A stretch of 64,000 nucleotides of DNA, taken from the NCBI GenBank assembly GCA_029258725.1, contig JAPDKE010000022.1, positions 10,881-74,880 on the forward strand. Reading direction: 5' to 3'. Below are positions 1-64,000 of the stretch, in pieces. Made by a program: the position numbers and the translations under genes. This DNA comes from a bacterium. Lineage in GTDB: Bacteria; Hydrothermota; UBA3072; JAPDKE01. How positions within the stretch are numbered: the stretch's first letter is position 1; each line of letters opens with the position of its first letter. The notes under the pieces were generated by a model. The model searched no databases. It was not told the origin of the DNA and saw only the letters and a list, made by a program, of their open reading frames with translations.

Positions 1-1269
1 GGTTGAAATCTCCCGTGTTGACTCTGCAGACCTTGCAGCAAGTTTCCTCACCTCATCCGCAACAACCGCAAATCCCCTTCCGTATTCTCCTGCCCTTGCA
101 GCCTCTATGGTTGCATTCAATGCAAGGATATTTGTTCTCTTGGTTATCCCCTCAATTGTATCGGTTATAACAGATATTCTCTCCGACTTTTCTCCAACCT
201 CCCGTGCAACCTTTAAAAGTTCCTCCATTGCAGCAGTTATTGCAACCATGCGCTTTGCAGCCTCATCTGCAGAGAGTTTACCCTCTCTTGAAAGTGCATC
301 CGCCACAGAACTTGCCTCTTCGGTTTCCTGTGCCTTTGAAACGGTTAGTTTGACAACATCAAGTGCCTTCTTTGCCATCTCTACTGCCTTCTGCACCTCC
401 TCCGCCTGTTTTGAAGACGCCTGAGAGATTTCCTGAATGGTGGATGAAATCTCCTCACTTGATGCGGTCATCTCCTGACTTGACGCGGAGAGTTCCTCGG
501 AATGGGATGCAAGTCTGTTAGCAACATCCTTCGTTTCCCTCACTATCCTTTCTATCCCATCCATAAACAGATTGAATGCCTCTGCAAGTTCTCCAACCTC
601 GTCCTTTACCTCAACCTCAACCCTCCGTGTTAAATCTCCCTGGCCCTCTGCTATTTCTCGCATCCTCCCTGAAAGGTCCTTTATTTTGTGTGTTGCCCAG
701 TAAACGGAGAGGTAGGTTACTCCAATGCCTGCAAGGACGAATATAAGGGATGAGATGAAAGAGAGCAGGGTGGCATATCTTCTTGCAAGGAAGACATCCT
801 CAAGGGAGGAGATTATCATGACAAATCCAATAGGAGTCTTCTCTCCTCCAAGGGCAGAGGTACTGTAAACCGGTGCTATGCATACAGTATGGTTTCTTTC
901 CCTCCAGTAAATTCCATTTTTTTCAAGTGCTTTTTTTGTAATATTCTCATCCAGAGCTGTGGTATCCATCTCTATTTTTCCCCTCACGAGTATCGGATTT
1001 CCGTTTATGTCGTAAAGTGCTATACCCAGAATGTTCTCTTCGCTCAAAAGACCATTAACAGCACCCTCAATCAGGGTTGCATCACCGGAGAATATTGCGA
1101 GTTCCGATGAGTATCCCAGTGTTCTTGCAACCGCCATTCCTTCCATGAATTTTCTCTTCATCAGCATCCTTGAGACATACCCTGTAACAACAAGGGAAAG
1201 GATAACCGCAAAAACAACAAGAATCCCGAGAAGGGGAATGATAATCCTTCCCTTTAATGTTTTTATCAC
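1..1269 (-). CDS. Methyl-accepting chemotaxis protein, partial (C-terminus lies beyond the window start)
   Basis: Minus-strand translation from a GTG at 1269, overlapping the upstream stop in a GTGA arrangement. It gives an N-terminal TM helix, a ~140-aa periplasmic segment, a second TM helix, a HAMP-like region and the conserved MCP signalling core ([36 protein letters not shown]). It is absent from the ORF track because it runs off the window edge. Confidence 0.85.
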
Positions 1270-2093
1270 TTGAACACCTCCTTTGCCTTGCTCATAACAC
1301 TTCGGGGTATGTCGACCCCGAGTTTCTCTGCAATTCTCAGATTTATCACAACCTCTCCTCTGGGATACACTTTTCCGAGGGACGATGGTTTTGAACCTCC
1401 AAGTATCTTTTTTGCCATGTTTCCTGCCTTTTCTCCCATATCCATATAGTCAGGAGAAAGGGAAAAAAGTGCTCCTGCCTTCACATACTCTCTGGTTACT
1501 CCATACACAGGAAAAAGGTTCCCGTACGATGCCATGAGGATGAATTTGAAGGAGGCATCCTGTAAAACAACCTCGTCCGGAACCATAAAAAATGCATCTA
1601 TTTCCTTCATGAATTTAAGTGCTATGTTTACCTGTCCAGGGGTCTGGGCTGTTGCCTTTTCACATGATATTCCAAGATTGGTCGCCGCCGCTTCAAAGTT
1701 CTTCATCATGGAAGAACTTTTATCTATATTGAATACCACACCTATCTTTTTCACTCCGGGCAAAAACTCTCTCAAAAGAGCAAGCTGATCCATGAAGGAA
1801 GGAACAAGATATACCCCGCATAATCTCTTTTCCTTTTTGAGATTGTCCTCCGGCAGGATACCTGCTCCCACCACATTCCCTGAGAATGCCGAAAGAACTT
1901 TTTCCACTGTCTGCCATCCGCGTGCGATTACAACCTTATAATTCTGAAGATTGGGAACGCCTTTCTTTCCCCGGTCCAGTGAAAAAACATCTGCTTCCAC
2001 TATCTTTTTTATTCCCGCCTCTATCGTGTTCCAGGGTTCCCCATCCCCCCACTTGACCACCGCAACCTCAGCAGACAGGAGCAAGAATATCAT
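1266..2093 (-). CDS. ABC transporter substrate-binding protein (ABC_sub_bind / BMP-like family)
   Basis: 275 aa. The sequence ([51 protein letters not shown]) resembles the periplasmic ABC_sub_bind family. Its stop overlaps the MCP start. Confidence 0.65.
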
Positions 2094-2176
2094 GTTTTTA
2101 ATTTAGCAAATGAAAAGTTCCATGTCAACAAAAAACCGTTCCATTCGTGTAAGAAAGAAATGGAGAGGACTAAAGC

Positions 2177-2581
2177 TCACTGTACTCCCTCAACCTTTAT
2201 ACCTTCCGTTTCCAGCATTTTTGTCAATATTCCCTTCCCTGGAACCCTTTCCCAGTCAACATTTGTGAAATTCACTCCACATGAAGGGCTTCCTTCCTTC
2301 AATATCGCCTTTTTTATCCCCAGTTTTTTGCATAATTCAACCACCATCCCTGCACCTCTCAGGAAATTTTCGGTAACATCCTCCCCTTCTTCATTTACCA
2401 CTTTCCCTCCTGAAAGGGTTGCCCTGGGACGGGGAGTGGGAAGACCTCCAAGCTGTTCAGGACAGAGGGGGAGCAGACACTCCCCCTCTGCAAGTTTTAA
2501 AACTTCCTCCCTTTTTGCATCTTTACCATTATATCGTGTTGGAAGACCTATAAGACAGGCACTTACAAGTATTCTTTTCAT
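2177..2581 (-). CDS. DUF523 family protein (TudS-like putative [4Fe-4S] protein)
   Basis: 134 aa. SACLIG..RYNG, LPLCPEQLGGLPTPRPRA and EGSPSCG match the DUF523 architecture. Its start overlaps the hydA stop (ATGA), so it looks translationally coupled. Confidence 0.7.
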   Translation of the reverse strand: MKRILVSACLIGLPTRYNGKDAKREEVLKLAEGECLLPLCPEQLGGLPTPRPRATLSGGKVVNEEGEDVTENFLRGAGMVVELCKKLGIKKAILKEGSPSCGVNFTNVDWERVPGKGILTKMLETEGIKVEGVQ

Positions 2582-3858
2582 TTCTTTACCTTCACACGCA
2601 GCATGTGAACAGAACAGCTTATGCAGGGGTCGTATGCCCTGGGTATGAGTTCAAGCCTGAGTTCAAAATCCTCAGGGGGATTCTTAACCAGATTCTCGGC
2701 GGCTCTCCTGAGATATTTTTCCATATCGTCCAGGTTCTGTGCTGTTGGGGTTATAATATCACATTCAACAGTCCTTCCATTTTCAACTTTATAGTGATGA
2801 TAAAGCGTTCCCCTGGGTGCCTCAACAGCTCCTGTCCCTTCTCCTTCCTTAACCTCGGGCTCCTTCAGTTCAGGGTCCGGGAGAGAAAGTATCCTGTCCA
2901 CAAGAGGAGGTATCTGTTCAAGACAGAAAAGAATCTCAATTGCCTGGGCAAGGTTGTTAAAGAGAGGGTTCCTTTTCCACCTTTCACTCCAGAGCCTCCT
3001 GAAGAAATCCCCCGCCTTCCCGGGTAGTCTCTCTCCCAGGATGTTCACCCTTGCAAGTGCACCAACGGTAAATGGAGAACCTGCGTAGGATGAGCGTTTT
3101 GCAAAGGAATGAGGAACAACCCTCTCGTTTGTTACCTTTTTATACTCCTCCACATCAAACCTTTCACCCTTTGAAGTTATTATCGTATTCCCAATAAACC
3201 CGAACCCATCATCCTCAGGAACAAGACAGATAAAGTTTGTCTCCTCCTCCATGTAGTCCGGTATCTCCATTGCAGGGAATGCCATTATCCCATCCTCTAT
3301 CACAGGAATAAGGGCAAGTGCACGGGACTTTATGTGCTCAAGGGCGTCTTTTTCAGGAATCCTGCCCATGTATCCTATCCTTATGTTCTCACCATGAATT
3401 GCCTTTCCGTTTATCGTCTCCATGATGAAGTTTCCGAACTTCTTGAGTTCAAGACCACCGAGAACAAGATCCCCGTATTTTTCAGCCATTGAGATCGCAT
3501 CTGGATATCCAAAAAAGTCCGGAAGTGCGAGGAGGTAATAGTGGAGTGAATGGCTCTCTATATATTCCCCATAGTGAACGAGTTTCCTCAAAAGCCTTAT
3601 CTTCTCAGGAACCTCAACCCCGCCTGCACGTTCAAATCCACGGACGGATGCAAGACGGTGGGAGGTGGAGCATATGGAGCATATCCTGGTAACTATGGAT
3701 ATAACATCGTCCGGTCTCTTTCCAAGAACAACGGTCTCTATGAGCCTTGGACCCTCGTATATATCCATTCTCACTTCTTTTACCCTTTCATCTTCCATTT
3801 CAACATATATTCCACCTTCTCCCTCAACCCTTGCAAGGGGCATTATATTTATCTTCAT
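2578..3858 (-). CDS. hydA: [NiFe] hydrogenase large (alpha) subunit, group 3b sulfhydrogenase type
   Basis: 426 aa. N-terminal RICSICSTSH and C-terminal DPCISCSVH are the two nickel-binding CxxC motifs of NiFe large subunits. Operon context with beta, gamma and delta subunits supports group 3b. Confidence 0.9.
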   Translation of the reverse strand: MKINIMPLARVEGEGGIYVEMEDERVKEVRMDIYEGPRLIETVVLGKRPDDVISIVTRICSICSTSHRLASVRGFERAGGVEVPEKIRLLRKLVHYGEYIESHSLHYYLLALPDFFGYPDAISMAEKYGDLVLGGLELKKFGNFIMETINGKAIHGENIRIGYMGRIPEKDALEHIKSRALALIPVIEDGIMAFPAMEIPDYMEEETNFICLVPEDDGFGFIGNTIITSKGERFDVEEYKKVTNERVVPHSFAKRSSYAGSPFTVGALARVNILGERLPGKAGDFFRRLWSERWKRNPLFNNLAQAIEILFCLEQIPPLVDRILSLPDPELKEPEVKEGEGTGAVEAPRGTLYHHYKVENGRTVECDIITPTAQNLDDMEKYLRRAAENLVKNPPEDFELRLELIPRAYDPCISCSVHMLRVKVKK

Positions 3859-4595
3859 TTCACCTCCCTTACTTTACCACCAAATATCTTCATCCTGTTT
3901 CTGAGTTCCTCAGGGGAGTATCCTTTCTCAAGCAAAAGTTTATATTCGGATGAAACGTTTTCCTCCTCAACAGGACCAAAACATCCTATACACGGGATGT
4001 TATGAGTGGGACATATTGCACCACATCCACCCCTGGTTATTGGACCAAGGCATATCTTTCCCTTCATGAGCAGACACTCATTCTCCTTCCACTTGCACTC
4101 CGCACATACCGCAAAGCTGTAAAGTTCGGGCATGGTTCCAAGCAAAAGTTTACCGGCAGCAGAGAGAAACTGATGTTTGTTTATGGGGCATCCCGGGATA
4201 ACCGCATCAACCCTGACAAACATTCCCAGAGGCTCGTGAGGTATGGGTCGGGTATGAATGAAGTTCACATCACCGTAAACCTTCTTCAACCTCTCTTCCC
4301 AGTTATTTTCTGATATCTGGACACCACCAAATATCGCACAGTGTCCAACCGCAACCAGGATTTTGCTTTTTTCTCTCACACGCTTGAGCAGATGAAGATT
4401 CTCCTCTGTTGATACCGACCCTTCAACGAATGCTATATCAAGTTCTGTATCCTCATCATGGGCGCTTGATGCCATCGCAAAGGATTTAACCTCCACAACA
4501 TCAAAGAGTGAAAGCAACTGGTCCTCGCAGTTAAGCATATTGAGCATGTCCCCTGCACATCCTGTAAGTTCGTAAAATCCAACCTTTGGCTTCAT
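3855..4595 (-). CDS. hydD: [NiFe] hydrogenase small (delta) subunit, sulfhydrogenase
   Basis: 246 aa. Cys-rich FeS cluster motifs (GCAGD near the N-terminus; CPINKHQF, CAECKWKENEC, GGCGAICPTHNIPCIGCFGP) are typical of group 3 small subunits. Confidence 0.85.
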   Translation of the reverse strand: MKPKVGFYELTGCAGDMLNMLNCEDQLLSLFDVVEVKSFAMASSAHDEDTELDIAFVEGSVSTEENLHLLKRVREKSKILVAVGHCAIFGGVQISENNWEERLKKVYGDVNFIHTRPIPHEPLGMFVRVDAVIPGCPINKHQFLSAAGKLLLGTMPELYSFAVCAECKWKENECLLMKGKICLGPITRGGCGAICPTHNIPCIGCFGPVEEENVSSEYKLLLEKGYSPEELRNRMKIFGGKVREVK

Positions 4596-4604
4596 TTTTA
4601 CCTC

Positions 4605-5438
4605 CTATATGAGTTCCTTCATGTGCAAGACGTCCCAGTAGGTGAACACAGGACCATCAAGGCATGTGTATATATATTCTATTGCACAGTGTCCGCACTT
4701 GCCTATCCCGCATTTCATCCTGCGTTCAAGGGTCATGAGTATCTGGTTTTTTGGTATCTGTAATTCCACAAGTTTTTCAACCACAAACTTATACATCACA
4801 GGAGGTCCACATACGGCAGCATATGTATTCTTCGGGTCTATTCCCTTGACATACCTGAAAAGTTCTGTGACAACCCCGGTGTATGCAGGCCATCTTCCGG
4901 TATCATCCCTGTCAACCGTGAGAAGACATACAAGGTCATCCCTGTGCATGAGCTCAAGGAATTCCTCCCGGAAGAGCATATCATCCGGTGTCCTTGCACC
5001 GTGAAGGAGGTATATCTTTCCAAACAGTTCGCGGTTGTCCAGTGCGTAAAGCAAGAGTGAACGGAGGGGTGCAGCACCAAGTCCCCCCATTATTATGAGA
5101 AGGTCGTGTCCCTCCATCTGCTCAACAGGAAATCCATTCCCGTAGGGTCCTCTCAGCCATATTACCGCATTTTCCTTGAGTTCAAAGATTTTCTCTGTTA
5201 GCCTTCCCACCTTCCTTATGCAGAACTCATAAAGCCCGGGACGGGATGGCGTTGAGGAGATGGAGAAGGGAGCCTCTCCTATTCCTGGAAGGGATATCAT
5301 CATGAACTGTCCTGGCCTGTAGTTGAGTTCACACACCTCGGTTCCCATGTATGGTCTCACCTGGAAGAATTTCACATCGTCGGTGAGCCTGTATATCCTC
5401 ACTATCCTTGCACGCTGCATTTCATATGGATTCATCAT
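4605..5438 (-). CDS. hydG: Sulfhydrogenase gamma subunit (FAD/NAD(P)-binding oxidoreductase with 2Fe-2S)
   Basis: It carries a ferredoxin-NADP reductase-like fold (RIVRIYRLTDDVKFFQV, LLIIMGGLGAAPLRS) and a C-terminal CGIGKCGHC 2Fe-2S motif. I place the start at the internal ATG at 5438, which overlaps the hydB stop as ATGA. The longer track ORF to 5522 would overlap hydB by 88 nt. Confidence 0.8.
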   Translation of the reverse strand: MMNPYEMQRARIVRIYRLTDDVKFFQVRPYMGTEVCELNYRPGQFMMISLPGIGEAPFSISSTPSRPGLYEFCIRKVGRLTEKIFELKENAVIWLRGPYGNGFPVEQMEGHDLLIIMGGLGAAPLRSLLLYALDNRELFGKIYLLHGARTPDDMLFREEFLELMHRDDLVCLLTVDRDDTGRWPAYTGVVTELFRYVKGIDPKNTYAAVCGPPVMYKFVVEKLVELQIPKNQILMTLERRMKCGIGKCGHCAIEYIYTCLDGPVFTYWDVLHMKELI

Positions 5439-6478
5439 TCCTCCCCCCTTGCCCATATTGCATCGACCTTTTCTCCTTTGAGTGCTTTTGCAACATTGGG
5501 CACATTTATTCCCACAGGACATGCATCAACACATCTTCCGCATCCAACGCATGCGGGTTTTCCAAACTGGCTCATAAACCCGGTAAGTTTGTGGGTGTAA
5601 AAGAGTTTCAACCTGTCGGACCTCTTCTCCCTGAAGTTGTGTCCGCCCGCAACCAGGGAGTATTCCTTAAACATGCACGAGTCCCAGTGACGATCACGCT
5701 TTATTCTCTCTTCATAGAAAACATTCTCATCCACAACATTGTAACAGTTGCATGTTGGACATACCATTGAACATGAGCCACAGGAGAGACATGCCTCTCC
5801 TATTTTTTCCCATATGGGTCTTTTGTAACTTATCTCCACAATCTCAGGCATTCCGGTAAGGTCAAGGTCGGTCTTGAACATCTTATCCCTCTTTCTTCTC
5901 CACTCTATGTATCTTTCTATATCCTCCTCGGTAACATCTTCATCAAAAAGGTCTTCCCTTATCCTGGTAAGGTCATCCCCAAGACTTGACCCAACCCACA
6001 CTAAGTAAAACTCACCCTCCACATCGCTGAAGAAGAGGTCAAACCCCTCCTCCACACTGTGGGTATTTGTTGCAATACAGAAGCATTTTTCATCAGGAAG
6101 GCAGGAGAATCCCAGGATCGCTGTGTTTTTTCTCCTTTTGATGTAGTAAGGGTCAGGATAGTGTTCCATAAAAAGCCTGTCCAGAATGAGAATGCCAAAG
6201 ATATCACAGGGATGAAGCCCGAAGATGATCCGCCGGCTCTCATCAAACTCCTCCTCCCAGCGCCCATCCCTGTAAGAAAACATGGTGAACCTGGGAGGAA
6301 CAAAGAACTTCTTGGGTGGGAGTATCGTTCTCCGTGCAGTGAGGTCAAACTCGGAAGGGTCTTTCTTTGCAAAAACGAACTTCTCCCCCTTCCTTACAGG
6401 ACCCCATACCTCACCCCACTCCTCAAGGGAACGCAGATACTCCACCAGTTTCGTCTTATCCAGCTTTATAACCCTCAT
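5435..6478 (-). CDS. hydB: Sulfhydrogenase beta subunit (4Fe-4S, HydB/ShyB-like)
   Basis: 347 aa with CLSCGSCSMVCPTCNCY and CVGCGRCVDACP ferredoxin-type motifs. It is the first gene of the hyd operon and has the RBS AAAGGAGG upstream. Confidence 0.85.
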   Translation of the reverse strand: MRVIKLDKTKLVEYLRSLEEWGEVWGPVRKGEKFVFAKKDPSEFDLTARRTILPPKKFFVPPRFTMFSYRDGRWEEEFDESRRIIFGLHPCDIFGILILDRLFMEHYPDPYYIKRRKNTAILGFSCLPDEKCFCIATNTHSVEEGFDLFFSDVEGEFYLVWVGSSLGDDLTRIREDLFDEDVTEEDIERYIEWRRKRDKMFKTDLDLTGMPEIVEISYKRPIWEKIGEACLSCGSCSMVCPTCNCYNVVDENVFYEERIKRDRHWDSCMFKEYSLVAGGHNFREKRSDRLKLFYTHKLTGFMSQFGKPACVGCGRCVDACPVGINVPNVAKALKGEKVDAIWARGEE

Positions 6479-6494
6479 TTCCTTTTACCTCCTT

Positions 6495-6512
6495 TTGTGA
6501 ATTTTTTCACAA
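6495..6512. promoter_or_regulatory. Rex operator (perfect palindrome TTGTGAA-N4-TTCACAA) in the hydB promoter
   Basis: Plus strand 6495-6512 reads ttgtgaattttttcacaa, an 18-bp perfect inverted repeat that matches the Rex box consensus TTGTGAAnnnnTTCACAA. It lies between the putative -10 and the RBS of hydB. Confidence 0.6.
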
Positions 6513-6540
6513 ATATATAAAAATAAAATCGGGTTTGTCA
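6513..6540 (-). promoter_or_regulatory. Putative sigma70-type promoter of the hyd operon (TTGACA-N16-TATATA)
   Basis: Minus strand reads TTGACAAACCCGATTTTATTTTTATATATT immediately upstream of the Rex box, about 45-65 nt upstream of the hydB ATG. Confidence 0.35.
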
Positions 6541-6584
6541 AGTTGTAATATTGGAATTTCAAGGGATTGTGAAATGAGGGGGTT

Positions 6585-7622
6585 TTATCTTCTTATAAGT
6601 CCATAAACAGGCACGATTGCTCGGAAGGGGCAGAGTTCCTGGCAGCTCATGCACCCTATGCACCTTGAATAGTTTATCCTTGCTGTGTCTTTTATTTCAA
6701 TCGCACCAGCAGGGCAGTTTCTCATGCATACTCCACATCCCGTGCATTTTTCAGGAAGAACTCCTGGTTTTACCCGATAAAGGCGGGAAAGAATATGTCC
6801 TGCCCAGGAAGGAAGCAGGTGATACCATCTTTTCCCCGGGAGTTTCAGCCGGAACCTGAAATCTCCCTCAACCGTATAAGAAGGCAGAATTTTCTTTCTT
6901 TCTGCAATTCTTTTCAATGGAAATCCACCTGCTCCTGTCCTCTTTGCAACCTCAACATCAAGTGCAAGGGCAGAGGGAGAGCCGGCAACGATTCCGGGAC
7001 GGACAGGATTTCCGGCAGATGGTCCATTTCCCTCCATTCCCCATATTCCATCAAGAAGCGTCAGGTCCGGTTTTACGAGAAAATAAAGTTCGAGCAACAT
7101 GTGGGAGAAGGAGAATGGGTCCGGATATTTAGTGTGAAGTTTCTTTTTTGTGACCCCCGGGATTAACCCGTAGAGGTTTTTAACCCCCAGGGTGAGGGTT
7201 GTCAGGGTATGTGTCTTGAGTTTTGGCAGATTTATTATCCTGTCAACCTTTTCAAGGACCGAGGTTAAAAGCCATCCATTTTTTAAAATGGTTCTTTCTT
7301 TATCGAAGAGAACGCATGGATATCCCAGGTCCTTTATCCCGGTTCTTTCAAAAAGTTCCTCTCCAATTCCCTGCATTCCAGGGCTGTCCCCGATAATCAC
7401 CTTCCCTCCTGCTTCCTCAATAAGTTCACACACCGCTCTCACAAAATCAGGATGGGTTGTCACTGCATGTTCAGGAGTATGAGGGGAGAGAAGATTTGGT
7501 TTAACAAGGACTCTTTCACCCTTTCTTACAAATCTTTCAATCCCTCCAAGTCTATCCACTACCTCTTTCAGCGCCTCCTTTACATCGGAATAACTTTCAC
7601 ACCGTGAAAATACAACCTTCAT
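6585..7622 (-). CDS. DUF362 domain protein with C-terminal 2x[4Fe-4S] ferredoxin domain
   Basis: 345 aa with an N-terminal DUF362-like region and C-terminal CTGCGVCMRNCP / CIGCMSCQELCP motifs. Confidence 0.7.
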   Translation of the reverse strand: MKVVFSRCESYSDVKEALKEVVDRLGGIERFVRKGERVLVKPNLLSPHTPEHAVTTHPDFVRAVCELIEEAGGKVIIGDSPGMQGIGEELFERTGIKDLGYPCVLFDKERTILKNGWLLTSVLEKVDRIINLPKLKTHTLTTLTLGVKNLYGLIPGVTKKKLHTKYPDPFSFSHMLLELYFLVKPDLTLLDGIWGMEGNGPSAGNPVRPGIVAGSPSALALDVEVAKRTGAGGFPLKRIAERKKILPSYTVEGDFRFRLKLPGKRWYHLLPSWAGHILSRLYRVKPGVLPEKCTGCGVCMRNCPAGAIEIKDTARINYSRCIGCMSCQELCPFRAIVPVYGLIRR

Positions 7623-7631
7623 AAATTAAAA

Positions 7632-7649
7632 GGGGGGCGGGAGCCCCCC
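7632..7649 (-). terminator. Rho-independent terminator hairpin (GGGGGGC-GGGA-GCCCCCC) downstream of the lipoprotein gene
   Basis: GC-rich perfect stem followed by a T-run on the minus strand (..CCCCCCTTTTAATTTAT). Confidence 0.5.
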
Positions 7650-7656
7650 TTATTCT

Positions 7657-8427
7657 TTAAAACTTCTTGAACCCAGGGACCAGCTGATATGCGTACCTGA
7701 ACTTGATGTAGTGCTCGGAGTAGTCGCCAGTGCTCTGATACTCGGTTATCTCCATCTTTACGAAGTGGACGTTATCGGTTCCTACATTGAGCTTGAAAAC
7801 AAAAGTGCCTTCCTGTATCTGGACTTCCTTAAGAAAGTCTCCAGCAGGAACCTGTGCAAGGTTATCGTATGCTGTTTCGCTTGCCATAATTCCTGTGGTC
7901 TTCCATTCCGTGTTGTAAATATCAGGAGAGTTCATGAAATCAAGGGTATCAATATAGAAATCTATGGTTGCAAGGACAGTGTCCTCAGCAGTCATTGAGA
8001 TTATGTCGTAGGAACCGTCTTCATTCCATCTGAAGCCTGAAGGACCGGAAGCCCTCCAGTTGTAAACAGGTCCAACATCTTCTTCCTCAACAGGGATGGT
8101 TGTTACCGTATTGGAGGGGTCACTTTCAACATCGCCCTTGTATGCAACAACGTAGTAGTCTGCTATAGGAGCATCTTCAATAGTGATCTCACTTTCGGTA
8201 ACTTCATAAACCAAGGTTGTATCACCTGCTGATACATAAACCCTGTATCCATCAATATCTGCGGTTGGTGAGGGATCCCAGTCAAGAACCACGGAGAGAG
8301 AATCTCCGGTCACAGCGATGGTGAGGTTTGTTGGTGGTTCTGGTGGTGCGACGGGTCCTTCCTCACCACATCCCGCGAGAAAGCCAAGAACAAACACAAA
8401 GCCAAGAACAGGATAAAGTTTTCTCAT
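7657..8427 (-). CDS. Lipoprotein with fibronectin-III-like domain, hypothetical
   Basis: Signal peptide with lipobox (VLGFLAGCG) followed by an FN3-like stretch (PPEPPTNLTIAVTGDSLSVVLDWDP..GYRVYV). Confidence 0.55.
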   Translation of the reverse strand: MRKLYPVLGFVFVLGFLAGCGEEGPVAPPEPPTNLTIAVTGDSLSVVLDWDPSPTADIDGYRVYVSAGDTTLVYEVTESEITIEDAPIADYYVVAYKGDVESDPSNTVTTIPVEEEDVGPVYNWRASGPSGFRWNEDGSYDIISMTAEDTVLATIDFYIDTLDFMNSPDIYNTEWKTTGIMASETAYDNLAQVPAGDFLKEVQIQEGTFVFKLNVGTDNVHFVKMEITEYQSTGDYSEHYIKFRYAYQLVPGFKKF

Positions 8428-8438
8428 GTTTCACCTCC

Positions 8439-8708
8439 TTATTTTACCTTTTTGGGATGATACTTCTTCATGTGGAGTTCATAATCCTGTTTGAGTTTTT
8501 TGAAATCCTCCTTGAGCTTATCAAATTCTGCACACTTTTCCTTCATTGCAGAGAGTTCCCCCTCAAGGTTCTGGACCTTTGTCTCCAGTTCGGAGACCTT
8601 TTTGGTGAGTTCTGCCACCTTATTTTTGAGGTCTGTCACATCCTGAGGTGCCTGAGCACATGCAAATACAAATAGAAACAGAGGAACAAGCCAGAGAGCC
8701 TTCTTCAT
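8439..8708 (-). CDS. Small coiled-coil lipoprotein
   Basis: 89 aa. Signal peptide with lipobox (LFVFACAQ) followed by a heptad-rich, Lpp-like coiled coil. Confidence 0.5.
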   Translation of the reverse strand: MKKALWLVPLFLFVFACAQAPQDVTDLKNKVAELTKKVSELETKVQNLEGELSAMKEKCAEFDKLKEDFKKLKQDYELHMKKYHPKKVK

Positions 8709-8985
8709 CCTTCACCTCCTTTTTTGAGTATTTTATCTCTGATTTTAATCTTGTCAACCCTTCGATTTTTCTCAAATGCGGAGAGCGCGAAAGGTGCAAC
8801 CACTTTAAGATACTGGTGAAATAAGTCTCCTGCATGAAAAGAGGATAAAAAACCAAATTGTTAACGGGGAATGTTCGACCCCGAGAGAACATGGTTTTAT
8901 TTTAGAGGTGGAAAAGAGGATGTCAAACCAGAGATTTTAAAAAAGTGCATATTGACATATACAATTTTTTTAGTAAAATTGTACT

Positions 8986-10287
8986 ATGAGATATGCAAAA
9001 ATGGGAAAAATTTATCCAAGGGAGATTCTTCCGAGGATGGAGTCCTTTTTTGGGACGGATGAAATAGTGGTTGTTCTTGGAGCAAGGCAGGTCGGGAAGA
9101 GTTCTCTTCTTTTATATCTTCAGGAGCTCTTTCGCAGGGAGGGAAAGGATACATATTTTATAGACCTTGAGGATATTGAAATCCGAAAGGAGATTGTGAG
9201 TCCTTCGGGTCTTTTATCCTATCTCAAAATGAAGGGATATAAATCGGGAAGAAAGGCTTATGTTTTCCTGGATGAACTTCACCATCTTGAAGATGCAACA
9301 GGCATTCTCAAGTTTCTTCATGACCATCATCCCGGGTTAAAATTTTTCGTGAGTGGTTCATCAAGTTTGAGGTTAAGGCTACGAATGAGGGAATCTCTCA
9401 TGGGAAGGAAAATAGTGTTCATTCTTTATCCTTTAAGATTTCCCGAGTTTCTTTTATTCCGGGAGGAAAGGGAGTTGCTCGGGATACTGAGAGAACATGG
9501 ACTGAAAGGGATAACAGAGCCATTTCTTGGGCGATTGCTTTCTCTTTATGAGGAGTATCTTATATGGGGAGGGTATCCAAAGGTTGTGCTTACAGAGAAT
9601 GTGGAAATAAGAAGGGAAAGGTTAAAAGAGATATTCACCACCTATATGGAAAAAGAAGTCTATGAATTTATAAAAAGGGAAAAGGCAGGTAGATTTTCAG
9701 ACCTTGTTTCTTTTCTGGGTGCACAGAGTGCCAATCTCTATAAAACGCTTGAAGTTTCAAAGGAAATGGGAATGCAGAGACCCACGGTTGAGAGGTATGT
9801 AAAGATTCTTGAGGAAACCTTTGTTGTGAAGAGACTCTATCCTTTTGCAACCAATCTCCAGAAAGAACTCACCCGCACCCCGAAGTTATATTTTCTTGAT
9901 ACTGGATTTCTGAACTTTGCAATAAGAGACTTTCGCCCCCTTCGTCTCCGGCAGTCTCCAGGGATTTTTGTTGAAACCGGGGTGTTTGTATCGCTTTTGT
10001 TTTCCCTCCCTTCCCATGCGGATATAAGGTTCTGGAGAAAAAGGGGAGGGAGAGAGGTTGATTTTGTAATAAGGATGGATGGAAATATAATTCCCGTAGA
10101 GGTAAAATGGAAGGACAATCCCCGCATACCCGGTGCCCTTATAGAATTTATGGATTTATATAAAAGCCCATGTGGCTTCCTTTTCACCCGGGGAACCTAT
10201 GGGGTGGAAACCTACAAAAATAAGAAAATTTACATCCTCCCTGCAATGACCACCTCGCTTGTGGAATGGCGAAGATTTATTGCATGA
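8986..10287 (+). CDS. AAA-family ATPase with DUF4143-type C-terminal domain
   Basis: 433 aa with Walker A GARQVGKSS and Walker B VFLDELH, then a C-terminal domain typical of AAA_14/DUF4143 ATPases. Confidence 0.7.
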   Translation: MRYAKMGKIYPREILPRMESFFGTDEIVVVLGARQVGKSSLLLYLQELFRREGKDTYFIDLEDIEIRKEIVSPSGLLSYLKMKGYKSGRKAYVFLDELHHLEDATGILKFLHDHHPGLKFFVSGSSSLRLRLRMRESLMGRKIVFILYPLRFPEFLLFREERELLGILREHGLKGITEPFLGRLLSLYEEYLIWGGYPKVVLTENVEIRRERLKEIFTTYMEKEVYEFIKREKAGRFSDLVSFLGAQSANLYKTLEVSKEMGMQRPTVERYVKILEETFVVKRLYPFATNLQKELTRTPKLYFLDTGFLNFAIRDFRPLRLRQSPGIFVETGVFVSLLFSLPSHADIRFWRKRGGREVDFVIRMDGNIIPVEVKWKDNPRIPGALIEFMDLYKSPCGFLFTRGTYGVETYKNKKIYILPAMTTSLVEWRRFIA

Positions 10288-10319
10288 TTCGTTGTTTTGA
10301 AGAGAGTTTTAAAGATTCC

Positions 10320-11720
10320 TTACCCCTGTTCTCCCTTTCTATTCTCCCACAAACTCACCACAACAACCGCAAGGAGGGAGAGGATGAATGCGGAGAGCCT
10401 TGCAGTTAGGAATGATTCAAGGACTTCTATGTTTGCCCACACAACCGTTGATACTGCACCAACCAGCATTCCAGCAAGAACACCATTGCGTGTTGTCTTC
10501 TTCCACTTTAAAGAAAGAAGAAGCGGAGGACCAAAGGATGCACCGAGCCCACCCCATGCATAGGATACCATGGAGAAAATCAGTCTCTTTGAATACATTG
10601 CAAGCAGTATTGCACCTATACCCACCATGACCGTTATTACCCTGGATATGAAAACCAACCTCTCGGGAGAGAGTTTGCGCCTGAACATCCTGTGATAAAC
10701 ATCCTCCGAGAAGGCAGATGTTACAACGAGCAACTGTGAATCTGCGGTTGACATCATTGCCGCTATTGCACCGGATATGAGTATTCCTGCAAACCAGGCA
10801 GGAAAGAGTCTGGTTGCAAGGGAGGGCATTACTTTCTCAGCATCCGCAATGTGAGGTATCAGTGCCCTGCCAATAACACCTATGAAAAACGCACCAAAGA
10901 ATGCAGGAATGCTCCAGAGAATTGCAATGGTTCTTGCAACCCTGACCTCCTCAGGGTCCCTTATTGCCATGTACCTTGTTACAAGATGGGGCTGCCCCAT
11001 GTACCCAAGACCCCATGATAATCCACCTATAACCCCGGCAACAAGACCCCATCCGCTCTTATTTCCAAAGAAGGAAGATACGGAAAACCCGGGGGAAAGC
11101 CCCGATTTCACAAGGGTAACCCATCCCACAATGGGAAGAACAACAAGGGTTATTATCATTATTATCCCCTGAAAAAGGTCGGTCCATGCAACCGCAAAGA
11201 ATCCTCCAAGCAAGGTGTAAAATACAATAACGCATGCTCCAATAAGAATACCCACATGATGAGGAATACCAAACGTTACATTGAGTGTCTTTCCTGCACC
11301 ATTGAACTGGGCTGATACATAAAGGGTGTAGAAGAACACAACAATTAAGGTTGCAAGCACCCTTATCCTGTTATCCTCAAGACCAAAGGCACGGGTGAAG
11401 TATTCAGGCAGGGTTAAAGCCCCATATTTTTCAGTCCTTATCCTCAAATCCTTTGCTATCACCCACCATGCAAATGCAATTCCCAGAATACATCCTATAA
11501 CCGTCCATATCTCCACAAGACCAGCAACAAGAACAGCGCCTGGAAGCCCCAGAAGCAACCATGCGGATTCACCGGACGCACGCTCGGAAAATGCAGTAAC
11601 CCATGGATTTAACCTCCTTCCCGCAATGAGAAAGTCAGCCTGGGTCTTTGTAACCCTGTAGGTTAGAATTCCTATGACAAGAACAAGAATGAGATAGAGA
11701 ATAAAGCCAAACAGTATCAT
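10320..11720 (-). CDS. Sodium:solute symporter family transporter (SSS; PutP/PanF-like)
   Basis: About 13 TM segments and SSS signature regions. I take the internal ATG at 11720, which overlaps the upstream stop as ATGA; the track ORF extends to 11744. Confidence 0.8.
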   Translation of the reverse strand: MILFGFILYLILVLVIGILTYRVTKTQADFLIAGRRLNPWVTAFSERASGESAWLLLGLPGAVLVAGLVEIWTVIGCILGIAFAWWVIAKDLRIRTEKYGALTLPEYFTRAFGLEDNRIRVLATLIVVFFYTLYVSAQFNGAGKTLNVTFGIPHHVGILIGACVIVFYTLLGGFFAVAWTDLFQGIIMIITLVVLPIVGWVTLVKSGLSPGFSVSSFFGNKSGWGLVAGVIGGLSWGLGYMGQPHLVTRYMAIRDPEEVRVARTIAILWSIPAFFGAFFIGVIGRALIPHIADAEKVMPSLATRLFPAWFAGILISGAIAAMMSTADSQLLVVTSAFSEDVYHRMFRRKLSPERLVFISRVITVMVGIGAILLAMYSKRLIFSMVSYAWGGLGASFGPPLLLSLKWKKTTRNGVLAGMLVGAVSTVVWANIEVLESFLTARLSAFILSLLAVVVVSLWENRKGEQG

Positions 11721-12544
11721 CCTTCTCCCCCCATCTTTTTCCATTCAGACTTTAAAAGCATTGCATCCTCTTCAAGGTTGGGGGACTCAACAATAATTAC
11801 TCCTCCCACCCCTTTGTCCTTCAGCGCCCTGAGGAGGTCCTTCCAGTTGAAGTCAGAGTCCCTGAGATTCAGGTGCTCCTTTTCCCCAACCCGCTCATCG
11901 TAGTCTATCCCGGAGACATGCATGTGGAGGAATGAAAGCTCTTCCTTCCCGAGTCTCTTTTCTATCTTTTCAAATATCTCCATGAATTCCTCGTATGAGT
12001 TGTATTTTCCTCCTGTCCTTGCGTGGATGTGTGCGAAGTCAACGCATATCCTGCATCCTGTTTCCTCACAGAGAGAGAGAATCTCGTCAACCTCACCAAA
12101 CTGGGATGGCTTTCCAGTTGTCTCAACCCTCAAATCCAGCTCTATCCCCTCGTGTTCCATAAATTTCATAACCTCCTTTATCCCCTTCTTCACCATCTTA
12201 TAAGCCCTTTTTCTATCCTTCCCGTAGTAGGCCGCATGAAAAACAACACTTCTAACACCCGCAATATTTCCTATCCTCACCGTATTTATTATCCTTTCAA
12301 CCGATACATCAAACTTCTCCTCTGAGGCAAGGTTTATGTAGTATGGAGCATGTGCAGTTAAGAGAACCCCCGTTGCCTCCGCAGTCTCCCTCACACCCTT
12401 TGCCTTATTCTCCTTCATCTTCACCCCTCTCACAAACTCTATCTCCATCGCATCCAGTTCAAGTTCAAATATCTTCCTTATTCCACCTTCTGTGGACCTG
12501 TCCTCAGCAGAGACCGGAACCCCACCTGTTCCAAAGTAAATCAT
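11717..12544 (-). CDS. TIM-barrel sugar phosphate isomerase/epimerase (AP endonuclease family 2 / xylose isomerase-like fold)
   Basis: 275 aa with LTAHAPYYINLAS, HAAYYG, CVDFAHIHA and IIVESP motifs, which are characteristic of AP_endonuc_2 proteins. Start overlaps the pmbA stop (ATGA). Confidence 0.65.
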   Translation of the reverse strand: MIYFGTGGVPVSAEDRSTEGGIRKIFELELDAMEIEFVRGVKMKENKAKGVRETAEATGVLLTAHAPYYINLASEEKFDVSVERIINTVRIGNIAGVRSVVFHAAYYGKDRKRAYKMVKKGIKEVMKFMEHEGIELDLRVETTGKPSQFGEVDEILSLCEETGCRICVDFAHIHARTGGKYNSYEEFMEIFEKIEKRLGKEELSFLHMHVSGIDYDERVGEKEHLNLRDSDFNWKDLLRALKDKGVGGVIIVESPNLEEDAMLLKSEWKKMGGEG

Positions 12545-13848
12545 GCCTTCCCCGCCACCTTTACCCGTTCAAATACCATGTATGGAAATCTCATGTGTCC
12601 GTAGACATCCTGAACCTCGCGAGAGAGTTCCCTCAGGTTCGGCTGGAGTTGGTAAAGGTTCCCTCCAAACATCGCATTCTTCACCCTTCCCCTGAGTTCT
12701 CCTTTTTCAATGAGAAACGCAAGGGCAAGATTCACGGAGAAATCACCTGCAAGAACATTTGACTGCCCACCACCGAGAACACCACACACAAGAATTCCCT
12801 TCTCTGTATCCCTTATTATCTCATCAATACCTCTTTCTCCTCCCTCAAGGATTATGGTTGTATATCCTGGAGAGGGAAGTTCGTCATAGTTTCTCATTCC
12901 GTTCCCTGTGGGTTCGAGCCCGAGTGCATGGGCGGATTCAAGGTCAAGGTAGTAATTTTTGAGAACGCCCTTTTCATAAAATGCCTTTGGTCTGCATACA
13001 ACACCCTCGTCATCAAAGGGTCTGGTTGCCAGGGCATCGGGAAGGAGGGGGTCGTCAATGAGGGTTATCTTATCCGAAAGGATTTTTTCACCAAGTTTTC
13101 CACAGAGTGGAGATGCTCCCTTCATCACGGTCTTTCCATTAAGAGGAGAGAGGAGGGCTCTTGTGAGGGTTAAGAATACCGCCTCAGGAGAGAGAATCAC
13201 ATCATATTCTCCTGTCTCTATTTCTATCGTATTCTCCGCAAGTTCCCTTTTCTCAATTATCTCTTTAACAAGTTCATCCACCATCCATTTCACCCTGGTT
13301 GAGCCAGAACCCTTATAAACCGAAAGGAATGAACCCGCAACAAGACCAAATCCACTCCCGAAAAGGCTGTGCACGGTCTTTGTGTAATTTCCCCGGAATC
13401 CTTCTGTGTTACCGAGAGAAATCTCATGTTCTCCAAACTTTATATCCACGCTTATCTTAAGGTCCTTCACCCTCTCCTTTATCCTCTCTATTATCTCATT
13501 TCCCTTCTCAACCGCCTCCTCAACCTCTATCTTCAAAACGTTTTCATCGTAAAGAGAAAGTTCAGGAAGTTTGCTTTTTCCCGGGAATTCAAACTTTGCA
13601 GGTTTTCCAAGGGATGCAACCCCTATTGCCTCCTCCACGACCTCCTTCCATTCCTCTTCCTTATTCGTGCTTGCAAACCCGACCTTCCCATCCTTTATAA
13701 CCCTCACACCAACCCCGGATATCTCCTTCTCCTCTATGGAGTGGAGTTTGTCGTCCTGGAATTTCACCACGTTCATTCTTGAGGAAGCATAAAAGGCCTC
13801 TCCCTTAACTCCCTTCTTTTTCAATTCATCTATTATCCTTTCAACCAT
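12541..13848 (-). CDS. pmbA: PmbA/TldE family metallopeptidase component
   Basis: 435 aa with TldD/PmbA family (PF01523-like) sequence features but no HExxH motif. It is paired with tldD upstream. Confidence 0.8.
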   Translation of the reverse strand: MVERIIDELKKKGVKGEAFYASSRMNVVKFQDDKLHSIEEKEISGVGVRVIKDGKVGFASTNKEEEWKEVVEEAIGVASLGKPAKFEFPGKSKLPELSLYDENVLKIEVEEAVEKGNEIIERIKERVKDLKISVDIKFGEHEISLGNTEGFRGNYTKTVHSLFGSGFGLVAGSFLSVYKGSGSTRVKWMVDELVKEIIEKRELAENTIEIETGEYDVILSPEAVFLTLTRALLSPLNGKTVMKGASPLCGKLGEKILSDKITLIDDPLLPDALATRPFDDEGVVCRPKAFYEKGVLKNYYLDLESAHALGLEPTGNGMRNYDELPSPGYTTIILEGGERGIDEIIRDTEKGILVCGVLGGGQSNVLAGDFSVNLALAFLIEKGELRGRVKNAMFGGNLYQLQPNLRELSREVQDVYGHMRFPYMVFERVKVAGKA

Positions 13849-15203
13849 TATTTCCCTCCTATCACAACGTTTCTTATTCTTATATGGGGGGCACCATCAG
13901 AGACAGGGAGGGGGAACTGTCCTCCCTTTCCACATCCACCAAGTCCCCCGTAGAGTTTGAGGTCGTTTCCTATTGCATCTATGTTCCTGAGGGTCTCAAA
14001 AACATTTCCCGTGAGAACCACATTCTTCAGCAATTTTGTGATTTTCCCCTTCTCTATAAGATATCCTCTTCTTGCAGAGAATGTGAACATCTCAAGTTCT
14101 GTCTGTCCACCGTATGCACCTATTGCGTATATTCCACGCTCTATGTCTGTGAGTTCCTCAAATGTCTTATCCCCGGGTTCTATGAAGGTGCAGGACATCC
14201 TCACAATAGGGGGATATGCAAAGTTTATGGCCCTTGCATTTCCAGTTGGTTCCTCACCCATCTTGTATGCGGTCTCTCTTGAATGAAGCCTTCCCACCAG
14301 GATTCCATTTTTTATAAGATACGTGCGCCGGGATGGAACGCCCTCGTCATCGTAGGGATAGTATCCCCTCTCTCCCTTTATTGTGCCATCGTCCACAATG
14401 GAAAGCTCATCAACCCCGAATCTTGTTCCAAGTTTCATTATCTCCCTTATCCTTTCATTCTCATAAATATGGTCAGCCTCCGAGAGATGACCAAATGCCT
14501 CATGGGCAAAAACCCCTGCAAGCTGAGGGTCAACCACCACGGTATAGACACCTGCGTCAACAGGTTCTGCTTTCAGCATCTCAACCGCCTCTTTACATAC
14601 ACGCTCTGCAACATCCTCAAGCCCGAGGACTGAATTCCATCCCTGTGTCCCTCCTACTGAATCAAAGGAAATCTGGACATTTGTTCCATCAACCGCAGTC
14701 GCAACCATCCGGACTCCCGAATAAACCCTCTCCTCCACTATCTCAGTCCCCTCGGTATTCACATAGTACCTTCTTATAAATGTATCCTCGTATCCAACGC
14801 GGGTTGTCTGTATTTTCTCGTGTCCCATAACAATCTGGTTGTACTTCCTCACAAGTTCGTGCTTTTCCTCAAGGGGGACTTTTCTCGGGTCATCAGGAAG
14901 AGAAAGCCTGACTTTATCCCTAACCGGTTTCACGGGAGCAAGCCCACTTTCCCTCTTCATTGTCTTTGCCTGACGCTCTGAGCGATGGAGCCAGTCCTCA
15001 AGGTCTTTTAACTTATTGAAGGTAACAAACCCCCATCCTCCCTTGTGAAAGGTTCTTATGCATCCACCAAAGGACCTTTTTCTTTCTGCTATCTCAAGTT
15101 CCTTCCCGGAATAGTATATCGCAGTCCCCTCCCTTTCCTCCACCCTTATTTCCGCATACTCAACCCCGCACTTTTCAAGAACCCTTTTTAACTCCTCTAT
15201 CAT
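13848..15203 (-). CDS. tldD: TldD family metalloprotease
   Basis: 451 aa containing HEAFGH (the HExxxH motif of TldD) and a Gly-rich C-terminus (GGLGGCGKGGQ). Confidence 0.85.
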   Translation of the reverse strand: MIEELKRVLEKCGVEYAEIRVEEREGTAIYYSGKELEIAERKRSFGGCIRTFHKGGWGFVTFNKLKDLEDWLHRSERQAKTMKRESGLAPVKPVRDKVRLSLPDDPRKVPLEEKHELVRKYNQIVMGHEKIQTTRVGYEDTFIRRYYVNTEGTEIVEERVYSGVRMVATAVDGTNVQISFDSVGGTQGWNSVLGLEDVAERVCKEAVEMLKAEPVDAGVYTVVVDPQLAGVFAHEAFGHLSEADHIYENERIREIMKLGTRFGVDELSIVDDGTIKGERGYYPYDDEGVPSRRTYLIKNGILVGRLHSRETAYKMGEEPTGNARAINFAYPPIVRMSCTFIEPGDKTFEELTDIERGIYAIGAYGGQTELEMFTFSARRGYLIEKGKITKLLKNVVLTGNVFETLRNIDAIGNDLKLYGGLGGCGKGGQFPLPVSDGAPHIRIRNVVIGGK

Positions 15204-16753
15204 CTTTTACCTCCCACGGTGAGGGTTTTCTTTTCCACAAACCTTCCCTTTCCTCCATCCTCCTCAACCACCATGTAAACGATATGAATTCCAGGATAGG
15301 CATTCTCCCCATCCCAGAGTATATACCTCTCACCACCACCCATGGTTCCATTATAGGAAAAAACCTGCCTTCCTTCAATATCAAAAACCTTCAAAGTCAC
15401 CCTATTTCTCACCCATGGAAGATTGAGAACAAAAACGCACCTTTCCTTTCCGGGAACAAAGGGGTCGGGAGAGATGGAAAGGTGTGCCTCGGCAGGCAGG
15501 ACGGGGGTGTAAAGAGAATTTTTCCTTCCCGGTGTTCCCCCTTCGGGTGAGGCTGAAATTCCCCAGTTTCCCGGAACATCTCCTTCAATATCAGGATTTA
15601 CCCGTTCAATGGAGATTTCTACCTCTGCCTCTTCATATTTTATTTTTTCAAAAATCATTTCCTCACATGAAAAGATTATTGAGTCTCCGTAATCGTTTAA
15701 AGAAATAGGGATTTCAAGGACAGGAGATGGGATGTTTCCAAAAATAGAAAAGAGGAGGTCCTTATCCTCTGTTAACACCAGGAAAGAATCAACCCGCACG
15801 TCCGGTATCTCTTCTCCATCCAGGGAAAACCCGGAAAGAAAGACAGGATAGTCTTTTTTATTGTAAACCTCCACCCACTCAACTTCAGAGCGTGGCATTA
15901 TCTCGTTTATCACAACCGGAGGGACCGGATCTCCCTCCTTTATCCACAGGGAGCGTGAGGATGAGGTTGTTTTTGCAATGACTTTATAAAATCCATCCTC
16001 AAACGGAATTTTAATCCTTAAAGTATCGGTCCCCTCAACCGAAATGGTTGAATGCCAGAGTTTCTTATCCCCTTCTCCATTCCAGTTCATATCCTCGTAT
16101 ATGGAGAGGGTATCCTCCCCGGGCCCTGTATTTACAAGAACAACCACAAATTCTCCGTCCTGATAAGAAAAATCTTCAATGTAAACGCCGGGAGGTTCAA
16201 AAACGGAGTTTTTCCTTCCCGGGGTGGAGCCGGTTGAGTCGGTGGATGGAGCCCAGTTTTCGGGAAAGTCCCCAAGATATGGATTTTTTCTCTCCATGGA
16301 TATTCCATCCCCTGGATTCCGGGGATAGAGGTATGTATCCACCGTATCTCCTGATGGGGATAAAAGGAAAAGGGAGTCTGTTGTTGCAAGCCCATCCCCG
16401 ATGGTTGTATTTGCAACGGTCAAAATTATGCATCCGGATGGAAAATCGTAAGGCATGACATTTTCTCCGTTTCCCGAGTCAGTGTATTCCGGGTCAAGAA
16501 CAACCGCGTAAAATCCGGGTGGAAGAATCATGGTTCCGGTGGCAGGGTCCGGGTCGGGGAAGAATGTATCCCAGGGAATCAAAGAGTCCACCGCATCTCC
16601 ATCGGATATTTTAAAACCCTCAAGGGAAAGTGTATCGTCGGTTTCATTGAATATCTCAACCCACTCGTTCCTGTCTTCGGGTTCCCCTGTTCCTGTTGTT
16701 CCCAGGGGATTTGCCATGACCTCATTTATCACAAGGGAAAAAATAAAAATCAT
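15200..16753 (-). CDS. Lamin-tail-domain (LTD) protein with two LTD repeats and a C-terminal FlgD-Ig/T9SS-type sorting-like domain
   Basis: Two INEVMANP / INEIMPRS motifs, each followed by ..GTPGRKNS, are LTD signatures. The C-terminal ~80 aa resemble CTD sorting domains. The N-terminus has no recognisable signal peptide (see findings). Confidence 0.6.
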   Translation of the reverse strand: MIFIFSLVINEVMANPLGTTGTGEPEDRNEWVEIFNETDDTLSLEGFKISDGDAVDSLIPWDTFFPDPDPATGTMILPPGFYAVVLDPEYTDSGNGENVMPYDFPSGCIILTVANTTIGDGLATTDSLFLLSPSGDTVDTYLYPRNPGDGISMERKNPYLGDFPENWAPSTDSTGSTPGRKNSVFEPPGVYIEDFSYQDGEFVVVLVNTGPGEDTLSIYEDMNWNGEGDKKLWHSTISVEGTDTLRIKIPFEDGFYKVIAKTTSSSRSLWIKEGDPVPPVVINEIMPRSEVEWVEVYNKKDYPVFLSGFSLDGEEIPDVRVDSFLVLTEDKDLLFSIFGNIPSPVLEIPISLNDYGDSIIFSCEEMIFEKIKYEEAEVEISIERVNPDIEGDVPGNWGISASPEGGTPGRKNSLYTPVLPAEAHLSISPDPFVPGKERCVFVLNLPWVRNRVTLKVFDIEGRQVFSYNGTMGGGERYILWDGENAYPGIHIVYMVVEEDGGKGRFVEKKTLTVGGKR

Positions 16754-16968
16754 TTTTCTATTTCAATCAACTTCTCCCTGCTCTTTTCTCCCTTTATGAT
16801 TTTCACCTTTCCCTTTGATACACCAAAGTACCTGGCAAGTATTTCCCTCAATTCCTCATTTGCCTTTCCCTTTTCAGGCGGGGAGCATACCTTTACCACA
16901 AGTCCGTTTTCTGCCTCCACAACCTCCCTTTTCCTGCTTCCCGGTTTCACCCTTACCTTAATTACCAT
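16750..16968 (-). CDS. DUF167 (YggU-like) small protein
   Basis: 72 aa; VKPGSRKREVV...LVVKVCSPPEKGKANEEL matches DUF167. Confidence 0.65.
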   Translation of the reverse strand: MVIKVRVKPGSRKREVVEAENGLVVKVCSPPEKGKANEELREILARYFGVSKGKVKIIKGEKSREKLIEIEK

Positions 16969-17209
16969 CTTCTCAGGAATTCCCTGAAGGTCATGTAGGT
17001 CTTGCTTTCTATAACCCCCGGAACCGTGAGGATTTTTTCTATTATGGTATGACCTATCTTCTCGTACTCATCCGTGCTTAAAACAACCATCATGTCGTAA
17101 TCCCCTGTGATTGCATAGAGTGCAAGTATCTCAGGAAGCTGGGAGAGTTGCTCTGCAACCTCAATGAATTTCCTTCCCTCAACCTTAAGGAGAACGAAGG
17201 CCATGTACA
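16962..17209 (-). CDS. Stand-alone Lrp/AsnC ligand-binding (RAM) domain protein
   Basis: The 82-aa product (MYMAFVLLKVEGRKFIEVAEQLSQLPEILALYAITGDYDMMVVLSTDEYEKIGHTIIEKILTVPGVIESKTYMTFREF) matches the AsnC C-terminal domain fold. I take the ATG at 17209, which is preceded by a GGAGGG RBS. The longer track ORF to 17453 lacks RBS support and would overlap the ogg promoter. Confidence 0.6.
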
Positions 17210-17282
17210 TATTCCCTCCTTTGCTACTTTTTTTCACAATTTTATCCCCTCTTTTTTCATTGTCAAGGGTCGATTTCCTCAC

Positions 17283-18038
17283 ATGGTATACTGGATGTTT
17301 CGCGAGAAAAGAGTAAAGAGTATGACTGTTCCCTGGGGAAACAAAAGGCTTGATTCCTGCTCCATAGAGGATATACTCAGAGCGATGGGAATCTCTGAAT
17401 ACGAAAGGGAAATTCACAGGATTTACAAGGGCATAAGGGATAAGATACTGCAAAGGTTGAACGGGTTCAGGGAGGTATGGGAGAGGGGAAGTGAGGATAA
17501 GATATGGAAAGAACTCGTTTTCTGCCTCCTCACCCCTCAGTCAAAGGCTGAAAAATGCTGGGAGGCTGTAAAAGGTCTTGAAAGAAAAGGACTTCTTTTT
17601 GAGGGAGCCATGGAGAGAATGGCAGAGGAATTGAAACCCGTGAGATTCAGGTTCAACAAGGCAAGATACATCGTTGAGGCAAGGAAAAGACTTTTTGTTG
17701 ATGGGCGTCCACGGATAAGGGAAAAACTCAAAAAGTTTGAGAATCCATTTGATGCAAGGGAATGGATGGTTAAAAATATAAAAGGAATGGGATACAAGGA
17801 GGCATCTCATTTTCTGAGAAACATCGGTCTTGGTGAGAATCTTGCAATCCTTGACAGACACATTCTCAAAAATCTTTTAAAACTCGGCGTTATATCCTCA
17901 ATCCCTCCCTCTCTTTCCCGCAGACAATACCTCAGGATAGAAAAGAAATTCATTGAATACGCGAAAAACACAGGCATTCCTCCTGCCCATCTTGATTTTG
18001 TTCTGTGGTACCGGGAAACCGGGAAGGTTTTTAAATAA
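17283..18038 (+). CDS. ogg: 8-oxoguanine DNA glycosylase / AP lyase, Ogg2 (archaeal-type HhH-GPD) family
   Basis: ELVFCLLTPQSKAEKCWEAV and GLGENLAILDRHILKNL are Ogg2 hallmarks. The start is uncertain; candidate ATGs lie at 17283, 17295 and 17322. The first start codon of the track ORF at 17148 is probably too far upstream. Confidence 0.65.
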   Translation: MVYWMFREKRVKSMTVPWGNKRLDSCSIEDILRAMGISEYEREIHRIYKGIRDKILQRLNGFREVWERGSEDKIWKELVFCLLTPQSKAEKCWEAVKGLERKGLLFEGAMERMAEELKPVRFRFNKARYIVEARKRLFVDGRPRIREKLKKFENPFDAREWMVKNIKGMGYKEASHFLRNIGLGENLAILDRHILKNLLKLGVISSIPPSLSRRQYLRIEKKFIEYAKNTGIPPAHLDFVLWYRETGKVFK

Positions 18039-19870
18039 TCACTTCTTTCTCTGCAGGATTAAGAACCTTCTCAGTGCGGGCTCATCTTTAAGAGAAAGCC
18101 ACCGCTTTATAAAATCCTTTTCCCTTACTATTTCAACCAGGGATGCGAGGGTTCTCAGGTAAAAGTTTCTCTCATCAAGGGTTCCTGCCATGACAAATGC
18201 AACATGAACCTTCCCCTCAGGAAACTCAATCCCCTTCCTGCATCTCACTATGAGCATCTCAAATTTCTTCTCTCCCTCTACAATAATATGGGGGATTGCA
18301 AGTCCCTTTCCTATAACCGTTGATGATATTTCCTCCCTTTCTTTAAGCAGTTTTTCTATTTTTTCCCGAGGTATTCCGAGGTGGGAGGAAAGAACCTTTG
18401 AGGAAACTTTTACAAACTCCTCAAAACTCATGGGTCCTTCCAGGTCAAGAATGGGGGAGCGGGAAATGAGCCTGTTGAACCTGTCCTCAAGCATCCTGTC
18501 CCTTTCCATTACAATCTCAAATAACTCCTCCTCCACTCCTTTTCCAAAGATCTCCCTTGCAACTATCTTCCTCATCACATAAACAAGCGCAGACACCCTT
18601 CTTACCCTCTTTTTCACATAAAATCTGTACCAGAGATACCACACAACAAGAAAAACAAAGGAAATGAGCAGCGAAAGGATTCCCATCTCAAATATGAAAA
18701 AGAGGTAAATGATAATGCCGAGCAACTGGAGATATGGATAGAAGGGGGCACGGAATGAAGGCTTGTATTCTTCTATTCCACTCTCGCGCATGATTATAAG
18801 GGAGAAATTCACAAACATGAAGAGCATGAGCATCAGGGTGGAGGCAACCTCAACGAGTACTTTCACAGGGAGAAGCAGGATAACGGCAAGCATGAATCCA
18901 CTTGTGAGAAGGACTGAAACATAGGGTATCCCTGTTCTTGATGTCTTTGCAAACAAAGGTGGGAGAAGCCCATCCCTGCTCATCGCCATGGGAGACCTGG
19001 ATGCGGAGAGAATCCCGGCATTTGCAGTGGTTACAAATGCAAGCATTGCACATACGGCAAGCAGAATTTCTCCCGGTATCCCGCTTACTGCTCTTGCACC
19101 ATGACATATCGGGGTAAGGGAATTCTTTAAGAGTGAAGGCTCAAGAACACCGATTGTTACCCAGACAACAAGAAGATAGATGGCACTTACTATTCCAAAG
19201 GCAAGAAACATCCCGAGAGGAATTATCTTTCCGGGATTCTCAATCTCCTCTGCAACACTTGCTATCTTTGTCAGGCCTCCGTATGAAATAAATATAAGTC
19301 CCGATGTTGTGAGAACAGGTCTTATCCCGTAGGGAATGAAGGGGGTAAAATGAGAAAGGTTTATCTTTTTTAATCCGGTTATGATGTAAAATCCAAGGAG
19401 CCCGAGCATGAGAAACACCAGGAATGTCTGCACCTTCCCGGTGCCCTTCACGGTTTTCAGGTTTATGACGGTGAAGAGGATGCAGAATCCCGCTGCAATG
19501 AGTTTCACCGTCCCGTAGGGAACACCGGGTTTTATGAGTTCCATAAATCCACCTATTCCAATGAGGGCGAAGGCACTTTTTAAGGATATGGAGAGCCAGT
19601 TTGAGAATCCTCCAAGGGTTCCTGCAAGTGGACCGAGGCTTCTCTCTATGAAAAAGTAATCCCCTCCCGCCTTTGGCATTGCAGTTGATAGTTCTGCCTT
19701 TGCAAACATGGTTGGAATCATCATGAGGGAGGCAAGGAGGTAAGAAAGAAGAAGGGAGGGACCAGTATCCTCAAACACTATCCCGGGCAAGACAAAGAGC
19801 CCGGAACTTATCATTGCCCCGGCTGCAATAGAAAAGACCTCAAGAAAACCGAGTTTGCGCTGGAGTCCGA
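18039..19870 (-). CDS. APC-family amino-acid permease fused to a C-terminal PTS EIIA(Fru/Ntr)-type domain
   Basis: About 12 TM segments with the APC signature (FSIAAGAMISSGLFVLPG) and a ~150-aa C-terminal PTS_EIIA_2-like domain (LGKGLAIPHIIVEGEKKFEMLIVRCRKGIEF). The start is unresolved: there is no ATG between the purE stop and TM1, so a GTG/TTG start near 19860-19880 is likely. Confidence 0.65.
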
Positions 19871-20305
19871 TTAAATACGCTCCTTTATTTTTTCGTTCAT
19901 AAGGGCAAGGATTCTTATGGCAGCCATCGCTGCGTTTTTTGGACCCCCCTTCCCCACCCCAACAGAAAGAACAGGAACCCCTCCGGGCATCTGGATTATT
20001 GAAAATAAAGCATCCATTCCAAGGAGGGGTGAGGAGGGTATGGGAACACCTATTACCGGAATCTTCACAATGGATGCTATGAATCCTGGCAGATGAGCGG
20101 CATACCCTGCTCCTGCTATTATGACCTTGCATCCCTCCTCGGCTGCCTTCATTGCCTTTTCTCTTGTTCCATCAGGGTCCCTGTGCGCAGAGGAAACGAC
20201 AACCTCATAGGATACACCATACCTTTCAAGGGTTTCCATGCAGGGCTTCATGTACTCCCTGTCCGATTCACTTCCCATAAAAACATAAACGTCCGCCATC
20301 TCCAC
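19871..20305 (-). CDS. purE: N5-carboxyaminoimidazole ribonucleotide mutase
   Basis: 144 aa with the PurE motifs GSESD, SAHR and GAGYAAHLPG. Confidence 0.9.
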   Translation of the reverse strand: MEMADVYVFMGSESDREYMKPCMETLERYGVSYEVVVSSAHRDPDGTREKAMKAAEEGCKVIIAGAGYAAHLPGFIASIVKIPVIGVPIPSSPLLGMDALFSIIQMPGGVPVLSVGVGKGGPKNAAMAAIRILALMNEKIKERI

Positions 20306-20388
20306 CTCCTTTCCTTTCCATATTATCAGATTTCTTTTTAAATTTCAATCAGGTTGACAATAAGGTATGTTTTTTCGATATTTTAATC

Positions 20389-21576
20389 ATGAGGATAAGG
20401 TTTTTCCTTTTTCTTCTTCTGTTTCTTCTTGTCTATGAGACCGGGCTGGTTGTTTTTACCGATTTTTTAAAAAGACCGCCCTGGGTGGATGAGTGGCATT
20501 TCGTTCCGACGATAAAAAAATTCTGTGAGGAGATAAGTTTAAGGACCATTAAAAATTACGAGGAATACTCCACCCCCCTTCCCTTTATTCTCTATGCCCT
20601 CTGGGGAAGAGCATTTGGCTGTGAACTCATGAGTTTGAGGATTTTCTCACTTATAATAGCATTTCTCACCTACATTTCCTTTTATTTTCTCTCTTTTTCT
20701 CTTCTCAAAAATGAAAAGCTATCCCTTGCACTTACCCTCTTTCTCTCCCTGAACCCATACATGATAGGGCTGAGTGTTTTTGTATATACCGACATGATAA
20801 CCATTTTATTTCTCATTCTTGCCATGTTCGGGATTTTAAGAAAAAATCCCCTTTCTCTGTTTCTCTTTTCTGCCTGTGCCCTTCTTTCAAGACAGTATTC
20901 TGTGTTTTTCCTCACAGGGGCAGGGATTTACTTTCTTGTAAAAGCGATAAAAAATGTTGAAAGAAGGCGTTCTCTCATTATGATATCCGCAATTTTTGCT
21001 TCATGCATTCCCCTGCTATTTCTCTTCTTTTTGTGGAAGGGCCCCTCCCCCATTGGATTTCCCGAAGGAGAGGCAGGTTTCCATATGAATTCCCTCTTCC
21101 TTTACATTCTTCTCTTTCCTGTTTACCTTCTCCCCATCCTTATCTTCAGGTGGAGGTTTATTTACCAGGAGAGAAAAAGGCTTCTTTTTGCTCTTCTCCC
21201 TGCATCTCTTTACTTCTTCTTTCCTGTTACCCCCTCCCCATTTGCCGTGAGATGGAATATCCACACCGTGGGATTTTTCCACAGGTTTCTTTTACACCTT
21301 CTCAAAAACCGGTGGGCTGTCCACTGCGTATTTTTCCTCTTTTTCTGGGCAGGTCTTCTTCTGGTTCATGCGATGCTCAGGGATATTTATTTCCGCATGA
21401 GAAAAAGCATACCTGATATTCCCCTTTTGCTTGACCTGATTACAATTTCCTTCCTCTTTATAATGCCCTTCTCCTATCTCCACTGGGAAAAATACATCAT
21501 TCCCCTTTTACCATTCCTTTCCATCAGGCTTCTTTTTCCATTCCGGGTCTCTGTCAGATGGTTACCCCATGAGTGA
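20389..21576 (+). CDS. GT-C fold membrane glycosyltransferase (GT39/GT83, ArnT/PMT-like)
   Basis: 395 aa and polytopic, with a DE motif in the first extracytoplasmic loop (RPPWVDEWHF), as in ArnT/PMT family enzymes. Confidence 0.55.
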   Translation: MRIRFFLFLLLFLLVYETGLVVFTDFLKRPPWVDEWHFVPTIKKFCEEISLRTIKNYEEYSTPLPFILYALWGRAFGCELMSLRIFSLIIAFLTYISFYFLSFSLLKNEKLSLALTLFLSLNPYMIGLSVFVYTDMITILFLILAMFGILRKNPLSLFLFSACALLSRQYSVFFLTGAGIYFLVKAIKNVERRRSLIMISAIFASCIPLLFLFFLWKGPSPIGFPEGEAGFHMNSLFLYILLFPVYLLPILIFRWRFIYQERKRLLFALLPASLYFFFPVTPSPFAVRWNIHTVGFFHRFLLHLLKNRWAVHCVFFLFFWAGLLLVHAMLRDIYFRMRKSIPDIPLLLDLITISFLFIMPFSYLHWEKYIIPLLPFLSIRLLFPFRVSVRWLPHE

Positions 21577-21643
21577 GAGCACATTTATGCTTGACAATAA
21601 AAAAGTTTTTGGATATGGTATCAAAAACAAAAAGGAGGTGTTG

Positions 21644-22027
21644 ATGAAGGCATTGAGAATTCTCATGCTTGTTGTTGCCCTCGGGATGGCGGTGCTTCCA
21701 GCAGTCCTCTATGCACAGGAGGAGGCATGCGTTGAGGCAAGGATGGATGCACAGAGAGAGGTGAATACCGGAATGTGGTTTGCAATAGGTTTCTTCCTGG
21801 GAGTGGTGGGCTGGCTTATAGCCTATGTAATGGAACCGTCCCCTCCTGCTGCAAAACTCATAGGAGCAGACCCGGAATATGTTGCCGTTTATACCCAGTG
21901 CTACAAGGCAGAGGCAAAGAGACTCCAGGCAGATGCAGCGTTGAAAGGCTGTATAGTATATAATCTTTTAGTGTGCGCATGTTATGCCTGTTACCTTGGA
22001 TTACTCTCCTCATCAACATCCTACTAA
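21644..22027 (+). CDS. Small secreted/membrane protein, hypothetical
   Basis: Start taken at the ATG preceded by AAAAGGAGGTG. It has a signal peptide (MKALRILMLVVALGMAVLPAVLYA) and one further TM helix. Confidence 0.4.
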   Translation: MKALRILMLVVALGMAVLPAVLYAQEEACVEARMDAQREVNTGMWFAIGFFLGVVGWLIAYVMEPSPPAAKLIGADPEYVAVYTQCYKAEAKRLQADAALKGCIVYNLLVCACYACYLGLLSSSTSY

Positions 22028-22651
22028 ATGTTTTTTCTCTTCGCTCTTTTCCTTGCAGATTTTGAAAGATATGTAAAGGTGGATGGTGAGGAAAATCTGA
22101 CAAAGGGGGAGATTTATTACATCTCCCCCTTCCACTTTTATCTGAATGTGAAGGAGCCTTTAAGACAGGTCTTTTTTGAGAGGGGAGATACACTTATCAT
22201 TTATTACCCCCTCCACAAAAGAGCGTTCAAATTTCATCTCCTCAATCCCTTTTCCCTTCCGCTCCTTGCAGAGGTAAAATCTGTTAATATCGCCTTGCTC
22301 CGCCTCGGGATGCGGATCCTCAGGAAAGAAACCAATGGAGAAAGAAACAGATTCATCTGGACCTCATCTGCTGGTGAGTATGTGGAGATTGAAGAGGAAA
22401 AGGGACATATCGTCTATTTCAAATATCTTCACAAAAAAATGGGACTGAAGACAGAGATTAACTTTTCGAAATTCATCAAAATTGAAAATTCATGGATTCC
22501 AACGGAAATTACTGCCACGGGAAGTGGTAGAGGAAAAAGAGTAAGGCAAAAATGGTTATTTTACAATGTCCGGACGGACATTGCCATCCCCGATTCCATA
22601 AAAAATTTCAAAATCCCCCAGGGAATCCCTGTGGAGGTAGGGGAATTATGA
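22028..22651 (+). CDS. Hypothetical protein (possible LolA-like fold)
   Basis: 207 aa with hydrophobic N-terminus, no recognisable motif; tightly packed with neighbours. Confidence 0.3.
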   Translation: MFFLFALFLADFERYVKVDGEENLTKGEIYYISPFHFYLNVKEPLRQVFFERGDTLIIYYPLHKRAFKFHLLNPFSLPLLAEVKSVNIALLRLGMRILRKETNGERNRFIWTSSAGEYVEIEEEKGHIVYFKYLHKKMGLKTEINFSKFIKIENSWIPTEITATGSGRGKRVRQKWLFYNVRTDIAIPDSIKNFKIPQGIPVEVGEL

Positions 22652-23010
22652 TATTCCTGCTTCTTTCCTTTTATGAACCGGGGTTTGAGCCCGCGGTTAA
22701 GATAGAAAAGAAAAAGGAAGAAAGGGAATTCAACGAATACCGTATGCTTACCCTCTCTATCATAAGAATCTATCAGGTTACACTTTCAGGCATCATGGGG
22801 GATGTCTGTGTATTCGAACCCTCATGCTCCCATTATGGTTATCAATCAATAAAAAAATACGGGATTTTCCTGGGTCTCCTTATGACCTTTGACCGTCTTG
22901 AAAGGTGCAGTCCCTTTGCAAGGAGTTACTATCCTGACTTTTACGGTATGGTGTATGTTCCGGGAAGGGGATACAAACTCTACGACCCGCCGGAGGAGAA
23001 CCTGCCATGA
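22648..23010 (+). CDS. yidD: Membrane protein insertion efficiency factor YidD
   Basis: The VFEPSCSHYGYQSIKKYG motif matches the YidD/DUF37 signature. Start taken at the internal ATG that overlaps the upstream stop. Confidence 0.7.
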   Translation: MIFLLLSFYEPGFEPAVKIEKKKEEREFNEYRMLTLSIIRIYQVTLSGIMGDVCVFEPSCSHYGYQSIKKYGIFLGLLMTFDRLERCSPFARSYYPDFYGMVYVPGRGYKLYDPPEENLP

Positions 23011-23699
23011 TAATGCTCTTTTTCTTAACCGAGGTTGAAACTTTCTTAAATCCCTCCCTGGTTCTCAAGTTTGCACAGGAACTTGAAAGAGAAGGGGATA
23101 CATTCCGGGCAATCACGGAGTATAAAAGATATGCATACCTCGTTCCTGAAAAAAGGGACTCTATCTATTTCCATATCGTGCGTCTCTACATGCAGGAAAA
23201 ACTATACCCGAATGCACTTGATGTTCTGATAAAAATAAACAGGAGGGATACGGTATGGGAAAATCTTGCAGGATATCTTCTTCTCAAAACTGGAAATCAT
23301 GAGGAGGCGGGAAAATATCTTCATGGAAAAAAGAGGGCACTTTTCTTTGCATACACCGGAAAATACGACAGTCTCAAACTCATAATCCCTGTTGAACCTC
23401 CGGAGCTAAAGAGCAAACTCTATGCAGCATTTCTCTCTACCATTGTTCCAGGGCTTGGAAGGATGTATGCGGGAAGGGTGGGTGATGGTATCTTCTCTTT
23501 GCTTGCCATTTTTGGAACAGGAATGAATGCATATTACATGTATGAGAAGGGAAACAAACCCCTCTTTTACTTCAATGTTGCCCTTGCGGCCGGGCTTTAT
23601 CTTGGAGACATATACGGTTCCTGGGTTGCCGCAAAGAGGGAAAATGAAAAAAGAAAAAGGAAGTTCATTGAAAAGGTTGAAGAGGAAGTTCTGAAATGA
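23007..23699 (+). CDS. Hypothetical membrane protein with N-terminal TPR-like region and TM2-like Gly-rich helix pair
   Basis: 230 aa; the C-terminal LSTIVPGLGRMYAGRVGDGIFSLLAIFG is reminiscent of TM2-domain signatures. Confidence 0.35.
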   Translation: MIMLFFLTEVETFLNPSLVLKFAQELEREGDTFRAITEYKRYAYLVPEKRDSIYFHIVRLYMQEKLYPNALDVLIKINRRDTVWENLAGYLLLKTGNHEEAGKYLHGKKRALFFAYTGKYDSLKLIIPVEPPELKSKLYAAFLSTIVPGLGRMYAGRVGDGIFSLLAIFGTGMNAYYMYEKGNKPLFYFNVALAAGLYLGDIYGSWVAAKRENEKRKRKFIEKVEEEVLK

Positions 23700-24328
23700 T
23701 GCTGATTTTTTCATTTTTCGCAGATTCACTTTTTTCTCAAAAAGACTTTTACCGGGCAGCCTCAGAATACATGAGACTTGCCTCTGCAGGATTAATTCAT
23801 CCTGCTCAGGGATACCTGCGCGCCGGAGAGTGTTATTTTCTTTCCAGAAGATATAGAAGGGCTCAGGACTTCTTCTCCCTTGCACTTCTCTACGCGGAGG
23901 ATTCCCTTACGGAGAAAGAGGCACAGGAAAAACTGTGCCTTTCGCTCATTCTCTCAAAGAAATACGAAGAGGCACTGATTGCATCCACTGGAAAACTTAA
24001 AGAATACCTTGAGGAATACTTCAATCCTTCAGGAGAGAAAACCGCGGTTTTCCTTTCGGCAATTATTCCAGGCTCGGGGGCAATCCTTGAAGGGGAAGTT
24101 ATAAAAGGGGTTATATCCTTTGCAGTAAACGCATACTTTGCATATTCCACTTATGAGGCATGGAAGGACAGAAACTATATAATGTTTTTCCTGAACGTCT
24201 CCTCTTTCCTGAGATACTACTTCGGTAACCTCCGCTTCACCAGGAGTGTGGTGAGGAAGAAAAAGGAGAAAAAACTTCTTGAGAAAGTGAGAGCCTATAT
24301 TACCTCACAGGTGGAGCAAAACTTTTAA
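23696..24328 (+). CDS. Paralog of the preceding gene (TPR-like + TM2-like membrane domain)
   Basis: 210 aa with the same architecture (LSAIIPGSGAILEGEVIKGVISFAVNAY); ATGA overlap with the upstream gene. Confidence 0.35.
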   Translation: MMLIFSFFADSLFSQKDFYRAASEYMRLASAGLIHPAQGYLRAGECYFLSRRYRRAQDFFSLALLYAEDSLTEKEAQEKLCLSLILSKKYEEALIASTGKLKEYLEEYFNPSGEKTAVFLSAIIPGSGAILEGEVIKGVISFAVNAYFAYSTYEAWKDRNYIMFFLNVSSFLRYYFGNLRFTRSVVRKKKEKKLLEKVRAYITSQVEQNF

Positions 24329-24893
24329 CATCCTCCCTGTTGACCACAAGGCTCCTCACAACTCTTCCAAACGCCTCTCTCTGTCTTTTTGTCACCTTCC
24401 TCGGTGTTATTACTCCCTCCCTGTACACTATCCTGTATCTTATCTCCGGATACACCTTTATTTTTCCACCGACATACCTGAGGGGACATATTCTCAGGGA
24501 GACTATTTTGTATCCGCTTATATTCCCAGTATGTACAAGTTCAACCACATTTTCAGGATATGCCTTTTTTCCTTCATACACCCCAGGGTCAGGAGAAACA
24601 AATCTTCTCTTTACAGGGAATGAAATCGGAACCGGAGGCTGGGCAGGATAAGGGGTATATTTTCCTAGGACGTAGACACCGCTTGTCTCAATCTCTATAT
24701 CCTCAACCCTGGCATCCGGGGGAATTACAAACGAAATAACCTTTGCAGGAAGCATAGGTTTTCCAGTGTCAGTAAGAAAACCAAATCCCTTTATTCTGAA
24801 AAGGTCATATCCCTCAAGTTTTTCTACCCTTACCATACTTTCATCTAAAGTAAACATTCCTCCAACAAAGCCTGAAAAAATAAAGAACAGCAT
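24300..24893 (-). CDS. Stand-alone peptidase C25 (gingipain) propeptide-like domain protein with N-terminal signal anchor
   Basis: 197 aa. GKPMLPAKVISFVIPPDARVEDIEIE ... PDPGVYEGKKAYPENVVELVHTGNISGYKIVSLRICPLRYVGGKIKVYPEIRYRIVY matches the Propeptide_C25 pattern (PVLP...P.Y...yP...v......RG.rv..l.i.P..Y......l.vy..i...v.y). A strong RBS (AAAGGAGGAG) sits 5 nt upstream, immediately after the C25 stop. Confidence 0.5.
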   Translation of the reverse strand: MLFFIFSGFVGGMFTLDESMVRVEKLEGYDLFRIKGFGFLTDTGKPMLPAKVISFVIPPDARVEDIEIETSGVYVLGKYTPYPAQPPVPISFPVKRRFVSPDPGVYEGKKAYPENVVELVHTGNISGYKIVSLRICPLRYVGGKIKVYPEIRYRIVYREGVITPRKVTKRQREAFGRVVRSLVVNREDVKSFAPPVR

Positions 24894-24906
24894 TTTCTCC
24901 TCCTTT

Positions 24907-27900
24907 TTATTTTACAATGACTATCTTCTCTGTATCGGAAACTCTGCCGTTCTCTATTCTCAGGAAGTAAACGCCAGGATGCTCTATGGTGAATTTTGCC
25001 CTGTGATATCCAGCTTTATGAACCCCTCCCTTTATCTTCTTTACCTTCCTCCCAGCACCATCGTACAGGGTGAGACACACATATTCCTTTTGAGGAACGG
25101 TGTAGATAACCGTTACCGCGCCCGCTGAAGGGAGAGGATACACCCTCTCTATACCAAGTCTTAAAGCCACGGGGCCTGTGGACGCCAGAAACGGTCCATA
25201 TACCTTTTTCTTCCCTTCACCCACTGCCCTCAACCTGTAGAAGTAGGTTTTTCCCTTCTCAATATCTGTGTCAAGATAAGAGTATGTATGCCTTCCACTT
25301 CCTCGCCTTCCCGGAATCCGTGCTATAACCCTGTATTCCTTTCCTTTTTCCTTTCTTTCTATTTCCCACCTCTCCGTATTTTCATCCATAACAACCCATC
25401 TGAACATTATTCCTTCCCCGATGAAGTATGCCATAGCAGTTATAAAGTTGAGAGAAAGCGTGGTTTTTGCAAGAATGTATCCTTCATAAGGAAGGAGATT
25501 TTCTCCGGTAACCGTGACAAATACCGTCTCTTCCCTGGAGGGATTGACAGTAAAGACTGCCTCTCCATTTATATCCGTGGTATCTCTAAGATAAACATCA
25601 AAATCTCTGGTGGCAAGTGTAACAAGTGCATCCTCCACCGGAGCCTTTGCCGTGTAAACTTTTACCGTGCACTGATTTGCATTTCCCACCTCAATCTCCG
25701 CAGGATGTGTAACAGAAAGGGCAACAGGAATGTCAGTCCATATCGGTGTCTCAGGGTCTCCAAACAGGGTATGTTCATAAAGAACCCATCTGAAGTAATC
25801 ATCGGATGATGCCGTTGGAACCAGCTGGTCCTTTGCTGCAAAGAACACCTCTCCAAGACGATATAGAGAGGTCCCAAAGAGTTTCCGATAAAACCACACA
25901 CTGAGTTCTCCCGAGGGACCAAGGGCTCCCTCTGGTGACGAGTATCCCCATCCGTACCTTGTGTTCATTCCTGTTCCAATGGCGCAGGAGGTATTTGAGT
26001 TCACCATAACTTCCGCCACACAGTCATATCCCGACGATGAACCAGCCTCATCCAGTGCTCCCATGAAGCATGCTATGGAATTTACAAATATCGTGTTATT
26101 CGCAGGGTTTGTCTGGTTTCCCACATCGGAGTAGTAATAATATATCTCGCTTCCATAATCGTAGTAAATCCCATATTCATTTCCATGCCCCACCCAGTGT
26201 CCTATGCTGAATCCGGAATTTATGGAGTCAAACACAGTATATCGGGAAAGAAGCCCATAATCTTCATAAAGCTTTGCCTTCTTCCATGTATCCGGGACGG
26301 TATCGGCAATTGTGTCATTTATTCCATTCCCATGATTTGTGCTCCAGAGGTTTCCAACAGGAAGCAGTATCTTTCTTATATAATCCGGGTCAGGATTCTT
26401 CTCATAAGCCAGTATCTTCTGGACCATGTTGCTTATCTGGGTTGTATTTTTTACCGGGAATCTTCCCACGTAAACATCCGCATACATATCGACCTGGTCC
26501 GTTGTCTCGCCGTAAACTCCATCCCCATCATAATCCCATGTTCCATCAAGATCTGCATAGTAGAGGTCACATGGAATGGTGTCCTCATCGGAATAGTATC
26601 CGACACCACTTGTCATGCAGTATGCATCCCTTCTGGGCACATACTCCTCACCATGCTCAAAGTCGCACTGCCCTGCAAGGACAACATAAATAACTCCCCT
26701 GTTCACTGCATCTATTATGTAATTCCTTATTTTCTCTGCATTATCGGTTCCGCTGTAATACTTGTATATGGTCTCAACAGGCATTACCGCGGCAGGAACT
26801 CCTTTCTTCGTTTTCCACCATATGAGGTCTGAAAAGGCACTTCTGAATGCCTCAGGAGTTATTATCACATACTCAGTATCCCCTGGCGCTCCTCCACCTC
26901 CTCCACCAGATGCCCAGGAGAAACTCTGGGAATATATATTATCCGTCTCATCACTCTCATCCACGGTATCTGTCGTATCGGCATAGATTTTGAGAGTATG
27001 GGTTCCAGCGGTGAAGGTATCTATGTAATCTTCAACGTATGCATAGTAATTTGGAGGAAGTGTATCACAGTACCATCCTGCTATGGGAATGTCGTCACAA
27101 TAGAGATAAATGTAGAAGTAAAACGCAGTATCAGAACCATTGTTTATTATTGCCCAGTCAATGTAGGTTGTGGAATCCCCCATGAGATTTGGTCCATAAG
27201 TATGTGTGTTGGGTTCAGAAGATGGAACTATAGGACCATCCCATCCGTCAGGAGTATAATAGGTGAGATTTGGCATGCTTGCAGGTTCCCATTCAAGGCT
27301 ATCAATCTCAAATCCCCATCTGGTAACACTGTTATCGCTTTTAAGAACAACCTTCATGTAATTTCCGTCTCCCCAGCTGGTCCAGAAGTTGGTCCCCACA
27401 CTTCCGGTATATGTATTCACAAGATTTCCACTTCCATCGTAAACATATACACTGTCGTAGGAATGTTCTGTTTCAAGCCTTGCAAAGTGAAGTCTCATCC
27501 TTATATCTCCCGCATCCTGTGGTCCGTAAATGAAGTATGCCTGATTAGCATAATCTGGATAGTTGTGGGGAGACTCAACATTGTGCTCACGGAAGAAGTT
27601 GTACCAGTCAGAATACCATCCATAGTCGGTAATACTTCCATCGCTTTTAAGCCTTGTTGCTTCGGTTGGCTGTTTGGTATAATCCTGATTATATGAGGAC
27701 CATTCACTCCACACTCCCCTATGGGTTCCCGTCCAGGTATTGAGCACTGTTGAGGAATCTATGTCATAACAGAAAACCGAATCATAGGAATATTCCGTCT
27801 TTATGGAGTCGTAATAAAATATGAGTTCTCCAATCCAGTCATTTGCAGGACCAGACATGTAAACCGTGGTATCCATGTTATTGAGGTAGGGGTGAGGGGA

Positions 27901-28395
27901 CTCATAGGGTCCGCACCATCCACCAACCTGAATGTAGTTTACATCAAATCCATATTTTGTAACCGATGCGTCGCTCTTTATCCGCACGGTAAAAGTGGGT
28001 CCATCTCCCCAGGATGTCCATGTGGGACCATATGCACCCGTAAAGTAATCCACAAGATCTCCATCATTATCATAGACAAAAACAGTATCGTATCCGCTTT
28101 CAACATCTATCGTATCAAAGTGGATTGTCATCCATACATTTTCAGGAGGTCCATAAACCTTATAGGAAATGTCCATACTGTTCCAGTAGGGATGGGGAGA
28201 AGAAATGTACGCAGGAAGAACAGTACCCTTTGCCCTTTTAATTCTTTCAGTCACAGGATGAGGAGCCACAGGATAGATTGATTGCCCAAAGGACATCCGG
28301 ACCGGTTCCCTTATCTCCTTTACCACCAGGGGTTCCCTTACCTCCTTCACCTCCGTCCTTAAAATGGGTATGGTAAACAAAAGAATGTAAATCAT
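24907..28395 (-). CDS. Secreted C25-family (gingipain/PorU-like) cysteine peptidase with three N-terminal CUB-like domains and C-terminal Ig/FN3 + T9SS-type sorting domain
   Basis: 1162 aa. After the signal peptide come three ~95-aa repeats (ESPHPYPN...YGP...I.L.F..F.TE..YD.V.VYD..G.LV...TG...W.S..........KSD.SVT..GF...Y) that match the CUB fold pattern. The C25 catalytic domain follows (IITPEAF..WK..KG, YVVLAGQ, His in SIGHWVGHGNEYG, Cys in VNSIACFMGALD), and the protein ends with an FlgD-Ig/Por-type CTD (..GVYFLRIENGRVSDTEKIVIVK). Confidence 0.75.
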   Translation of the reverse strand: MIYILLFTIPILRTEVKEVREPLVVKEIREPVRMSFGQSIYPVAPHPVTERIKRAKGTVLPAYISSPHPYWNSMDISYKVYGPPENVWMTIHFDTIDVESGYDTVFVYDNDGDLVDYFTGAYGPTWTSWGDGPTFTVRIKSDASVTKYGFDVNYIQVGGWCGPYESPHPYLNNMDTTVYMSGPANDWIGELIFYYDSIKTEYSYDSVFCYDIDSSTVLNTWTGTHRGVWSEWSSYNQDYTKQPTEATRLKSDGSITDYGWYSDWYNFFREHNVESPHNYPDYANQAYFIYGPQDAGDIRMRLHFARLETEHSYDSVYVYDGSGNLVNTYTGSVGTNFWTSWGDGNYMKVVLKSDNSVTRWGFEIDSLEWEPASMPNLTYYTPDGWDGPIVPSSEPNTHTYGPNLMGDSTTYIDWAIINNGSDTAFYFYIYLYCDDIPIAGWYCDTLPPNYYAYVEDYIDTFTAGTHTLKIYADTTDTVDESDETDNIYSQSFSWASGGGGGGAPGDTEYVIITPEAFRSAFSDLIWWKTKKGVPAAVMPVETIYKYYSGTDNAEKIRNYIIDAVNRGVIYVVLAGQCDFEHGEEYVPRRDAYCMTSGVGYYSDEDTIPCDLYYADLDGTWDYDGDGVYGETTDQVDMYADVYVGRFPVKNTTQISNMVQKILAYEKNPDPDYIRKILLPVGNLWSTNHGNGINDTIADTVPDTWKKAKLYEDYGLLSRYTVFDSINSGFSIGHWVGHGNEYGIYYDYGSEIYYYYSDVGNQTNPANNTIFVNSIACFMGALDEAGSSSGYDCVAEVMVNSNTSCAIGTGMNTRYGWGYSSPEGALGPSGELSVWFYRKLFGTSLYRLGEVFFAAKDQLVPTASSDDYFRWVLYEHTLFGDPETPIWTDIPVALSVTHPAEIEVGNANQCTVKVYTAKAPVEDALVTLATRDFDVYLRDTTDINGEAVFTVNPSREETVFVTVTGENLLPYEGYILAKTTLSLNFITAMAYFIGEGIMFRWVVMDENTERWEIERKEKGKEYRVIARIPGRRGSGRHTYSYLDTDIEKGKTYFYRLRAVGEGKKKVYGPFLASTGPVALRLGIERVYPLPSAGAVTVIYTVPQKEYVCLTLYDGAGRKVKKIKGGVHKAGYHRAKFTIEHPGVYFLRIENGRVSDTEKIVIVK

Positions 28396-28522
28396 CCTGC
28401 ACCTCCCCTTTTTGGGATCTCTTTAATAAAATTATAAACAAATTTCGTGCCATTTTATAAGTTTTTGATTTTCAAGGACTAAATTTTGAAGTGGGTAATT
28501 TTTTCACACCTTTCATCTCATT

Positions 28523-29221
28523 TTACCGGAATTTTCTAAATTTTATTCCCTCTCCATCAATTACAGCATAGGTAAAGTTTTCTATCCAGTCCCCCAGGAT
28601 AATAAAATCCTTCTCATTTATTTTCACATGCCTCGGGAGATGAAGGTGCCCCACAATAACCGCATCCACCTCCTGGAGTTTTTTCCTCGCAAACTCCTTC
28701 AGCACCTCATATCTTTTTATCTCCTTTTCCTCCTCAATCCTGTTGAGTCTTGTCACAAGGTATCCAAGCCATGCTCCGAAGTCGGGATGGAGCAGGGAAA
28801 AAAGTTTAATCGGAACCCTCCCTCTGAGCAGTTTCTTCATGAACCTGCTCCGGTAACAGGGTTTCACATAGTCCCCGTGGATGAAAAATATTTTCTTTCC
28901 ATAAAGTTCAAACACCTTCCCTTCCCGGTATATCGGAATCCCCGCCCACAAGAAAGCATCCTTTATCCAGTAGTCGTGATTCCCAACCCATAACCTCACA
29001 TCCACCCCTTTTCTCTTCATATCGTAAAGCCTGTAAAGCAGAGGCAATGCAATTTTCGGCATAACACTCCGGTACTCAAAATAGAAATTGAATATATCGC
29101 CCAGGAGGAAAAGCCTCTCCCCCTCCTCCTCAACCATGTCAAGAAATTCAAATATTATTCTTTCCCTTTCTTTTTCTTTTATTCCTATCCCTATATGAAG
29201 GTCCGAAATGCAGAAGGTCAT
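28523..29221 (-). CDS. Calcineurin-like metallophosphoesterase (LpxH-like UDP-2,3-diacylglucosamine hydrolase family)
   Basis: 232 aa with DLHIG, GDIFN, GNHD, GHLH and GDW metallophosphatase motifs. Confidence 0.6.
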   Translation of the reverse strand: MTFCISDLHIGIGIKEKERERIIFEFLDMVEEEGERLFLLGDIFNFYFEYRSVMPKIALPLLYRLYDMKRKGVDVRLWVGNHDYWIKDAFLWAGIPIYREGKVFELYGKKIFFIHGDYVKPCYRSRFMKKLLRGRVPIKLFSLLHPDFGAWLGYLVTRLNRIEEEKEIKRYEVLKEFARKKLQEVDAVIVGHLHLPRHVKINEKDFIILGDWIENFTYAVIDGEGIKFRKFR

Positions 29222-30846
29222 TTCCGGTACCTGTGGGTTATGGGAACCCTTCTTCCAGAGCCAAACGCCTTTGATGAAACCTTTATGGCAAACGGAATCT
29301 GCTTCCTTTTGTACTCTGCTATGTAATACCTCCTCAGTATCTCTTCAACCACATCCCTGGGATACCCCTTCCCAACTATCTCCTCAACACTCATGTTTTC
29401 CTCAATGAGATGATAGAGAACGGGGTCAAGCATGGCATAGGGTGGAATATCGTCCTCGTCGCGCTGGTCCTTTCTCAGTTCTGCAGAGGGGGGCTTTTTA
29501 AATACCCTTTGGGGAATAATTTCCCTTTTCTCATTTAAAATCCTGGCTATCTCATAAACCTCGTTTTTGTAAAGGTCCCCGAGGGGAGCCATTGCCCCGA
29601 CCGTATCCCCATAAAGGGTATTGTATCCAATGCTTATCTCAGATTTATTTCCTGTTGCAAGAACAAGCAGCCTTTCCTTATTCGCATATGCCATGAGAAT
29701 ATTGCCCCTTATCCTTGCCTGGAGGTTTTCTTTGCTCAGGGTGTCAAGGGGGAACGATTTTTCAATCAGGGAAAGAAATTCATGGTAAATCTGGGATATT
29801 GGAACCTCAATGAGTTTTATCCCGAGTCTTTGTGCTATCTCATATGCATCCTCCCTGCTTTCAGGAGATGTGAAGTCTCCGGGCATGAAAATGGCGAGGA
29901 CATTTTCCTTTTCAAGTGCCTCAACAGCAAGGCAGGCAACCACAGCAGAATCAATCCCTCCACTCAATCCAAGAACCACTCCCCTGAATCCATTTTTTCT
30001 CACATAGTCCCTTATTCCCAGGACAATCGCATCCTTAACCTCCCGATACCCTCCCTCCTTCACCTCTATTCTTTCCTTTTTTTCCATATCCCATACAAAA
30101 AGCCCTTCTTTAAAGGAGGGGGCGAGAAAGACAATATCTCCATCCGGGTCGCATGCAAAACTTCCTCCATCAAAGACTATCTCATCCCATCCACCAACCA
30201 GGTTGACATAGAGAATGAATGTTTTATTCTCCCTTGCCCTTTTTGAAACAAGTCTTCTTCTTATCCCGGGCTTTCCCCTGTAAAATGGAGATGCAGAAAT
30301 GTTTATAATGAGTTCTGCCCCAAGGGATGCCTGCTCATCCACCGGACCCTCATCATACCATATATCCTCACATATGTTCACACCTATTTTTTTCCCTTTC
30401 ACCTCAAAAACACCCTTTTCTTCCCCCGGGGTGAAGTATCTCTCTTCATTGTAAACATCAAAAGAAGGAAGATGCTTTTTGAAATATTTACCAACCAGTT
30501 CCCCATCCCTTGCAAGAAATGCGGCATTGTAAAAGACCTCATCCTTCCGGTATCTTACGGAAGAAAGGTCGTAAACATTCGCATGTTTTCTTTCCCCCTT
30601 TTCTATGTATCCACCAATAACCGTTGCCTTTCCTGTCTTTTTTACCATTTTCTCAAGCCTCTCAAGCTGTTCCTCCACAAAGTATCTTCTGAGTATTATA
30701 TCCTTTGGAATGTATCCAGGGAGGGAGAGTTCGGGAAAGACAACCACATCGCAATCCCTTCCCTCCCTCATGTATTCTTCCATCTTTTTCCCATTCCCCT
30801 CAATATCACCGGGAACGGTGTTTATCTGCCCTATTCCTATCCTCAT
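29218..30846 (-). CDS. nadE: Glutamine-dependent NAD+ synthetase (N-terminal nitrilase/CN-hydrolase domain + NadE domain)
   Basis: The CN-hydrolase domain starts at MRIGIGQIN and contains the ICED motif. The NadE domain carries the SGGIDS PP-loop and the SFGIYTN-like region. I take the internal ATG at 30846; the track ORF extends to 30918. Confidence 0.85.
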   Translation of the reverse strand: MRIGIGQINTVPGDIEGNGKKMEEYMREGRDCDVVVFPELSLPGYIPKDIILRRYFVEEQLERLEKMVKKTGKATVIGGYIEKGERKHANVYDLSSVRYRKDEVFYNAAFLARDGELVGKYFKKHLPSFDVYNEERYFTPGEEKGVFEVKGKKIGVNICEDIWYDEGPVDEQASLGAELIINISASPFYRGKPGIRRRLVSKRARENKTFILYVNLVGGWDEIVFDGGSFACDPDGDIVFLAPSFKEGLFVWDMEKKERIEVKEGGYREVKDAIVLGIRDYVRKNGFRGVVLGLSGGIDSAVVACLAVEALEKENVLAIFMPGDFTSPESREDAYEIAQRLGIKLIEVPISQIYHEFLSLIEKSFPLDTLSKENLQARIRGNILMAYANKERLLVLATGNKSEISIGYNTLYGDTVGAMAPLGDLYKNEVYEIARILNEKREIIPQRVFKKPPSAELRKDQRDEDDIPPYAMLDPVLYHLIEENMSVEEIVGKGYPRDVVEEILRRYYIAEYKRKQIPFAIKVSSKAFGSGRRVPITHRYRK

Positions 30847-31234
30847 CAAGATATTCTCCAAACCTTCTGTCGCTCCCAAGAATATGGTTATGCAGCCATT
30901 CCCTGAGAAAGTTTGCAAGTTTTATGGAAAATCCAGGGGGTGCATCCATGAAGTTTTTTTCCATCTCCATAACCTTCTTTGTTAAGTTCTCATGCTGCGC
31001 CCTGTGGGTGAGGAGTCCCGGATATCCGTATTTTTCCATCCACTTTTCCTCTGCCTGAAAGTGGAGTTGAACACGTTCTATGAATCCTTCAAGCACCCGG
31101 TGCACAGTTTCTCTTCCCTTTCCCTCCTTCATTGTCTCGTAAAGTTCGTTTATCAGGGAAAAAAGTTCCCTGTGCTGTTCATCCACCTCCCTTATCCCGA
31201 TCTCATACTCTTCCTTCCAGGGAAAAAAGACCAT
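30806..31234 (-). CDS. Hemerythrin-like (bacteriohemerythrin) metal-binding protein
   Basis: The WKEEYEIGIREVDEQHRELF ... HF..EE ... H..LT motif pattern is that of the HHE cation-binding domain. Start taken at the ATG at 31234. The 3' end overlaps the nadE start by about 40 nt. Confidence 0.7.
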   Translation of the reverse strand: MVFFPWKEEYEIGIREVDEQHRELFSLINELYETMKEGKGRETVHRVLEGFIERVQLHFQAEEKWMEKYGYPGLLTHRAQHENLTKKVMEMEKNFMDAPPGFSIKLANFLREWLHNHILGSDRRFGEYLDEDRNRADKHRSR

Positions 31235-31261
31235 GTTTTCTTTTTTCCTGCATATTAAGAA

Positions 31262-31300
31262 TTTTTGAAAAATTGTCAAGGAGCCTACTTCCCTTGACAA
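31262..31300. promoter_or_regulatory. Palindromic operator-like elements in the divergent hemerythrin/porG intergenic region
   Basis: TTTTTGAAAAA (31262-31272) and a 9-bp perfect inverted repeat TTGTCAAGG-N10-CCTTGACAA (31273-31300) lie about 60 nt upstream of the porG ATG. Confidence 0.4.
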
Positions 31301-31362
31301 GTCCCCTTTATCCCTTTATACTTGAAAGGACTTTAAAAGAATTTACAAAAGGAGGAGGAAAG

Positions 31363-31944
31363 ATGAAGGATATAATTGAGATAAGATGGCATGGAAGAGG
31401 AGGACAGGGTGCAAAGACTGCTGCACTCCTTTTTGGTGAGGCAGCCCTTGATACCGGAATGTACATTCAGGCATTTCCGGAATACGGTCCTGAGAGAACA
31501 GGGGCACCCGTCCAGTCCTTCAACAGGCTAAGCAAAAAGCCCATAAGGATTCACTCAGGAATAACCAATCCGGATATTGTGCTTGTTCTTGACCCCACAC
31601 TCGTGAAAAAGGTAAATGTTCTTGAGGGATTGCCCGAGGATGGTGTCATCATCATAAACACATCAAAGTCTCCTCAGGAGATAAGAGAGGAACTCGGTAT
31701 CCAGGGGAGAAAGGTTTTCACGGTTGATGCATATGACATAGCAATGAGAACCATAGGGCGTCCCATTCCCAACACTCCCATGCTCGGCGCACTCATAAAG
31801 GCAACAGGGATACTTGACTTTGAAAAGATGCTTGAGTCCGTCCGTGCAAAATTGCAGCGCAAGTTCAGAACCCGTCCTGAGATTGTGGATAAGAACATTG
31901 AGGCAATAAAACTCGCATACCAGGAAACAAAGGGGGAGGAATGA
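31363..31944 (+). CDS. porG: Pyruvate:ferredoxin oxidoreductase gamma subunit
   Basis: Start taken at the ATG preceded by GGAGGAGG. The product (MKDIIEIRWHGRGGQGAKTAALLFGEAA...) has the typical PorG N-terminus. The track ORF from 31132 is an N-terminal over-extension. Confidence 0.9.
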   Translation: MKDIIEIRWHGRGGQGAKTAALLFGEAALDTGMYIQAFPEYGPERTGAPVQSFNRLSKKPIRIHSGITNPDIVLVLDPTLVKKVNVLEGLPEDGVIIINTSKSPQEIREELGIQGRKVFTVDAYDIAMRTIGRPIPNTPMLGALIKATGILDFEKMLESVRAKLQRKFRTRPEIVDKNIEAIKLAYQETKGEE

Positions 31945-32219
31945 AGGAAGGATGGAAGGAACTCCCAATAGGGGCGATAATAAAAGAGGCAGGGTCCAGC
32001 ATAAAGTTTGAAACAGGGGACTGGAGAACCAGAAAACCGGTTCTCAACAAGGAGAAGTGCATAAACTGCCTTTTCTGCTGGGTGTTCTGTCCGGACTCCT
32101 CCATAATCGTTGAGAACGGGGAAATGAAGGGGTTTCTCTATTCCCACTGCAAGGGATGCGGAATATGTGCTGAGGAATGCCCTGTAAAGGCAATTGAAAT
32201 GGTAAAGGAGGAGGTATGA
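31941..32219 (+). CDS. porD: Pyruvate:ferredoxin oxidoreductase delta subunit (2x[4Fe-4S])
   Basis: 92 aa with two ferredoxin motifs, CINCLFCWVFCP and CKGCGICAEECP; coupled to porG and porA. Confidence 0.9.
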   Translation: MKEGWKELPIGAIIKEAGSSIKFETGDWRTRKPVLNKEKCINCLFCWVFCPDSSIIVENGEMKGFLYSHCKGCGICAEECPVKAIEMVKEEV

Positions 32220-33385
32220 AGATAAAGGCATTGACCGCAAATGAGGCAATGGCGGAGGCAATGAGGCAGATAAACCCTGATGTTGTCGCAGCATATCCCA
32301 TAACACCCGCAACGGAGATAGTCCAGCACTTCGCCTCCTTCGTTGCCGATGGGCTTGTAACAACAGAGTTTGTTCCTGTTGAATCGGAGCACTCAGCAAT
32401 GAGTGCATGCATAGGGGCTGCGGCAGCAGGGGCAAGGGTCATGACATCAACCGCATCCCAGGGTCTTGCCCTTATGCATGAGGTTCTTTACATAGCAGCA
32501 GCCCTCAGGCTCCCGATAGTTATATGCGAAATAAACAGGGCTCTTTCTGCCCCCATAAACATACACTGCGACCACTCAGATACATTTGGTGCAAGGGATT
32601 CCGGATGGATTCAGATATACTCTGAGGATTCACAGGAGGCTTATGACTCGGTTATTCAGGCTGTGAAGATTGCAGAGGAGGCATTCCTTCCCGTGATGGT
32701 TACAGCAGATGGATTCATACTTTCCCACGCAATGCAGCGCATTGAGGTTCTTGAGGACGAGGAGGTTAAGGAATTCCTGGGAGAACCAAAGACCCCATAC
32801 ACCGTTCTTGATACCGACAATCCTATAACCGTTGGTCCCCTTGACCTTCAGGACTACTTCTTTGAGCACAAGCGCCAGGAGGCAGAGGCGATGAGGCTTG
32901 CTCCACCGATAATAGAAAAGGTCGGTAAAGAATTTGGAGAAAGATTTGGAAGGTACTACGGGCTTGTTGACCCTTACAGGCTTGAGGATGCTGAGGTTGC
33001 AGTGGTGGTGATGGGCTCAACTGCTGGAACCGCAAAGGAGGTTGTTGATAAGCTGAGGGAGGAGGGTAAGCCTGCGGGACTTTTGAGAATGAGGGTCCTG
33101 AGACCCCTACCACTGAAGGAGATAGTGGAAAATCTCAGGGACAAAAAGGTGATTGGAGTGATGGACCGTGCAGAGGGAATGAGCGGGTTTGGTGGACCGC
33201 TTTATACAGAAATAAGGTCAGGGCTTTACGATGTCCCATCACATCCTCCTCTTTACAACTACATCTATGGACTTGGTGGAAGGGATATAAAGCCCGAGGA
33301 GATTGAGGAGATATTTAAGGAACTCTTTGATGCGGCTGCTGGAAAGGAAATCCCGCTTGTAAACTATAAAGGTGTGAGAGAGTAA
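32216..33385 (+). CDS. porA: Pyruvate:ferredoxin oxidoreductase alpha subunit
   Basis: 389 aa; N-terminal ANEAMAEAMRQINPDVVAAYPITPATEIV is typical of the POR alpha domain. Confidence 0.9.
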   Translation: MKIKALTANEAMAEAMRQINPDVVAAYPITPATEIVQHFASFVADGLVTTEFVPVESEHSAMSACIGAAAAGARVMTSTASQGLALMHEVLYIAAALRLPIVICEINRALSAPINIHCDHSDTFGARDSGWIQIYSEDSQEAYDSVIQAVKIAEEAFLPVMVTADGFILSHAMQRIEVLEDEEVKEFLGEPKTPYTVLDTDNPITVGPLDLQDYFFEHKRQEAEAMRLAPPIIEKVGKEFGERFGRYYGLVDPYRLEDAEVAVVVMGSTAGTAKEVVDKLREEGKPAGLLRMRVLRPLPLKEIVENLRDKKVIGVMDRAEGMSGFGGPLYTEIRSGLYDVPSHPPLYNYIYGLGGRDIKPEEIEEIFKELFDAAAGKEIPLVNYKGVRE

Positions 33386-33396
33386 AGGAGGGAAGG

Positions 33397-34326
33397 ATGC
33401 CTTTTGACCTGAAAGAACTTTCAAAGGAAAAGGACCTCTTTGCCCCGGGCCACAGGGCATGTGCGGGATGCGGTCCCGCAATAGTTATGCGCCAGATAAT
33501 GGCGGTTGCAGGAAAGGATACGGTTGTAGGATTTGCAACAGGATGTATGGAGGTTGTTTCAACCATATTCCCCTATACCGCGTGGAGGGTCCCCTATATT
33601 CATGTTGCGTTTGAAAATGCAGCAGCGGTTATAAGTGGAGTTGAAGCAGCATATAAGGCACTGAAGAGAAAAGGAAAGATAAATAAAAAGATAAACTTCA
33701 TTGCCATTGCCGGGGATGGAGGGACTTATGACATAGGAATACAGGCACTCTCAGGGGCTCTTGAGAGAGGACACAACTTCCTTTATGTATGCTATGATAA
33801 CCAGGCATACATGAACACAGGAATACAGCGCTCAGGAGCAACCCCACTCGGGGCCCACACCACAACATCTCCTGCAGGGGATGTAATTCCCGGGAAGGTT
33901 CAGTGGAGGAAGGATTTGACCGAGATTGTCGCTGCACACGGTATTCCCTATGCGGCCCAGGCATCACCATCCCACTGGAACGATTTGATGGAAAAGGTGA
34001 AGAAGGCACTTGAGACAGAGGGTCCAGCATTCATAAACGTCCTTGCACCCTGTCCTGTTGGCTGGTACTTCTCCCCTGAGCGCACGATAAAGATTGCAAA
34101 ACTTGCCGTTGATACACTCTTCTGGCCCCTTTACGAGGTTGAAAATGGAAAGCACAGGATAACCTACAAGCCCAGGAAACCAAAACCTGTTGAGGAGTGG
34201 TTGAAGGAGCAGGGAAGATTCAGGCATCTCTTTCAGGAAAAGAACAGATGGATAATTGAGGAATTCCAGCGTCAGGTGAATGAAAGGTGGGAAAGGCTTT
34301 TAAGGCTTGAGGAGGCATCCCTTTAA
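33397..34326 (+). CDS. porB: Pyruvate:ferredoxin oxidoreductase beta subunit (TPP-binding)
   Basis: 309 aa with CAGCG and GDGG..DIG TPP-binding motifs. Confidence 0.9.
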   Translation: MPFDLKELSKEKDLFAPGHRACAGCGPAIVMRQIMAVAGKDTVVGFATGCMEVVSTIFPYTAWRVPYIHVAFENAAAVISGVEAAYKALKRKGKINKKINFIAIAGDGGTYDIGIQALSGALERGHNFLYVCYDNQAYMNTGIQRSGATPLGAHTTTSPAGDVIPGKVQWRKDLTEIVAAHGIPYAAQASPSHWNDLMEKVKKALETEGPAFINVLAPCPVGWYFSPERTIKIAKLAVDTLFWPLYEVENGKHRITYKPRKPKPVEEWLKEQGRFRHLFQEKNRWIIEEFQRQVNERWERLLRLEEASL

Positions 34327-34817
34327 TGCCTGACGAACTCAACATCTTTGAAGAGGAATTCTGGTCCATAAAGGGCGTCCTGGAGAAGCTACTCCAGGGC
34401 GCCAATGCAAGGGCTGTCCTTCTGATAGATAAGGCGGGACAGCTCATAACCTCGGCAGGGGATACAACCGGGATAGATGTCCCATCCTTCTCAACCCTTG
34501 CGGCTGCGGATTTTGCTGCAACATCCCAACTTGCCACACTCATAGGAGAGAGTGAGTTCTCCCATCTCTTCCATCAGGGAGAGAAAAACTCCATATATGT
34601 TACACTTGTTGCATCCAAGGTTATACTTGCAGTTATATTTGATAACCGGACAAACCTCGGGCTTGTCAGGGTGAGGGTGAAGCAGGCAGCCTCAGAACTT
34701 GAGGCAATATTCAAGAGAATATATGAAAAACTTGAGAGTGAACTGGGAAGCCCGCTAAAACTTGATGAGGGATTTATTGAGGAGGCGGAGTCAGAACTTG
34801 ACAACCTCTTCAAATAG
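34326..34817 (+). CDS. mglB: Roadblock/LC7 domain protein MglB (GAP of MglA)
   Basis: 163 aa and clearly homologous to Myxococcus MglB ([17 protein letters not shown]...[19 protein letters not shown]). Its start overlaps the porB stop. Confidence 0.85.
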
Positions 34818-34828
34818 ATGGAGGTGAG

Positions 34829-35410
34829 ATGGCTCTCATAAACTACGCATCAAGGGAGATAAACTGCAAGATTGTTTACTATGGGCCCGGTCTCGGAGGG
34901 AAGACAACAAACATAAAGTACATATACTCAAAGATATCTCCCGAGATAAGAGGGAAACTTGTCTCCCTTGCAACAGAGCTTGACAGAACCCTGTTCTTTG
35001 ACTTCCTTCCCGTTGACCTGGGGACTGTAAAGGGATTCCAGGTCCGGTTCCATCTCTATACCGTCCCGGGACAGGTTTACTACAACGCATCAAGGAGGCT
35101 GATTCTTAAAGGAGTCGATGGAATTGTCTTTGTTGCAGACTCCCAGATAGAAAGACTTGAGGACAACGTTGAGTCCATGGAGAACCTGCACGAAAACCTG
35201 GCAACCTACGGTCTCAAACTTGAAAACATTCCGTTTGTTATCCAGTACAACAAGCGAGACCTTCCCAACATAGCATCGGTTGAGGAACTTGAAAGGTTGC
35301 TTAATCCATTGAAGGTCCCCTATTTTGAGGCGGTTGCAATTCAGGGAATTGGTGTATTTGAAACCCTGAAAGAGGTTGCGAGGAGAGTATTAAGAAACCT
35401 CTCGAAATGA
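34829..35410 (+). CDS. mglA: Ras-like small GTPase MglA
   Basis: 193 aa and alignable over the full length to M. xanthus MglA ([48 protein letters not shown]). Confidence 0.9.
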
Positions 35411-36462
35411 AAATTTTATTCCTTCCCCTTTACGGAATAGGGGATACCCTGATGACAACCCCTGCCTTGAGAATTTTAAAAAGGGAAAGACCTGAATGGA
35501 AGGTTCATGTACTTACCATGTTCAAGTCAACCCATGATGTCCTTTTGAGAAATCCATGTGTGGATGAAATAATATTTTTTCCTCTTCTTTCTTCACGATG
35601 GCAGGGATTGAAATTTGCCTTTTCTTTAAGAGGTGAGTACAGGATAACAATAAACCCATACCCATCCAATAGAAGGGACTATAACATCCTTGCCTATCTC
35701 ATTCATGCACCTTATCGTCTTGGGCATGAGTATAAACAGGACAATTTTAAGGAGCTTAATTTTTTGAAAAACATAAGGATAATGGAGGATGATTCACTCC
35801 ATAATGTTGAGGAGAATATAAGATTGCTTGAATTGCTGGGGATAAAATCCAGGGAAAAACTTCCACTTGAACTCCATCTTTCTCCAGAGGAGATTGCATG
35901 GGGGAGAAGATACCTGGAGGAGAGAGGGATTGAGGGATTTCTTGTTGGTTCCCATCCGGGGTCAAGTCTTTTCAAATACCACACGGCAAAGAGGTGGGAT
36001 AAGGAGAAGTTCAAAAAACTTTTTGACATAATTCTTGAGGAAAGAAAAGATGCGAGGATTTTGCTTTTTGGAGGAAAAGAGGAACTGGGATTGAGGGAGG
36101 AGATAAGAAAGATAAACCCTGAAAGAATGCATGTTATTGATACAAAAACCGTGAGAGAAACTGCCGCAATAATGAAAAACCTTTCCATTTTCATAACCAA
36201 CGACTCAGGGGTAATGCACCTTGCTGCTGCATGCATGGTCCCGATAGTTGCAATATTTGGTCCAACAAATCCAGGATGGGTGGGTCCATGGGGTGTTCCA
36301 TCAAGGGTTGTTAGGCTTGGACTTCCATGCTCTCCATGTTTCCGGTACTCTCCAAAACCCATGATATGCTGGGCAAAAAGGAACTATGAGTGTATGAGAA
36401 AAATAGAGGTGGAGGATGTTTACAGGGCTTATCGTTCCCTTACTCGTGAGCTGGGAATATGA
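35407..36462 (+). CDS. Glycosyltransferase family 9 (ADP-heptose:LPS heptosyltransferase-like)
   Basis: 351 aa with GT9 architecture (N-terminal IGD...PAL motif, C-terminal [11 protein letters not shown] and GP.NP). Confidence 0.75.
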
Positions 36463-38344
36463 GGTATTTTACAACCTTGACTCGGTTTATGCATTCGTTC
36501 CTGTAAACGGGAAGGTCCTGTGCGGTTCAAGGGGACTTTACCTTTATCCTGAGAGATTCATTCCTTTTGATGATAAAGTAAGGGACATGAAAATTTCAGG
36601 GGATTCGGTATGGGTCCTCACAAGAAGGAGACTCCTTCTCTATCGGGATGGAGAGGTTATGGAACTCATGAACTTTTCCCCTCCTCTATTTGAATCATCC
36701 CCTCTCTCCTTCGGGATTTATAAAAATAAGGCATGGGTTGGATTTGAGAATGGATACTGGGTGATGGACGGGAGTTTTTATCCCACAGATTTTCCCGTGT
36801 TTTCCATCCTTCCTGGAGAGTCTTTATGGATTGGTGGACCTGATGGGGTTTATAAGGGTGTTCCTGGAGAAATCCAGAAAATTTCAGGAATTGATGATAC
36901 TGTATTTTCTCTCATCAGGTTCAATGACACGCTTTTTGCCGGAGGAAAAGGTATATGGAGGTATGAGAATGGATGGATAAAGGAGGCTGATTACAGGATA
37001 AAGAGATTCAGGATTTATGAGAATCTTTTTGCAGTTGGAGATGATGGAGCGTATGAAAGAAACAATGGATGGAAACTGGTAAATGAGGGAGGAAATGATG
37101 TTCTTGTAAAAGATGGAGAGATATGGGTTGCACGCAATCAGGGAATCTGTGCCGGAAATGAGGAAATATTCCTTCCCTCTCCTGGAAGCGATACTTACAG
37201 GGACATGGAGGAGGACCCATACGGAAACATATGGTTTGTCCATCCCTGGTCTGAACCGGGTTCACGACCTTCAACCTTTTATTATTCCCTGAGGCTCACG
37301 GAATTCACAAAAAAAGGGGAATGGAGAGTTTACAACAGAAAAAGGGAATGGAATGCCCTTGCAAGATTTTATTCAATTGAGACAGATTCTCATGGTCTGT
37401 GGATTGGCCTCTTTCATGCATGGATAGGTTATGCAATACTTTTTATCCCCTATGACAGTATGTTTCCATCCCTGAGATTTACTCTCGAGACGGACGACCA
37501 GAACACAGGGCAGATTTTCCTCTTTAAGGATACCCTCTGGGTCTCCACCATTGTTGAATATGTGGTGATGAAATATTCGGTTGCACAGGATACCCCGGTT
37601 CTTCTGGATATGTTTGCCGGAAAGGATGAGTTTTACAATGTGAGGGCTATTGAAAGGGATGGGGATGGTAATATGTGGTTTGGTTCAAGCCATCCAAATG
37701 GTGGGGTTGGAATAACCGTGATAAAAAAGGATGGAGGGAAAATAAAAGTATCAGGGCTTCCATCCCCATGCATTCTTTCTCTTGCGTGGGACCCGAGGGG
37801 ATGGATGTGGGCTGCAACACTTTCAGGGCTTGTTAAAATAGAAGACTTTAAGGTTTCCGGGGTTTATCGGGATGAGCCTGTTTATGATGTGGAGGTTGAC
37901 CCTTATGGGTATGTCTGGTTTCTTTCATCAAGCGGTCTCTGGCGTCTCACTCCCTCCTTTGAAGAAGAATTCTTTCTCTCCGTGGAAACTGATATAGAAA
38001 AGGCGGGCCTGCTTTATGATTCCAGGGGAAGACTGTGGGCGGGAGGATGTTCAGGGCTTTACTGCATCTATCCTGATGAGAGTGAAAAAAAGCGTGAGGA
38101 ACTCACCATCTATCCAAATCCATGGATTGCAGGCAGGCACTCAGTCGTAAACATAACCTCTCCCGTGGGGGTTCAGGATGCAAGGATTCTCATTTATTCT
38201 CCATCGGGAGAAAAACTTTACGAGGGCTTTTCAGCCCGGAGAATATACTCCCTGGACCCTTCCTTCCTGAGTTCGGGAATTTACATTGTGGTTGCAATAA
38301 AGGATGGAAAGGCAGTAAAGGGAAAACTATGCGTGGTAAAATAA
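36416..38344 (+). CDS. Secreted beta-propeller (two-component-regulator-propeller-like) protein with T9SS-type C-terminal sorting domain
   Basis: 642 aa with repeated DG.IW..T..GL motifs (Reg_prop-like) and a C-terminal CTD (ELTIYPNPW...SGIYIVVAIKDGKAVKGKLCVVK). The N-terminus overlaps the GT9 gene by 47 nt. Confidence 0.55.
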   Translation: MFTGLIVPLLVSWEYEVFYNLDSVYAFVPVNGKVLCGSRGLYLYPERFIPFDDKVRDMKISGDSVWVLTRRRLLLYRDGEVMELMNFSPPLFESSPLSFGIYKNKAWVGFENGYWVMDGSFYPTDFPVFSILPGESLWIGGPDGVYKGVPGEIQKISGIDDTVFSLIRFNDTLFAGGKGIWRYENGWIKEADYRIKRFRIYENLFAVGDDGAYERNNGWKLVNEGGNDVLVKDGEIWVARNQGICAGNEEIFLPSPGSDTYRDMEEDPYGNIWFVHPWSEPGSRPSTFYYSLRLTEFTKKGEWRVYNRKREWNALARFYSIETDSHGLWIGLFHAWIGYAILFIPYDSMFPSLRFTLETDDQNTGQIFLFKDTLWVSTIVEYVVMKYSVAQDTPVLLDMFAGKDEFYNVRAIERDGDGNMWFGSSHPNGGVGITVIKKDGGKIKVSGLPSPCILSLAWDPRGWMWAATLSGLVKIEDFKVSGVYRDEPVYDVEVDPYGYVWFLSSSGLWRLTPSFEEEFFLSVETDIEKAGLLYDSRGRLWAGGCSGLYCIYPDESEKKREELTIYPNPWIAGRHSVVNITSPVGVQDARILIYSPSGEKLYEGFSARRIYSLDPSFLSSGIYIVVAIKDGKAVKGKLCVVK

Positions 38345-38953
38345 CTATTCCGAAACCTTGAGGTTCCCTCTGGTGGAGACAATTCCTGCAAACACAAAGT
38401 CAACCACATCTCCCTTTGCCTCTCCGTAATTTATTGCATAGAGATAAACCGTGTAATCTCCAGCCTCGTAAAAACTTGAACCGGGAACCCAAACGCTGTC
38501 CTCCTCCCCTCCAAGTATCTCCTCAAAAACAACAATATCCCCATGGAATATAACAACCCTCCATTCATCCGGGACCCCTGAACTTTCCCAGGTTATTGAA
38601 AATGGAGAGTTAACCTCACCTGCTGCCGGGATTTGAGCCTCAAATTCAAGGGGGAGGGTAACAGAGAGGGTGCAGGCATGCTCCCCAGTCCATGCAGTTA
38701 CCGTGTATGGATGTCCCGGATTTATTCCAAGAGAATCCCTGAAGTATGCGTATTTTTCCTCATCATATGGAATTGTCTTCATACCAAGCCTCACAACAGC
38801 ACTGTCAATAAGATTATATACCTCATCATAAATTCTCAGGTAAATCCAGTCCCTTCCATCCTGAACCTCAATGGAACCCTCCAGAATAAATCCGGAGGGA
38901 CCGGAACAGGAAAGGATTAAAAGGAAGGGAAGAATCCTTTTCATTTTATCCAC
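38345..38953 (-). CDS. Hypothetical lipoprotein
   Basis: 202 aa with a signal peptide and lipobox (LLILSCSG). Confidence 0.45.
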   Translation of the reverse strand: MDKMKRILPFLLILSCSGPSGFILEGSIEVQDGRDWIYLRIYDEVYNLIDSAVVRLGMKTIPYDEEKYAYFRDSLGINPGHPYTVTAWTGEHACTLSVTLPLEFEAQIPAAGEVNSPFSITWESSGVPDEWRVVIFHGDIVVFEEILGGEEDSVWVPGSSFYEAGDYTVYLYAINYGEAKGDVVDFVFAGIVSTRGNLKVSE

Positions 38954-39303
38954 ACCTCTGATGTTGCGGTGAGGAAGGTATCGGAAGTATAGACATAAAA
39001 CCAGTAGGTTCCAGGAGAGTGGAAGAGAAAGGCAAGGGTATCCCCGAAGGGAACCATCACTTCAGAGCACTCCCTATTTTTCCTCACCATCCAGGGCCAT
39101 ATCTGTATCACAGTATCACTCTGCGTTATGTCGTATCCCTGGAATTCCCAGCAGGGGTCGAGGAGATGTCCTTCAAGATAAAGATAAACCGTGTCCCCGA
39201 GCCTTACGCTTTCCGTTGCCTCCACTTTTTCTATCCTCACAAGTTCCCTCTCTTCCTTTTTGCATGCACAGAGAAGGAGTAAAAGGAGCAGTAATTTACG
39301 CAT
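38941..39303 (-). CDS. Hypothetical small lipoprotein
   Basis: 120 aa with poly-Leu signal peptide and lipobox (LLLLCACK). Confidence 0.45.
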   Translation of the reverse strand: MRKLLLLLLLLCACKKEERELVRIEKVEATESVRLGDTVYLYLEGHLLDPCWEFQGYDITQSDTVIQIWPWMVRKNRECSEVMVPFGDTLAFLFHSPGTYWFYVYTSDTFLTATSEVWIK

Positions 39304-39694
39304 CCTTCACCCCCTTTTTTGCGAGGCGGTCTGCCTCCTTATTTTTTTCTCTTGGAATGTACCTTATCTCCTGCCATGGGAAACTGTAAAAGAGAACCAT
39401 CGCACGCTCATAGAGTTTTTTCAACTCAGGTTCCCTCACTTTATATCTTCTTTTCATCTGCTCACACACAAGTTCCGAATCAACAAACAGATGAATTTTC
39501 CTCCCTCCAAGTTTCTTTGCCTCTTTCAGTCCCTCAATCACCGCAAGATACTCCGCCTGATTGTTTGTAACCTCTCCAACATGCCTTGAAATCTCTGAAA
39601 TTTTCTTTCCTTCTTTATCCTTTATCACCACCCCTATTCCTCCCTTTCCCGGATTCCCGCTTGATGCCCCATCCGTGTATATAAAAAGTTCCAT
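39296..39694 (-). CDS. rnhA: Ribonuclease HI
   Basis: Start taken at the internal ATG (MELFIYTDGASSGNPGKGG...), which abuts the upstream stop. The product has RNase H type 1 motifs (TNN.AEY.A, D at the C-terminus). Confidence 0.85.
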   Translation of the reverse strand: MELFIYTDGASSGNPGKGGIGVVIKDKEGKKISEISRHVGEVTNNQAEYLAVIEGLKEAKKLGGRKIHLFVDSELVCEQMKRRYKVREPELKKLYERAMVLFYSFPWQEIRYIPREKNKEADRLAKKGVKDA

Positions 39695-40407
39695 CAGACA
39701 ACAAAGTCCTTGTGGATAAGTATCCTTCCACAGTACTCGCATGTGTATATCCTCTCTCCCTTCCTTATCTCCTGAAAGTACTGTGGAGGCAAAGTTGCAA
39801 AGCACCCTCCACACATTGCCTCCTCTATAACAACCACTGCAAGCCCTCCCCTTGATACAATAAGCCTTTCATATCTTGCAAGCAATTTCGGGTCAAGCCT
39901 GGTTGATGCCCTTTTTCTTTCGTCTTTTTTAAGCATTATCTTTTCATCAAGCGTTGAAAACTCCTCCTCAAGTTTCTTTTTCTCCTCCTCCATTTTTTTC
40001 TTCTCCTCTATAAGAGCCTTCGTCTCCTCCGCCACCTCCTTTCTTTTCCTGTTTAAATCCTCCTCTATAACCAGGTATTCCATCTCCAGGGTTTCTATCT
40101 TTCTTTTTGAATACTCCATTTCCTTTAAAAGTGCCTGGTATGCCTCGTTTGTCTTCACCTCAAACTGCTGTTTTTTGTAATTTTCCAGTTTCATTTTCTC
40201 CTCCTCAATCTCCCTTTCCGTCTTCAGCCTTCTCTGTTCCAGCAAATCGAGTGTCTTTTTCTTTTCAAGTATCTCATCCTCCTTGTTCTTTATGAGTTCC
40301 TCTATCTCCTTTATCCTTTCAGGGATTTCAACCCTGAGCCTTTCAAGGCGCTGAATCTCAGAGTCAATCTGCTGAAGTGCGTAAAGGTCGCGATAGACTT
40401 CCCTCAT
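39694..40407 (-). CDS. Coiled-coil protein with C-terminal C4 zinc ribbon (COG1579-like)
   Basis: 237 aa with long heptad-rich E/K repeats and a C-terminal CGGC...CEYCGRIL zinc ribbon. Confidence 0.6.
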   Translation of the reverse strand: MREVYRDLYALQQIDSEIQRLERLRVEIPERIKEIEELIKNKEDEILEKKKTLDLLEQRRLKTEREIEEEKMKLENYKKQQFEVKTNEAYQALLKEMEYSKRKIETLEMEYLVIEEDLNRKRKEVAEETKALIEEKKKMEEEKKKLEEEFSTLDEKIMLKKDERKRASTRLDPKLLARYERLIVSRGGLAVVVIEEAMCGGCFATLPPQYFQEIRKGERIYTCEYCGRILIHKDFVV

Positions 40408-40463
40408 CTCTCCTCCCCTTTTAAAATTAAAAAGGGTGCACCGGATGGTGCACCCTATTCTTA

Positions 40464-40540
40464 TGGTGGGCGAAAGAGGATTTGAACCTCTGACCTCCGG
40501 TATGTGAGACCGGCGCTCTAACCAGCTGAGCTATTCGCCC
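40464..40540 (-). tRNA. tRNA-Val (anticodon CAC)
   Basis: Manual fold of the minus-strand sequence GGGCGAATAGCTCAGCTGGTTAGAGCGCCGGTCTCACATACCGGAGGTCAGAGGTTCAAATCCTCTTTCGCCCACCA gives a canonical cloverleaf. The T-loop is GGTTCAAAT and the CCA end is encoded. Confidence 0.85.
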
Positions 40541-40550
40541 ATCCTTTTCC

Positions 40551-40627
40551 AATTATTTCCTCCCTCATGTGGTGGGCCCGGGAGGATTCGAACCCCCGAC
40601 CCGCTGATTATGAGTCAGCTGCTCTGA
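40551..40627 (-). tRNA. tRNA-Met (anticodon CAT), elongator type; could alternatively be tRNA-Ile2 (lysidine)
   Basis: Minus-strand GGGCCCGTAGCTCAGCTGGTCAGAGCAGCTGACTCATAATCAGCGGGTCGGGGGTTCGAATCCTCCCGGGCCCACCA. G1-C72 is paired and the anticodon stem lacks the three G-C pairs of initiators, so it is not an initiator tRNA. CCA is encoded. Confidence 0.8.
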
Positions 40628-40681
40628 CCAGCTGAGCTACGGGCCCATCTATAAGTATATATACCCGATTTTTTTTCATTG

Positions 40682-40903
40682 TCAAGGGGGTTTGTCCTTT
40701 TTTACCCTTTCTACCCTCCACTCTTCCTCTTTCCCCCTTACCCGGTAAAGGTTTCCATCCTCTCCCTTTAACAACCATTCCCTTTCGCCATTCTCAAAAA
40801 GAGAAGAGGAAAGAACCTCAACATAAATCCAACTTTCACCAACTTTTATCATCCTGGGATACTCATCCCCTTTTCCTCCTGAATAAAACCTCACCTCACT
40901 CAT
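40682..40903 (-). CDS. Possible small hypothetical protein (~73 aa)
   Basis: ORF in the 214-nt gap between the large peptidase-like gene and tRNA-Met. The longer track ORF (to 41023) overlaps the upstream gene. I see no recognisable domain and only a weak RBS. Confidence 0.2.
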   Translation of the reverse strand: MSEVRFYSGGKGDEYPRMIKVGESWIYVEVLSSSLFENGEREWLLKGEDGNLYRVRGKEEEWRVERVKKDKPP

Positions 40904-43340
40904 CTCCCTCAAGGGTGAACCTCCATGATAGTTTACCATTCTCCCACAAGAATTCAATTCCTGGCAGAATACCAAACTGACCAAAGGAAAACTTCGTCTC
41001 CAGAACCAATCTTGCACCCGCATATCTCTCTCTTATGTCCCTCTCCATTCCCTCAACCCCACCAAAGAGGGCGAAGAACATGTCTTCAAAGTAAACATTG
41101 GGATTCCACAGACCCAACTTGACCGGTAGAGGGATGGAAATTCCGCACCTCCCACCCCATGTTTCATCATCCCCTCCCCATGCATGGGCAAAAACCTTTA
41201 GATTTCCGAGCCACTTTCTTCCTCCAATATGCATTTCTGCCCTTCCCTTTCCTTCTTTTAAAAACCAGGTATACTCAGGAATCAAATAAAATGAAAGAGA
41301 AGGATAATTCCAGGCAAAGAAGAGATTTCCCTTTACCGTATCCGGTGAGGAAAAATAAGCCCGAACCCACAGAGAAGATAGCCCGTTTCTCATGCTTATT
41401 CTCAGAGGATACTCTCCTCCAGTCCGGTATGTGTAATTCCCTCCACGGTAAAATCCATAATACTCAAACACGAAAGGAGCGAGCATGGTGTTTATATAGC
41501 CAAATCCCACAACATTCTTTCCCGGGATTGTATCCGGAAGGATTACCAGGGCATATCCGTTGGTGAGGAGGACATCTGAGCCTGAGAGAAATACAAAGGG
41601 TAATATCCCACCCTCCATGGACGGAAGAACCATCCACAATCTCAACCAGGGGAAGAGGGTTAAGGCATCCTCAAGCAGTGGAGAGGCATTCCTGAAATAA
41701 GGTTTCCCCACCATCTTCTCTGCTTCCATCATTTCCAGGGATGCTTTTCCCTTAACCTCTGGAGTCTCACGGAACAGATGGATTCCATCCCCCTGTGGGG
41801 AGAAGAAATAGAGTTCACCATCAAGGATTACCGGGTCTCTGGCATAAACATAATCCGTGATTTTTTCAATTTCTCCATCGGGGTCCAAACGATAGATGTT
41901 GTATCTCCCACTGGTTGATGAGAAGTAAATGTATCCATCGTGGTAAAACGGGTCAACATCGGGACGGGATGAACAAATCAAAAGTTCAGACTCTCCATGA
42001 GAAATCCTGTAGATATCCCAGTTCTCACCCGGCATCCTTGCAACCATGAGAATTCCATCCTTCCCCTCCCTTATCTCCCCTATCTCAAGCCCTCCTGCAT
42101 ACCAGGGTTCTTCATCCCCGTACCGGTAAATTGCGTGTCTGGTTGCAAGGAACAGGGTATCCTTATAAAAGGTAAAGGAAACATAGGGGCCACGGGCAAT
42201 TATTCTTTCCGGTCCTCCAATTTCCTTCTCAACCAGAACCGCCTTCACTCCAAATCCCAGAAAACTTCTGTTTTCAAATCCCCTCCCCAGTTCTCCTTCC
42301 AGCACATAAAGTTTTCCATCGTGAATCACAGGTCTTGAGATAACCCATCCCACGGTCCGGTAAAGAGCCTCCTCCTTACAGGTATGGGGGTCAAAAAGGA
42401 CCACCTCCGTTATCCGTGCCACATCAAAGGGACCCCTTTTCTTACAGTATCTTCTAACATAACATATTCCCCAAGGACTCAGGGATGCAAGTTCACGGTA
42501 CATCCCCTTCTCAGTGAGTTTTCCCTGAGGAAATTTCTCTTTTCGTGCCTTGAACATCATCTCTCTCTTCCATATATTGTAAAGCATATCCAGGGTATGC
42601 CCGTAGGTAAAAATTGATGCAAGGTCTATTCCCAGGAGAGGAATAAGATTTCCTATTCCCGGAACCAGGGGATTCCAGGCATAATTCCCGAAAAATCGGG
42701 AAAAGGACTCCTCTCCATAAACCTCTGAGATCCACCTCATAAAACTCCCGCCATAGAAATATATCCTCTCCAACGGAAAGTCCGAGGCATCCGATGCTGC
42801 CCTCACAGGTGAGGTTATTTTACCCTCCCTTGCCTGAGCAAGAACCACCGCATCAAGATATCCATCGTTAAGCCTTCCTGCGTATGGGGAAATCCTTGAC
42901 TCGGCATAGACCGTGATTCCCTCAACCACCCATCCAGGAGAGTACATGTTTGGCTGGAAGAGGTCCCCCCATAAAAATCTCTGCAGGCTTGACAATCCTG
43001 CGGTATGGGTGAGGTGTGAGATGTGGGTGTATTCGTGAACGGATACAAGTTTCCACCAGTCGGGGGTTGAGGTGAGGATAAAGGGGGATGGAGGATGGGG
43101 AAGGAGGTGGATCTGGGGATTTATCGGGCTTGCAAATCCATTCGGCACAATTCCGGCATCTTCAATCACAACCGGAACATGTTTTGGAGAGTTACCGGTA
43201 AGGGAGTCAACCATTGGTTTGTAATGCTCAAGACAGGATATGGTCCACTCTGCCTCTTTCCTCAACTCCGGAGGATAGAATACCGTGAAGTGTTCGGAGC
43301 GGATTGCGTCCCAGAAAAGGTAAGAAAAAAGGAATATCAT
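40896..43340 (-). CDS. Large envelope protein with N-terminal HExxH zinc-metallopeptidase-like domain, central TolB-like beta-propeller and C-terminal beta-rich domain
   Basis: 814 aa. The zincin motif is VSVHEYTHISH. The central region has WD40/TolB-like repeats (YRISHGESELLICSSRPDVDPFYHDGYIYFSSTSGRYNIYRLDPDG). The start overlaps the MFS stop (ATGA). Confidence 0.5.
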   Translation of the reverse strand: MIFLFSYLFWDAIRSEHFTVFYPPELRKEAEWTISCLEHYKPMVDSLTGNSPKHVPVVIEDAGIVPNGFASPINPQIHLLPHPPSPFILTSTPDWWKLVSVHEYTHISHLTHTAGLSSLQRFLWGDLFQPNMYSPGWVVEGITVYAESRISPYAGRLNDGYLDAVVLAQAREGKITSPVRAASDASDFPLERIYFYGGSFMRWISEVYGEESFSRFFGNYAWNPLVPGIGNLIPLLGIDLASIFTYGHTLDMLYNIWKREMMFKARKEKFPQGKLTEKGMYRELASLSPWGICYVRRYCKKRGPFDVARITEVVLFDPHTCKEEALYRTVGWVISRPVIHDGKLYVLEGELGRGFENRSFLGFGVKAVLVEKEIGGPERIIARGPYVSFTFYKDTLFLATRHAIYRYGDEEPWYAGGLEIGEIREGKDGILMVARMPGENWDIYRISHGESELLICSSRPDVDPFYHDGYIYFSSTSGRYNIYRLDPDGEIEKITDYVYARDPVILDGELYFFSPQGDGIHLFRETPEVKGKASLEMMEAEKMVGKPYFRNASPLLEDALTLFPWLRLWMVLPSMEGGILPFVFLSGSDVLLTNGYALVILPDTIPGKNVVGFGYINTMLAPFVFEYYGFYRGGNYTYRTGGEYPLRISMRNGLSSLWVRAYFSSPDTVKGNLFFAWNYPSLSFYLIPEYTWFLKEGKGRAEMHIGGRKWLGNLKVFAHAWGGDDETWGGRCGISIPLPVKLGLWNPNVYFEDMFFALFGGVEGMERDIRERYAGARLVLETKFSFGQFGILPGIEFLWENGKLSWRFTLEGDE

Positions 43341-44488
43341 ACTGCTTCCTTTACAAACGCAAACAGTGTAAAGGATGCAAGAAAGGCAAGCACCGCGCCA
43401 AAGAGAAATGCATGGAGTTCACCGAAGCGCTGCCAGATAAAACCAAAGATAGCACTTCCAGGAAGGGCAGAAAGACCTACTGCAAGATGATATAGTCCGA
43501 ATGCCGTTCCTCTTTCTTCCTCCTTTGCAAGGTCTGCAACAAATGCCTTTTCAACCCCTTCTGTCAGACCAAAGTATATCCCGTAAAGGGCAAAGAGGGC
43601 CCATATATGCCAGTTTTTGTTTGAAAGACCGAAACCAAGGTAAATCAGGGCATAAACCATCCATCCTGCAATAATAACTCTTCTTCTGCCGATTCTATCA
43701 GAGAGGAGTCCTCCTGGGACCGAGGTCAACACCTTTACCAGGTGGAGGAAGACCCATATTAAAGGAAGAAATGCAATCTTTATCCCTGTGTTCTGTGCCT
43801 TTAAGAGCAAAAACGCATCGGAGGAATTTCCAAGAGTAAAGAGAATTAACGAGAGAAGATAAAGTCTGAAGTTCATTGAGACAGGTCCAAGCCTCCATGA
43901 AGTCTTTTTTATACTTTCCCCAGCCTTTTCCTCCACAAAAAATATAAGAATGAGAAGTGCGAGGATTCCTGGAATGAATGCAAGGAGGAATAAATGCCTC
44001 AGGTCCATCCCAAACCCGAGTATCATCCACACTGCAAAAAGGGGACCAAGAACCGCACCGAGATGGTCCATTGCCCTGTGGAATCCGTATGCAAATCCCC
44101 TTACCTCAGGAGAGGTGGAATCCGCAATGAGCGCATCTCTGGGTGAAGTCCTTATCCCCTTCCCAACTCTGTCAAAAAATCTTATCAAAAGCACATGAAT
44201 CCAGGAGGTTGCAATTCCTGTGAGGGGTCTTCCAAAAACCGCAAGGGAATACCCTGCAACAACAAGCCCCTTTTTCTTTCTTATCCGGTCGGAAATATAT
44301 CCCGAGAAAAATTTTAAAATGCTTGCTGTTGTTTCCGCTATCCCCTCTATAACCCCGAGAACAAACGCCCCTGCACCAAGAACGGAAGAAAGAAATGCAG
44401 GAAGTAAAGGATAGATTATTTCACTTGCCGCATCATTAAAAAGACTGACAATCCCGAGAGAAACGACATTTTTTGAGAGTTTTTTCAT
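43337..44488 (-). CDS. MFS transporter
   Basis: 383 aa with 12 predicted TM segments and MFS signature loops (GYISDRIRKKKG; LSDRIGRRR). Confidence 0.8.
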   Translation of the reverse strand: MKKLSKNVVSLGIVSLFNDAASEIIYPLLPAFLSSVLGAGAFVLGVIEGIAETTASILKFFSGYISDRIRKKKGLVVAGYSLAVFGRPLTGIATSWIHVLLIRFFDRVGKGIRTSPRDALIADSTSPEVRGFAYGFHRAMDHLGAVLGPLFAVWMILGFGMDLRHLFLLAFIPGILALLILIFFVEEKAGESIKKTSWRLGPVSMNFRLYLLSLILFTLGNSSDAFLLLKAQNTGIKIAFLPLIWVFLHLVKVLTSVPGGLLSDRIGRRRVIIAGWMVYALIYLGFGLSNKNWHIWALFALYGIYFGLTEGVEKAFVADLAKEEERGTAFGLYHLAVGLSALPGSAIFGFIWQRFGELHAFLFGAVLAFLASFTLFAFVKEAV

Positions 44489-45102
44489 TCCTCCTCCACG
44501 AAGAAACTGAGATACTCAAGTTCCATTGTGAGGTCAACATCGTGAATAAATACACCTGGAGGAGATTTTATACTGGCAGGGGTAAAATTCAAAATTCCCT
44601 GGATACCCGCATTTATTAGAATACCGGCAATATCCGGAGCAACATCAGGAGGCGTTGTAAGAATGGCAATCTTTATCCCCATTTCCCTTACAACCCTTGA
44701 AATTTCACAATCAGAATATACCGGAACCCCATGAATTCTCCTCCCCACCTTGTTTATATCGGCATCAAATGCAGCAACTATCTCGACCCTCTTTCTGAAA
44801 AATGGGGAGGCAAGAAGGGCAGTTCCGAGATTTCCAGCCCCAATAAGTATAGCCCTCCTCGGTTTTTCTATCTTCAATATTTTTCTCAATTCTTTTATCA
44901 ATTTTTCAATCTCATAACCCATCCCCCTCTTCCCCATCTTTCCGAAGTAAACCAGGTCCCTCCTTACCTGGGTATCAGTGAGGTCAAGCCTTTCAGCAAG
45001 TTCCTTAGAGGATACATACTCCTTTCCCTCTTTCTTCAGTCTTTCCAGGAGATGAAGATAAAAACACAATCTTTTAACCGTAGCAGGAGGTATCCTTCCC
45101 AT
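44485..45102 (-). CDS. rex: Redox-sensing transcriptional repressor Rex
   Basis: 205 aa. It has the N-terminal winged helix (IPPATVKRL.FYLHLL) and a Rossmann NADH-binding domain (AILIGAGNLGTAL), and is collinear with B. subtilis Rex. Confidence 0.85.
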   Translation of the reverse strand: MGRIPPATVKRLCFYLHLLERLKKEGKEYVSSKELAERLDLTDTQVRRDLVYFGKMGKRGMGYEIEKLIKELRKILKIEKPRRAILIGAGNLGTALLASPFFRKRVEIVAAFDADINKVGRRIHGVPVYSDCEISRVVREMGIKIAILTTPPDVAPDIAGILINAGIQGILNFTPASIKSPPGVFIHDVDLTMELEYLSFFVEEE

Positions 45103-45113
45103 GGTTTATAAAA

Positions 45114-45131
45114 TAGTGATTTTTTTCACAA
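45114..45131. promoter_or_regulatory. Rex-box-like site upstream of rex (probable autoregulation)
   Basis: TAGTGAT-TTTT-TTCACAA matches the Rex consensus at 12 of 14 positions, 12-29 nt upstream of the rex start codon. Confidence 0.4.
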
Positions 45132-45151
45132 GGTCAAGGGGAAAATAAAAA

Positions 45152-45170
45152 GGGGGGCGTTGTGCCCCCC
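45152..45170. terminator. Bidirectional Rho-independent terminator hairpin (GGGGGGC-GTTGT-GCCCCCC) downstream of the S8 protease gene
   Basis: Perfect 7-bp GC stem flanked by an A-run on one side and a T-rich run on the other. On the minus strand it is followed by TTTTTATTTT. Confidence 0.55.
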
Positions 45171-45180
45171 TTATCTTTCA

Positions 45181-48100
45181 TTACCTCAGGTACACCGTCT
45201 TCAGTCTTCCCTCGTAGTCGGGTGCCGTCATCCTGAAGATGTAGATTCCGGATGCAACCCTTCTTCCACTCTCGCTGGTTCCATCCCATCTCACCACATG
45301 ATATCCAGGCTCAAGTTCGCCATCAACGAGTGTCTTCACCTTTCTTCCCATCACGTTGAACACCTCAACCTTCACATGCGCCCTGTAAGGAACACCAAAT
45401 CTCACGGAAGTAGCATTGTGGAATGGATTCGGTGAAGCACCAAGCAGTGCAAACTCAGCAGGTGCACCAACCCTGTGCTCAACGGATGTTGTAGCAAGAT
45501 ACTCAACCTTACCACCCTTCATCATTCCGACTCTGTAGATGTATGTCTCACCGATCTTTACATCCACATCCAGATACTCATAGGTATTTGGTCTTGTAGC
45601 CCTGGAAGGCTCAACGCGGGCAAGTTCGATCCAGTCATCACCATTCTTCTTTTCAAGAACCCATGCATCAACGTTGGAATTGGAAGTGCTCCAGGTGAGC
45701 TTCACACCAGCAGGGGTTGAGATACCATAGAAGTTGGTAAGGTAGGTTGCAAGGGTTACAAGAACATAGGACTCAGGTGAGCTGAACGGGCTTGATGTGT
45801 AGATATTGTATGCCTTGAAGGCATAGTAGTAATCGTAGTTATTGAAGTCAAGTCCGGTGTCAATGAAGTATGTGTCTGGAAGGGTGTATTCATTGGGTGC
45901 CACAACAACTCCAACTCTCGTGTATGCCTTCCTTGGAGGCACGCCCGTATTTTTACCCTTGGAAACCGCCTCCCTGTAAATCACGATGCTGTCCGTGAAC
46001 TCCCACCATGGTCTCTGATGCCAGTGGAGTGTGCATGCGGTCTGGCTTCCTGTTCTTGTAATCTTGTCCGTAACAGGGACAGGAGGTCTTGGAGCAACGA
46101 GGGGCTCAACATCAAAGCACCAGACCTTGAACTGGTTCCAGTCCGCCTGCCAGAGGTAGTATGGAGGCTGCCATGCATTATCGTAGAGGAGACAGGAATC
46201 GGGCTCTTTAACATCCTGAGAAGGTGGCCAGAACTCCTGAAATGGCTCAAGATAACGGTCTGGCTGGAATCCTCTTCTTACAACGGACATCCAGGTTGCT
46301 CCTCCAACCGCCTCTGCACCGCTTCCATAGGTGGTCCACCATGCCCTTCCATCCCATGCAAGCCCTCTTCCATTTGGCATGAACCATGCGGAATCCGCCT
46401 CTATGAGATAGGAATCATACCTGAGCTGTCCATTGGGTCCATGATATCCAAGTGTCTCGGCAACGGGTGGAACCCTGTCAAGTGCAGGGACTGCAGCACC
46501 TATGGAATCGGGGTCATCGTCTTCTCCATTACTATCTCCACTGTAGTAGTCATGCCACCATGCGTAGAGTCTGAAGTTGGAGTAATCAGGATAACCTGAA
46601 GATGTAATGGTGGGTCCTGCGTCAACTCCCCTTATACGCTTGACCTCCGTTCCATCTCTTCCTGCCCTCGCTGCATAAACCGTTGCCTCCACATACAAGG
46701 CAGTAAGTCTTGTGAGGTCTCCTCCGGAGACCGTGTATTTGTAAAGCGAGTCTCCTCCTGTAACCCAGAGGGTATCGGTTCCTGGCCAGAATTCTGCACC
46801 CATTGGATATCTGTCCTGAGAGTAAGAAAGTGCTCCTATGCGGCTTGGATTCTTGGGATCGGCTACATCGTAGTAATCACCGCCCCATGTCTTATCGCTG
46901 AAGTTCACCCGGAACACGTAGAGATAGTCGTTGACATCATCAAATGCAATGCCAGAGGGGTTTGGATAGTTATCGTTGGTGAAATCCAGAGTTGCAATTA
47001 TGTGCTGATGGCAGGTCTGGAGAATAAATGTGCATGTATCATTCCCCTGATCCGATGTTATTGCTATCCTCATCCTGGCACCATAAAGAGGAGGAGTGTA
47101 GACGGAGAGCCATATCCTGAATGGTGCACTGGAATTCCATACGGTGTCTGCAGCACCATGGGTGATGGTTCCGTATGAGACAGGTCCACCATTTATCACC
47201 TTCACATAATTTTCATCCTCACCAGGTATAAGAGATGCATCTACATTGGTAAGGTCCACGGATGTTCCAATGGGCTGATAGAGTCCTATGTAAACATCAA
47301 GGGTCTCCCCGGGTTCAGGAATTGTATCTCCATCGTTGGAACTCGCTATGGTGGTAAGGTCTTCCACATTATAATCTGCCACAGCAATCTTTGTTCCTCC
47401 ATCTCCATATATCTTATTCCTCAACCACTCCCATGCCCTCACCAGGTCTATCATACCCCATCCGTAGGTATTGTCATTTCCGGCATCTCCCTTATCCTTC
47501 GCTGTTACCATCAGTGCCTTCTTTATTGTATCCATGCATGCAACACCATACATCTTCTCAAGGGTATCACCAAAGATGGAGTAAAGCAGTCCATATGCAC
47601 CGGTTACATGGGGGGTTGCCATTGAGGTTCCCCATCCTGTCTCATACCAGTACTGCTGCATTCCCCTTCCACTCCACTCCCTTCCCATACAGGATATAAC
47701 CTCTGCACCAGGAGCACACACCTCTGGTTTGGTATCCTCTCCTCCCTGATTACAATCTGAGGGACCGCGTGAGGAGAACTTACACGCAGTATCTGCCTCC
47801 TGTCCATTCTCATAGTGCTGGACCACTGCTCCAACCGAGAAAACACTGTAGTCGGTATAGTTATTCTGTCCTGGAGAACAGGCAGTGCTTGCGTCAGGAC
47901 CATCGTTTCCTATGGCAAATATCATTGCAACACCAGCGGCCTCTGCATTTTTAATCCTGTCATCATCCTGAGTTACGCATCTCGAAGAAGAAGAGTATCC
48001 ATAGGAGTTATTTGCTGCAACAGGAACATCGTCAATCGTTGAGGAATTGCCATCCGGGTCTGCAACCCACTGCTGGCAGTCATCCATGTAGTTGAGGTCT

Positions 48101-48993
48101 CCAGGACCCTGAGAGGCTCTGCATCCTATCCACATTGCCTCCGGAGCAACACCAACCGGATGTGTCCCGTCCTCCTCCATTCCAACCATGGTGCCGGTCA
48201 CATGGGTTCCGTGGGTGAAGTCGGTGGGTCCCGGGTCTCTTGGAAGCCACTTTTCCTCCGCAGTGGCTCCTCCTGGATAGTAGAAGTACTGAGTATCACT
48301 CGCCGCATGCCAGAGGGTATCCCCATACACCAGGTAATGCTTCCACTTCCAGTAAAGTGCAGGGTGGAATGCATCCACACCCGAGTCAAGAGTTGCAAGA
48401 AGAACCCTGTCCCAGGAAGCAGCCCTTCCACTTCCATCACCGCCATTCGTGACCTTCACCATCTTCCCTCTGTACCCCATGTTCCACAGTTCAGGGGCAT
48501 GAATGTGTCTTATATGCCAGACCGGCTGGGTTGGGTCTATTTTCGTAGGGTCATAACCACCTATCTTCACAGGTCTTATCAGTTTCGGAGGAACAAATTC
48601 TCTCACAAGATATACCTCAGGTAATGCCGCAATCTGCTCTATTATGTCCCTGGTTGCAGTGAGCTTCACATAGTTTGCAATCCACATCGGTTTGTACCAG
48701 GAAACCTTACCCTTTGCCTTACCAGCCTTCGCTATCTTTATCACATTTTTCTGGGTCCGCCTTGCTGTTTCCCTCAAACCATCAATAACCGCCTTGTGAA
48801 TCTCCGCAAAGGTCCTTCCCTCCTCGGTCATCCTGTTCCTCACTGCCCAGGCATCAAACTGCTCCACCATCTCCACAACAACCGTAAACATATCCTGAGG
48901 GGATGCCTTCTCGAGTTTCTGCCTGAGGGAATAGGAGATGGTACCACCCATCAAAAACATGGGTAAGACCATTAAAAGAAGCAAGCGCCTCAT
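45181..48993 (-). CDS. Secreted subtilisin-like serine protease (peptidase S8) with N-terminal I9-like propeptide, large C-terminal extension and T9SS-type sorting domain
   Basis: 1270 aa. Signal peptide, then the catalytic triad motifs ATLDSGVD (Asp), HGTHVTGTM (His) and GTSMATPHVTG (Ser). The C-terminus is a CTD (LLGASPNPFHNATSVRF...GIYIFRMTAPDYEGRLKTVYLR). Confidence 0.85.
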   Translation of the reverse strand: MRRLLLLMVLPMFLMGGTISYSLRQKLEKASPQDMFTVVVEMVEQFDAWAVRNRMTEEGRTFAEIHKAVIDGLRETARRTQKNVIKIAKAGKAKGKVSWYKPMWIANYVKLTATRDIIEQIAALPEVYLVREFVPPKLIRPVKIGGYDPTKIDPTQPVWHIRHIHAPELWNMGYRGKMVKVTNGGDGSGRAASWDRVLLATLDSGVDAFHPALYWKWKHYLVYGDTLWHAASDTQYFYYPGGATAEEKWLPRDPGPTDFTHGTHVTGTMVGMEEDGTHPVGVAPEAMWIGCRASQGPGDLNYMDDCQQWVADPDGNSSTIDDVPVAANNSYGYSSSSRCVTQDDDRIKNAEAAGVAMIFAIGNDGPDASTACSPGQNNYTDYSVFSVGAVVQHYENGQEADTACKFSSRGPSDCNQGGEDTKPEVCAPGAEVISCMGREWSGRGMQQYWYETGWGTSMATPHVTGAYGLLYSIFGDTLEKMYGVACMDTIKKALMVTAKDKGDAGNDNTYGWGMIDLVRAWEWLRNKIYGDGGTKIAVADYNVEDLTTIASSNDGDTIPEPGETLDVYIGLYQPIGTSVDLTNVDASLIPGEDENYVKVINGGPVSYGTITHGAADTVWNSSAPFRIWLSVYTPPLYGARMRIAITSDQGNDTCTFILQTCHQHIIATLDFTNDNYPNPSGIAFDDVNDYLYVFRVNFSDKTWGGDYYDVADPKNPSRIGALSYSQDRYPMGAEFWPGTDTLWVTGGDSLYKYTVSGGDLTRLTALYVEATVYAARAGRDGTEVKRIRGVDAGPTITSSGYPDYSNFRLYAWWHDYYSGDSNGEDDDPDSIGAAVPALDRVPPVAETLGYHGPNGQLRYDSYLIEADSAWFMPNGRGLAWDGRAWWTTYGSGAEAVGGATWMSVVRRGFQPDRYLEPFQEFWPPSQDVKEPDSCLLYDNAWQPPYYLWQADWNQFKVWCFDVEPLVAPRPPVPVTDKITRTGSQTACTLHWHQRPWWEFTDSIVIYREAVSKGKNTGVPPRKAYTRVGVVVAPNEYTLPDTYFIDTGLDFNNYDYYYAFKAYNIYTSSPFSSPESYVLVTLATYLTNFYGISTPAGVKLTWSTSNSNVDAWVLEKKNGDDWIELARVEPSRATRPNTYEYLDVDVKIGETYIYRVGMMKGGKVEYLATTSVEHRVGAPAEFALLGASPNPFHNATSVRFGVPYRAHVKVEVFNVMGRKVKTLVDGELEPGYHVVRWDGTSESGRRVASGIYIFRMTAPDYEGRLKTVYLR

Positions 48994-49511
48994 GGTGACA
49001 CCTCCTTTGTGAGTTCAGTTAAAAGTCTCACAAACTCCTCCTCAACCACTCCCGGCTCGTTTCCTATTTCCCACGCCCTGATTATTCCTTTTGTGTCAAT
49101 CACATAACTTGCCGGGATGCTTCTTACGATGTATTTTTTCTTTATCTTCTCATCCCCGATGAGATATACAAAGCTGTGCTTCATCGTGTATTCCCTTTTT
49201 GAAAACTTCCCATACATGGGGACCCTTATTGAAACAAGATGGAACTTCCCCTCAAATTTTGGAAAAAGTATCGTATCCAGTTTAACCATAAATTCCACAC
49301 ACGCCTTGCATCCTGGCTCACCAAAAACGAGAATTACGGGTTTGTCAAGAAGGGAGTAAAGAGACACCCTTTTCCCATTCCTGTCAGGAAGGACAAAATC
49401 CGGTGCCTTTTCCCCCACCTTTATAACCCTGGGTCTCGCTCCCAGAATGTATATTCCTCCTCCAATCAGCAGCAATCCGATGATGATTAAAAGTAGCCAC
49501 CTTTTCTTCAT
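48990..49511 (-). CDS. Thioredoxin-fold thiol:disulfide oxidoreductase (TlpA/redoxin-like), membrane-anchored
   Basis: Start taken at the ATG at 49511 (MKKRWLLLIIIGLLLIGG signal anchor). The product contains a CxxC-like GEPGCKAC motif. The track ORF extends further upstream to 49631. Confidence 0.65.
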   Translation of the reverse strand: MKKRWLLLIIIGLLLIGGGIYILGARPRVIKVGEKAPDFVLPDRNGKRVSLYSLLDKPVILVFGEPGCKACVEFMVKLDTILFPKFEGKFHLVSIRVPMYGKFSKREYTMKHSFVYLIGDEKIKKKYIVRSIPASYVIDTKGIIRAWEIGNEPGVVEEEFVRLLTELTKEVSP

Positions 49512-49660
49512 AGCAGAAAGAATAATACAAAAATTATGCCAGATATTAAGTGCTTGAAAATCAAAACGATTAACCCCGAGATGTGTAATTTTTACATCTC
49601 CTTTGAATGTAAATTTTTTCCCTTGACACATCGAGATTTTTTGATAACTTAAAAGAAAAT

Positions 49661-49733
<73 letters not shown>

Positions 49734-49747
49734 TTTTTAAAAATACG

Positions 49748-50239
49748 ATGCTGAGATATCTTATGGAGGAAGAGAAAAAGAGACTTTTTTCTATTGCAGA
49801 GAAGAAGGATTATCAGGAGGGAGAGATTATCTTCTCCGAGGGGGATAAAAACAAGGAAATGTATATCATTGAAAAAGGGAAGGTAAAGGTATTTCTGGAA
49901 AGGGAAGGTGAAGAGATAGAACTTTCAACATTTTCAGAAGGAGAATTTTTTGGGGAGATGGCATTGTTTACAGGAAGGGAAAGAACCGCATCTATAAAGG
50001 CAATAGAACCCACCACCCTTCTTATATTTAAAAGGAAGGATATGGAGAGACTTATAGAAGAGCATCCAAAGATAGGGGCAAAGGTTCTTTTTGCCGTAAT
50101 AGAGGAAATTTCTGAAAGGCTTGCCAGAACAAACGAGGAATTTGAGACCTACTACCTGATTCACCGGGCCCTGCGGGAGAATCCCGGTTTCAGGGAAATG
50201 TTTTTGAAAATGATAAGGAAAAATGGAGGTGGAAGATGA
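49748..50239 (+). CDS. Stand-alone cyclic-nucleotide-binding (cNMP/CAP effector-type) domain protein
   Basis: 163 aa with the FGEMALF...RTASIKA phosphate-binding cassette and no DNA-binding or other output domain. Confidence 0.65.
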   Translation: MLRYLMEEEKKRLFSIAEKKDYQEGEIIFSEGDKNKEMYIIEKGKVKVFLEREGEEIELSTFSEGEFFGEMALFTGRERTASIKAIEPTTLLIFKRKDMERLIEEHPKIGAKVLFAVIEEISERLARTNEEFETYYLIHRALRENPGFREMFLKMIRKNGGGR

Positions 50240-52443
50240 TATACCTGGTTTATGTACTCTCATTCCCATCTGCTGCATCAGGGAGTGGATGTTTTCATGT
50301 AAGGACAGCAAAAACACTTCCAATGGCAAATATATCCGTCAACCTCAATTTCTTTTATTCCAGGGAGAAGTACCTCAACAGGTACAGATATCCTGACATG
50401 AGAGGTTACAGTGTTTATCATCACTACGCTACCTCAAAAATAGGCATCACTTATGGAATAATAGACTACATTGAGGCATTCCTTGGAACCACCGTTTATG
50501 GAAAGTATGATGAGCAGACGGAGGTGGGAGAGGATATTCCCACCAATGACCTCTATCTTGTAGGGGATAAAAACTTTTACGGAGGTCTTAAATTCTGGGT
50601 TCCTCTGATAAATACCCCGGAGCTCCTGGTCAAATGGAACATAGGGGGAGAGATATCAGGGAAGAGAAGTGTGTTTGATATTCAGGATGAGGATACCATG
50701 TTTATCCGTGAGTTCTCTCCAACATTTCCTACATGGGGGGTTCTTGAAGGAAGGCTGCTTACCGATGTAGAAATAGGCCCCCTGCTCATCCATCTCTCCG
50801 GAGGATACAGAAGAAACTTTGACAACAAAGGTCTCTCCTTCCCTGCGAATATGGAAGCAATCCAGAGCCTGCCCCCTGATGTCCAGCTGAGATTGATAGA
50901 GTACTGGAGCAGTTTCTATGATCCCCCTTACACAAACGCTCTGGTATGGGGAGTGGCAACCGAGATTCTTCTGGGACCATACGCGAGTTTTATTCTTGAA
51001 GGAAGCGGGGTATATCTCCCTTACCGATTCCTGGACATGGCTCCTGCAAATTACCCTGCAGGGGCGGATACATCCATAGGAACCGTGGGAATAAGATTTA
51101 TCACACCTGTTGGTGTGACCTTTGACTTCTCCGTTGACTGGCTGTTTACCCACAAAGATTTCGTGGGAGACTGGTACTTTACAGGCGTACATACACTTCC
51201 CAGAGAAACCGAATGGGAGTATATACCCTCAGGTACTGAAGTGGAAAATTACTACAACGTCCTTGGAAGATGGAGATACCACTTCGGAATAACCACAACC
51301 AATCCCCTTATACCAGAGCCAGAGGAACCCCCAAAAGGGGAAATTGCTGTTAGTGTCAGAGACGCACACACAGACCTTCCGCTGGTAGCCCAGGTCACTG
51401 TTGAAAAGGAGGGAGAGGTTATTGAGGCATTGCCCACGGATGAGGCAGGAAATCTCCTTCTCAGCCTTGCCCCCGGGATTTACAAAATTTCCATATCCAA
51501 AGAGGGATACATAACAAGGAAGTTCACGGTGACGGTGAAGAAAGGAGCGAGTGTAAACCTGCCTGTCTCTCTTAAAAAGAAAACCATTCCAACCGGTATA
51601 GTCGCTGTAAAGGTTACTGACAGCAAAACCGGAAATCCCGTGATGGCAAATATAACCTTCTCAGACCCCGAAATTTCCCCGATAACAACCGATGTTAATG
51701 GAGAGGCAAACATAAAACTCAAACCCGGAAGTTACGAACTCACAATAACCGCGGAAGGATACCATCCAAAGACGGTTCCTGTGAGCGTAAAGCAGGGTGC
51801 ATCAATTCCACTTCCCGTTGTTCTTGAGCCCGCAACCACGGCAAAGGGAATATTCACAGGAACCGTTACAGATGTTAGAACAGGAAAACCCGTGGGTGCA
51901 AAGATAACCTTCCTGGGCACGAATCTTAAACCCATCGTATCCGACCTTGAAACAGGAATATTCAAGGTTGAACTGCCTCCAGGGACCTATCAGGTGAAGG
52001 TTGAGGCTGATGGATATCAGCCAAAGGCAATACCGGTGGTGATAAAAGAGGGAGAGACGACAATCCAGTACATAAAACTGGCGGAGAAACTCACAAAGAA
52101 GAAGAGAATTGTCCTTCAGGGAATAAACTTTGACCCTGGCAAGGCAGTGATAAAGCCCATGTACTACCCCATTCTTGACAGGGTTGCGGAGGTCCTGAAA
52201 GAGAATCCCAATGTGAAGGTTGAGATACAGGGACATACCGACTCTGTTGGACCGGAAGACTACAACCTCAGGCTCTCACAGGCAAGGGCTGAGGCGGTAA
52301 GACAGTATCTCATAAGCAAGGGAATCTCCCCTGACAGGCTCATTGCAAAGGGATACGGTGAGATGATGCCAATTGCAGACAACCGCACACGGGAGGGAAG
52401 GGCAAAGAACAGAAGAATTGAGTTTGTCGTAATAGAGGAGTGA
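50236..52443 (+). CDS. OmpA-family outer-membrane protein with 3-4 carboxypeptidase-regulatory-like (Big/CarboxypepD_reg) repeats
   Basis: 735 aa. The N-terminal region is beta-rich. Tandem ~80-aa repeats follow (G.I.V.V.D..TG.P..A.IT.......I.TD..G.....L.PG.Y...I.AEGY.PK..PV.VK.G). The protein ends with an OmpA_C peptidoglycan-binding domain (NFDPGKAVIKP...LSQARAEAV...NRRIEFVV). Confidence 0.75.
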   Translation: MIYLVYVLSFPSAASGSGCFHVRTAKTLPMANISVNLNFFYSREKYLNRYRYPDMRGYSVYHHYATSKIGITYGIIDYIEAFLGTTVYGKYDEQTEVGEDIPTNDLYLVGDKNFYGGLKFWVPLINTPELLVKWNIGGEISGKRSVFDIQDEDTMFIREFSPTFPTWGVLEGRLLTDVEIGPLLIHLSGGYRRNFDNKGLSFPANMEAIQSLPPDVQLRLIEYWSSFYDPPYTNALVWGVATEILLGPYASFILEGSGVYLPYRFLDMAPANYPAGADTSIGTVGIRFITPVGVTFDFSVDWLFTHKDFVGDWYFTGVHTLPRETEWEYIPSGTEVENYYNVLGRWRYHFGITTTNPLIPEPEEPPKGEIAVSVRDAHTDLPLVAQVTVEKEGEVIEALPTDEAGNLLLSLAPGIYKISISKEGYITRKFTVTVKKGASVNLPVSLKKKTIPTGIVAVKVTDSKTGNPVMANITFSDPEISPITTDVNGEANIKLKPGSYELTITAEGYHPKTVPVSVKQGASIPLPVVLEPATTAKGIFTGTVTDVRTGKPVGAKITFLGTNLKPIVSDLETGIFKVELPPGTYQVKVEADGYQPKAIPVVIKEGETTIQYIKLAEKLTKKKRIVLQGINFDPGKAVIKPMYYPILDRVAEVLKENPNVKVEIQGHTDSVGPEDYNLRLSQARAEAVRQYLISKGISPDRLIAKGYGEMMPIADNRTREGRAKNRRIEFVVIEE

Positions 52444-54440
52444 TTGATATTCTCCAGGAACTCAATGAGGAACAGAGAAGGGCTGTCCTCTGTGAGGATG
52501 GCCCTGTTTTGATTCTTGCAGGGGCGGGAAGCGGGAAGACACGCGTTTTAACCTACCGGATTGCATACCTCATTGGTGAAAGGAATGTTCCTCCCGGAAG
52601 AATCCTTGCGATGACATTCACAAACAAGGCAGCCGATGAGATGAAAGAGAGACTGAAGCAGATGCTCGGGGAAAGAATAAAATCCATGTGGGTTGGAACA
52701 TTTCATTCAATATGCGCAAGAATTTTGAGGGAACACGCAGAAAGGCTGGGATACACAAGGGATTACTCAATCTATGATGAGGAGGACAGGGAAAGAATCA
52801 TAAAGAGAATCATAGAGCAGGAAGAACTCAGGATATCCCCGGGGCAGGCAGTGAAAATAATATCCCGTCTGAAACAGGGACTGATTTCTCCGGATGAATG
52901 TTCAGGAGATGAGCTTGCCTGTCTTTATTCCAGGTACAATGAAAAACTAAAAGAAAACAACGCCATGGACTTTGACGACCTTCTGATGAACACCATCCGG
53001 CTCTTTGAAAATCATCCTGCGGTAAAGGAAATTTATGCAAGAAGGTTTCTTCATGTGCTTGTGGACGAGTATCAGGATACAAATCGGGCACAGTATGTGA
53101 TTTTAAAGCACATAACCTCAATTCACCGGAATCTTTTTGTCGTTGGAGACGATGACCAGTCCATATACAGTTTCAGGGGGGCGGAGATAAGAAATATTCT
53201 TGATTTTGAAAAGGACTTCCCGGATGTAAAAATATACAAACTTGAAAGAAACTACCGATCAACAGGAAATATTTTAAAGGTTGCATCAAACCTTGTTGCA
53301 CACAATAGAGGAAGAAAGGAAAAGGTTCTCTGGACCGATGCATCCGATGGGGAACCGGTTATGGTTATAGAAAAGGAAACAGAATACGATGAATCCCTTG
53401 AGGTCGCAAGGATAGTTGAGCGAGAACTTGAGAGGACACCCCCGGGAGAGATTGCCGTTCTTTACCGGGCAAACTACCTCTCAAGGAGCATTGAGGAGGC
53501 ACTTAGAAGAAAGAATATTCCTTACCGGGTGGTTGGGGGAATAAGGTTCTATGAAAGAAAGGAAATAAAGGATGTTCTCTCCTATCTCAGAATAATGGTA
53601 AATCCGAGAGACGACGAGAGCATGCTTAGAATAATCAACACCCCTCCACGCGGGATAGGGAAGGCAACCCTGAGAAACCTTCTTGATATTGCAGAGGAAA
53701 GGAAAATTTCCCTTTTTGATGCCCTTGAATTTACGGATATTCCTGCCCTTTCCTCCTTCCGCTCCCTGCTTCATGAACTTATGGATGAAAAGGAGGACGT
53801 AAGGGATGCGGTGAGGGCGGTTTTGAATAAAACGGGGTATCTCTCATATCTGGAAGAGAGCGGGAAGGAGGAAGACCTGAACAGAATAGAAAACCTGGAG
53901 GAACTCGTATCCTCAATAGATGAATGGGTGAGAAGGACCGGAGAAACATCTGTTTCTTCCTATCTTTCAACCATTTCCCTCTACACCGAAATAGACCGGT
54001 GGGATAAAAGTGAGATGGTGAATCTCATGACCCTCCACAACACAAAGGGGCTTGAGTTTGAGGTCGTGATAATAACCGGGGTTGAGGATGGGATTTTACC
54101 CCACCGCAGGTCCCTTGAGGAGGGAAATGAGGAGGAGGAAAGAAGGCTCTTTTATGTTGGTATAACAAGGGCAAAAAAGAGACTTTACATACTCTACTCA
54201 AGGGCAAGGGGAACATCGTGGGGACCATCAAGATTTCTCGGTGAGATAGGAAGGGAAGGTGTGAAGTTTGTGGGTTCTCCGGAAAGAGGCAGAAGGGTAT
54301 TCCATCCATATTATGGTGAAGGGATAGTGATAAGGGTTGAGGATGGAGGAAGGAAGATAACCGTGGACTTCGGGACGTTTACAAAAAAGTTCATCGTGGA
54401 CCTTGCACCCCTGAAATTCCTTGACAACGGGGATTATTGA
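52440..54440 (+). CDS. uvrD: ATP-dependent DNA helicase, UvrD/PcrA family
   Basis: 666 aa with Walker A GAGSGKTRVL, the DEYQDTN motif and other SF1 helicase motifs (Q-motif LNEEQRRAV). Confidence 0.9.
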   Translation: MIDILQELNEEQRRAVLCEDGPVLILAGAGSGKTRVLTYRIAYLIGERNVPPGRILAMTFTNKAADEMKERLKQMLGERIKSMWVGTFHSICARILREHAERLGYTRDYSIYDEEDRERIIKRIIEQEELRISPGQAVKIISRLKQGLISPDECSGDELACLYSRYNEKLKENNAMDFDDLLMNTIRLFENHPAVKEIYARRFLHVLVDEYQDTNRAQYVILKHITSIHRNLFVVGDDDQSIYSFRGAEIRNILDFEKDFPDVKIYKLERNYRSTGNILKVASNLVAHNRGRKEKVLWTDASDGEPVMVIEKETEYDESLEVARIVERELERTPPGEIAVLYRANYLSRSIEEALRRKNIPYRVVGGIRFYERKEIKDVLSYLRIMVNPRDDESMLRIINTPPRGIGKATLRNLLDIAEERKISLFDALEFTDIPALSSFRSLLHELMDEKEDVRDAVRAVLNKTGYLSYLEESGKEEDLNRIENLEELVSSIDEWVRRTGETSVSSYLSTISLYTEIDRWDKSEMVNLMTLHNTKGLEFEVVIITGVEDGILPHRRSLEEGNEEEERRLFYVGITRAKKRLYILYSRARGTSWGPSRFLGEIGREGVKFVGSPERGRRVFHPYYGEGIVIRVEDGGRKITVDFGTFTKKFIVDLAPLKFLDNGDY

Positions 54441-54470
54441 AAATAAAATTCTGTAAAAAAAGGAGGTCTT

Positions 54471-55223
54471 ATGGCAGGACATTCAAAATGGGCTCAGATA
54501 AAGAGAAAAAAGGAAAAGATGGACAAGAGAAGGGGGCAGATATTCACAAAACTCATAAGGGAAATCACGGTTGCTGCAAGGGAAGGTGGAGGAAATCCTG
54601 AATTCAATCCCAGATTGAGGCTTGCAATAGAGCACGCAAAGGCACACAACATGCCCTGGGAGAACATAGAGCGCGCAATAAAGAGGGGGACTGGAGAATT
54701 GCCTGGAGTGAGTTATGAGGAGATAAGATACGAGGGATACGGACCGGGTGGGGTTGCATTCATCATTGAGACCATGACAGACAACCGGAACCGGACAACA
54801 TCCGAAATAAGACACATATTCTCAAAGCACGGTGGACATCTCGGAAGCACGGGATGTGTTGCATGGATGTTCCAGGACAAGGGATTCATAACCGTGGAGA
54901 AGTCAAAGGTTGATGAGGATACCATAATTGAGATAGCACTTGAGGCAGGGGCTGAGGATGTGAAGGCAGAGGGTGATTATTATGAGATTGTAACAGACCC
55001 CAGATCGTTCCATCAGGTAAAGACTGCACTTGAGGAGAAGGGAATACCCTATGAGTCTGCTGAACTCACAAAAATCCCACAGAACACAGTGAGACTTGAG
55101 GGTGACCAGGCCATAAAAATTCTCAAACTCATGGAGGAACTTGAGGAGCATCCTGATGTCCAGCATGTCTATGCGAACTTTGACATTCCTGAAAGCGTCA
55201 TGATGGAGGTTTCCGGGTCTTGA
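54471..55223 (+). CDS. yebC: YebC/PmpR family probable transcriptional regulatory protein
   Basis: 250 aa; [14 protein letters not shown] is the canonical YebC N-terminus. Confidence 0.9.
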
Positions 55224-55678
55224 AGGTGATGGGAATAGACCCGGGATTTTCCAGAACAGGCTTTGGTATTATCTCCCCCGAGGGAGTAAGATTCGGGGTT
55301 ATAAAAGGAGGAAGGGGACCCAAACAGGAAAGGATGATGAGGATATGTGAGGAACTTGAAAGGATAATGAAGAGGGAAAAACCGGATGCGATTATCCTTG
55401 AGGAGTTTTATTACGGAAAGAACGCAAGAACCCTCTCTGTCCTTTCCGAACTCAAGGGAGCAATAATTTATCTGGCAGGAAAAAGAAAGATAAAGGTTTA
55501 TGAGTTCCCGGCAAGTGAGATAAAGAAGGGAATAACCGGAAACGGAAACGCATCAAAGGAACAGGTAAACCGGATGGTGAAGGAGTTACTTCACATAGAG
55601 GGAAACATACCCGAGGATGCATCGGATGCACTTGCATCCGCCTACTTCTTCATGGTGAGAAATGATATGGGAGATTGA
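55220..55678 (+). CDS. ruvC: Crossover junction endodeoxyribonuclease RuvC
   Basis: [15 protein letters not shown]-terminus and the catalytic acidic residues are present. The start is either the TTG at 55220 or the ATG at 55229. Confidence 0.85.
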
Positions 55679-56207
55679 GGGAAAGGTAAAGAGAAAGGGA
55701 CCGACCTGGGCAATCCTTGACGTGAACGGGGTTGGATTTAAGGTCATTGTTCCCCTCACAACCTCGGAGAGGCTGAGGGTGGGAAAGGATTTTCTCTTAT
55801 ACACCGCAATGCTCATAAGGGATGAAAAACTGGAATTATACGGATTTTCAGAGGAGAGGGAAAGGGATATATTTCTTTCCCTGATTGAGATTCCGGGTAT
55901 AGGTCCGAGAACGGTTATCTCTCTTTTCTCAGGTATAACGGTTGAGGAATTTGAGCATGCTGTTGAAAGAGGAGACAGTTCCCTTCTATCATCTGTAAAG
56001 GGAATAGGGAAAAAGAAGGCGGAAAGAATTATATTTGAACTTAAAGGGAAACTTGAAAAACCTGAAAGGGGAGACGAACTTGCGGTCCGGGCGCTTGTCT
56101 CCCTGGGATACAAAAAGAAGGAGGCGGAGGAGAAGATAAGGAAGATAAGGAAGGAAAAACCTGAACTCGGGGTTGAGGAACTGGTGAAGGAGGCACTCAA
56201 AGGATGA
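55662..56207 (+). CDS. ruvA: Holliday junction DNA helicase RuvA
   Basis: 181 aa with an OB-fold N-terminus and the HhH motif IPGIGPRT. Confidence 0.85.
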
Positions 56208-57208
56208 GGGTTACCGTTCCAGAGCGTTCACCAGGGGAGAAGGAATTTGAGGAAAGGTTAAGACCATTATCCTTTGACGAATTCATAGGCCAGGACAGGA
56301 TAAAGGAAAATTTAAGGGTGTTTGTTGAGGCCGCAAAGAAAAGAAAGGAGCCCCTGGACCACATTCTCTTCTTTGGTCCTCCCGGTCTTGGAAAGACAAC
56401 CCTTGCATACATAATAGCAAAAGAACTCGGGGTTGATATAGTATGTGTTTCAGGACCCGTTCTTGAAAAACCGCGCGACCTTGCCGGAATCCTGACAAAT
56501 CTGAAGGAGGGGGATGTTTTATTCATAGATGAGATACACCGGATGCACAGGAGTGTTGAGGAGTATCTTTATCCCGCAATAGAAGAGTTTGTAATAGACA
56601 TAGTTCTTGATTCAGGTCCCCATGCCAGGTCCATCCGAATAAATCTCAATCGTTTTACCCTGATTGGAGCCACGACCAGGACAGGTCTTTTAACAGGGGC
56701 ACTCCGCTCAAGGTTCGGATACATTGCAAGGCTTGAGTATTATCCTCCTCCTGATCTAAAAAGGATTGTCATGCGTTCCTCCAGGATTCTCGGAATAAAA
56801 ATAGACGAGAAGAGTGCGGAGGAGATAGCAAGAAGGTCAAGGGGAACTCCCAGGATAGCAAACAGACTCCTCCGGAGAATAAGGGACTATGCAGAGGTTA
56901 AGGGGAAGGGGGTTATAGACCTGGAGATAACCCGGTATGCATTGAAGATGCTGGATGTTGACGAGAGGGGGCTTGACCTGATGGACAGGCTCATCTTAAA
57001 GACCATAATAGAGAAGTTCAATGGAGGACCTGTGGGGCTCTCAACCCTTGCACTTGCGGTTGGTGAAAAGGAAGAAACCATAGAAGAGGTCTTTGAACCC
57101 TTCCTTATTCTTGAGGGATTTATCCAGCGGACACCGAGGGGAAGGAAGGCAACGGAACTTGCATACCAGCACTTTGGATATAAAAAGAAAACCCTATTTG
57201 AGATATGA
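56204..57208 (+). CDS. ruvB: Holliday junction DNA helicase RuvB
   Basis: 334 aa with Walker [12 protein letters not shown], Walker B DEIHR and the RuvB winged-helix C-terminus. Confidence 0.9.
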
Positions 57209-58116
57209 TTTCGGTTATAATTCCGGTTTACAATGAGGAAGAATCCCTTGAGGAACTCCATGAGCGTCTTTCAGGGGTGATAAAGGATGGAGAATTCATA
57301 TTTGTGGACGATGGCTCAACCGACCGAACACCTGAAATTCTCAAAAAATTAAAGGAAAAGGACCCCAGGGTTAAGGTATTCACCTTCACAAGAAACTTCG
57401 GGCAGACCCAGGCGCTCATGTGTGGATTTGAGCATGCGAAGGGGGATATCATCGTAACCCTTGATGCGGACCTCCAGAATCCCCCTGAGGAGATTCCAAA
57501 ACTCGTAGAAAAACTCAACGAGGGATACGATGTTGTGAGTGGGTGGAGAAAAAATAGAAAGGATGGATTTCTGAGAACCCTTGCCTCGGAAATCGCAAAC
57601 CGGATAATCTCAAAAATCTCAGGAATACCTCTTCATGACTTTGGATGCACCCTAAAGGCTTACCGGAAAGAAATTGTCAAAAGTTTGAAACTTTACGGGG
57701 AGATGCACCGGTTCACTCCGGTTGTTGCAGGGTGGATGGGGGCAAGGATTGCAGAGGTTGAGGTGGGGCATGAGAAAAGAAAGTATGGGGTTTCAAAATA
57801 CGGGCTTTCAAGGATATGGAAGGTTCTGCTTGACCTCTTTGTTCTTGCATATTTCAATTCCCCCAGAAGAACACCCATTCACATATTTGGAACATGGGGA
57901 ATTCTGTCCATTGTGGGGAGCCTTATTTCAGGGATTGCAACCCTGTGGATGAAGATAGGTAAGGGAATAGACATGACGGGAAACCCCCTCCTTTATCTTA
58001 CAATCCTGCTTGCAGTTCTCGGTGTCCAGTTCATAGGAACAGGATTGCTTGGAGAACTCATGGTGAGGACCTATTACGAGTCAACGGGAAAGAAAACCTA
58101 TCGTCTTAAAGAATGA
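57205..58116 (+). CDS. GT2 family glycosyltransferase (polyprenyl-phosphate sugar transferase, DPM1/ArnC-like) with C-terminal TM helices
   Basis: [19 protein letters not shown] and TLDADLQ (DXD) are GT-A motifs, followed by two C-terminal TM helices. Confidence 0.8.
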
Positions 58117-59171
58117 AAATATTGCTCATTGCACCAACCCCATTTTTTTCCGACAGGGGATGCCATGTGAGAATTTATGAGATTGCAAGGGGATTTGAGG
58201 AACTCGGGCACAGGGTCCTTATCTTAACCTACGGGACCGGAAGGAATGTGGGATTGAGGGTGAAAAGGGTTCCGGTGAGGGTTGAGAACATACCCGGTCC
58301 ATCCTTAAAAAGGTTGATTGCCGACTTTTTGATGATATTCTATGCCCCATGGATTTCATTCCGGTGGAGACCGGATTTAGTATTTTCCTTCCTTCACGAG
58401 GGAATTATTCCTGGAAAACTTGCATCCTTTATTTCAGGGAAAAAACTCCTTTCTGACCTTCAGGGAAGCCTCCCTGGGGAACTTTCCCAGTATGGGGTAA
58501 AATTCTGCGGGTTTTTCAGGTGGGTGGAAAAAATCCTCTTGCTCATGCCGGATGTTGTTACCGTGAATACGCGCTATCTTGCAGAAAAACTGGGGATAAA
58601 AAAATACGCGCTTTTGCCTGACTTCCTCCCATCCATTGAGCCTGTTGAGGTAAAAAAAGAAAAAAACAGGGGAGTTTATGTGGGTGTTCTTGGTCCACAT
58701 CAGGGAACAGAACTCATGCTTGAGGCACTTTCAAGGGTGAAGAGGGAATTCAGGGTGGATATTATTGGATATCCCGGGGAGGAAAAATACAGAAGGATGG
58801 CTCAAAGGATGGGTCTTGGAGAAAAGGTGAGTTTTCTGGGAAGGGTGGAGTATCACCGCCTCCCCTTTTATCTCTCCCGTGCATCATTTGCTCTTGCACC
58901 AAAGGTTTCAGAGAGTGAGGGAAATGGAAAAATGCTCCTTTATGCAAAGTTTCGCCTTCCCATAATTGCATGGGATACTCCGGTGAACAGGGAAATCCTT
59001 GAAGATGGCTTCATCCCGGTTCCCCCTGGAGATATAGAGGCTTTTTCCCGTGCGGTTGAAAAGGCGGTGGATGGGGAATTTAAGAATTATGGAGACCGCG
59101 CATTCAAAAACGCAAAAAACTTCCTTGCCTGTTTTTATCTCAATGAATTACTGAAGGGTTTTCCTATCTGA
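58113..59171 (+). CDS. GT4 family (group 1) glycosyltransferase
   Basis: 352 aa with a GT-B fold and the E-X7-E-like motif (SESEGNGKMLLYAKFRLPIIAWD). Confidence 0.7.
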   Translation: MKILLIAPTPFFSDRGCHVRIYEIARGFEELGHRVLILTYGTGRNVGLRVKRVPVRVENIPGPSLKRLIADFLMIFYAPWISFRWRPDLVFSFLHEGIIPGKLASFISGKKLLSDLQGSLPGELSQYGVKFCGFFRWVEKILLLMPDVVTVNTRYLAEKLGIKKYALLPDFLPSIEPVEVKKEKNRGVYVGVLGPHQGTELMLEALSRVKREFRVDIIGYPGEEKYRRMAQRMGLGEKVSFLGRVEYHRLPFYLSRASFALAPKVSESEGNGKMLLYAKFRLPIIAWDTPVNREILEDGFIPVPPGDIEAFSRAVEKAVDGEFKNYGDRAFKNAKNFLACFYLNELLKGFPI

Positions 59172-61665
59172 GCCTGCACACCTTTATACATTTTTTCATG
59201 TTCTCTGTCTCAAGATATATGAAATAAATTCCGGAAGGAAGTTCCCGTCCCTTTTCATCTTCTCCCTTCCAGATAATTTCACCCTCCGGGTTCCCGCTGA
59301 ATGTCTTTACCCTTCTTCCACAAATATCATATATGCATATCTTTACCTCTCTCACGTTACCCGAGGAATAACGGATGAAAAGATAATCAGTGAAAATGGA
59401 AGGAAAAGCCCTGAGTGTAAGAGGACTTTCTTTTCTCTCCATCCCGGCAAACGGTGAAATAATGCCTCTTATTCTCATTGAATTTACCGGATTGCTGTTT
59501 ATGCTTTCTGTCCATCCAGCATACACCACGACCATTTCTCCTCCGCTTCCGGAGGCACAGACAGGTGATATCTGTGTTCCGGTGTCCACTGCTATGGTGA
59601 ACATCTGTAAAAGGGAGCCATCTGAAGAAACCGTTGCACCCCGAATATCGCATGTATCTATTACAGAATCCCTCCATACGAGAAAGTATTCGGTCCCGTT
59701 GAAAATAATCCATGGGTCACGCTGTGGACCTGGCTCCTCAATAATGGGGATGGGAAGAATGTCCAGGACCTCTCCATCGGGTGTTACTCTTGCTCCTGCG
59801 ATATCAATCTCGCCGTCTGTCTCCTCCTCCCATACAACCAGATAATTTGTTCCATCAAATGCAACGGAGGGGTCGTATTCAAATAAGGGAAGCATGGGAT
59901 AGGTTATGGCAATACGCACGGTATCTATCAGTTCACCTCCAGGAGTAACCCTTGCTCCGTAAACATCCCCATACCCTGTGCTCCAGTCCTCCCATACAAC
60001 CAGGTAATTTGTTCCATCAAATGCGAGAGCAGGGTTTATCTGTGCTCCTGATAATATTGAAACTGGAATCCCTGGAGAGTCAAGAACCTCTCCCTGAGGA
60101 GAGACTCTGGTGCCGTAAATATCGGATGTATCATTTCTTGAATCCTCCCATACGACAAGATAATTTGTGCCGTCAAATGCCACAGCAGGGTTTTTCTGAT
60201 TACCCGACACCGCACATATGGGGATTCCCGAGGTATCCAGCAGTTCTCCATCATAACTAACCCTTGCCCCGTATATATCCGCATCTCCATTCCTCCAGTC
60301 CTCCCATACAATCAGATAGTCTGCTCCATCCGAACCCACCGAAGGATGGCATTGTTCGGCATCAGCGGAGGACACGAGTACAGGTTGAGAATCAAGCAGA
60401 ATTCCACCGGAGGAAAATCTTGAGGCATAGATGTGATGAAAGAGAAGGCTGTCGCGGTTATCCTCCCATACAACCATGTAGTTCGTCCCATTGAAAGAAA
60501 TGGAAGGAGAGGACTGGGAAAATGAAATTAAAGGTATTACCCGTGCAGTTTCCGAAACCTCTCCCTGAGGACTTATGAAGGTAGAGTATATATCGCTGTA
60601 ATTATCCCATGCCACAATAAATTTTTCTCCATTAAAAAGCACGCAGGGTGTGAATTCTATATCGGGGGAACGAGAGATAGGAATGTAATGGGTATCAATA
60701 ATTTCTCCATCCGGATTAAGTCTCCTCCCGAAAATATCAAGTGATTCACGAAAGACCACGAAAAAGCAGTTGCTGTCAGAGCAGATGGAAGGGGAGAAGG
60801 CGATTGAGTTTGTAATGGAAATTGAGGGGGTATCAAGGACTTCAAGGGAAGGAGTAAATCTCAGTCCCTCAAGAGTAAAGGAATCCCAGTCCTCCCATAC
60901 AACCATGTAGTTCGTTCCATCAAATGTGAGGGAAAGGTTTTCCTGGAAGCCGGGGGCAGTGTAAACTGGAACTCCAGAGGTATCAATGACTTCTCCTGCA
61001 GGGGTTACTCTTGCTCCGTATATATCGGTATTTCCATTCCTCCCATCTTCCCATACCACCATGTAACTGGTTCCATCAAATGCCATAACCGGGGCATTTT
61101 GCTCTCCCTGTGCAGGGGAGACAGGAATACCTGATAAATCCAGAACCTCTCCTCCTGGAGTAACTCTCGCCCCGTATATATCGGATGTGTCGTTTCTCCA
61201 GTCCTCCCATACAACAAGATAATTTGTGCCATCAAAGGCAATGGTGGGGTTTAACTGATTTCCGGAGGCAGTGGAAATGGGGAAACCGGTACTATCAAGA
61301 ACCGTCCCTTCAACGGTTATCCGTGCACCGTAAATATCCGCAGTATCATTCCTCCAGTCCTCCCACACAACAAGATAGTTGGTTCCATCAAATGCAACTG
61401 CAGGGTTTTTCTGGTCTCCAGATGCAGTGCATACCGGTATTCCTCCTCCTTTATCCAGTATATTTCCGGAATTATCCATCCTTGCCCCATAAATATCACA
61501 TTCTCCATTTCGTCTATCCTCCCATACAAAAAGAAAATTCACTCCATCCCATCCAATCACTCCCTGATACTGTTCTCCCGGACAGGGATAATATCTCACC
61601 GTGGTGTCCGGAAGGAAGGGAGTGGAGTTTATATCCTGCTGAAAAAGTAAAAAGAAAAACAGCAT
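59164..61665 (-). CDS. Secreted protein built from ~14 tandem 48-residue repeats (predicted double beta-propeller) with T9SS-type C-terminal sorting domain
   Basis: 833 aa. The repeat unit is DIYGARVTP.GEVLD.SGIPVS...G.Q.NPAVAFDGTNYLVVWEDWRN. The C-terminus is a CTD (..SGIYFIYLETENMKKCIKVCRLR). A hydrophobic N-terminus is present. Confidence 0.6.
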   Translation of the reverse strand: MLFFFLLFQQDINSTPFLPDTTVRYYPCPGEQYQGVIGWDGVNFLFVWEDRRNGECDIYGARMDNSGNILDKGGGIPVCTASGDQKNPAVAFDGTNYLVVWEDWRNDTADIYGARITVEGTVLDSTGFPISTASGNQLNPTIAFDGTNYLVVWEDWRNDTSDIYGARVTPGGEVLDLSGIPVSPAQGEQNAPVMAFDGTSYMVVWEDGRNGNTDIYGARVTPAGEVIDTSGVPVYTAPGFQENLSLTFDGTNYMVVWEDWDSFTLEGLRFTPSLEVLDTPSISITNSIAFSPSICSDSNCFFVVFRESLDIFGRRLNPDGEIIDTHYIPISRSPDIEFTPCVLFNGEKFIVAWDNYSDIYSTFISPQGEVSETARVIPLISFSQSSPSISFNGTNYMVVWEDNRDSLLFHHIYASRFSSGGILLDSQPVLVSSADAEQCHPSVGSDGADYLIVWEDWRNGDADIYGARVSYDGELLDTSGIPICAVSGNQKNPAVAFDGTNYLVVWEDSRNDTSDIYGTRVSPQGEVLDSPGIPVSILSGAQINPALAFDGTNYLVVWEDWSTGYGDVYGARVTPGGELIDTVRIAITYPMLPLFEYDPSVAFDGTNYLVVWEEETDGEIDIAGARVTPDGEVLDILPIPIIEEPGPQRDPWIIFNGTEYFLVWRDSVIDTCDIRGATVSSDGSLLQMFTIAVDTGTQISPVCASGSGGEMVVVYAGWTESINSNPVNSMRIRGIISPFAGMERKESPLTLRAFPSIFTDYLFIRYSSGNVREVKICIYDICGRRVKTFSGNPEGEIIWKGEDEKGRELPSGIYFIYLETENMKKCIKVCRLR
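59800..61560. repeat. Intragenic ~144-bp tandem DNA repeats encoding the 48-aa protein repeats
   Basis: The string ccagtcctcccatacaac.ag.taatttgt.ccatcaaatgc recurs (with variation) about every 144-160 bp (seen at ~59820, 59985, 60145, 60300, 60888, 61040, 61200, 61355). Confidence 0.6.
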
Positions 61666-61686
61666 GACATAACCTCCTTGGAAAAG

Positions 61687-61706
61687 GGAGGGGGAAATCC
61701 CCCTCC
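61687..61706 (-). terminator. Hairpin (GGAGGGGG-AAAT-CCCCCTCC) between two CTD-protein genes; possible terminator or attenuator
   Basis: Perfect 8-bp GC-rich stem immediately downstream of the 61716 stop, followed on the minus strand by CTTTTCC and then the AAGGAGG RBS of the next gene. Confidence 0.35.
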
Positions 61707-61715
61707 CCGGGTTGG

Positions 61716-64000
61716 TTATTTAAGAATCATAAACCTGCCCTTCGCCTCCTTTTCTCCCGCCCTTATTCTGTAGAAGTACACACCGGGCTTTCCGCTCCAG
61801 GTATAACGATAAACACCAGCACTCCTGTAACCTGAGTGGTTCTCAACCATTCTACCCACCACATCGTAAATTTCTATCTTTACCCTGGAATCGTGAGGCA
61901 CAGCATACTCTATCACTGCATTACCGCCCATACTTCTCAACGCTCTGGCATAGAAGGAAATTTTCGGCTCCGTGGTTCCAGAGGCAAGTGGTCCACCGGA
62001 CCTTACAGACCTCCTCTCCTCCGCATAAAGAGCAATAGACGCAACTGATGCATAATCCCCTGTGTATCTTTCTATGGTAACCACTATCTTACCGTCATCC
62101 CGATAGTATGGGAAAGGTATTTTTATACTCAGGGTTTCCGGAATCCCTGCCTTTACCCTAAGCATTCTTCCTTTCTTTCCGTCTATTTTAACCTTCTCCT
62201 TCCATATTCCCGAGGACTCATGATATCCCACTATCTGAAGTGTATAATCGTAAAGAGTATCCAGGAAGGGAATCTCGTACATGAGTTCTTCAGTATCATA
62301 ATCAACAGAGATACCAGAAGGATATACCAGATATCCGTCTCTTTCAATCACATAGGGAGATGGTATGGAATCTCCAATCTTCACTGCAATGAATGGAATT
62401 TCAGCCACAGATATCCATGTATTTGTCAATATCTCACATCCATGAGTTTTCCCATAAACCAGATGCACCTCTCCATCATGATATTGTGCCTGAGGACCAT
62501 ATCCTTTATCTGTAAAGATAACATTCCCGGTGGTGTCCGTAAGATAAACCTTTCCATCCATCTCAAACAGGAGATATGCTCCTTCAACCATCCTGGGATG
62601 ATGAGGGTCACCATCAACTTCCATGTAGGAAGGATAGGTATATGCCCATCTTATCTCCGGAGGAAGAGCAAGCCATCCTTCCTGCCATGCGATTCTTTTC
62701 TTTCCGGTTACTGTATTTTCCTCTATCCATACGCAGTAGAGTTTATCCCCTTTGTAAGAGAGAGAAGGTTCGTATGCAGGGAAGGCGAGCATGTTTATCT
62801 TCCATGGCTGTGTCCAGTTTCCTGTAAGGTCTCTTGTGCTGTAATACACATCTTCCTTATCACCCCATACCACATGGATTCCATAGTAACCCACAAGAGA
62901 AGGAGGATACCAGGGCATACTCACCAGGCTATCAACAACCTCCCATTCAGTGGGCGAATTCCAGTCTCCACGGAGATATTCTCTATAAAGTATGCTTCCC
63001 TCACCGAAGGAATTGAGAAGCATTGCGAGGCATATATTGCCATTGCTATTAAGTGCAAGGGAGGGAGCAATAGGCATGGGGTATGGGTCAGGCTGAGTGG
63101 GGTCCACATAGTCTTCCAGCAAAACATAATTCCACTCTTCAGGAAGTGAAGGCTCGGAAGTTTCCAGCAAAGACCACCATTCCATGCTATCCGCACCCCA
63201 GAGTTTATAACCCGTATTACCCGCTGTCCAGTAATGAGCAAGAACGTTTGGGAACAACAACTTCGCCCAAACGTACAGGGATGGATACCTCATATGTCCT
63301 ATCCTCACCGGCCTTGACCATGTATGTCCATCAAAACTTGCTATACCCTTCGTTTGTCCACCATCGGAATACACATACACCCACTTGTTATATGCAAGGG
63401 CAAGTTTGTTCTGAGAGGAGAAATTCAGGTCTTCAGTGGAAGTGAGAAGACCAAGAGGATATCTTATTTCTATGGAGATAGGTGTGCTTTCATATCCGTA
63501 AACATCGTAGGAGGTCACAAAGTAGGTATCAATGTCTCCAGGAATAAAGTCAGGGAGGGTATCACAGAATACGCTGTCGTGAACATCGCCCACCAGAGCA
63601 GTATTTCTATAAATCCGATATCCGGAGAAGTCTATCTCTTTGTTCATCAGCCATTCAAAGTGAATAAGCAGGGTATCGCCTATTCTTCCAAAGGTATAAG
63701 TTACACCGCGAGGAGAAGCAGGAGGCTTAAAGTCATCCCATACAAGGTAGGTGGAAGAACCTATATTTCCAGGGTCGGAATACTGGGGGGTTTCCAATCC
63801 CCAGTAGCGATACCAGGAGTCATGTGTTTCCACCCACTGGAATGCCTCCCACATGGAGGTATGTCTGTTACCATCAAGGTCGGAGGGAACCGGGGGAGGA
63901 TTATCATAAGGCCATATCTCGGTCTGTCTTACTGCATTCATCACATGGAAGTTAAACTCACCATGGTGGCAGGTATCGCCAGGTTGCCATTCTTCGTTTT
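61716..64000 (-). CDS. Secreted FN3-domain-containing protein with T9SS-type C-terminal sorting domain, partial (N-terminus beyond window end)
   Basis: The track ORF starts at a GTG at 63944, but the reading frame stays open to the window end (..NEEWQPGDTCHHGEFNFHVMNAV..), so the true start lies outside the window. The C-terminus is a CTD (..GVYFYRIRAGEKEAKGRFMILK). An FN3-like segment is present (PPASPRGVTYTF...GYRIYRN). Confidence 0.6.
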   Translation of the reverse strand, partial: NEEWQPGDTCHHGEFNFHVMNAVRQTEIWPYDNPPPVPSDLDGNRHTSMWEAFQWVETHDSWYRYWGLETPQYSDPGNIGSSTYLVWDDFKPPASPRGVTYTFGRIGDTLLIHFEWLMNKEIDFSGYRIYRNTALVGDVHDSVFCDTLPDFIPGDIDTYFVTSYDVYGYESTPISIEIRYPLGLLTSTEDLNFSSQNKLALAYNKWVYVYSDGGQTKGIASFDGHTWSRPVRIGHMRYPSLYVWAKLLFPNVLAHYWTAGNTGYKLWGADSMEWWSLLETSEPSLPEEWNYVLLEDYVDPTQPDPYPMPIAPSLALNSNGNICLAMLLNSFGEGSILYREYLRGDWNSPTEWEVVDSLVSMPWYPPSLVGYYGIHVVWGDKEDVYYSTRDLTGNWTQPWKINMLAFPAYEPSLSYKGDKLYCVWIEENTVTGKKRIAWQEGWLALPPEIRWAYTYPSYMEVDGDPHHPRMVEGAYLLFEMDGKVYLTDTTGNVIFTDKGYGPQAQYHDGEVHLVYGKTHGCEILTNTWISVAEIPFIAVKIGDSIPSPYVIERDGYLVYPSGISVDYDTEELMYEIPFLDTLYDYTLQIVGYHESSGIWKEKVKIDGKKGRMLRVKAGIPETLSIKIPFPYYRDDGKIVVTIERYTGDYASVASIALYAEERRSVRSGGPLASGTTEPKISFYARALRSMGGNAVIEYAVPHDSRVKIEIYDVVGRMVENHSGYRSAGVYRYTWSGKPGVYFYRIRAGEKEAKGRFMILK

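What the first reader, a model, noticed from the sequence alone, without database searches (positions are those of the whole stretch)
6479..6584. Perfect Rex operator in the promoter of a group 3b sulfhydrogenase operon, with rex encoded in the same window
The sequence TTGTGAATTTTTTCACAA (6495-6512) is a perfect 18-bp palindrome identical to the Rex box consensus TTGTGAA-N4-TTCACAA. It sits between a TTGACA-N16-TATATA promoter and the RBS of hydB, which is the classic roadblock position. A Rex repressor gene lies at 44485..45102. This indicates NADH/NAD+-responsive control of H2 metabolism in this organism. The DUF362-ferredoxin gene directly upstream shares the intergenic region.
Basis: partly seen in the sequence, partly recalled or inferred. 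Interest (0 to 1): 0.6.

Follow-up and report, generated by a model that had tools for sequence, protein, structure and literature searches.

The report
Rex operator on a hydrogenase promoter
A textbook binding site for the NADH-sensing repressor Rex sits on the promoter of an NAD(P)H-linked [NiFe] hydrogenase operon in an uncultured WOR-3-like bacterium, which is a well-supported but ordinary case of a known regulatory design.

Summary
TTGTGAATTTTTTCACAA (6495-6512) is the only perfect match to the Rex consensus TTGTGAA-N4-TTCACAA in the 64 kb window, against about 0.0004 expected by chance. All the genes involved are on the minus strand. There the box lies one base after a TTGACA-N16-TATATA promoter, covers the predicted transcription start, and ends at the ribosome-binding site of hydB.

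The operon is hydB-hydG-hydD-hydA plus a DUF523 gene, and it encodes a group 3b (sulfhydrogenase-type) [NiFe] hydrogenase. The gene at 44485-45102 is a genuine rex. It has its own 2-mismatch box between its -35 and -10 elements, which indicates autoregulation, and an 85%-identical Rex locus keeps that box.

The hydB box is conserved in all four lineages with HydB at least 68% identical, although their flanking genes differ. It is absent in more distant WOR-3 relatives. Rex boxes also head group 3b gene clusters in a few unrelated phyla.

A CRP/FNR-type site (TGTGA-N6-TCACA is embedded in the box) is the main rival and is weakly supported.

Rex control of hydrogenases is established experimentally. 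A Rex-like motif upstream of a group 3b operon has already been reported in Calderihabitans maritimus. This is therefore a new member of a known kind, and the interest is low to moderate.

The parts
6495..6512 (-). Rex operator. It reads TTGTGAAAAAATTCACAA on the coding (minus) strand and matches the consensus at 14 of 14 positions. It spans about -5 to +13 of the hydB promoter.
   Evidence: conserved in L081-L086, L001, L094 and L090
6536..6541 (-). -35 hexamer TTGACA of the hydB promoter
   Evidence: TTGACAAA(A)C is conserved in L083, L094 and L090
6514..6519 (-). -10 hexamer TATATA with a 16-nt spacer. The alternative register is TATATT 6512-6517 with an 18-nt spacer, which is the one the scan reported.
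6488..6494 (-). Shine-Dalgarno sequence AAGGAGG, 9 nt before the hydB ATG
5435..6478 (-). hydB, the group 3b hydrogenase beta subunit (Fer4_22, 347 aa)
4605..5438 (-). hydG, the gamma subunit with FAD/NAD(P)-binding and [2Fe-2S] domains. It is 277 aa, and its start overlaps the hydB stop codon by 4 nt (GGAATGATGA).
3855..4595 (-). hydD, the delta (small) subunit
2578..3858 (-). hydA, the [NiFe] large subunit. It has the motifs RICSICSTSH and DPCISCSVH, and its best solved-structure match is P. furiosus SHI alpha.
2177..2581 (-). DUF523 / 2-thiouracil desulfurase family gene. It overlaps the hydA stop by 4 nt, so it is probably the last gene of the operon. It is not conserved in relatives.
6585..7622 (-). 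DUF362 gene with two 4Fe-4S motifs, upstream and co-directional. No terminator separates it from the hydB promoter. It is not linked to hydB in relatives.
6572..6581 (-). CCCTCATTTC, the perfect reverse complement of GAAATGAGGG (6472-6481), which contains the hydB start codon. This possible anti-start element is present only in read-through transcripts.
44485..45102 (-). rex, the redox-sensing repressor (205 aa). It is the first gene of a rex-MFS-814 aa operon.
45114..45131 (-). Second Rex box, TTGTGAAAAAAATCACTA (2 mismatches). It lies between the TTGACC -35 (45132-45137) and the TATTTT -10 (45110-45115) of the rex promoter and is the inferred autoregulatory operator.
   Evidence: identical box in L091 and in the 85%-identical Rex locus L092

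Best explanation
The 18-bp element is an operator for the Rex repressor encoded in the same window.

- **Repression (inferred).** When the cellular NADH/NAD+ ratio is low, the Rex dimer binds the box. The box begins one base after the -10 hexamer and covers the predicted transcription start. Bound Rex therefore occludes RNA polymerase, and it would also block any read-through from the upstream DUF362 gene.
- **Induction (inferred).** When NADH accumulates, NADH binding releases Rex from the DNA and hydB-hydG-hydD-hydA(-DUF523) is transcribed. The cytoplasmic group 3b [NiFe] hydrogenase can then dump NAD(P)H electrons as H2, or onto sulfur, and restore redox balance.
- **Autoregulation (inferred).** Rex also represses its own, probably leaderless, promoter through a second box placed between the -35 and -10 elements.
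- **What is shown.** The sequence match and its improbability, the promoter geometry, the identity of Rex and of the hydrogenase, and the conservation of both boxes in relatives.
- **What is inferred.** Binding, the NADH response, the position of the transcription start, and the direction of H2 metabolism.
For: - **Sequence.** The match is 14 of 14, with about 0.0004 expected per window.
- **Intergenic concentration.** Two of the three window hits at two mismatches or fewer lie in the roughly 3.5 kb of intergenic DNA, at the hydB and rex promoters.
- **Geometry.** The order is TTGACA, N16, TATATA, box, Shine-Dalgarno, ATG.
- **Rex identity.** Rex is genuine and keeps its DNA-recognition and NAD(H)-binding motifs.
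- **Autoregulatory box.** It is conserved in L092, whose Rex is 85% identical, while the sequence further upstream is unrelated.
- **hydB box in close relatives.**
  - P0002 and L001 (HydB 72-73% identical) and P0004 (69%) have TTGTGAAAAATTTATCAA at -28, behind the same TTGACAAAACC -35.
  - In the P0002 loci the upstream gene is formate-tetrahydrofolate ligase instead of DUF362.
  - P0003 (68%) has TAGTGAAAAAATTCACGA behind a TTGACA promoter at -207.
- **Wider survey.**
  - Across 80 group 3b loci (852,546 bases), hits at one mismatch or fewer number 3 against 0.12 expected.
  - All three lie upstream of hydrogenase-linked operons (L062, L035, L073).
  - Two further 2-mismatch boxes sit at -28 and -30 of hydB.
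- **Literature.**
  - Rex binds and represses [FeFe] and [NiFe] hydrogenase promoters and its own gene in C. bescii, with the consensus TTGTGAANNNNTTCACAA (PMC6391272).
  - Rex-like motifs lie upstream of a CO-induced group 3b operon in C. maritimus (PMC7306483).
Against: - No binding or expression data exist for this organism.
- Only 64 kb of the genome could be scanned, so regulon-wide enrichment is untested.
- The pyruvate:ferredoxin oxidoreductase operon and nadE in the window are frequent Rex targets elsewhere. The best candidate box there has 4 mismatches.
- About 75 of the 80 group 3b loci surveyed carry no box, and neither do WOR-3 relatives with HydB at or below 65% identity. The link is therefore lineage-specific.
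- Group 3b enzymes often prefer NADPH, whereas Rex senses NADH.
- The box contains a perfect CRP core, TGTGA-N6-TCACA.
Confidence: 0.85

Rival explanations
1. The site is bound by a CRP/FNR-family regulator (CRP, HcpR, CooA-like or similar) rather than Rex. The box contains the perfect core TGTGA-N6-TCACA that such proteins recognise.
For: TGTGAATTTTTTCACA contains TGTGA-N6-TCACA. A cyclic-nucleotide-binding protein is encoded at 49748-50239. CRP/FNR-family regulators control hydrogenase and CO-metabolism genes in other anaerobes; CooA is discussed in PMC7306483.
Against: - The cNMP-binding protein is 163 aa. It aligns to CRP only over the nucleotide-binding domain and has no helix-turn-helix, so it is not a DNA-binding CRP.
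- No CRP/FNR-type regulator was found among the roughly 55 genes annotated in the window.
- The match extends to the four Rex-specific positions outside the CRP core (T1, T2, A17, A18, plus A7 and T12).
- A related box sits in the rex promoter itself and is conserved, which is the usual Rex autoregulation pattern.
- The position over the transcription start is unlike the -41.5 or -61.5 activating sites of CRP.
Confidence: 0.07
2. The inverted repeat is not a protein operator. It is either a chance AT-rich palindrome or an RNA hairpin in the hydB leader that affects translation or stability.
For: Intergenic DNA here is AT-rich. In read-through RNA the repeat folds into an 8-bp hairpin just upstream of the Shine-Dalgarno sequence.
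Against: - The chance expectation is about 4e-4 per window.
- If transcription starts about 7 nt after the -10 element, the left arm is not transcribed, so promoter-derived mRNA cannot form the hairpin.
- The hairpin is A/U-rich, has no following U-tract and does not include the Shine-Dalgarno sequence.
- In relatives the right arm changes to TTATCAA without a compensating change in the left arm. That breaks the stem but still resembles a Rex half-site.
- No Rfam family matches the region.
Confidence: 0.04

Closest known systems
Rex operators at hydrogenase promoters of Caldicellulosiruptor bescii (hyd [FeFe], ech [NiFe], hydG and rex itself), validated by EMSA (PMC6391272)
   Same: The repressor family, the 18-bp consensus TTGTGAANNNNTTCACAA, the logic (NADH relieves repression of H2-evolving enzymes) and rex autoregulation are the same.
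   Different: The target here is a cytoplasmic NAD(P)H-linked group 3b [NiFe] hydrogenase, not a bifurcating [FeFe] or membrane-bound Ech enzyme. The organism is an uncultured WOR-3-like bacterium, not a Firmicute. There is no experimental validation here.
Predicted Rex motif upstream of the hyd-3b cluster of Calderihabitans maritimus KKC1 (PMC7306483)
   Same: The hydrogenase class (group 3b, beta-gamma-small-large gene order) and the predicted regulator are the same. In that study the operon was induced under reducing (CO) conditions.
   Different: The phylum differs. Here the site matches the consensus perfectly, the promoter geometry can be read directly, and there is phylogenetic footprinting plus a rex autoregulatory box. 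There are no transcriptome data here.
Rex regulons reconstructed by comparative genomics (Ravcheev et al. 2012, J Bacteriol 194:1145, as quoted in PMC6391272 and PMC5317091; the paper itself could not be read)
   Same: The consensus is the same, as is the statement that hydrogenases are taxon-specific regulon members.
   Different: WOR-3 and its relatives were not among the taxa I know to have been covered (my own recollection, not checked).
CRP/FNR-family sites (TGTGA-N6-TCACA)
   Same: The core palindrome is embedded in the box.
   Different: The match extends beyond the CRP core, the site overlaps the transcription start, and no CRP-type DNA-binding protein is encoded nearby.

Membership tests
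Rex operator (ROP site) | Match to the 18-bp consensus TTGTGAA-N4-TTCACAA | tested here: met
   14 of 14 specified positions match at 6495-6512. About 0.0004 perfect hits are expected per window.
Rex operator (ROP site) | A Rex protein with an N-terminal winged helix and a C-terminal NAD(H)-binding Rossmann domain is encoded in the genome | tested here: met
   Gene 44485-45102 (minus strand). Pfam Put_DNA-bind_N and CoA_binding domains. NCBIfam Rex subfamily 233.8 bits against a cut-off of 126. B. subtilis Rex 2vt2 at E 3e-43, with VRRDxxYFG, GAGNLG and AFD aligned.
Rex operator (ROP site) | Location overlapping or next to the promoter of a redox or fermentation gene | tested here: met
   The box starts 1 nt after the TATATA -10 element of a TTGACA-N16-TATATA promoter and ends at the Shine-Dalgarno sequence of hydB. 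The transcription start is predicted, not mapped.
Rex operator (ROP site) | Conservation of the site upstream of orthologous genes in related genomes | tested here: met
   The box is present in all four lineages with HydB at least 68% identical (window, P0002/L001, P0004, P0003) despite different flanks. It is absent at 65% identity or below.
Rex operator (ROP site) | Autoregulatory site at rex (common but not universal) | tested here: met
   TTGTGAAAAAAATCACTA lies between the -35 and -10 elements of rex. It is identical in L092, whose Rex is 85% identical.
Rex operator (ROP site) | Motif enriched at several redox-gene promoters genome-wide (a regulon) | tested here: inconclusive
   Only 64 kb was available. 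There are 2 promoter sites (hydB, rex). The POR and nadE promoters lack a good site; the best candidate has 4 mismatches.
Rex operator (ROP site) | Rex binds the site and NADH releases it | not testable with these tools
   Needs EMSA or footprinting with purified protein.
Group 3b (sulfhydrogenase-type) [NiFe] hydrogenase | Four cytoplasmic subunits encoded in the order beta-gamma-delta-alpha | tested here: met
   The genes run hydB-hydG-hydD-hydA with overlapping or closely spaced junctions. Absence of transmembrane helices was not tested.
Group 3b (sulfhydrogenase-type) [NiFe] hydrogenase | Large subunit closest to characterised group 3b enzymes, with both Ni-binding Cys pairs | tested here: met
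   P. furiosus SHI alpha 9nez at E 4e-100 and T. kodakarensis 5yxy at 1e-99, against group 3c MvhA at 1e-50. Motifs RICSICSTSH and DPCISCSVH are present. Scores fall below the NCBIfam equivalog cut-offs, which are trained on Thermococcales. No formal HydDB classification was run.
Group 3b (sulfhydrogenase-type) [NiFe] hydrogenase | Gamma subunit with FAD and NAD(P)-binding domains and an Fe-S cluster | tested here: met
   FAD_binding_6, NAD_binding_1 and DHODB_Fe-S_bind domains.
CRP/FNR-family binding site | TGTGA-N6-TCACA core | tested here: met
   The core is embedded in the box.
CRP/FNR-family binding site | Cognate regulator with a cNMP/FNR sensor domain and a C-terminal helix-turn-helix | tested here: not met
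   The only cNMP-domain protein in the window (49748-50239) has no helix-turn-helix. The rest of the genome was not seen.

The most novel reading that the evidence does not exclude
Two readings beyond the routine one are not excluded.

1. **A recurrent Rex to group 3b link.**
   - Rex control of group 3b hydrogenase clusters may be a convergently acquired feature across distant phyla, which would mark bacterial group 3b enzymes as NADH-overflow H2 valves.
   - The cases seen are this WOR-3-like clade, candidate division WS1 (L062), two unclassified MAGs (L042, L073), and a cluster headed by an [FeFe]-hydrogenase-like sensor kinase (L035).
   - The Firmicute C. maritimus is a further case from the literature.
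2. **A second layer at this locus.**
   - A 10-nt anti-start sequence just after the DUF362 stop codon pairs with the hydB start codon.
   - Read-through transcripts would then be translationally silent, and only transcripts from the Rex-gated promoter would make hydrogenase.
Probability: 0.25. Interest if true: 0.4.

Novelty: new member of a known kind. Interest (0 to 1): 0.22.

Why it matters
The site gives a concrete, testable regulatory link between the NADH/NAD+ ratio and H2 metabolism in an uncultured WOR-3-like lineage known only from metagenomes. It supports the view that the group 3b hydrogenase there serves as a fermentative redox valve rather than for H2 uptake. It extends Rex regulon predictions to another candidate phylum. 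It adds no new principle, because Rex-controlled hydrogenases, including a predicted group 3b case, are already described.

Tried and rejected
- **rex next to hyd operons.** tblastn of Rex against all 93 fetched loci found none beside a hyd operon.
- **More Rex sites in the window.** Apart from the sites at hydB and rex, every hit with three mismatches or fewer is inside a coding region. The intergenic candidates with 4 mismatches (28412, 28492, 31331) are too weak to claim.
- **CRP-type regulator in the window.** Only a cNMP-binding protein without a helix-turn-helix was found.
- **Known RNA element in the leader.** Rfam found only three tRNAs in the window.
- **Literature.** Ravcheev et al. 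2012 is not held in the library. A search for 'Rex + sulfhydrogenase + regulon' found nothing.
- **Metagenome scan with Rex.** It returned only 3 loci.
- **The 814-aa third gene of the rex operon.** It has no Pfam, NCBIfam or PDB match.
- **Source genome.** It is labelled only 'bacterium' in NCBI, and its other contigs could not be reached, so no genome-wide regulon scan was possible.

Full report
**Observation**

The sequence TTGTGAATTTTTTCACAA is present at 6495-6512. It is the only perfect match to TTGTGAA-N4-TTCACAA in the window.

- Base composition predicts about 0.0004 perfect matches per 64 kb, and none appeared in 200 first-order Markov simulations.
- At two mismatches or fewer the window has 3 hits against about 0.3 expected.
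- Two of these three lie in the window's roughly 3.5 kb of intergenic DNA, at the hydB and rex promoters. The third (52606) is inside a UvrD-like helicase gene.
- The element is a perfect 7+7 inverted repeat (8+8 with the flanking t/a) around a TTTT centre that is not self-complementary. 'Perfect 18-bp palindrome' is therefore slightly overstated.

**Anatomy**

All relevant genes are on the minus strand. Read 5' to 3' on that strand, the 106-bp intergenic region contains these elements:

| Element | Coordinates |
|---|---|
| TTGACA (-35) | 6541-6536 |
| Spacer | 16 nt |
| TATATA (-10) | 6519-6514 |
| Rex box TTGTGAAAAAATTCACAA | 6512-6495 |
| AAGGAGG (Shine-Dalgarno) | 6494-6488 |
| hydB ATG | 6478 |

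The consensus scan reports the alternative register TTGACA-N18-TATATT.

A start about 7 nt after the -10 element would fall near 6507, inside the box, so the box spans roughly -5 to +13. This start is an inference. The geometry is promoter occlusion more than roadblock, although bound Rex would also block read-through from the upstream gene. No terminator-like site was found between the DUF362 gene and the hydB promoter.

**The regulated genes**

| Gene | Coordinates | Evidence |
|---|---|---|
| hydB | 5435-6478 | Fer4_22; best NCBIfam hits are sulfhydrogenase beta models |
| hydG | 4605-5438 | 277 aa as called in L081 and L082; FAD, NAD and [2Fe-2S] domains |
| hydD | 3855-4595 | Oxidored_q6 |
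| hydA | 2578-3858 | NiFeSe_Hases |
| DUF523 / 2-thiouracil desulfurase family | 2177-2581 | Overlaps the hydA stop by 4 nt |

- HydA matches P. furiosus sulfhydrogenase I alpha (9nez, E 4e-100) and the T. kodakarensis cytosolic [NiFe] hydrogenase (5yxy, 1e-99). That is far better than its match to group 3c MvhA (1e-50) or group 3a or 3d enzymes.
- HydA carries both Ni-binding cysteine pairs, RICSICSTSH and DPCISCSVH. The group 3b assignment stands.
- The upstream gene (6585-7622) encodes a DUF362 domain with two 4Fe-4S motifs. It is not linked to hydB in relatives.

**The regulator**

- The gene at 44485-45102 (minus strand) has the Rex N-terminal DNA-binding domain and the CoA_binding Rossmann domain.
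- It passes the NCBIfam Rex subfamily cut-off at 233.8 bits against 126.
- It aligns end to end with B. subtilis Rex (2vt2, E 3e-43).
- The alignment conserves the VRRDxxYFGxxGxxGxGY recognition and wing region, the GxGxxG loop (GAGNLG) and the AFD acidic residue.

Directly upstream of rex is a second box, TTGTGAAAAAAATCACTA (45131-45114, 2 mismatches). It sits between TTGACC (45137-45132) and TATTTT (45115-45110), 11 nt before the ATG, and no Shine-Dalgarno sequence is evident. This suggests a leaderless, autorepressed rex. rex overlaps an MFS transporter gene, which in turn overlaps an 814-aa gene of unknown function.

**Comparative evidence**

The organism is an unclassified MAG. Its nearest relatives are labelled candidate division WOR-3.

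*The rex box.* A metagenomic locus with an 85%-identical Rex (L092) keeps CTTGACC-TTGTGAAAAAAATCACTA-TTTTTATAAATAATG. The sequence further upstream is unrelated.

*The hydB box in close relatives.*

- Same-species contigs L081 and L082 are identical in the box.
- The P0002 lineage (HydB 73% identical; L083-L086, and the GTDB representative L001) has TTGACAAAACCCATTATGTTTATAAAT-TTGTGAAAAATTTATCAA-AGGAGG at -28. There the upstream gene is formate-tetrahydrofolate ligase, not DUF362.
- That lineage also has a second, inverted copy of the same asymmetric box at -181.
- P0004 (69%, L094) has the same box at -28 in otherwise diverged flanks.
- P0003 (68%, L090) has TAGTGAAAAAATTCACGA just after a TTGACA promoter, at -207, ahead of a small ORF.
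- The alignment shows that the -35 element, the -10 element and the GTGA...TT..C.A core are the conserved blocks.

*More distant relatives.* HydB relatives at 56-65% identity (L087, L088, L095, L096, L097, L003, L005) have no box.

*Survey of 80 group 3b loci from GTDB species representatives (852,546 bases).*

| Mismatches | Observed | Expected |
|---|---|---|
| 0 | 1 | 0.003 |
| 1 | 2 | 0.12 |
| 2 | 4 | 2.3 |

All three hits at one mismatch or fewer are promoter-proximal to hydrogenase-linked operons:

- **L062 (candidate division WS1).** A perfect box lies about 94 nt upstream of hypA-hypF-hypD-hypE-hemerythrin-hydBGDA.
- **L035.** A 1-mismatch box lies 43 nt upstream of an [FeFe]-hydrogenase-like sensor histidine kinase, a response regulator and hydBGDA.
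- **L073.** A 1-mismatch box lies at -130 of hydB.

Two of the 2-mismatch hits sit at -28 (L001) and -30 (L042) of hydB. The Rex to group 3b link is therefore lineage-specific but recurrent.

**Rivals**

- **CRP/FNR-type site.**
  - The box contains a perfect CRP core, TGTGA-N6-TCACA.
  - The only cNMP-domain protein in the window (49748-50239) is 163 aa and has no helix-turn-helix.
  - No CRP/FNR regulator appeared among the roughly 55 genes annotated.
  - The match extends to Rex-specific flanking positions.
  - The site overlaps the transcription start rather than an activating position.
  - A related conserved box sits at rex itself.
- **RNA hairpin.**
  - Promoter-derived mRNA would lack the left arm.
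  - Relatives change one arm without compensation.
  - No Rfam family matches.

**Known context**

- Rex binds TTGTGAANNNNTTCACAA and represses [FeFe] and Ech [NiFe] hydrogenase genes, hydG, pyruvate:ferredoxin oxidoreductase and its own gene in C. bescii. This was shown by EMSA. Hydrogenases are described there as taxon-specific regulon members (PMC6391272).
- A Rex site heads a rex-[FeFe] hydrogenase operon in Caldithrix abyssi (PMC5317091).
- Rex-like motifs were reported upstream of the CO-induced group 3b (hyd-3b) cluster of Calderihabitans maritimus (PMC7306483).

The design found here therefore has direct precedent. What is new is the lineage, the perfect match, and the footprinting.

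**Limits**

- There are no binding or expression data.
- Only 64 kb of the genome was visible.
- The POR operon (porG ATG at 31364) and nadE have no convincing box.
- Group 3b enzymes often use NADPH, whereas Rex senses NADH. Rex does regulate NAD-independent enzymes elsewhere.

**Side observation**

- CCCTCATTTC (6581-6572) lies 3 nt after the DUF362 stop codon. It is the exact reverse complement of GAAATGAGGG (6481-6472), which contains the hydB start codon.
- The minimum-free-energy fold pairs the two (z -1.9).
- A same-species variant keeps the pairing through a G.U pair (z -2.3).
- Only 8 of 5000 shuffles gave a perfect complement of 10 nt or more overlapping the ATG.
- The pairing can exist only in read-through transcripts. 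It could therefore silence hydB translation unless transcription starts at the Rex-gated promoter.
- This is post hoc and speculative.

**Verdict**

It is a new member of a known kind, and the interest is low to moderate.

**Lineage Rex-site collection**

- TTGTGAAAAAATTCACAA (hydB, window)
- TTGTGAAAAAAATCACTA (rex, window, L091 and L092)
- TTGTGAAAAATTTATCAA (L083 and L094, proximal)
- ATGTGAAAATTTTATCAA (L083, distal, reverse complement)
- TAGTGAAAAAATTCACGA (L090)

Noticed in passing
window 6572-6581 and 6472-6481 (minus strand): A 10-nt sequence just after the DUF362 stop codon is the perfect reverse complement of the hydB start-codon region. The RNA fold pairs them, and a same-species variant keeps the pairing through a G.U pair. 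Only 8 of 5000 shuffles did as well. It may silence hydB translation on read-through transcripts.
   Followed up: partly
window 45100-45140 and 40896-45102 (minus strand): rex appears leaderless: the TATTTT -10 element ends about 7 nt before the ATG and there is no Shine-Dalgarno sequence. It heads an operon with an MFS transporter and an 814-aa protein that has no Pfam, NCBIfam or PDB match.
   Followed up: partly
L083 5757-5774 and 5910-5927 (also L084-L086): In the relative with 73%-identical HydB, the hydB upstream region carries two copies of the same asymmetric Rex-like box (half-sites TGTGAA and TGATAA). They are in opposite orientation and 153 bp apart, which suggests cooperative binding or looping.
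   Followed up: partly
L062 94-111; L035 3399-3416: In a WS1 bacterium a perfect Rex box precedes hypA-hypF-hypD-hypE-hemerythrin-hydBGDA. In another MAG a 1-mismatch box precedes a fusion of an [FeFe]-hydrogenase-like domain with a histidine kinase, then a response regulator, then hydBGDA.
   Followed up: partly
window 29218-34326: NAD synthase (nadE, minus strand), a hemerythrin gene (30806-31234, minus strand) and a divergent pyruvate:ferredoxin oxidoreductase operon (porG ATG at 31364) lie here. The only Rex-like sequence is a 4-mismatch element, CTTTAAAAGAATTTACAA (31331-31348), between the -10 element and the Shine-Dalgarno sequence of porG.
   Followed up: partly
window 49661-50239: A tRNA gene is followed immediately by a 163-aa protein that consists of a cyclic-nucleotide-binding domain only, with no helix-turn-helix or other output domain.
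   Followed up: partly
window 7623-7656: A strong GC-rich hairpin (AAGGGGGGCTCCCGCCCCCCTT followed by TTTAATTT) ends only 7 nt before the annotated DUF362 ATG. That leaves no room for a promoter or Shine-Dalgarno sequence, so how or where DUF362 expression starts is unclear.
   Followed up: no
window 4605-5522: The mechanical ORF for hydG is 305 aa. Gene calls on identical contigs use the 277-aa start, which overlaps the hydB stop codon by 4 nt (GGAATGATGA), and NCBIfam matches begin at residue 30 of the long form.
   Followed up: yes
window 24907-28395 and 45181-48993 (minus strand): Two very large predicted secreted proteases are encoded here. One is a C25 (gingipain-like) peptidase with CUB and CARDB domains. 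The other is an S8 subtilase with a C-terminal FlgD-Ig-like domain. Both are consistent with a proteolytic lifestyle.
   Followed up: no
window 34326-35410: A Roadblock/LC7 protein and a small Ras/Arf-like GTPase are encoded side by side, resembling an MglB/MglA pair.
   Followed up: no
window 40467-40646 (minus strand): Two tandem tRNA genes lie downstream of the rex operon.
   Followed up: no

What the first reader, a model, noticed from the sequence alone, without database searches (positions are those of the whole stretch)
24300..24893. Split zymogen? C25 propeptide-like domain encoded as a separate downstream gene
The C25 peptidase has no propeptide N-terminal to its catalytic domain; the CUB-like domains occupy that position instead. 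A 197-aa ORF with its own strong RBS (AAAGGAGGAG, 13 nt after the protease stop) and an N-terminal signal anchor encodes a sequence matching the gingipain propeptide domain pattern. Gingipain propeptides are potent cis-inhibitors and folding chaperones. A trans-encoded, membrane-anchored propeptide would be a new inhibitor/chaperone arrangement for this protease family.
Basis: inference. Interest (0 to 1): 0.7.

Follow-up and report, generated by a model that had tools for sequence, protein, structure and literature searches.

The report
Free-standing propeptide gene beside C25 protease
A gingipain-type cysteine protease that lacks its usual built-in safety-catch domain has that domain encoded as a separate small gene just downstream, and the same two-gene split recurs in about ten uncultured bacterial lineages without, as far as my searches show, having been described.

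Summary
ORF 24300-24893 (minus strand, 197 aa) starts 13 nt after the stop of a 1162-aa C25 peptidase and has the RBS AAAGGAGGAG.

**It is a gingipain-type prodomain**
- Pfam PF08126 is just under threshold (21.3 vs 22 bits).
- Exhaustive HMMER matches the N-terminal ~200 residues of hundreds of C25 proteins (E to 1e-36).
- A family profile hits the solved Kgp and RgpB prodomains.
- An AF2 model (pLDDT 96) significantly matches only those two folds.

**It is a working gene, not a remnant**
- dN/dS is 0.16 against a relative with 76% identical DNA and the same gene layout.
- No second catalytic domain lies anywhere in the window.
- It ends on the conserved Arg/Lys where fused homologues join prodomain to linker.

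**It belongs to the adjacent protease**
- One fused homologue (P0043) has the same CUB x3-CARDB-C25 architecture with the prodomain at its N-terminus.
- About ten lineages carry a free-standing prodomain gene within 15 nt of a prodomain-less C25 gene, in either order.

**Reading:** most likely a trans-acting latency or folding partner. Binding and inhibition are inferred, not shown. The "membrane anchor" is not supported, and export is uncertain. I rate it a new variant of a known kind, of moderate interest.

The parts
24300..24893 (-). Free-standing gingipain-type prodomain gene (197 aa). It has a short uncharged hydrophobic N-terminus, the conserved loop motif P83-x-Q85-x-P87-x-P89-I-S91, and ends ...FAPPVR197.
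   Evidence: ORF. Pfam PF08126 21.3 bits, E=1.6e-4. HMMER hits to the N-termini of C25 proteins, E down to 1.8e-36. Profile hits 5MUN and 4IEF_A. AF2 pLDDT 95.9 and Foldseek TM 0.69 to the RgpB prodomain. dN/dS 0.16 against L001. The C-terminal R197 falls on the R/K column conserved in fused homologues.
24894..24906 (-). 13-nt intergenic spacer holding the ribosome-binding site AAAGGAGGAG (24897-24906). There is no terminator-like site between the two genes.
   Evidence: Sequence. The equivalent spacer with AAAGGAGGG is present in L001. The terminator scan finds nothing here.
24907..28395 (-). Prodomain-less C25 cysteine peptidase, 1162 aa, predicted T9SS cargo. Order of parts: short hydrophobic N-terminus, three CUB-like repeats, CARDB, catalytic domain, Ig-like domain, further region, C-terminal sorting domain.
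   Evidence: Pfam and NCBIfam. 56% identical to fused P0010 from aa 506. 46% identical to fused P0043 over aa 13-867.
27286..28218 (-). Three CUB-like repeats (about aa 60-370). They occupy the position directly after the signal-like N-terminus, where the prodomain sits in fused relatives.
   Evidence: Pfam CUB E=1.1e-10, two stretches. The repeats align to P0043 residues ~300-612.
26929..27177 (-). CARDB domain (aa 407-489).
   Evidence: Pfam PF07705, 34.9 bits.
25726..26880 (-). C25 catalytic domain (aa 506-890) with His737 and Cys776. Asp694 aligns with the RgpB S1 residue Asp163.
   Evidence: Pfam PF01364, 194 bits. Alignment to 4IEF_B and 1CVR. His and Cys are invariant in 77 of 77 family members; the Asp column is D in 45 of 77.
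24916..25143 (-). T9SS type A C-terminal sorting domain (aa 1085-1160).
   Evidence: TIGR04183, 37 bits against a cut-off of 23. Pfam Por_Secre_tail, 25.9 bits.
23696..24328 (+). Convergent neighbour (210 aa, weak TPR/DUF5683 hits) that overlaps the prodomain gene's 3' end by 29 nt. It is not part of the system, but it bounds it and leaves no room for a second catalytic domain.
   Evidence: The same neighbour is present in L001 and L047-L050.

Best explanation
The 197-aa ORF is the protease's own prodomain, encoded as a separate polypeptide in a two-gene operon (C25 peptidase, then prodomain).

Shown:
- It is a complete gingipain-type prodomain fold.
- It is under purifying selection.
- It ends on the conserved Arg/Lys column just before the linker to the catalytic domain in fused relatives. 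By analogy with the RgpB Arg229|Tyr230 cleavage site (my own knowledge), this is probably where prodomain and enzyme are cut apart.
- Its neighbour is an apparently active C25 peptidase (His/Cys dyad intact) that lacks a prodomain and carries a T9SS sorting domain.
- The same pairing recurs in about ten lineages.

Inferred:
- Both proteins are exported by Sec.
- In the periplasm the free prodomain binds the side of the catalytic domain non-covalently, as the cleaved gingipain prodomain does. It would help the domain fold and/or block the active-site cleft with its conserved Pro-x-Gln-x-Pro-x-Pro-Ile-Ser loop, which aligns with the gingipain inhibitory loop.
- Because the prodomain has no T9SS sorting domain, the enzyme becomes active when the T9SS takes it to the surface and the prodomain is left behind or degraded.

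In effect this is a zymogen that is 'pre-cleaved' at the gene level.
For: Homology and fold.

Real gene: dN/dS 0.16 with dS ~1 against L001, same length, no indels. It has its own RBS.

Cognate pairing:
- 13-nt spacing with no terminator-like site.
- The arrangement is identical in L001 (76% nt identity) and in five independent assemblies of the same organism.
- Fused homologue P0043 is SP-Propeptide_C25-linker-CUB x3-CARDB-C25. It aligns to the window protease from residue 13 onward, starting immediately after its own prodomain.
- The nearest catalytic-domain relatives P0010 and P0008 are also among the best prodomain matches.

Boundary: the ORF ends at R197 (K in L001). In fused homologues this column is R or K in 38 of the 40 where it aligns, followed by an 8-20 aa linker and then 'EYVIIT'.

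Active enzyme: His737 and Cys776 are invariant, and Asp694 aligns with RgpB S1 Asp163.

Recurrence:
- Peptidase then prodomain: window/L001, L053/54 (P0020), L052 (P0098), L005 (P0095), L055 (P0113), L018.
- Prodomain then peptidase: L002 (P0141), L003/4 (P0116), L057 (P0035), L043-46 (P0152).
- In every case the genes share a strand, gaps range from -4 to +15 nt, and wherever the protease's 5' end is on the contig it has its own signal peptide.

Precedent: recombinant Rgp prodomains inhibit the mature enzymes in trans with low-nM Ki through an inhibitory loop (PMC4138498, read).
Against: - No binding, inhibition or chaperone activity was tested, and no complex model could be made.
- The window protein lacks a canonical signal peptide. 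Only about 8 residues precede strand 1 and there is no basic n-region, so it might not reach the periplasm.
- The loop that aligns with the gingipain inhibitory loop has no conserved Arg/Lys column, so the inhibition mode may differ from RgpB's Arg126-in-S1 mechanism.
- The Kgp prodomain is reported to inhibit poorly in trans (PMC4138498), so trans inhibition is not universal in the family.
- The window prodomain is only ~29% identical to those of the split systems whose proteases are closest to the window's (L003, L043). The history of the pairing is therefore not simple co-inheritance.
- Pfam's own threshold is narrowly missed.
Confidence: 0.72

Rival explanations
1. The free-standing prodomain has taken on a different job. 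It could be a permanent non-covalent subunit or adaptor of the mature enzyme. Or it could be a periplasmic or surface 'immunity' inhibitor against other C25 peptidases, the cell's own or competitors', rather than a latency or folding partner of its neighbour.
For: - It lacks a T9SS sorting domain, so its fate is uncoupled from the protease's.
- Its sequence is closer to the prodomains of unrelated fused proteins (38-40%) than to those of the split systems with the closest proteases (29%).
- There is no conserved basic P1-like residue in the loop.
- T. forsythia potempins show that co-transcribed inhibitors of T9SS proteases can have defensive roles (PMC9890683, abstract).
Against: - Tight operon linkage to a prodomain-less C25 gene in 10 of 10 genuine split cases.
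- The exact domain boundary at the R/K column.
- A fused counterpart exists with the same architecture.
- The window holds only one C25 gene.
Confidence: 0.14
2. The protein is not exported. It would act in the cytoplasm as a staphostatin-like safeguard against protease molecules that fold before Sec export.
For: - The N-terminus is only MLFFIFSG ahead of strand 1, with no basic n-region and no clear signal-peptidase site.
- Staphostatins are co-operonic inhibitors of secreted cysteine proteases (PMC7863939). That they act in the cytoplasm is from my own knowledge.
Against: - The other nine free-standing homologue lineages have ordinary signal peptides where the N-terminus is complete (P0035 starts late).
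- The neighbouring protease must be exported because it carries a T9SS domain, yet it has an equally short, uncharged hydrophobic N-terminus (MIYILLFTIPIL). Such N-termini may therefore work as export signals in this organism.
- The hydrophobic character of the N-terminus is conserved in L001.
Confidence: 0.1
3. It is a non-functional leftover: a fragment of a degraded second C25 gene, or an assembly or frameshift artefact that cuts one gene in two.
For: Broken fused genes do exist in metagenome data. In L056 (P0067) an in-frame stop is followed by frameshifted catalytic-domain sequence, and L031, L037, L038 and the first gene of L021 are split inside a domain.
Against: - The gene lies DOWNSTREAM of the protease, so no frameshift can join them.
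- dN/dS is 0.16.
- The ORF is identical in six independent assemblies.
- It has its own RBS.
- No catalytic-domain remnant lies anywhere else in the window.
- A convergent gene overlaps its end.
- Genuine split cases differ from broken ones: the protease gene has its own signal peptide and start, and the prodomain ends at the domain boundary.
Confidence: 0.03

Closest known systems
Gingipain N-terminal prodomains (RgpB, PDB 4IEF; Kgp, PDB 5MUN), Pfam PF08126
   Same: Same fold and detectable sequence homology. About 200 residues. It ends at a basic residue next to the catalytic domain's start. The partner is a C25 peptidase with a His/Cys dyad and a T9SS C-terminal domain. Rgp prodomains are known to inhibit in trans in vitro (PMC4138498).
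   Different: Here it is a separate gene and polypeptide, downstream of the protease. No proteolytic release is needed. The loop aligned with the gingipain inhibitory loop carries a conserved Pro-rich motif rather than an Arg/Lys P1 mimic. Identity to the gingipain prodomains is only 13-19%.
Fused C25 peptidases of uncultured FCB-group bacteria (for example P0043: prodomain-CUB x3-CARDB-C25; P0010: prodomain-C25-CTD)
   Same: P0043 has the same domain set and order as the window protease, at 46% identity over 866 aligned columns. P0010's catalytic domain is 56% identical. Prodomains are 34-36% identical to the window ORF.
   Different: In these proteins the prodomain is in cis at the N-terminus, behind a canonical signal peptide. 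In the window it is excised to its own gene.
Spi, the streptopain (SpeB) inhibitor of Streptococcus pyogenes (own knowledge: Kagawa et al. 2005, Mol Microbiol 57:650; not retrieved here)
   Same: A small protein homologous to the protease's propeptide, encoded immediately downstream of the cysteine protease gene, acting as an inhibitor.
   Different: SpeB keeps its own propeptide, so Spi is an extra copy. Spi is cytoplasmic. The protease clan (C10) and fold are unrelated.
Stand-alone propeptide-like inhibitors of other protease families, for example the Plasmodium SUB1 propeptide-like protein (PMC6993865, abstract); also MEROPS I9 and I29 (own knowledge)
   Same: The concept: a free-standing homologue of a propeptide that inhibits the mature enzyme.
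   Different: Different protease families and folds. The target enzymes retain their own propeptides, and the genes are not in an operon.
Potempins of Tannerella forsythia (PMC9890683, abstract)
   Same: Small proteins co-transcribed with T9SS-secreted peptidases that specifically inhibit them.
   Different: Potempins are outer-membrane lipoproteins unrelated to propeptides, and they are encoded upstream. The window protein has no lipobox cysteine and has a prodomain fold.
Lipase-specific foldases (Lif/LipB) of Pseudomonas and Burkholderia (own knowledge)
   Same: A separately encoded, operon-linked periplasmic 'steric chaperone' that replaces an intramolecular pro-sequence for a secreted hydrolase and is left behind at secretion.
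   Different: No homology. Lif is alpha-helical and membrane-anchored, its client is a lipase, and secretion is by T2SS.

Membership tests
Propeptide_C25 (Pfam PF08126) / gingipain prodomain | Score at or above the Pfam gathering threshold (22 bits) | tested here: not met
   21.3 bits, E=1.6e-4, missing by 0.7 bit. The 76%-identical orthologue P0002 and the free-standing homologues P0141, P0152 and P0020 do pass.
Propeptide_C25 (Pfam PF08126) / gingipain prodomain | Sequence homology to experimentally defined gingipain prodomains | tested here: met
   A profile of 49 family members including the window ORF hits 5MUN_A (E=3.6e-17) and 4IEF_A (E=2.9e-11). The single sequence alone does not.
Propeptide_C25 (Pfam PF08126) / gingipain prodomain | Prodomain beta-sandwich fold | tested here: met
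   AF2 pLDDT 95.9, pTM 0.88. The only significant Foldseek PDB hits are the 4IEF prodomain chains (TM 0.68-0.69, probability 1.0) and 5MUN.
Propeptide_C25 (Pfam PF08126) / gingipain prodomain | Located in cis, N-terminal to the C25 catalytic domain of the same polypeptide | tested here: not met
   It is a separate ORF downstream of the protease. Among the 151 retrieved homologues, 135 are fused, with a median 11-aa gap to the catalytic domain.
Propeptide_C25 (Pfam PF08126) / gingipain prodomain | Inhibitory loop presenting a basic P1-like residue to the S1 pocket (RgpB Arg126) | tested here: inconclusive
   The homologous loop is the most conserved segment (P83 in 152 of 152, Q85 in 147 of 152), but no column there is conserved K/R. 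The window has K95-R96-R97 five to seven residues downstream.
Propeptide_C25 (Pfam PF08126) / gingipain prodomain | Inhibits and/or assists folding of the cognate C25 peptidase | not testable with these tools
   Needs biochemistry or a complex prediction.
Peptidase family C25 (the partner protease) | C25 catalytic domain with a His/Cys dyad | tested here: met
   PF01364, 194 bits. His737 and Cys776 align with the RgpB catalytic His and Cys and are invariant in 77 of 77 relatives.
T9SS cargo (type A C-terminal domain) | C-terminal sorting domain above the curated threshold | tested here: met
   The protease scores 37 bits on TIGR04183 against a cut-off of 23. The 197-aa protein has no such domain.
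PorU-type T9SS sortase | NCBIfam NF033707 equivalog score (cut-off 420) | tested here: not met
   64.6 bits only, so the protease is a cargo peptidase and not PorU.
Potempin-like lipoprotein inhibitors | Lipoprotein signal with a lipobox cysteine | tested here: not met
   The N-terminus MLFFIFSGFVGGMFTLDES has no Cys, and the fold is a prodomain.
   Only 16 uncharged residues, of which 7-15 form strand 1 of the domain.

The most novel reading that the evidence does not exclude
Export-coupled activation. The free prodomain has no T9SS sorting signal, so it would stay in the periplasm and be reused as a chaperone and inhibitor, in the manner of a lipase foldase. The protease would then be switched on by T9SS translocation itself, which strips off the prodomain, and not by any proteolytic cut. 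That would be a new latency logic for secreted cysteine proteases. It would also be a natural probe of whether the T9SS can separate, or alternatively co-export, non-covalent complexes.
Probability: 0.25. Interest if true: 0.75.

Novelty: new variant of a known kind. Interest (0 to 1): 0.55.

Why it matters
Gingipain-family prodomains are the textbook example of cis latency in clan CD bacterial proteases, and they are being explored as templates for inhibitors. A natural family of C25 enzymes whose prodomain is a separate gene product shows that covalent linkage is dispensable in vivo.

It gives ready-made enzyme and inhibitor pairs from about ten lineages for separating two roles of the prodomain: whether it is needed for folding or only for inhibition.

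It also raises a concrete, testable question about the type IX secretion system: what happens to a non-covalently bound partner that has no sorting domain?

On the practical side, wherever a source names these ~200-aa proteins it calls them 'hypothetical protein'. They could be annotated from the adjacent C25 gene.

Tried and rejected
- Single-sequence AF2 of the ORF gave pLDDT 35 and was unusable. It was replaced by a run with a 49-sequence alignment.
- phmmer of the ORF alone against PDB sequences found nothing relevant. A profile was needed.
- The word-indexed protein search returned only 2 to 7 relatives even with alignments, so the survey relied on the exhaustive representative search and on locus look-ups.
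A 5-sequence alignment worked but targets one loop motif, so the fused-to-split ratio is not an unbiased census.
- The afdb50 fold library was unavailable.
- The promoter and terminator scan gave no more sites than shuffled sequence.
- P0067 first looked like a free-standing prodomain. It is a fused gene broken by an in-frame stop and frameshifts, so it was dropped from the count.
- I checked whether the S8 subtilase elsewhere in the window has an analogous downstream propeptide gene. Its downstream ORF is a Rex-like regulator, so it does not.
- Literature searches for 'Propeptide_C25' (zero papers) and for C25 family + propeptide + T9SS + metagenome (three unrelated papers) found no description of this arrangement. 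A general search for separately encoded propeptides and foldases returned only analogues in other protease families. The library lacks most subscription journals, so absence there is weak evidence.
Full report
**1. What is there**

On the minus strand a 1162-aa ORF (24907-28395) is followed, 13 nt after its TAA, by a 197-aa ORF (24300-24893). The spacer reads AAAGGAGGAGAAA, which puts a GGAGG core 5 nt before the ATG.

Pfam and NCBIfam describe the large protein as follows:
- three CUB-like repeats (CUB E=1.1e-10);
- CARDB at aa 407-489;
- Peptidase_C25 at aa 509-883 (194 bits);
- a C25 Ig-like domain;
- a type A T9SS sorting domain (TIGR04183, 37 bits against a cut-off of 23).

It has no Propeptide_C25 hit, and it is not PorU (64.6 bits against a cut-off of 420). 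Its catalytic His737 and Cys776 align with those of RgpB. They are invariant in 77 relatives. Asp694 aligns with the RgpB S1 residue Asp163.

**2. The small ORF is a gingipain-type prodomain**

Pfam alone is borderline: PF08126 scores 21.3 bits against a cut-off of 22, E=1.6e-4, covering profile positions 52-200 of 205.

An exhaustive HMMER search of 1.84 billion representative proteins gave 2554 hits at E<1e-3 and 737 at E<1e-10. Nearly all of the top 150 are proteins of 600-3000 aa, matched over their N-terminal ~15-215 residues. Of the 151 proteins retrieved, 135 also contain a C25 catalytic domain that starts a median of 11 residues after the match. Pfam on a sample of them confirms the order Propeptide_C25, Peptidase_C25, T9SS domain.

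A profile of 49 such segments plus the window ORF (A3) hits the solved Kgp prodomain (5MUN, E=3.6e-17) and the RgpB prodomain (4IEF_A, E=2.9e-11). AF2 with that alignment gives pLDDT 95.9 and pTM 0.88. Against the PDB, Foldseek finds only six significant chains, all of them RgpB or Kgp prodomains (TM 0.69 and 0.53, probability 1.00), aligned over 181-190 columns.

**3. It is a working gene, not debris**

- A Logan contig (L001) with 76% identical DNA keeps the whole layout: protease 3' end, stop, AAAGGAGGG, a 197-aa ORF, then the convergent neighbour.
- The two ORFs have the same length with no indels. dN/dS is 0.16 at dS ~1.
- A 99%-identical copy of the ORF (one residue different; P0001, NCBI RKZ23522.1, named 'hypothetical protein') occurs in six contigs from independent assemblies.
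- The window holds exactly one prodomain and one catalytic domain.
- The 3' end of the ORF overlaps a convergent gene by 29 nt, which leaves no room for a lost catalytic domain.

**4. It belongs to the neighbouring protease**

- P0010 (790 aa: prodomain, C25, T9SS domain) is 56% identical to the window protease. The alignment starts at window residue 506 (DTEYVIIT) and P0010 residue 217, directly after P0010's prodomain.
- P0043 (1092 aa, truncated at its C-terminus) has the order signal peptide, Propeptide_C25 (22-215), ~40-aa linker, CUB x3, CARDB, C25. It aligns at 46% identity to window residues 13-867, beginning at P0043 residue 254. This is the window protease's architecture with the prodomain still attached at the N-terminus.
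- The window ORF ends ...FAPPVR (K in L001). In fused homologues this last column is R or K in 38 of the 40 where it aligns, and it is followed by an 8-20 aa linker and the first catalytic strand.

The free-standing protein therefore ends on the conserved basic residue just before that linker. In RgpB the corresponding place is the Arg229|Tyr230 processing site (my own knowledge). If these proteins are cut there too, the window protein matches the released prodomain.

**5. The split recurs**

I followed the ~200-aa hits that end at the same boundary and found ten lineages with a free-standing prodomain gene on the same strand as a prodomain-less C25 gene. Gaps range from -4 to +15 nt.

| Gene order | Lineages (locus, protein) |
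|---|---|
| Peptidase then prodomain | window/L001; L053/54 (P0020; 958-aa CARDB-C25-CTD); L052 (P0098); L005 (P0095; 535 aa); L055 (P0113; 476 aa); L018 |
| Prodomain then peptidase | L002 (P0141); L003/L004 (P0116); L057 (P0035); L043-46 (P0152; 1513 or 1757 aa) |

- Wherever the protease's 5' end is on the contig, it has its own signal peptide. The prodomains have signal peptides but no T9SS domain.
- Several lineages are seen in many independent contigs with the same protein length.
- Eight of the 150 top representative clusters are genuine free-standing forms.
- Broken fused genes look different. L056 (P0067) has an in-frame stop followed by frameshifts, and L031, L037 and L038 are cut inside a domain.
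- The window's protease clusters with those of L003 (51% identical) and L043 (48%), where the prodomain gene is upstream. Its prodomain, however, is closer to those of fused proteins (38-40%) than to theirs (29%). Gene order has therefore changed, or the prodomain was replaced, within this clade.

**6. Localisation is the weak point**

The other free-standing prodomains have canonical signal peptides such as MKITRAIIAIFLVFAFVQAG|E. The one exception is P0035, whose called ORF starts late and lacks the N-terminus.

The window protein starts MLFFIFSGFVGGMFTLDES. In the alignment, MLFFIFSG corresponds only to the tail of those signal peptides, and residues 7-15 are strand 1 of the fold. There are 16 uncharged residues, no basic n-region and no lipobox. 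A membrane anchor is not supported.

Export is still plausible. The adjacent protease must leave the cytoplasm because it carries a T9SS domain, and it has an equally short uncharged N-terminus (MIYILLFTIPIL|RTE). The hydrophobic character of the prodomain's N-terminus is also conserved in L001. This remains unresolved.

**7. Mechanism**

The best-supported reading is a zymogen split at the gene level. The free prodomain would bind the catalytic domain non-covalently after export and act as a latency and/or folding partner until T9SS secretion.

The precedent is that recombinant Rgp prodomains inhibit the mature enzymes in trans at low-nM Ki. They insert an inhibitory loop (Arg126) into the S1 pocket (PMC4138498).

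In this family the homologous loop is the most conserved segment, P83-x-Q85-x-P87-x-P89-[ILV]-S91. It has no conserved basic residue, so the details may differ from RgpB.

Binding, inhibition, chaperoning and the fate of the prodomain are all inferences.

**8. Comparison and novelty**

Three concepts are already known:
- free-standing propeptide homologues acting as inhibitors (Spi/SpeB, from my own knowledge; the Plasmodium SUB1 propeptide-like protein, PMC6993865);
- co-transcribed inhibitors of T9SS proteases (potempins, PMC9890683);
- separately encoded steric chaperones (Lif, from my own knowledge).

What is different here is that the enzyme has no prodomain of its own. The prodomain has been replaced by the trans copy, in family C25, repeatedly and in both gene orders.

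I found no paper describing this, and wherever a source names these proteins it calls them 'hypothetical protein'. I rate it a new variant of a known kind, with interest 0.55.

**9. Limits**

- The survey is a sample, biased by one motif and by what the look-ups returned. It is not a census.
- The organism is only labelled 'bacterium'.
- No complex prediction or experiment was possible.

Noticed in passing
window 22028-24893 and 28360-28395: Five neighbouring genes start with a short, uncharged, very hydrophobic N-terminus followed by acidic residues and no basic n-region: MFFLFALFLADFE (22028, +), MIMLFFLTEVE (23007, +), MMLIFSFFADSLF (23696, +), MLFFIFSGFVGG (24893, -), MIYILLFTIPILRTE (28395, -). 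Another gene nearby (21569-22027) contains a classical signal peptide (MKALRILMLVVALGMAVLPAVLYA). These may be an unusual class of export or insertion signal in this organism.
   Followed up: partly
window 28396-28460 vs L010 2442-2500: A 1-nt difference in an A-run (AAAAA in the window, AAAA in contig Ga0180302_10000585) upstream of the protease ATG puts an upstream ATG in frame in L010. The result is a 1181-aa call (MARNLFIILLKRSQKGRCRM-IYILLF...), which would supply a basic n-region. Three other assemblies agree with the window (1162 aa). This may be a sequencing artefact or a phase-variable tract.
   Followed up: partly
window 27286-28218 (-), protease aa ~60-370: Three tandem CUB-like repeats (Pfam CUB E=1.1e-10) in a bacterial protease. 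The same repeats occur in P0043 and in the partial protease gene of L057 (...VYCYDLDNITTLNTWTGDADGVWSG). From my own knowledge, CUB domains are mostly known from animal extracellular proteins.
   Followed up: partly
window 45181-48993 (-): A second large secreted protease: a 1270-aa S8 subtilase with a FlgD_ig/CHU_C-like C-terminal (T9SS-type) domain. No I9 propeptide was detected at E<0.1. Its downstream ORF (44485-45102) is a Rex-like regulator (CoA_binding + Put_DNA-bind_N), not a propeptide gene.
   Followed up: partly
window 24300-24328: The convergent genes 23696-24328 (+) and 24300-24893 (-) overlap by 29 nt at their 3' ends. The overlap is conserved in L001 and L047-L050. No terminator-like hairpin was found there.
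   Followed up: no
L055 4574-6633; L005 671-2926: Some split systems have minimal proteases (476 and 535 aa) with no N-terminal extra domains. Splitting is therefore not simply a consequence of domains being inserted between prodomain and catalytic domain. The L055 protease has no Por_Secre_tail hit on record, and its prodomain gene overlaps it by 4 nt (ATGA).
   Followed up: partly
L056 339-1462; L031, L037, L038; L021 4278-5189: Several metagenome contigs carry fused C25 genes broken by in-frame stops or frameshifts inside or just after the prodomain. They are either pseudogenes or assembly errors, and they can be mistaken for free-standing prodomains (P0067 is one).
   Followed up: yes
L013 5905-11602; L021 4278-10930: Tandem pairs of fused prodomain-C25 genes sit next to each other in some metagenome contigs, which suggests local duplication of C25 peptidase genes in these lineages.
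   Followed up: no
window 40467-40646 (-), 49661-49733 (+); 50236-52443 (+): Three tRNA genes are the only Rfam hits in the window. There is also a 735-aa OmpA-family protein with several CarboxypepD_reg/PEGA repeats.
   Followed up: no

Follow-up and report, generated by a model that had tools for sequence, protein, structure and literature searches.

A CUB-containing C25 peptidase with its gingipain-type prodomain encoded by the next gene downstream

Background

How is a gingipain-like peptidase supplied with a prodomain when its own gene does not encode one? The question is raised by a locus in a 64,000-nucleotide stretch of DNA from a Hydrothermota bacterium (contig JAPDKE010000022.1), which we refer to as the window and whose coordinates are used throughout. 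The peptidase gene (gene 1) occupies 24907..28395 of the minus strand, as do all features described below, and in the ORF list it encodes a protein of 1162 aa. An earlier note on this DNA read the product as a C25 cysteine peptidase with three CUB-like domains, a CARDB-like segment, a catalytic His and Cys and, at its end, a T9SS C-terminal domain (CTD). This core reading is confirmed here, and the dyad is intact. The note was silent on the most distinctive feature of the locus, namely that the prodomain is absent from gene 1 and is encoded by the gene that follows it.

Results

Gene 1 and its domains

The gene 1 product consists of a short signal-like N-terminus, a linker, three CUB repeats, a CARDB region, the C25 catalytic domain, an Ig-like domain, a further, putative beta domain and a T9SS CTD. 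An independent assembly contains a protein of the same length (1162 aa) that is 99% identical. The intergenic region 5' of the gene (28396..28522) has a strong ribosome binding site (RBS), GGGGAGGTG, at a distance of 5 nt from the ATG. Gene 1 has no alternative in-frame start, and no prodomain coding sequence is present in this region. The next gene upstream encodes a Metallophos phosphoesterase.

The first 12 residues (MIYILLFTIPIL; 28360..28395) form a short, uncharged and hydrophobic N-terminus that may be a minimal signal peptide, given its resemblance to other exported-type proteins in the window. A charged linker follows (aa 13-61; 28213..28359). Comparison with the relatives P0003, P0004 and P0006 shows homology between the C-terminal half of this segment and the linker located after the prodomain in fused relatives (...APHP...KGTV..AYISSPHPY). 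BLAST of aa 1-61 gave short matches in 4 of 10 relatives; the remaining six, which include P0003 and P0006, gave no match. A 27-nt tandem duplication lies in the linker region at 28304-28354.

The three tandem repeats, each of about 100 aa, can be aligned with one another. Repeat 1 (aa 62-158; 27922..28212) is defined by Pfam, the repeat alignment and the structural model, and repeat 2 (aa 162-268; 27592..27912), which has an insertion of about seven residues, by the alignment and the model. Repeat 3 (aa 271-369; 27289..27585) contains the stretch that Pfam scores best as CUB (aa 274-364) and shares 41% identity with repeat 1 and 33% with repeat 2. Pfam recognizes CUB in two stretches of the protein (42.2 bits against a cutoff of 21.4, E 1.1e-10). 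An AF2 model of aa 55-375 (pLDDT 78.6) was compared with the PDB by Foldseek, and the ten best matches are the eukaryotic multi-CUB proteins cubilin, enteropeptidase, neuropilin-2 and PCPE-1, followed by MAP-1, C1r, C1s, MASP-2 and Neto2. The CUB assignment of the earlier note is borne out, as is its remark that the cysteines of eukaryotic CUBs are lacking: the four CUB cysteines are missing, with no cysteine at all in repeats 1 and 3 and a single one in repeat 2.

Among the positions invariant in 20 repeat copies from gene 1 and its relatives are E40, D44 and D84. In a MAFFT alignment to CUB1 of C1s, a pairing for which hhalign gives weak support (E 0.09), these fall on Glu45, Asp53 and Asp98 of the C1s Ca2+ site. 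In the same alignment Tyr17 of C1s is matched in 20/20 copies and Ser100 in 19/20. Judged by sequence, the Tyr/Glu/Asp/Asp/Ser signature found in Ca2+-binding CUBs appears to be retained in the repeats. The Ca2+ loops of tandem CUBs are the ligand-binding site (PMC8051872), and the gene 1 repeats are probably ligand-binding modules of this type.

The CARDB region (26908..27288) has its Pfam match at aa 407-489 (34.9 bits against a cutoff of 22.7) and is separated from the catalytic domain by six glycines (aa 497-502; 26890..26907). The Peptidase_C25 domain (aa 509-883; 25747..26871) scores 194 bits. RgpB is the only solved relative found by sequence. The similarity is low (E 1.5e-6), and the phmmer alignment to RgpB (4ief_B, 1cvr_A) places His737 in GHGNEYG (26185..26187) on His211 and Cys776 in SIACFMG (26068..26070) on Cys244. 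These are the motifs in which the earlier note had placed the dyad, and the domain identities and the dyad are clear from these data.

The Ig-like domain (aa 890-970; 25486..25728) aligns with the IgSF region of RgpB and has a weak Peptidase_C25_C match (18.2 bits, under the cutoff of 25). The adjoining segment (aa 971-1084; 25144..25485), previously called FN3-like and left unassigned here, has homologous counterparts at the equivalent position in P0002, P0003 and P0004, and the sole match in a profile search was PhoD_N (E 0.2). The protein ends in a type-A T9SS C-terminal sorting domain (aa 1085-1162; 24910..25143), as had been proposed. It scores above threshold with the NCBIfam model TIGR04183 (37.0 bits against 23) and just short of the cutoff with Pfam Por_Secre_tail PF18962 (25.9 against 27).

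Gene 2 encodes the missing prodomain

Gene 1 lacks the N-terminal prodomain of its family; the adjoining downstream gene encodes it instead. This gene (gene 2; 24300..24893) encodes 197 aa and is separated from the gene 1 stop by a 13-nt spacer, AAAGGAGGAGAAA (24894..24906), which contains an RBS. Identification as a stand-alone gingipain-type prodomain rests on Pfam, homology, the structural model and selection. The Pfam Propeptide_C25 score is marginally under the cutoff (21.3 bits against 22). With P0006, a fused relative, the product shares 34% identity over aa 22-214 of that protein (E 4e-39). Its AF2 model (pLDDT 93.4) matches only the prodomains of RgpB (4ief, TM 0.69-0.71) and Kgp (5mun) in the PDB.

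The N-terminus, MLFFIFSGFVGG, is short and signal-like, there is no CTD, and the C-terminal end (...APPVR) is the point where the prodomain stops in relatives. A phmmer search of 1.84 billion representative proteins identified stand-alone prodomains elsewhere, a cluster of 208-215-aa proteins that have signal peptides and likewise end right at the prodomain boundary. Gene 2 is under purifying selection: between the window and the related locus L004, dN is 0.16 and dS 0.99 (dN/dS 0.16). The C-terminal portion of gene 1 gives dN 0.13 and dS 1.22. Sites predicted in promoter and terminator scans were no more frequent than in shuffled sequence, and none lay within or next to the spacer. No repeats were found flanking gene 2.

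The split arrangement recurs

In most of the close relatives, which come from WOR-3 and TA06 metagenomes, the same parts are fused in the order signal peptide, Propeptide_C25, linker, three CUBs, CARDB, C25 and CTD. In the window the prodomain is split off and the gene order permuted, and this arrangement recurs. The peptidase-to-prodomain junction is also present in two other samples, L002 (Logan assembly of SRR22064148) and L003 (ERZ25515926). L004, with 77% nucleotide identity to the window, has the same arrangement and a different junction sequence.

A prodomain-less C25 gene with an adjoining prodomain ORF was found at 9/9 relative loci examined, in both orders, one of the ORFs being truncated. 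The two genes are spaced between a 4-nt overlap and 13 nt at these loci, save L015 (approximately 200 nt). The order peptidase then prodomain recurs in three lineages and is seen at L012/L013 (gap of 10 nt) and L016 (overlap of 4 nt). The reverse order is found in several others (L009, L017, L018, L019 and L015). At L010/L011 a truncated prodomain remnant of 133 aa lies upstream, beside P0015 and with an IS element nearby. L001, where the peptidase gene is 99% identical, diverges right after the gene 2 ATG and encodes an unrelated membrane protein there. If L001 is not a chimera, the adjoining prodomain gene is dispensable or located elsewhere in that strain.

Export context in the window

The window encodes an LPS heptosyltransferase and an OmpA-like protein, and therefore the host presumably has an outer membrane (diderm). 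Further CTD-bearing proteins are encoded as well. The T9SS core genes (porV, porU, sprA, gldKLMN) were not recognised among the window ORFs scanned, which covered all but about a dozen shorter ones. The N-termini of both gene products resemble the starts of other predicted exported proteins of the window (OmpA-like and CTD proteins). Their putative signal peptides are about 10-12 aa long with no basic n-region. Judged from these sequences, both products are likely exported.

Discussion

The explanation we favor, and consider reasonably probable, is a two-gene operon of an uncultured and probably WOR-3-related bacterium that encodes a T9SS cargo protease and a prodomain acting on it in trans in the periplasm, with the CUBs as ligand modules. 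The gene 1 product would be exported by Sec and then carried by T9SS, via its type-A CTD, to the cell surface or the medium. The module of three CUBs and CARDB would recognize ligand or substrate and target the protease to protein or surface material. The gene 2 product would be a free periplasmic protein that binds the catalytic domain in trans. It could act as a folding helper, as an inhibitor that maintains latency until the enzyme exits through T9SS, or as both. Rgp prodomains are nanomolar inhibitors in trans, and in 4IEF itself the prodomain is bound non-covalently to the mature enzyme.

A narrower role for the stand-alone prodomain would be chiefly self-protection in the manner of Spi and the staphostatins, mopping up premature periplasmic enzyme with folding or regulated latency not its job. 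We consider this somewhat unlikely. The trans inhibition by Rgp prodomains is in its favor, as is the precedent of adjacent and co-transcribed protease and inhibitor genes (SpeB-Spi, staphopain-staphostatin; PMC2873492). It is a shade of the favored explanation rather than an alternative to it. SpeB retains a propeptide in cis and the gene 1 peptidase has none, so the free prodomain is the sole one available to the enzyme, and folding may depend on it as well. There is a smaller chance that gene 2 is a non-functional remnant, the 5' end of a truncated tandem C25 gene that by chance lies behind a C25 gene with independent loss of its prodomain. C25 paralogues are abundant in these lineages, domain rearrangement is frequent in the catalytic-domain tree, a truncated prodomain remnant exists beside P0015 with an IS element nearby, and in L001 gene 2 is replaced after its start codon. 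Yet gene 2 is intact and of the same length (197 aa) in L004, with a low dN/dS at dS near 1, and it retains its signal-like N-terminus and a consensus RBS. Its end coincides exactly with the domain boundary, a feature shared by many stand-alone homologues, and the pairing is found at every relative locus examined, in both orders and with tight spacing at all but L015.

Very little credence is given to an artefact of assembly or binning, in which the true gene would be an ordinary fused prodomain-CUB-C25. The window derives from a metagenome-assembled genome, and L001 and L003 depart from it at points within the locus, so that the assemblies are not fully concordant. Nevertheless the junction is found in the window, L002 and L003, and with different sequence in L004. 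L012/L013 and L016, which are unrelated loci, show the same order. Gene 1 is preceded by an ordinary intergenic stretch with an RBS and, beyond that, by a conserved neighbor gene, and the absence of repeats around gene 2 also argues against an artefact. The suggestion that gene 1 is a PorU-type T9SS sortase (C-terminal signal peptidase) and not a secreted cargo protease is highly improbable. The likeness to PorU raised in the earlier note has some basis, as PorU belongs to family C25 and is comparable in size, the best NCBIfam match by name is T9SS_sortase, and PorU (6za2_A) appears at rank 38, well down the Foldseek list for the CUB-region model. But the PorU model NF033707 reaches 64.6 bits, where its cutoff is 420, and covers the catalytic core only, and the PorU2 N-terminal model gives 13 bits against 450. 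The CTD, above threshold, is of the type-A cargo kind. The fold of the prodomain partner matches RgpB and Kgp and not PorU, and RgpB is the only solved relative found by sequence. The many paralogous family members per metagenome suit cargo better than a single-copy machine part.

Comparison with known systems

The predicted trans-acting pair shares with RgpB of Porphyromonas gingivalis (MEROPS C25; PDB 1CVR, 4IEF) the C25 fold with aligned His/Cys, an Ig-like domain after the catalytic domain, the T9SS CTD and a prodomain of approximately 200 aa of the same fold (TM about 0.7). It differs in that the prodomain is a separate downstream gene rather than an N-terminal fusion, and in that only gene 1 has CUB and CARDB. 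From the linker onward the fused relatives (P0002, P0003, P0006-P0010; loci L005, L006) match gene 1 module for module, with the order unchanged, and are 64-67% identical in the three CUBs and up to 65% in the catalytic domain. Unlike gene 1 they have the prodomain in cis at the N-terminus, whereas in the window it has been moved behind the gene. In NCBI they are named only 'C25 family cysteine peptidase' or 'hypothetical protein', and to our knowledge none has been studied.

In SpeB-Spi and staphopain-staphostatin a secreted cysteine protease gene also lies beside a small partner gene, the inhibitor being co-transcribed in these known pairs, and Spi is a propeptide analogue (PMC2873492). However, those proteases belong to families C10 and C47, and SpeB keeps its own propeptide while gene 2 encodes the only prodomain of the gene 1 enzyme. 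Spi and the staphostatins act in the Gram-positive cytoplasm; the gene 2 product looks exported. In the lipA-lif/lipH operons of Pseudomonas and Burkholderia a lipase gene is followed by one for a dedicated periplasmic steric chaperone (foldase). Lif is required before outer-membrane secretion and remains in the cell. The order of enzyme gene and dedicated periplasmic partner gene is the same, if gene 2 has the role proposed. The folds are unrelated, the lipases are secreted through T2SS and not T9SS, and Lif is not known to have arisen from a lipase propeptide.

Tandem CUBs in a protease, with the Ca2+-site signature apparently kept in gene 1, recall C1r, C1s, MASPs, BMP-1/tolloid, enteropeptidase and ADAMTS13. 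In such eukaryotic proteases the CUBs serve to recognize ligands or substrates, or to maintain latency (PMC8051872). These are serine and metalloproteases, unlike the cysteine peptidase of gene 1, where the repeats lack both disulfides, have a shorter Glu-to-Asp loop and are N-terminal to the catalytic domain within a T9SS cargo protein. The earlier note had called the CUB-C25 architecture unusual. No description of it was found in the literature searched, but it recurs in at least 10 protein clusters from WOR-3/TA06 metagenomes. Bacterial CUB domains are also combined with S8, C1A and C14 peptidases among the homologue matches. An earlier bacterial secreted protease with a Pfam CUB is the Bdellovibrio bacteriovorus subtilisin-CUB NP_967057.1, where the role was called unclear (PMC2605481). 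Unlike gene 1, it is a serine protease with one C-terminal CUB and with neither C25 domain nor prodomain.

A stand-alone prodomain gene at the peptidase locus

The notable feature of the locus is a stand-alone prodomain gene downstream of the gene for a C25 cysteine peptidase. The peptidase (gene 1; 24907-28395, minus strand, 1162 aa) lies where the earlier note had placed it. The sequence GGGGAGGTG in front of its ATG is a strong RBS, and upstream of this codon there is no other start in frame. The prodomain that characterises the C25 family in cis was not found in the 1162-aa ORF, in which Pfam gave no Propeptide_C25 match. It had escaped the earlier note. The ORF that encodes it follows gene 1 on the minus strand (gene 2; 24300-24893, 197 aa), begins 13 nt past the stop codon of gene 1 and has its own RBS (AAAGGAGGAG).

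The gene 2 product scores marginally short of the Propeptide_C25 cutoff (PF08126, 21.3 bits, cutoff 22), and for an orthologue with 76% identity (P0062) a PF08126 match is on record as precomputed. The product aligns to residues 22-214 of a relative in which prodomain and peptidase are fused (P0006; E 4e-39). An AlphaFold2 model of it (pLDDT 93.4) has two kinds of match in the PDB, the prodomains of RgpB (4ief chains A, C, E and G; TM 0.69-0.71) and of Kgp (5mun), all remaining matches having E > 0.7. Gene 2 encodes a free gingipain-type prodomain without a T9SS C-terminal sorting domain (CTD). The N-terminal region of gene 1 from about residue 40 (...APHPVTERIKRAKGTVLPAYISSPHPY) matches the linker found behind the prodomain in P0003 and other fused relatives.

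The RgpB inhibitory loop (Lys121-Tyr135, with Arg126) was mapped by hand onto the gene 2 loop PVPISFPVKRRFVSPDPG, a mapping that is unreliable without a structural alignment. The basic KRR of this loop is PRR in a 77%-identical relative (L004) and is not conserved in other stand-alone prodomains, so that no claim is made as to specificity. The 3' end of gene 2 overlaps by 29 nt (24300-24328) a convergent gene for a 210-aa protein (23696-24328, plus strand) with weak TPR/DUF5683 matches. The overlap is kept in L004.

Domain structure of the peptidase

Domain scores, fold and catalytic dyad bear out the core of the earlier reading, which was a C25 peptidase preceded by CUB-like repeats. In the Pfam scan Peptidase_C25 (PF01364) matches residues 509-883 with 194.2 bits against a cutoff of 23 and spans 372 of the 374 model positions. 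The proposed catalytic residues fall on those of RgpB in phmmer alignments, His737 (GHGNEYG) on His211 and Cys776 (SIACFMG) on Cys244. In the alignments to 4ief_B and 1cvr_A, vGHGne stands on tGHGse and siACfmG on dvACvnG. The solved relatives reached by sequence search are RgpB chains only. The pairing of a possible S1 Asp with RgpB Asp163 is too weak to be informative.

The flanking domains were also largely as predicted. CARDB (PF07705) occupies residues 407-489 (34.9 bits, cutoff 22.7) and a type-A T9SS CTD (TIGR04183) residues 1085-1160 (37.0 bits, cutoff 23); PF18962 on the same CTD is slightly short of its cutoff (25.9 bits, cutoff 27). The proposed Ig-like domain corresponds to a Peptidase_C25_C match at residues 890-970, although a weak one, and the FN3 label for residues 971-1084 found no confirmation in the domain search. 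The N-terminal linker contains, at 28304-28354 (minus strand), a 27-nt tandem duplication coding for VKEVREP / VKEIREP. The product of gene 1 is a C25 peptidase whose dyad is intact and which also has a module of three CUB repeats and CARDB, and a T9SS CTD.

The suggested comparison with PorU did not hold. With the PorU model (NCBIfam NF033707) the protein obtains 64.6 bits, far from the cutoff of 420, and the match spans model positions 365-715, in the catalytic core only. The PorU2 N-terminal model gives 13.3 bits against 450. PorU membership was rejected. With its cargo-type CTD, the window peptidase is predicted to be a T9SS substrate and not the sortase.

Disulfide-free CUB repeats

The three repeats (residues 62-158, 162-268 and 271-369) align with each other, and Pfam CUB (PF00431) recognises them with 42.2 bits (cutoff 21.4, E 1.1e-10). 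Two of the three score individually, and the best stretch is residues 274-364. The repeats of relatives score 23-37 bits. The predicted absence of the CUB cysteines is confirmed. Repeats 1 and 3 have none and repeat 2 has one, the Cys position of the CxYD motif is Gly or Ser, and the four cysteines and two disulfides of CUB domains are accordingly not found.

An AlphaFold2 model of residues 55-375, built with 11 homologues as input (pLDDT 78.6), consists of three all-beta units. The fold search that the earlier note had proposed returned CUB proteins as its top ten Foldseek PDB matches (cubilin CUB5-8, enteropeptidase, neuropilin-2 and PCPE-1), followed by MAP-1, C1r, C1s, MASP-2 and Neto2 (E 1e-10 to 1e-5). 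The repeats are therefore modelled with the CUB beta-sandwich (jelly-roll) fold.

Twelve positions are invariant in 20 repeat copies from the window protein and its relatives (S5, H7, Y9, G21, E40, D44, Y49, D50, G61, W71, D84 and G91). In an alignment with human C1s CUB1, made from the sequences alone and with a C1s sequence whose numbering is self-consistent, Tyr17, Glu45, Asp53 and Asp98 fall on columns invariant in 20/20 copies and Ser100 on one conserved in 19/20. In tandem CUB domains the loops of the Ca2+ site make up the ligand-binding site (PMC8051872). We therefore read the repeats as true, disulfide-free CUB domains of the putative Ca2+-binding type, which would bind metal and ligand.

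A single-sequence phmmer search of the PDB with one CUB repeat found only neuropilin-2 (E 0.5). The sole matches of the 20-repeat profile to PDB sequences were WD40 designs, and no CUB chain was reached. These matches were rejected as spurious, since a short motif (D.V.vYD.nG.ll.t..G) had added up over many blades.

The CUB module (window 27289-28212) is 64-67% identical in all CUB-bearing relatives, whereas the catalytic domains of relatives (window 25747-26871) are 35-65% identical to that of the window, one group at 50-65% and one at 35%. Gene 1 is a mosaic, and an accessory module more conserved than the enzyme suggests cassette exchange. One 822-aa relative (P0016) lacks a peptidase domain altogether and is made up of a signal peptide, a linker, three CUB, two CARDB and a CTD, so the CUB-CARDB cassette exists also as stand-alone T9SS cargo. 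The list of homologue matches includes Pfam CUB paired with S8, C1A or C14 peptidase domains. A subtilisin-CUB protein was noted in Bdellovibrio in 2008, its role being 'not clear' (PMC2605481).

Recurrence and maintenance of the split arrangement

Homologues of the window peptidase come nearly all from WOR-3 and TA06 metagenomes. Their usual order is signal peptide, Propeptide_C25 (about residues 1-200), linker, three CUB, one or two CARDB, C25 and CTD, and a scan of genome contigs returned only WOR-3 relatives, with fused genes. The source organism is accordingly placed by similarity. A phmmer search with the gene 2 product against 1.84 billion representative proteins gave 2554 matches. Among the best 150 of these nearly all are N-terminal, mostly in far longer proteins. 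A distinct group of 208-215 aa has signal peptides and ends exactly at the prodomain boundary.

Both gene orders occur among the split loci. The peptidase comes first at L012/L013, where a 958-aa CARDB-C25-CTD protein is followed after a 10-nt gap by a 213-aa prodomain, and at L016, where the gene for a 476-aa C25 protein and a 210-aa prodomain ORF share 4 nt. The prodomain comes first at L009 (208 aa, with a 2-nt gap before the 1342-aa CUB-bearing peptidase P0004, which has its own signal peptide) and at L015, L017, L018 and L019. At L010/L011 a truncated prodomain remnant of 133 aa stands beside the peptidase P0015, with an IS element close by. In this lineage (L010 3105-5222) the upstream ORF has lost its first strands as well as the signal peptide. 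A DDE transposase gene immediately upstream of the L010 remnant suggests IS-mediated decay of the prodomain gene. A prodomain ORF adjoins the peptidase gene in every prodomain-less relative examined. When the catalytic domains are placed in a neighbour-joining tree, genes of the fused, upstream-split and downstream-split kinds are intermixed, which implies several independent fission or permutation events.

The junction between peptidase and prodomain genes is present in the assemblies of two other samples (L002 and L003). In L004, at 77% nucleotide identity, the arrangement is the same, the junction sequence differs and the 197-aa ORF is intact. Compared between the window and L004, the prodomain ORF gives dN 0.16 and dS 0.99, and similar values hold for the C-terminal portion of gene 1 (dN 0.13, dS 1.22); with dN this low against dS, the ORF is evidently maintained by selection. 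One contig departs from this pattern. In L001 (3529-3846; ERZ650341) the peptidase gene is 99% identical and the sequence is shared through the gene 2 ATG (window 24891), then diverges completely and codes for a membrane protein with no relation to the prodomain (MAKEKIPEE...). Either L001 represents a strain variant in which the gene was replaced exactly at the start codon, or it may be a chimeric contig of low coverage. A repeat scan of 23500-29300 revealed neither flanking repeats nor scars of mobile elements to account for relocation of the prodomain, and counts of promoter-like and terminator-like sites in this interval were not above those in shuffled sequence. Genes 1 and 2 are tightly linked, and their pairing is conserved and recurrent.

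Genomic surroundings and export

The gene neighbours are of housekeeping type (Metallophos phosphoesterase, NAD synthase, YidD, permease, hydrogenase, PFOR and TldD/PmbA), and the window also encodes an LPS heptosyltransferase. No core T9SS genes were recognised among the scanned ORFs of the 64-kb window. The only signal resembling T9SS machinery is a 735-aa OmpA-family protein (50236-52443, plus strand) with a partial match to PorE (93.8 bits, cutoff 600). Large secreted proteins are encoded at 45181-48993 (minus), 61716-63944 (minus), 36416-38344 (plus) and 59164-61665 (minus). They include a subtilase of family S8 (1270 aa) whose C-terminal domain is of the FlgD_ig type, two proteins with a TIGR04183 CTD above cutoff and a beta-propeller repeat protein with a sub-threshold CTD.

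In many predicted exported proteins of the window the N-terminus is hydrophobic, uncharged and very short (M[IL][FY][ILF]...) and has no n-region with Lys or Arg. Such N-termini occur at 50236-52443 (plus), 36416-38344 (plus), 59164-61665 (minus), 40896-43340 (minus), 15200-16753 (minus), 28360-28395 (minus) and 24858-24893 (minus); examples are MIYLVYVLSFPSAASG, from the OmpA-like protein, and MIFIFSLVINEV. A classic MRRLLLL leader is found in the S8 peptidase only. The short N-terminus may be a minimal signal peptide specific to the lineage.

Discussion

The earlier note had called the CUB-C25 architecture unusual. It is indeed unstudied, but it recurs in WOR-3/TA06-like genomes. Our literature searches found nothing on CUB domains in type IX secretion, on gingipains or type IX secretion in WOR-3, or on Propeptide_C25 (PF08126), and no description of split C25 zymogen modules was found in the searchable literature.

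A mechanism can be proposed for the pair. Both products would be exported by Sec, their short uncharged hydrophobic N-termini resembling those of the OmpA-like protein and of other CTD proteins in the window. In the periplasm the free prodomain would bind the catalytic domain in trans and could act as a foldase, a latency inhibitor or both until the enzyme leaves through the T9SS. The CUB module might direct the enzyme to a ligand or substrate via its putative Ca2+ site.

A further and more novel reading is offered tentatively, at somewhat under even chances. C25 peptidases of WOR-3-like bacteria would have undergone repeated fission into a two-gene zymogen module, the peptidase-then-prodomain order arising independently at least three times. 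The exported, CTD-less prodomain would fold the enzyme, keep it inactive and stay behind in the periplasm at T9SS export. The strongly conserved Cys-free CUB repeats, found also without a peptidase, would be a true Ca2+-dependent ligand-recognition module of prokaryotic origin. If this holds, no safety catch of this kind, retained in the periplasm, would have been described before among T9SS cargo.

What is understood of gingipain-type zymogens comes from a small number of fused enzymes in a single oral pathogen. That a natural split recurs, with either gene first and with purifying selection, gives genomic evidence of a prodomain able to function as a protein of its own. The two-gene system is suited to asking whether the prodomain is a foldase, an inhibitor or both, how latency is released during T9SS export, and how prodomain and enzyme co-evolve. 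The question of co-evolution is also relevant to designing gingipain inhibitors based on the prodomain. The Cys-free CUB repeats, with their putative Ca2+-site signature, are relevant to where CUB domains outside animals came from and what they do there, and to the way in which uncultured bacteria of sediments direct proteolysis outside the cell.

Several known systems offer precedents. Rgp prodomains inhibit in trans, which is a precedent for prodomain action on the catalytic domain, and in 4IEF prodomain and enzyme form a non-covalent complex. Lipase-foldase operons share with genes 1 and 2 the enzyme-then-partner gene order and the periplasmic logic. SpeB-Spi and staphopain-staphostatin are adjacent, co-transcribed pairs of protease and inhibitor (PMC2873492).
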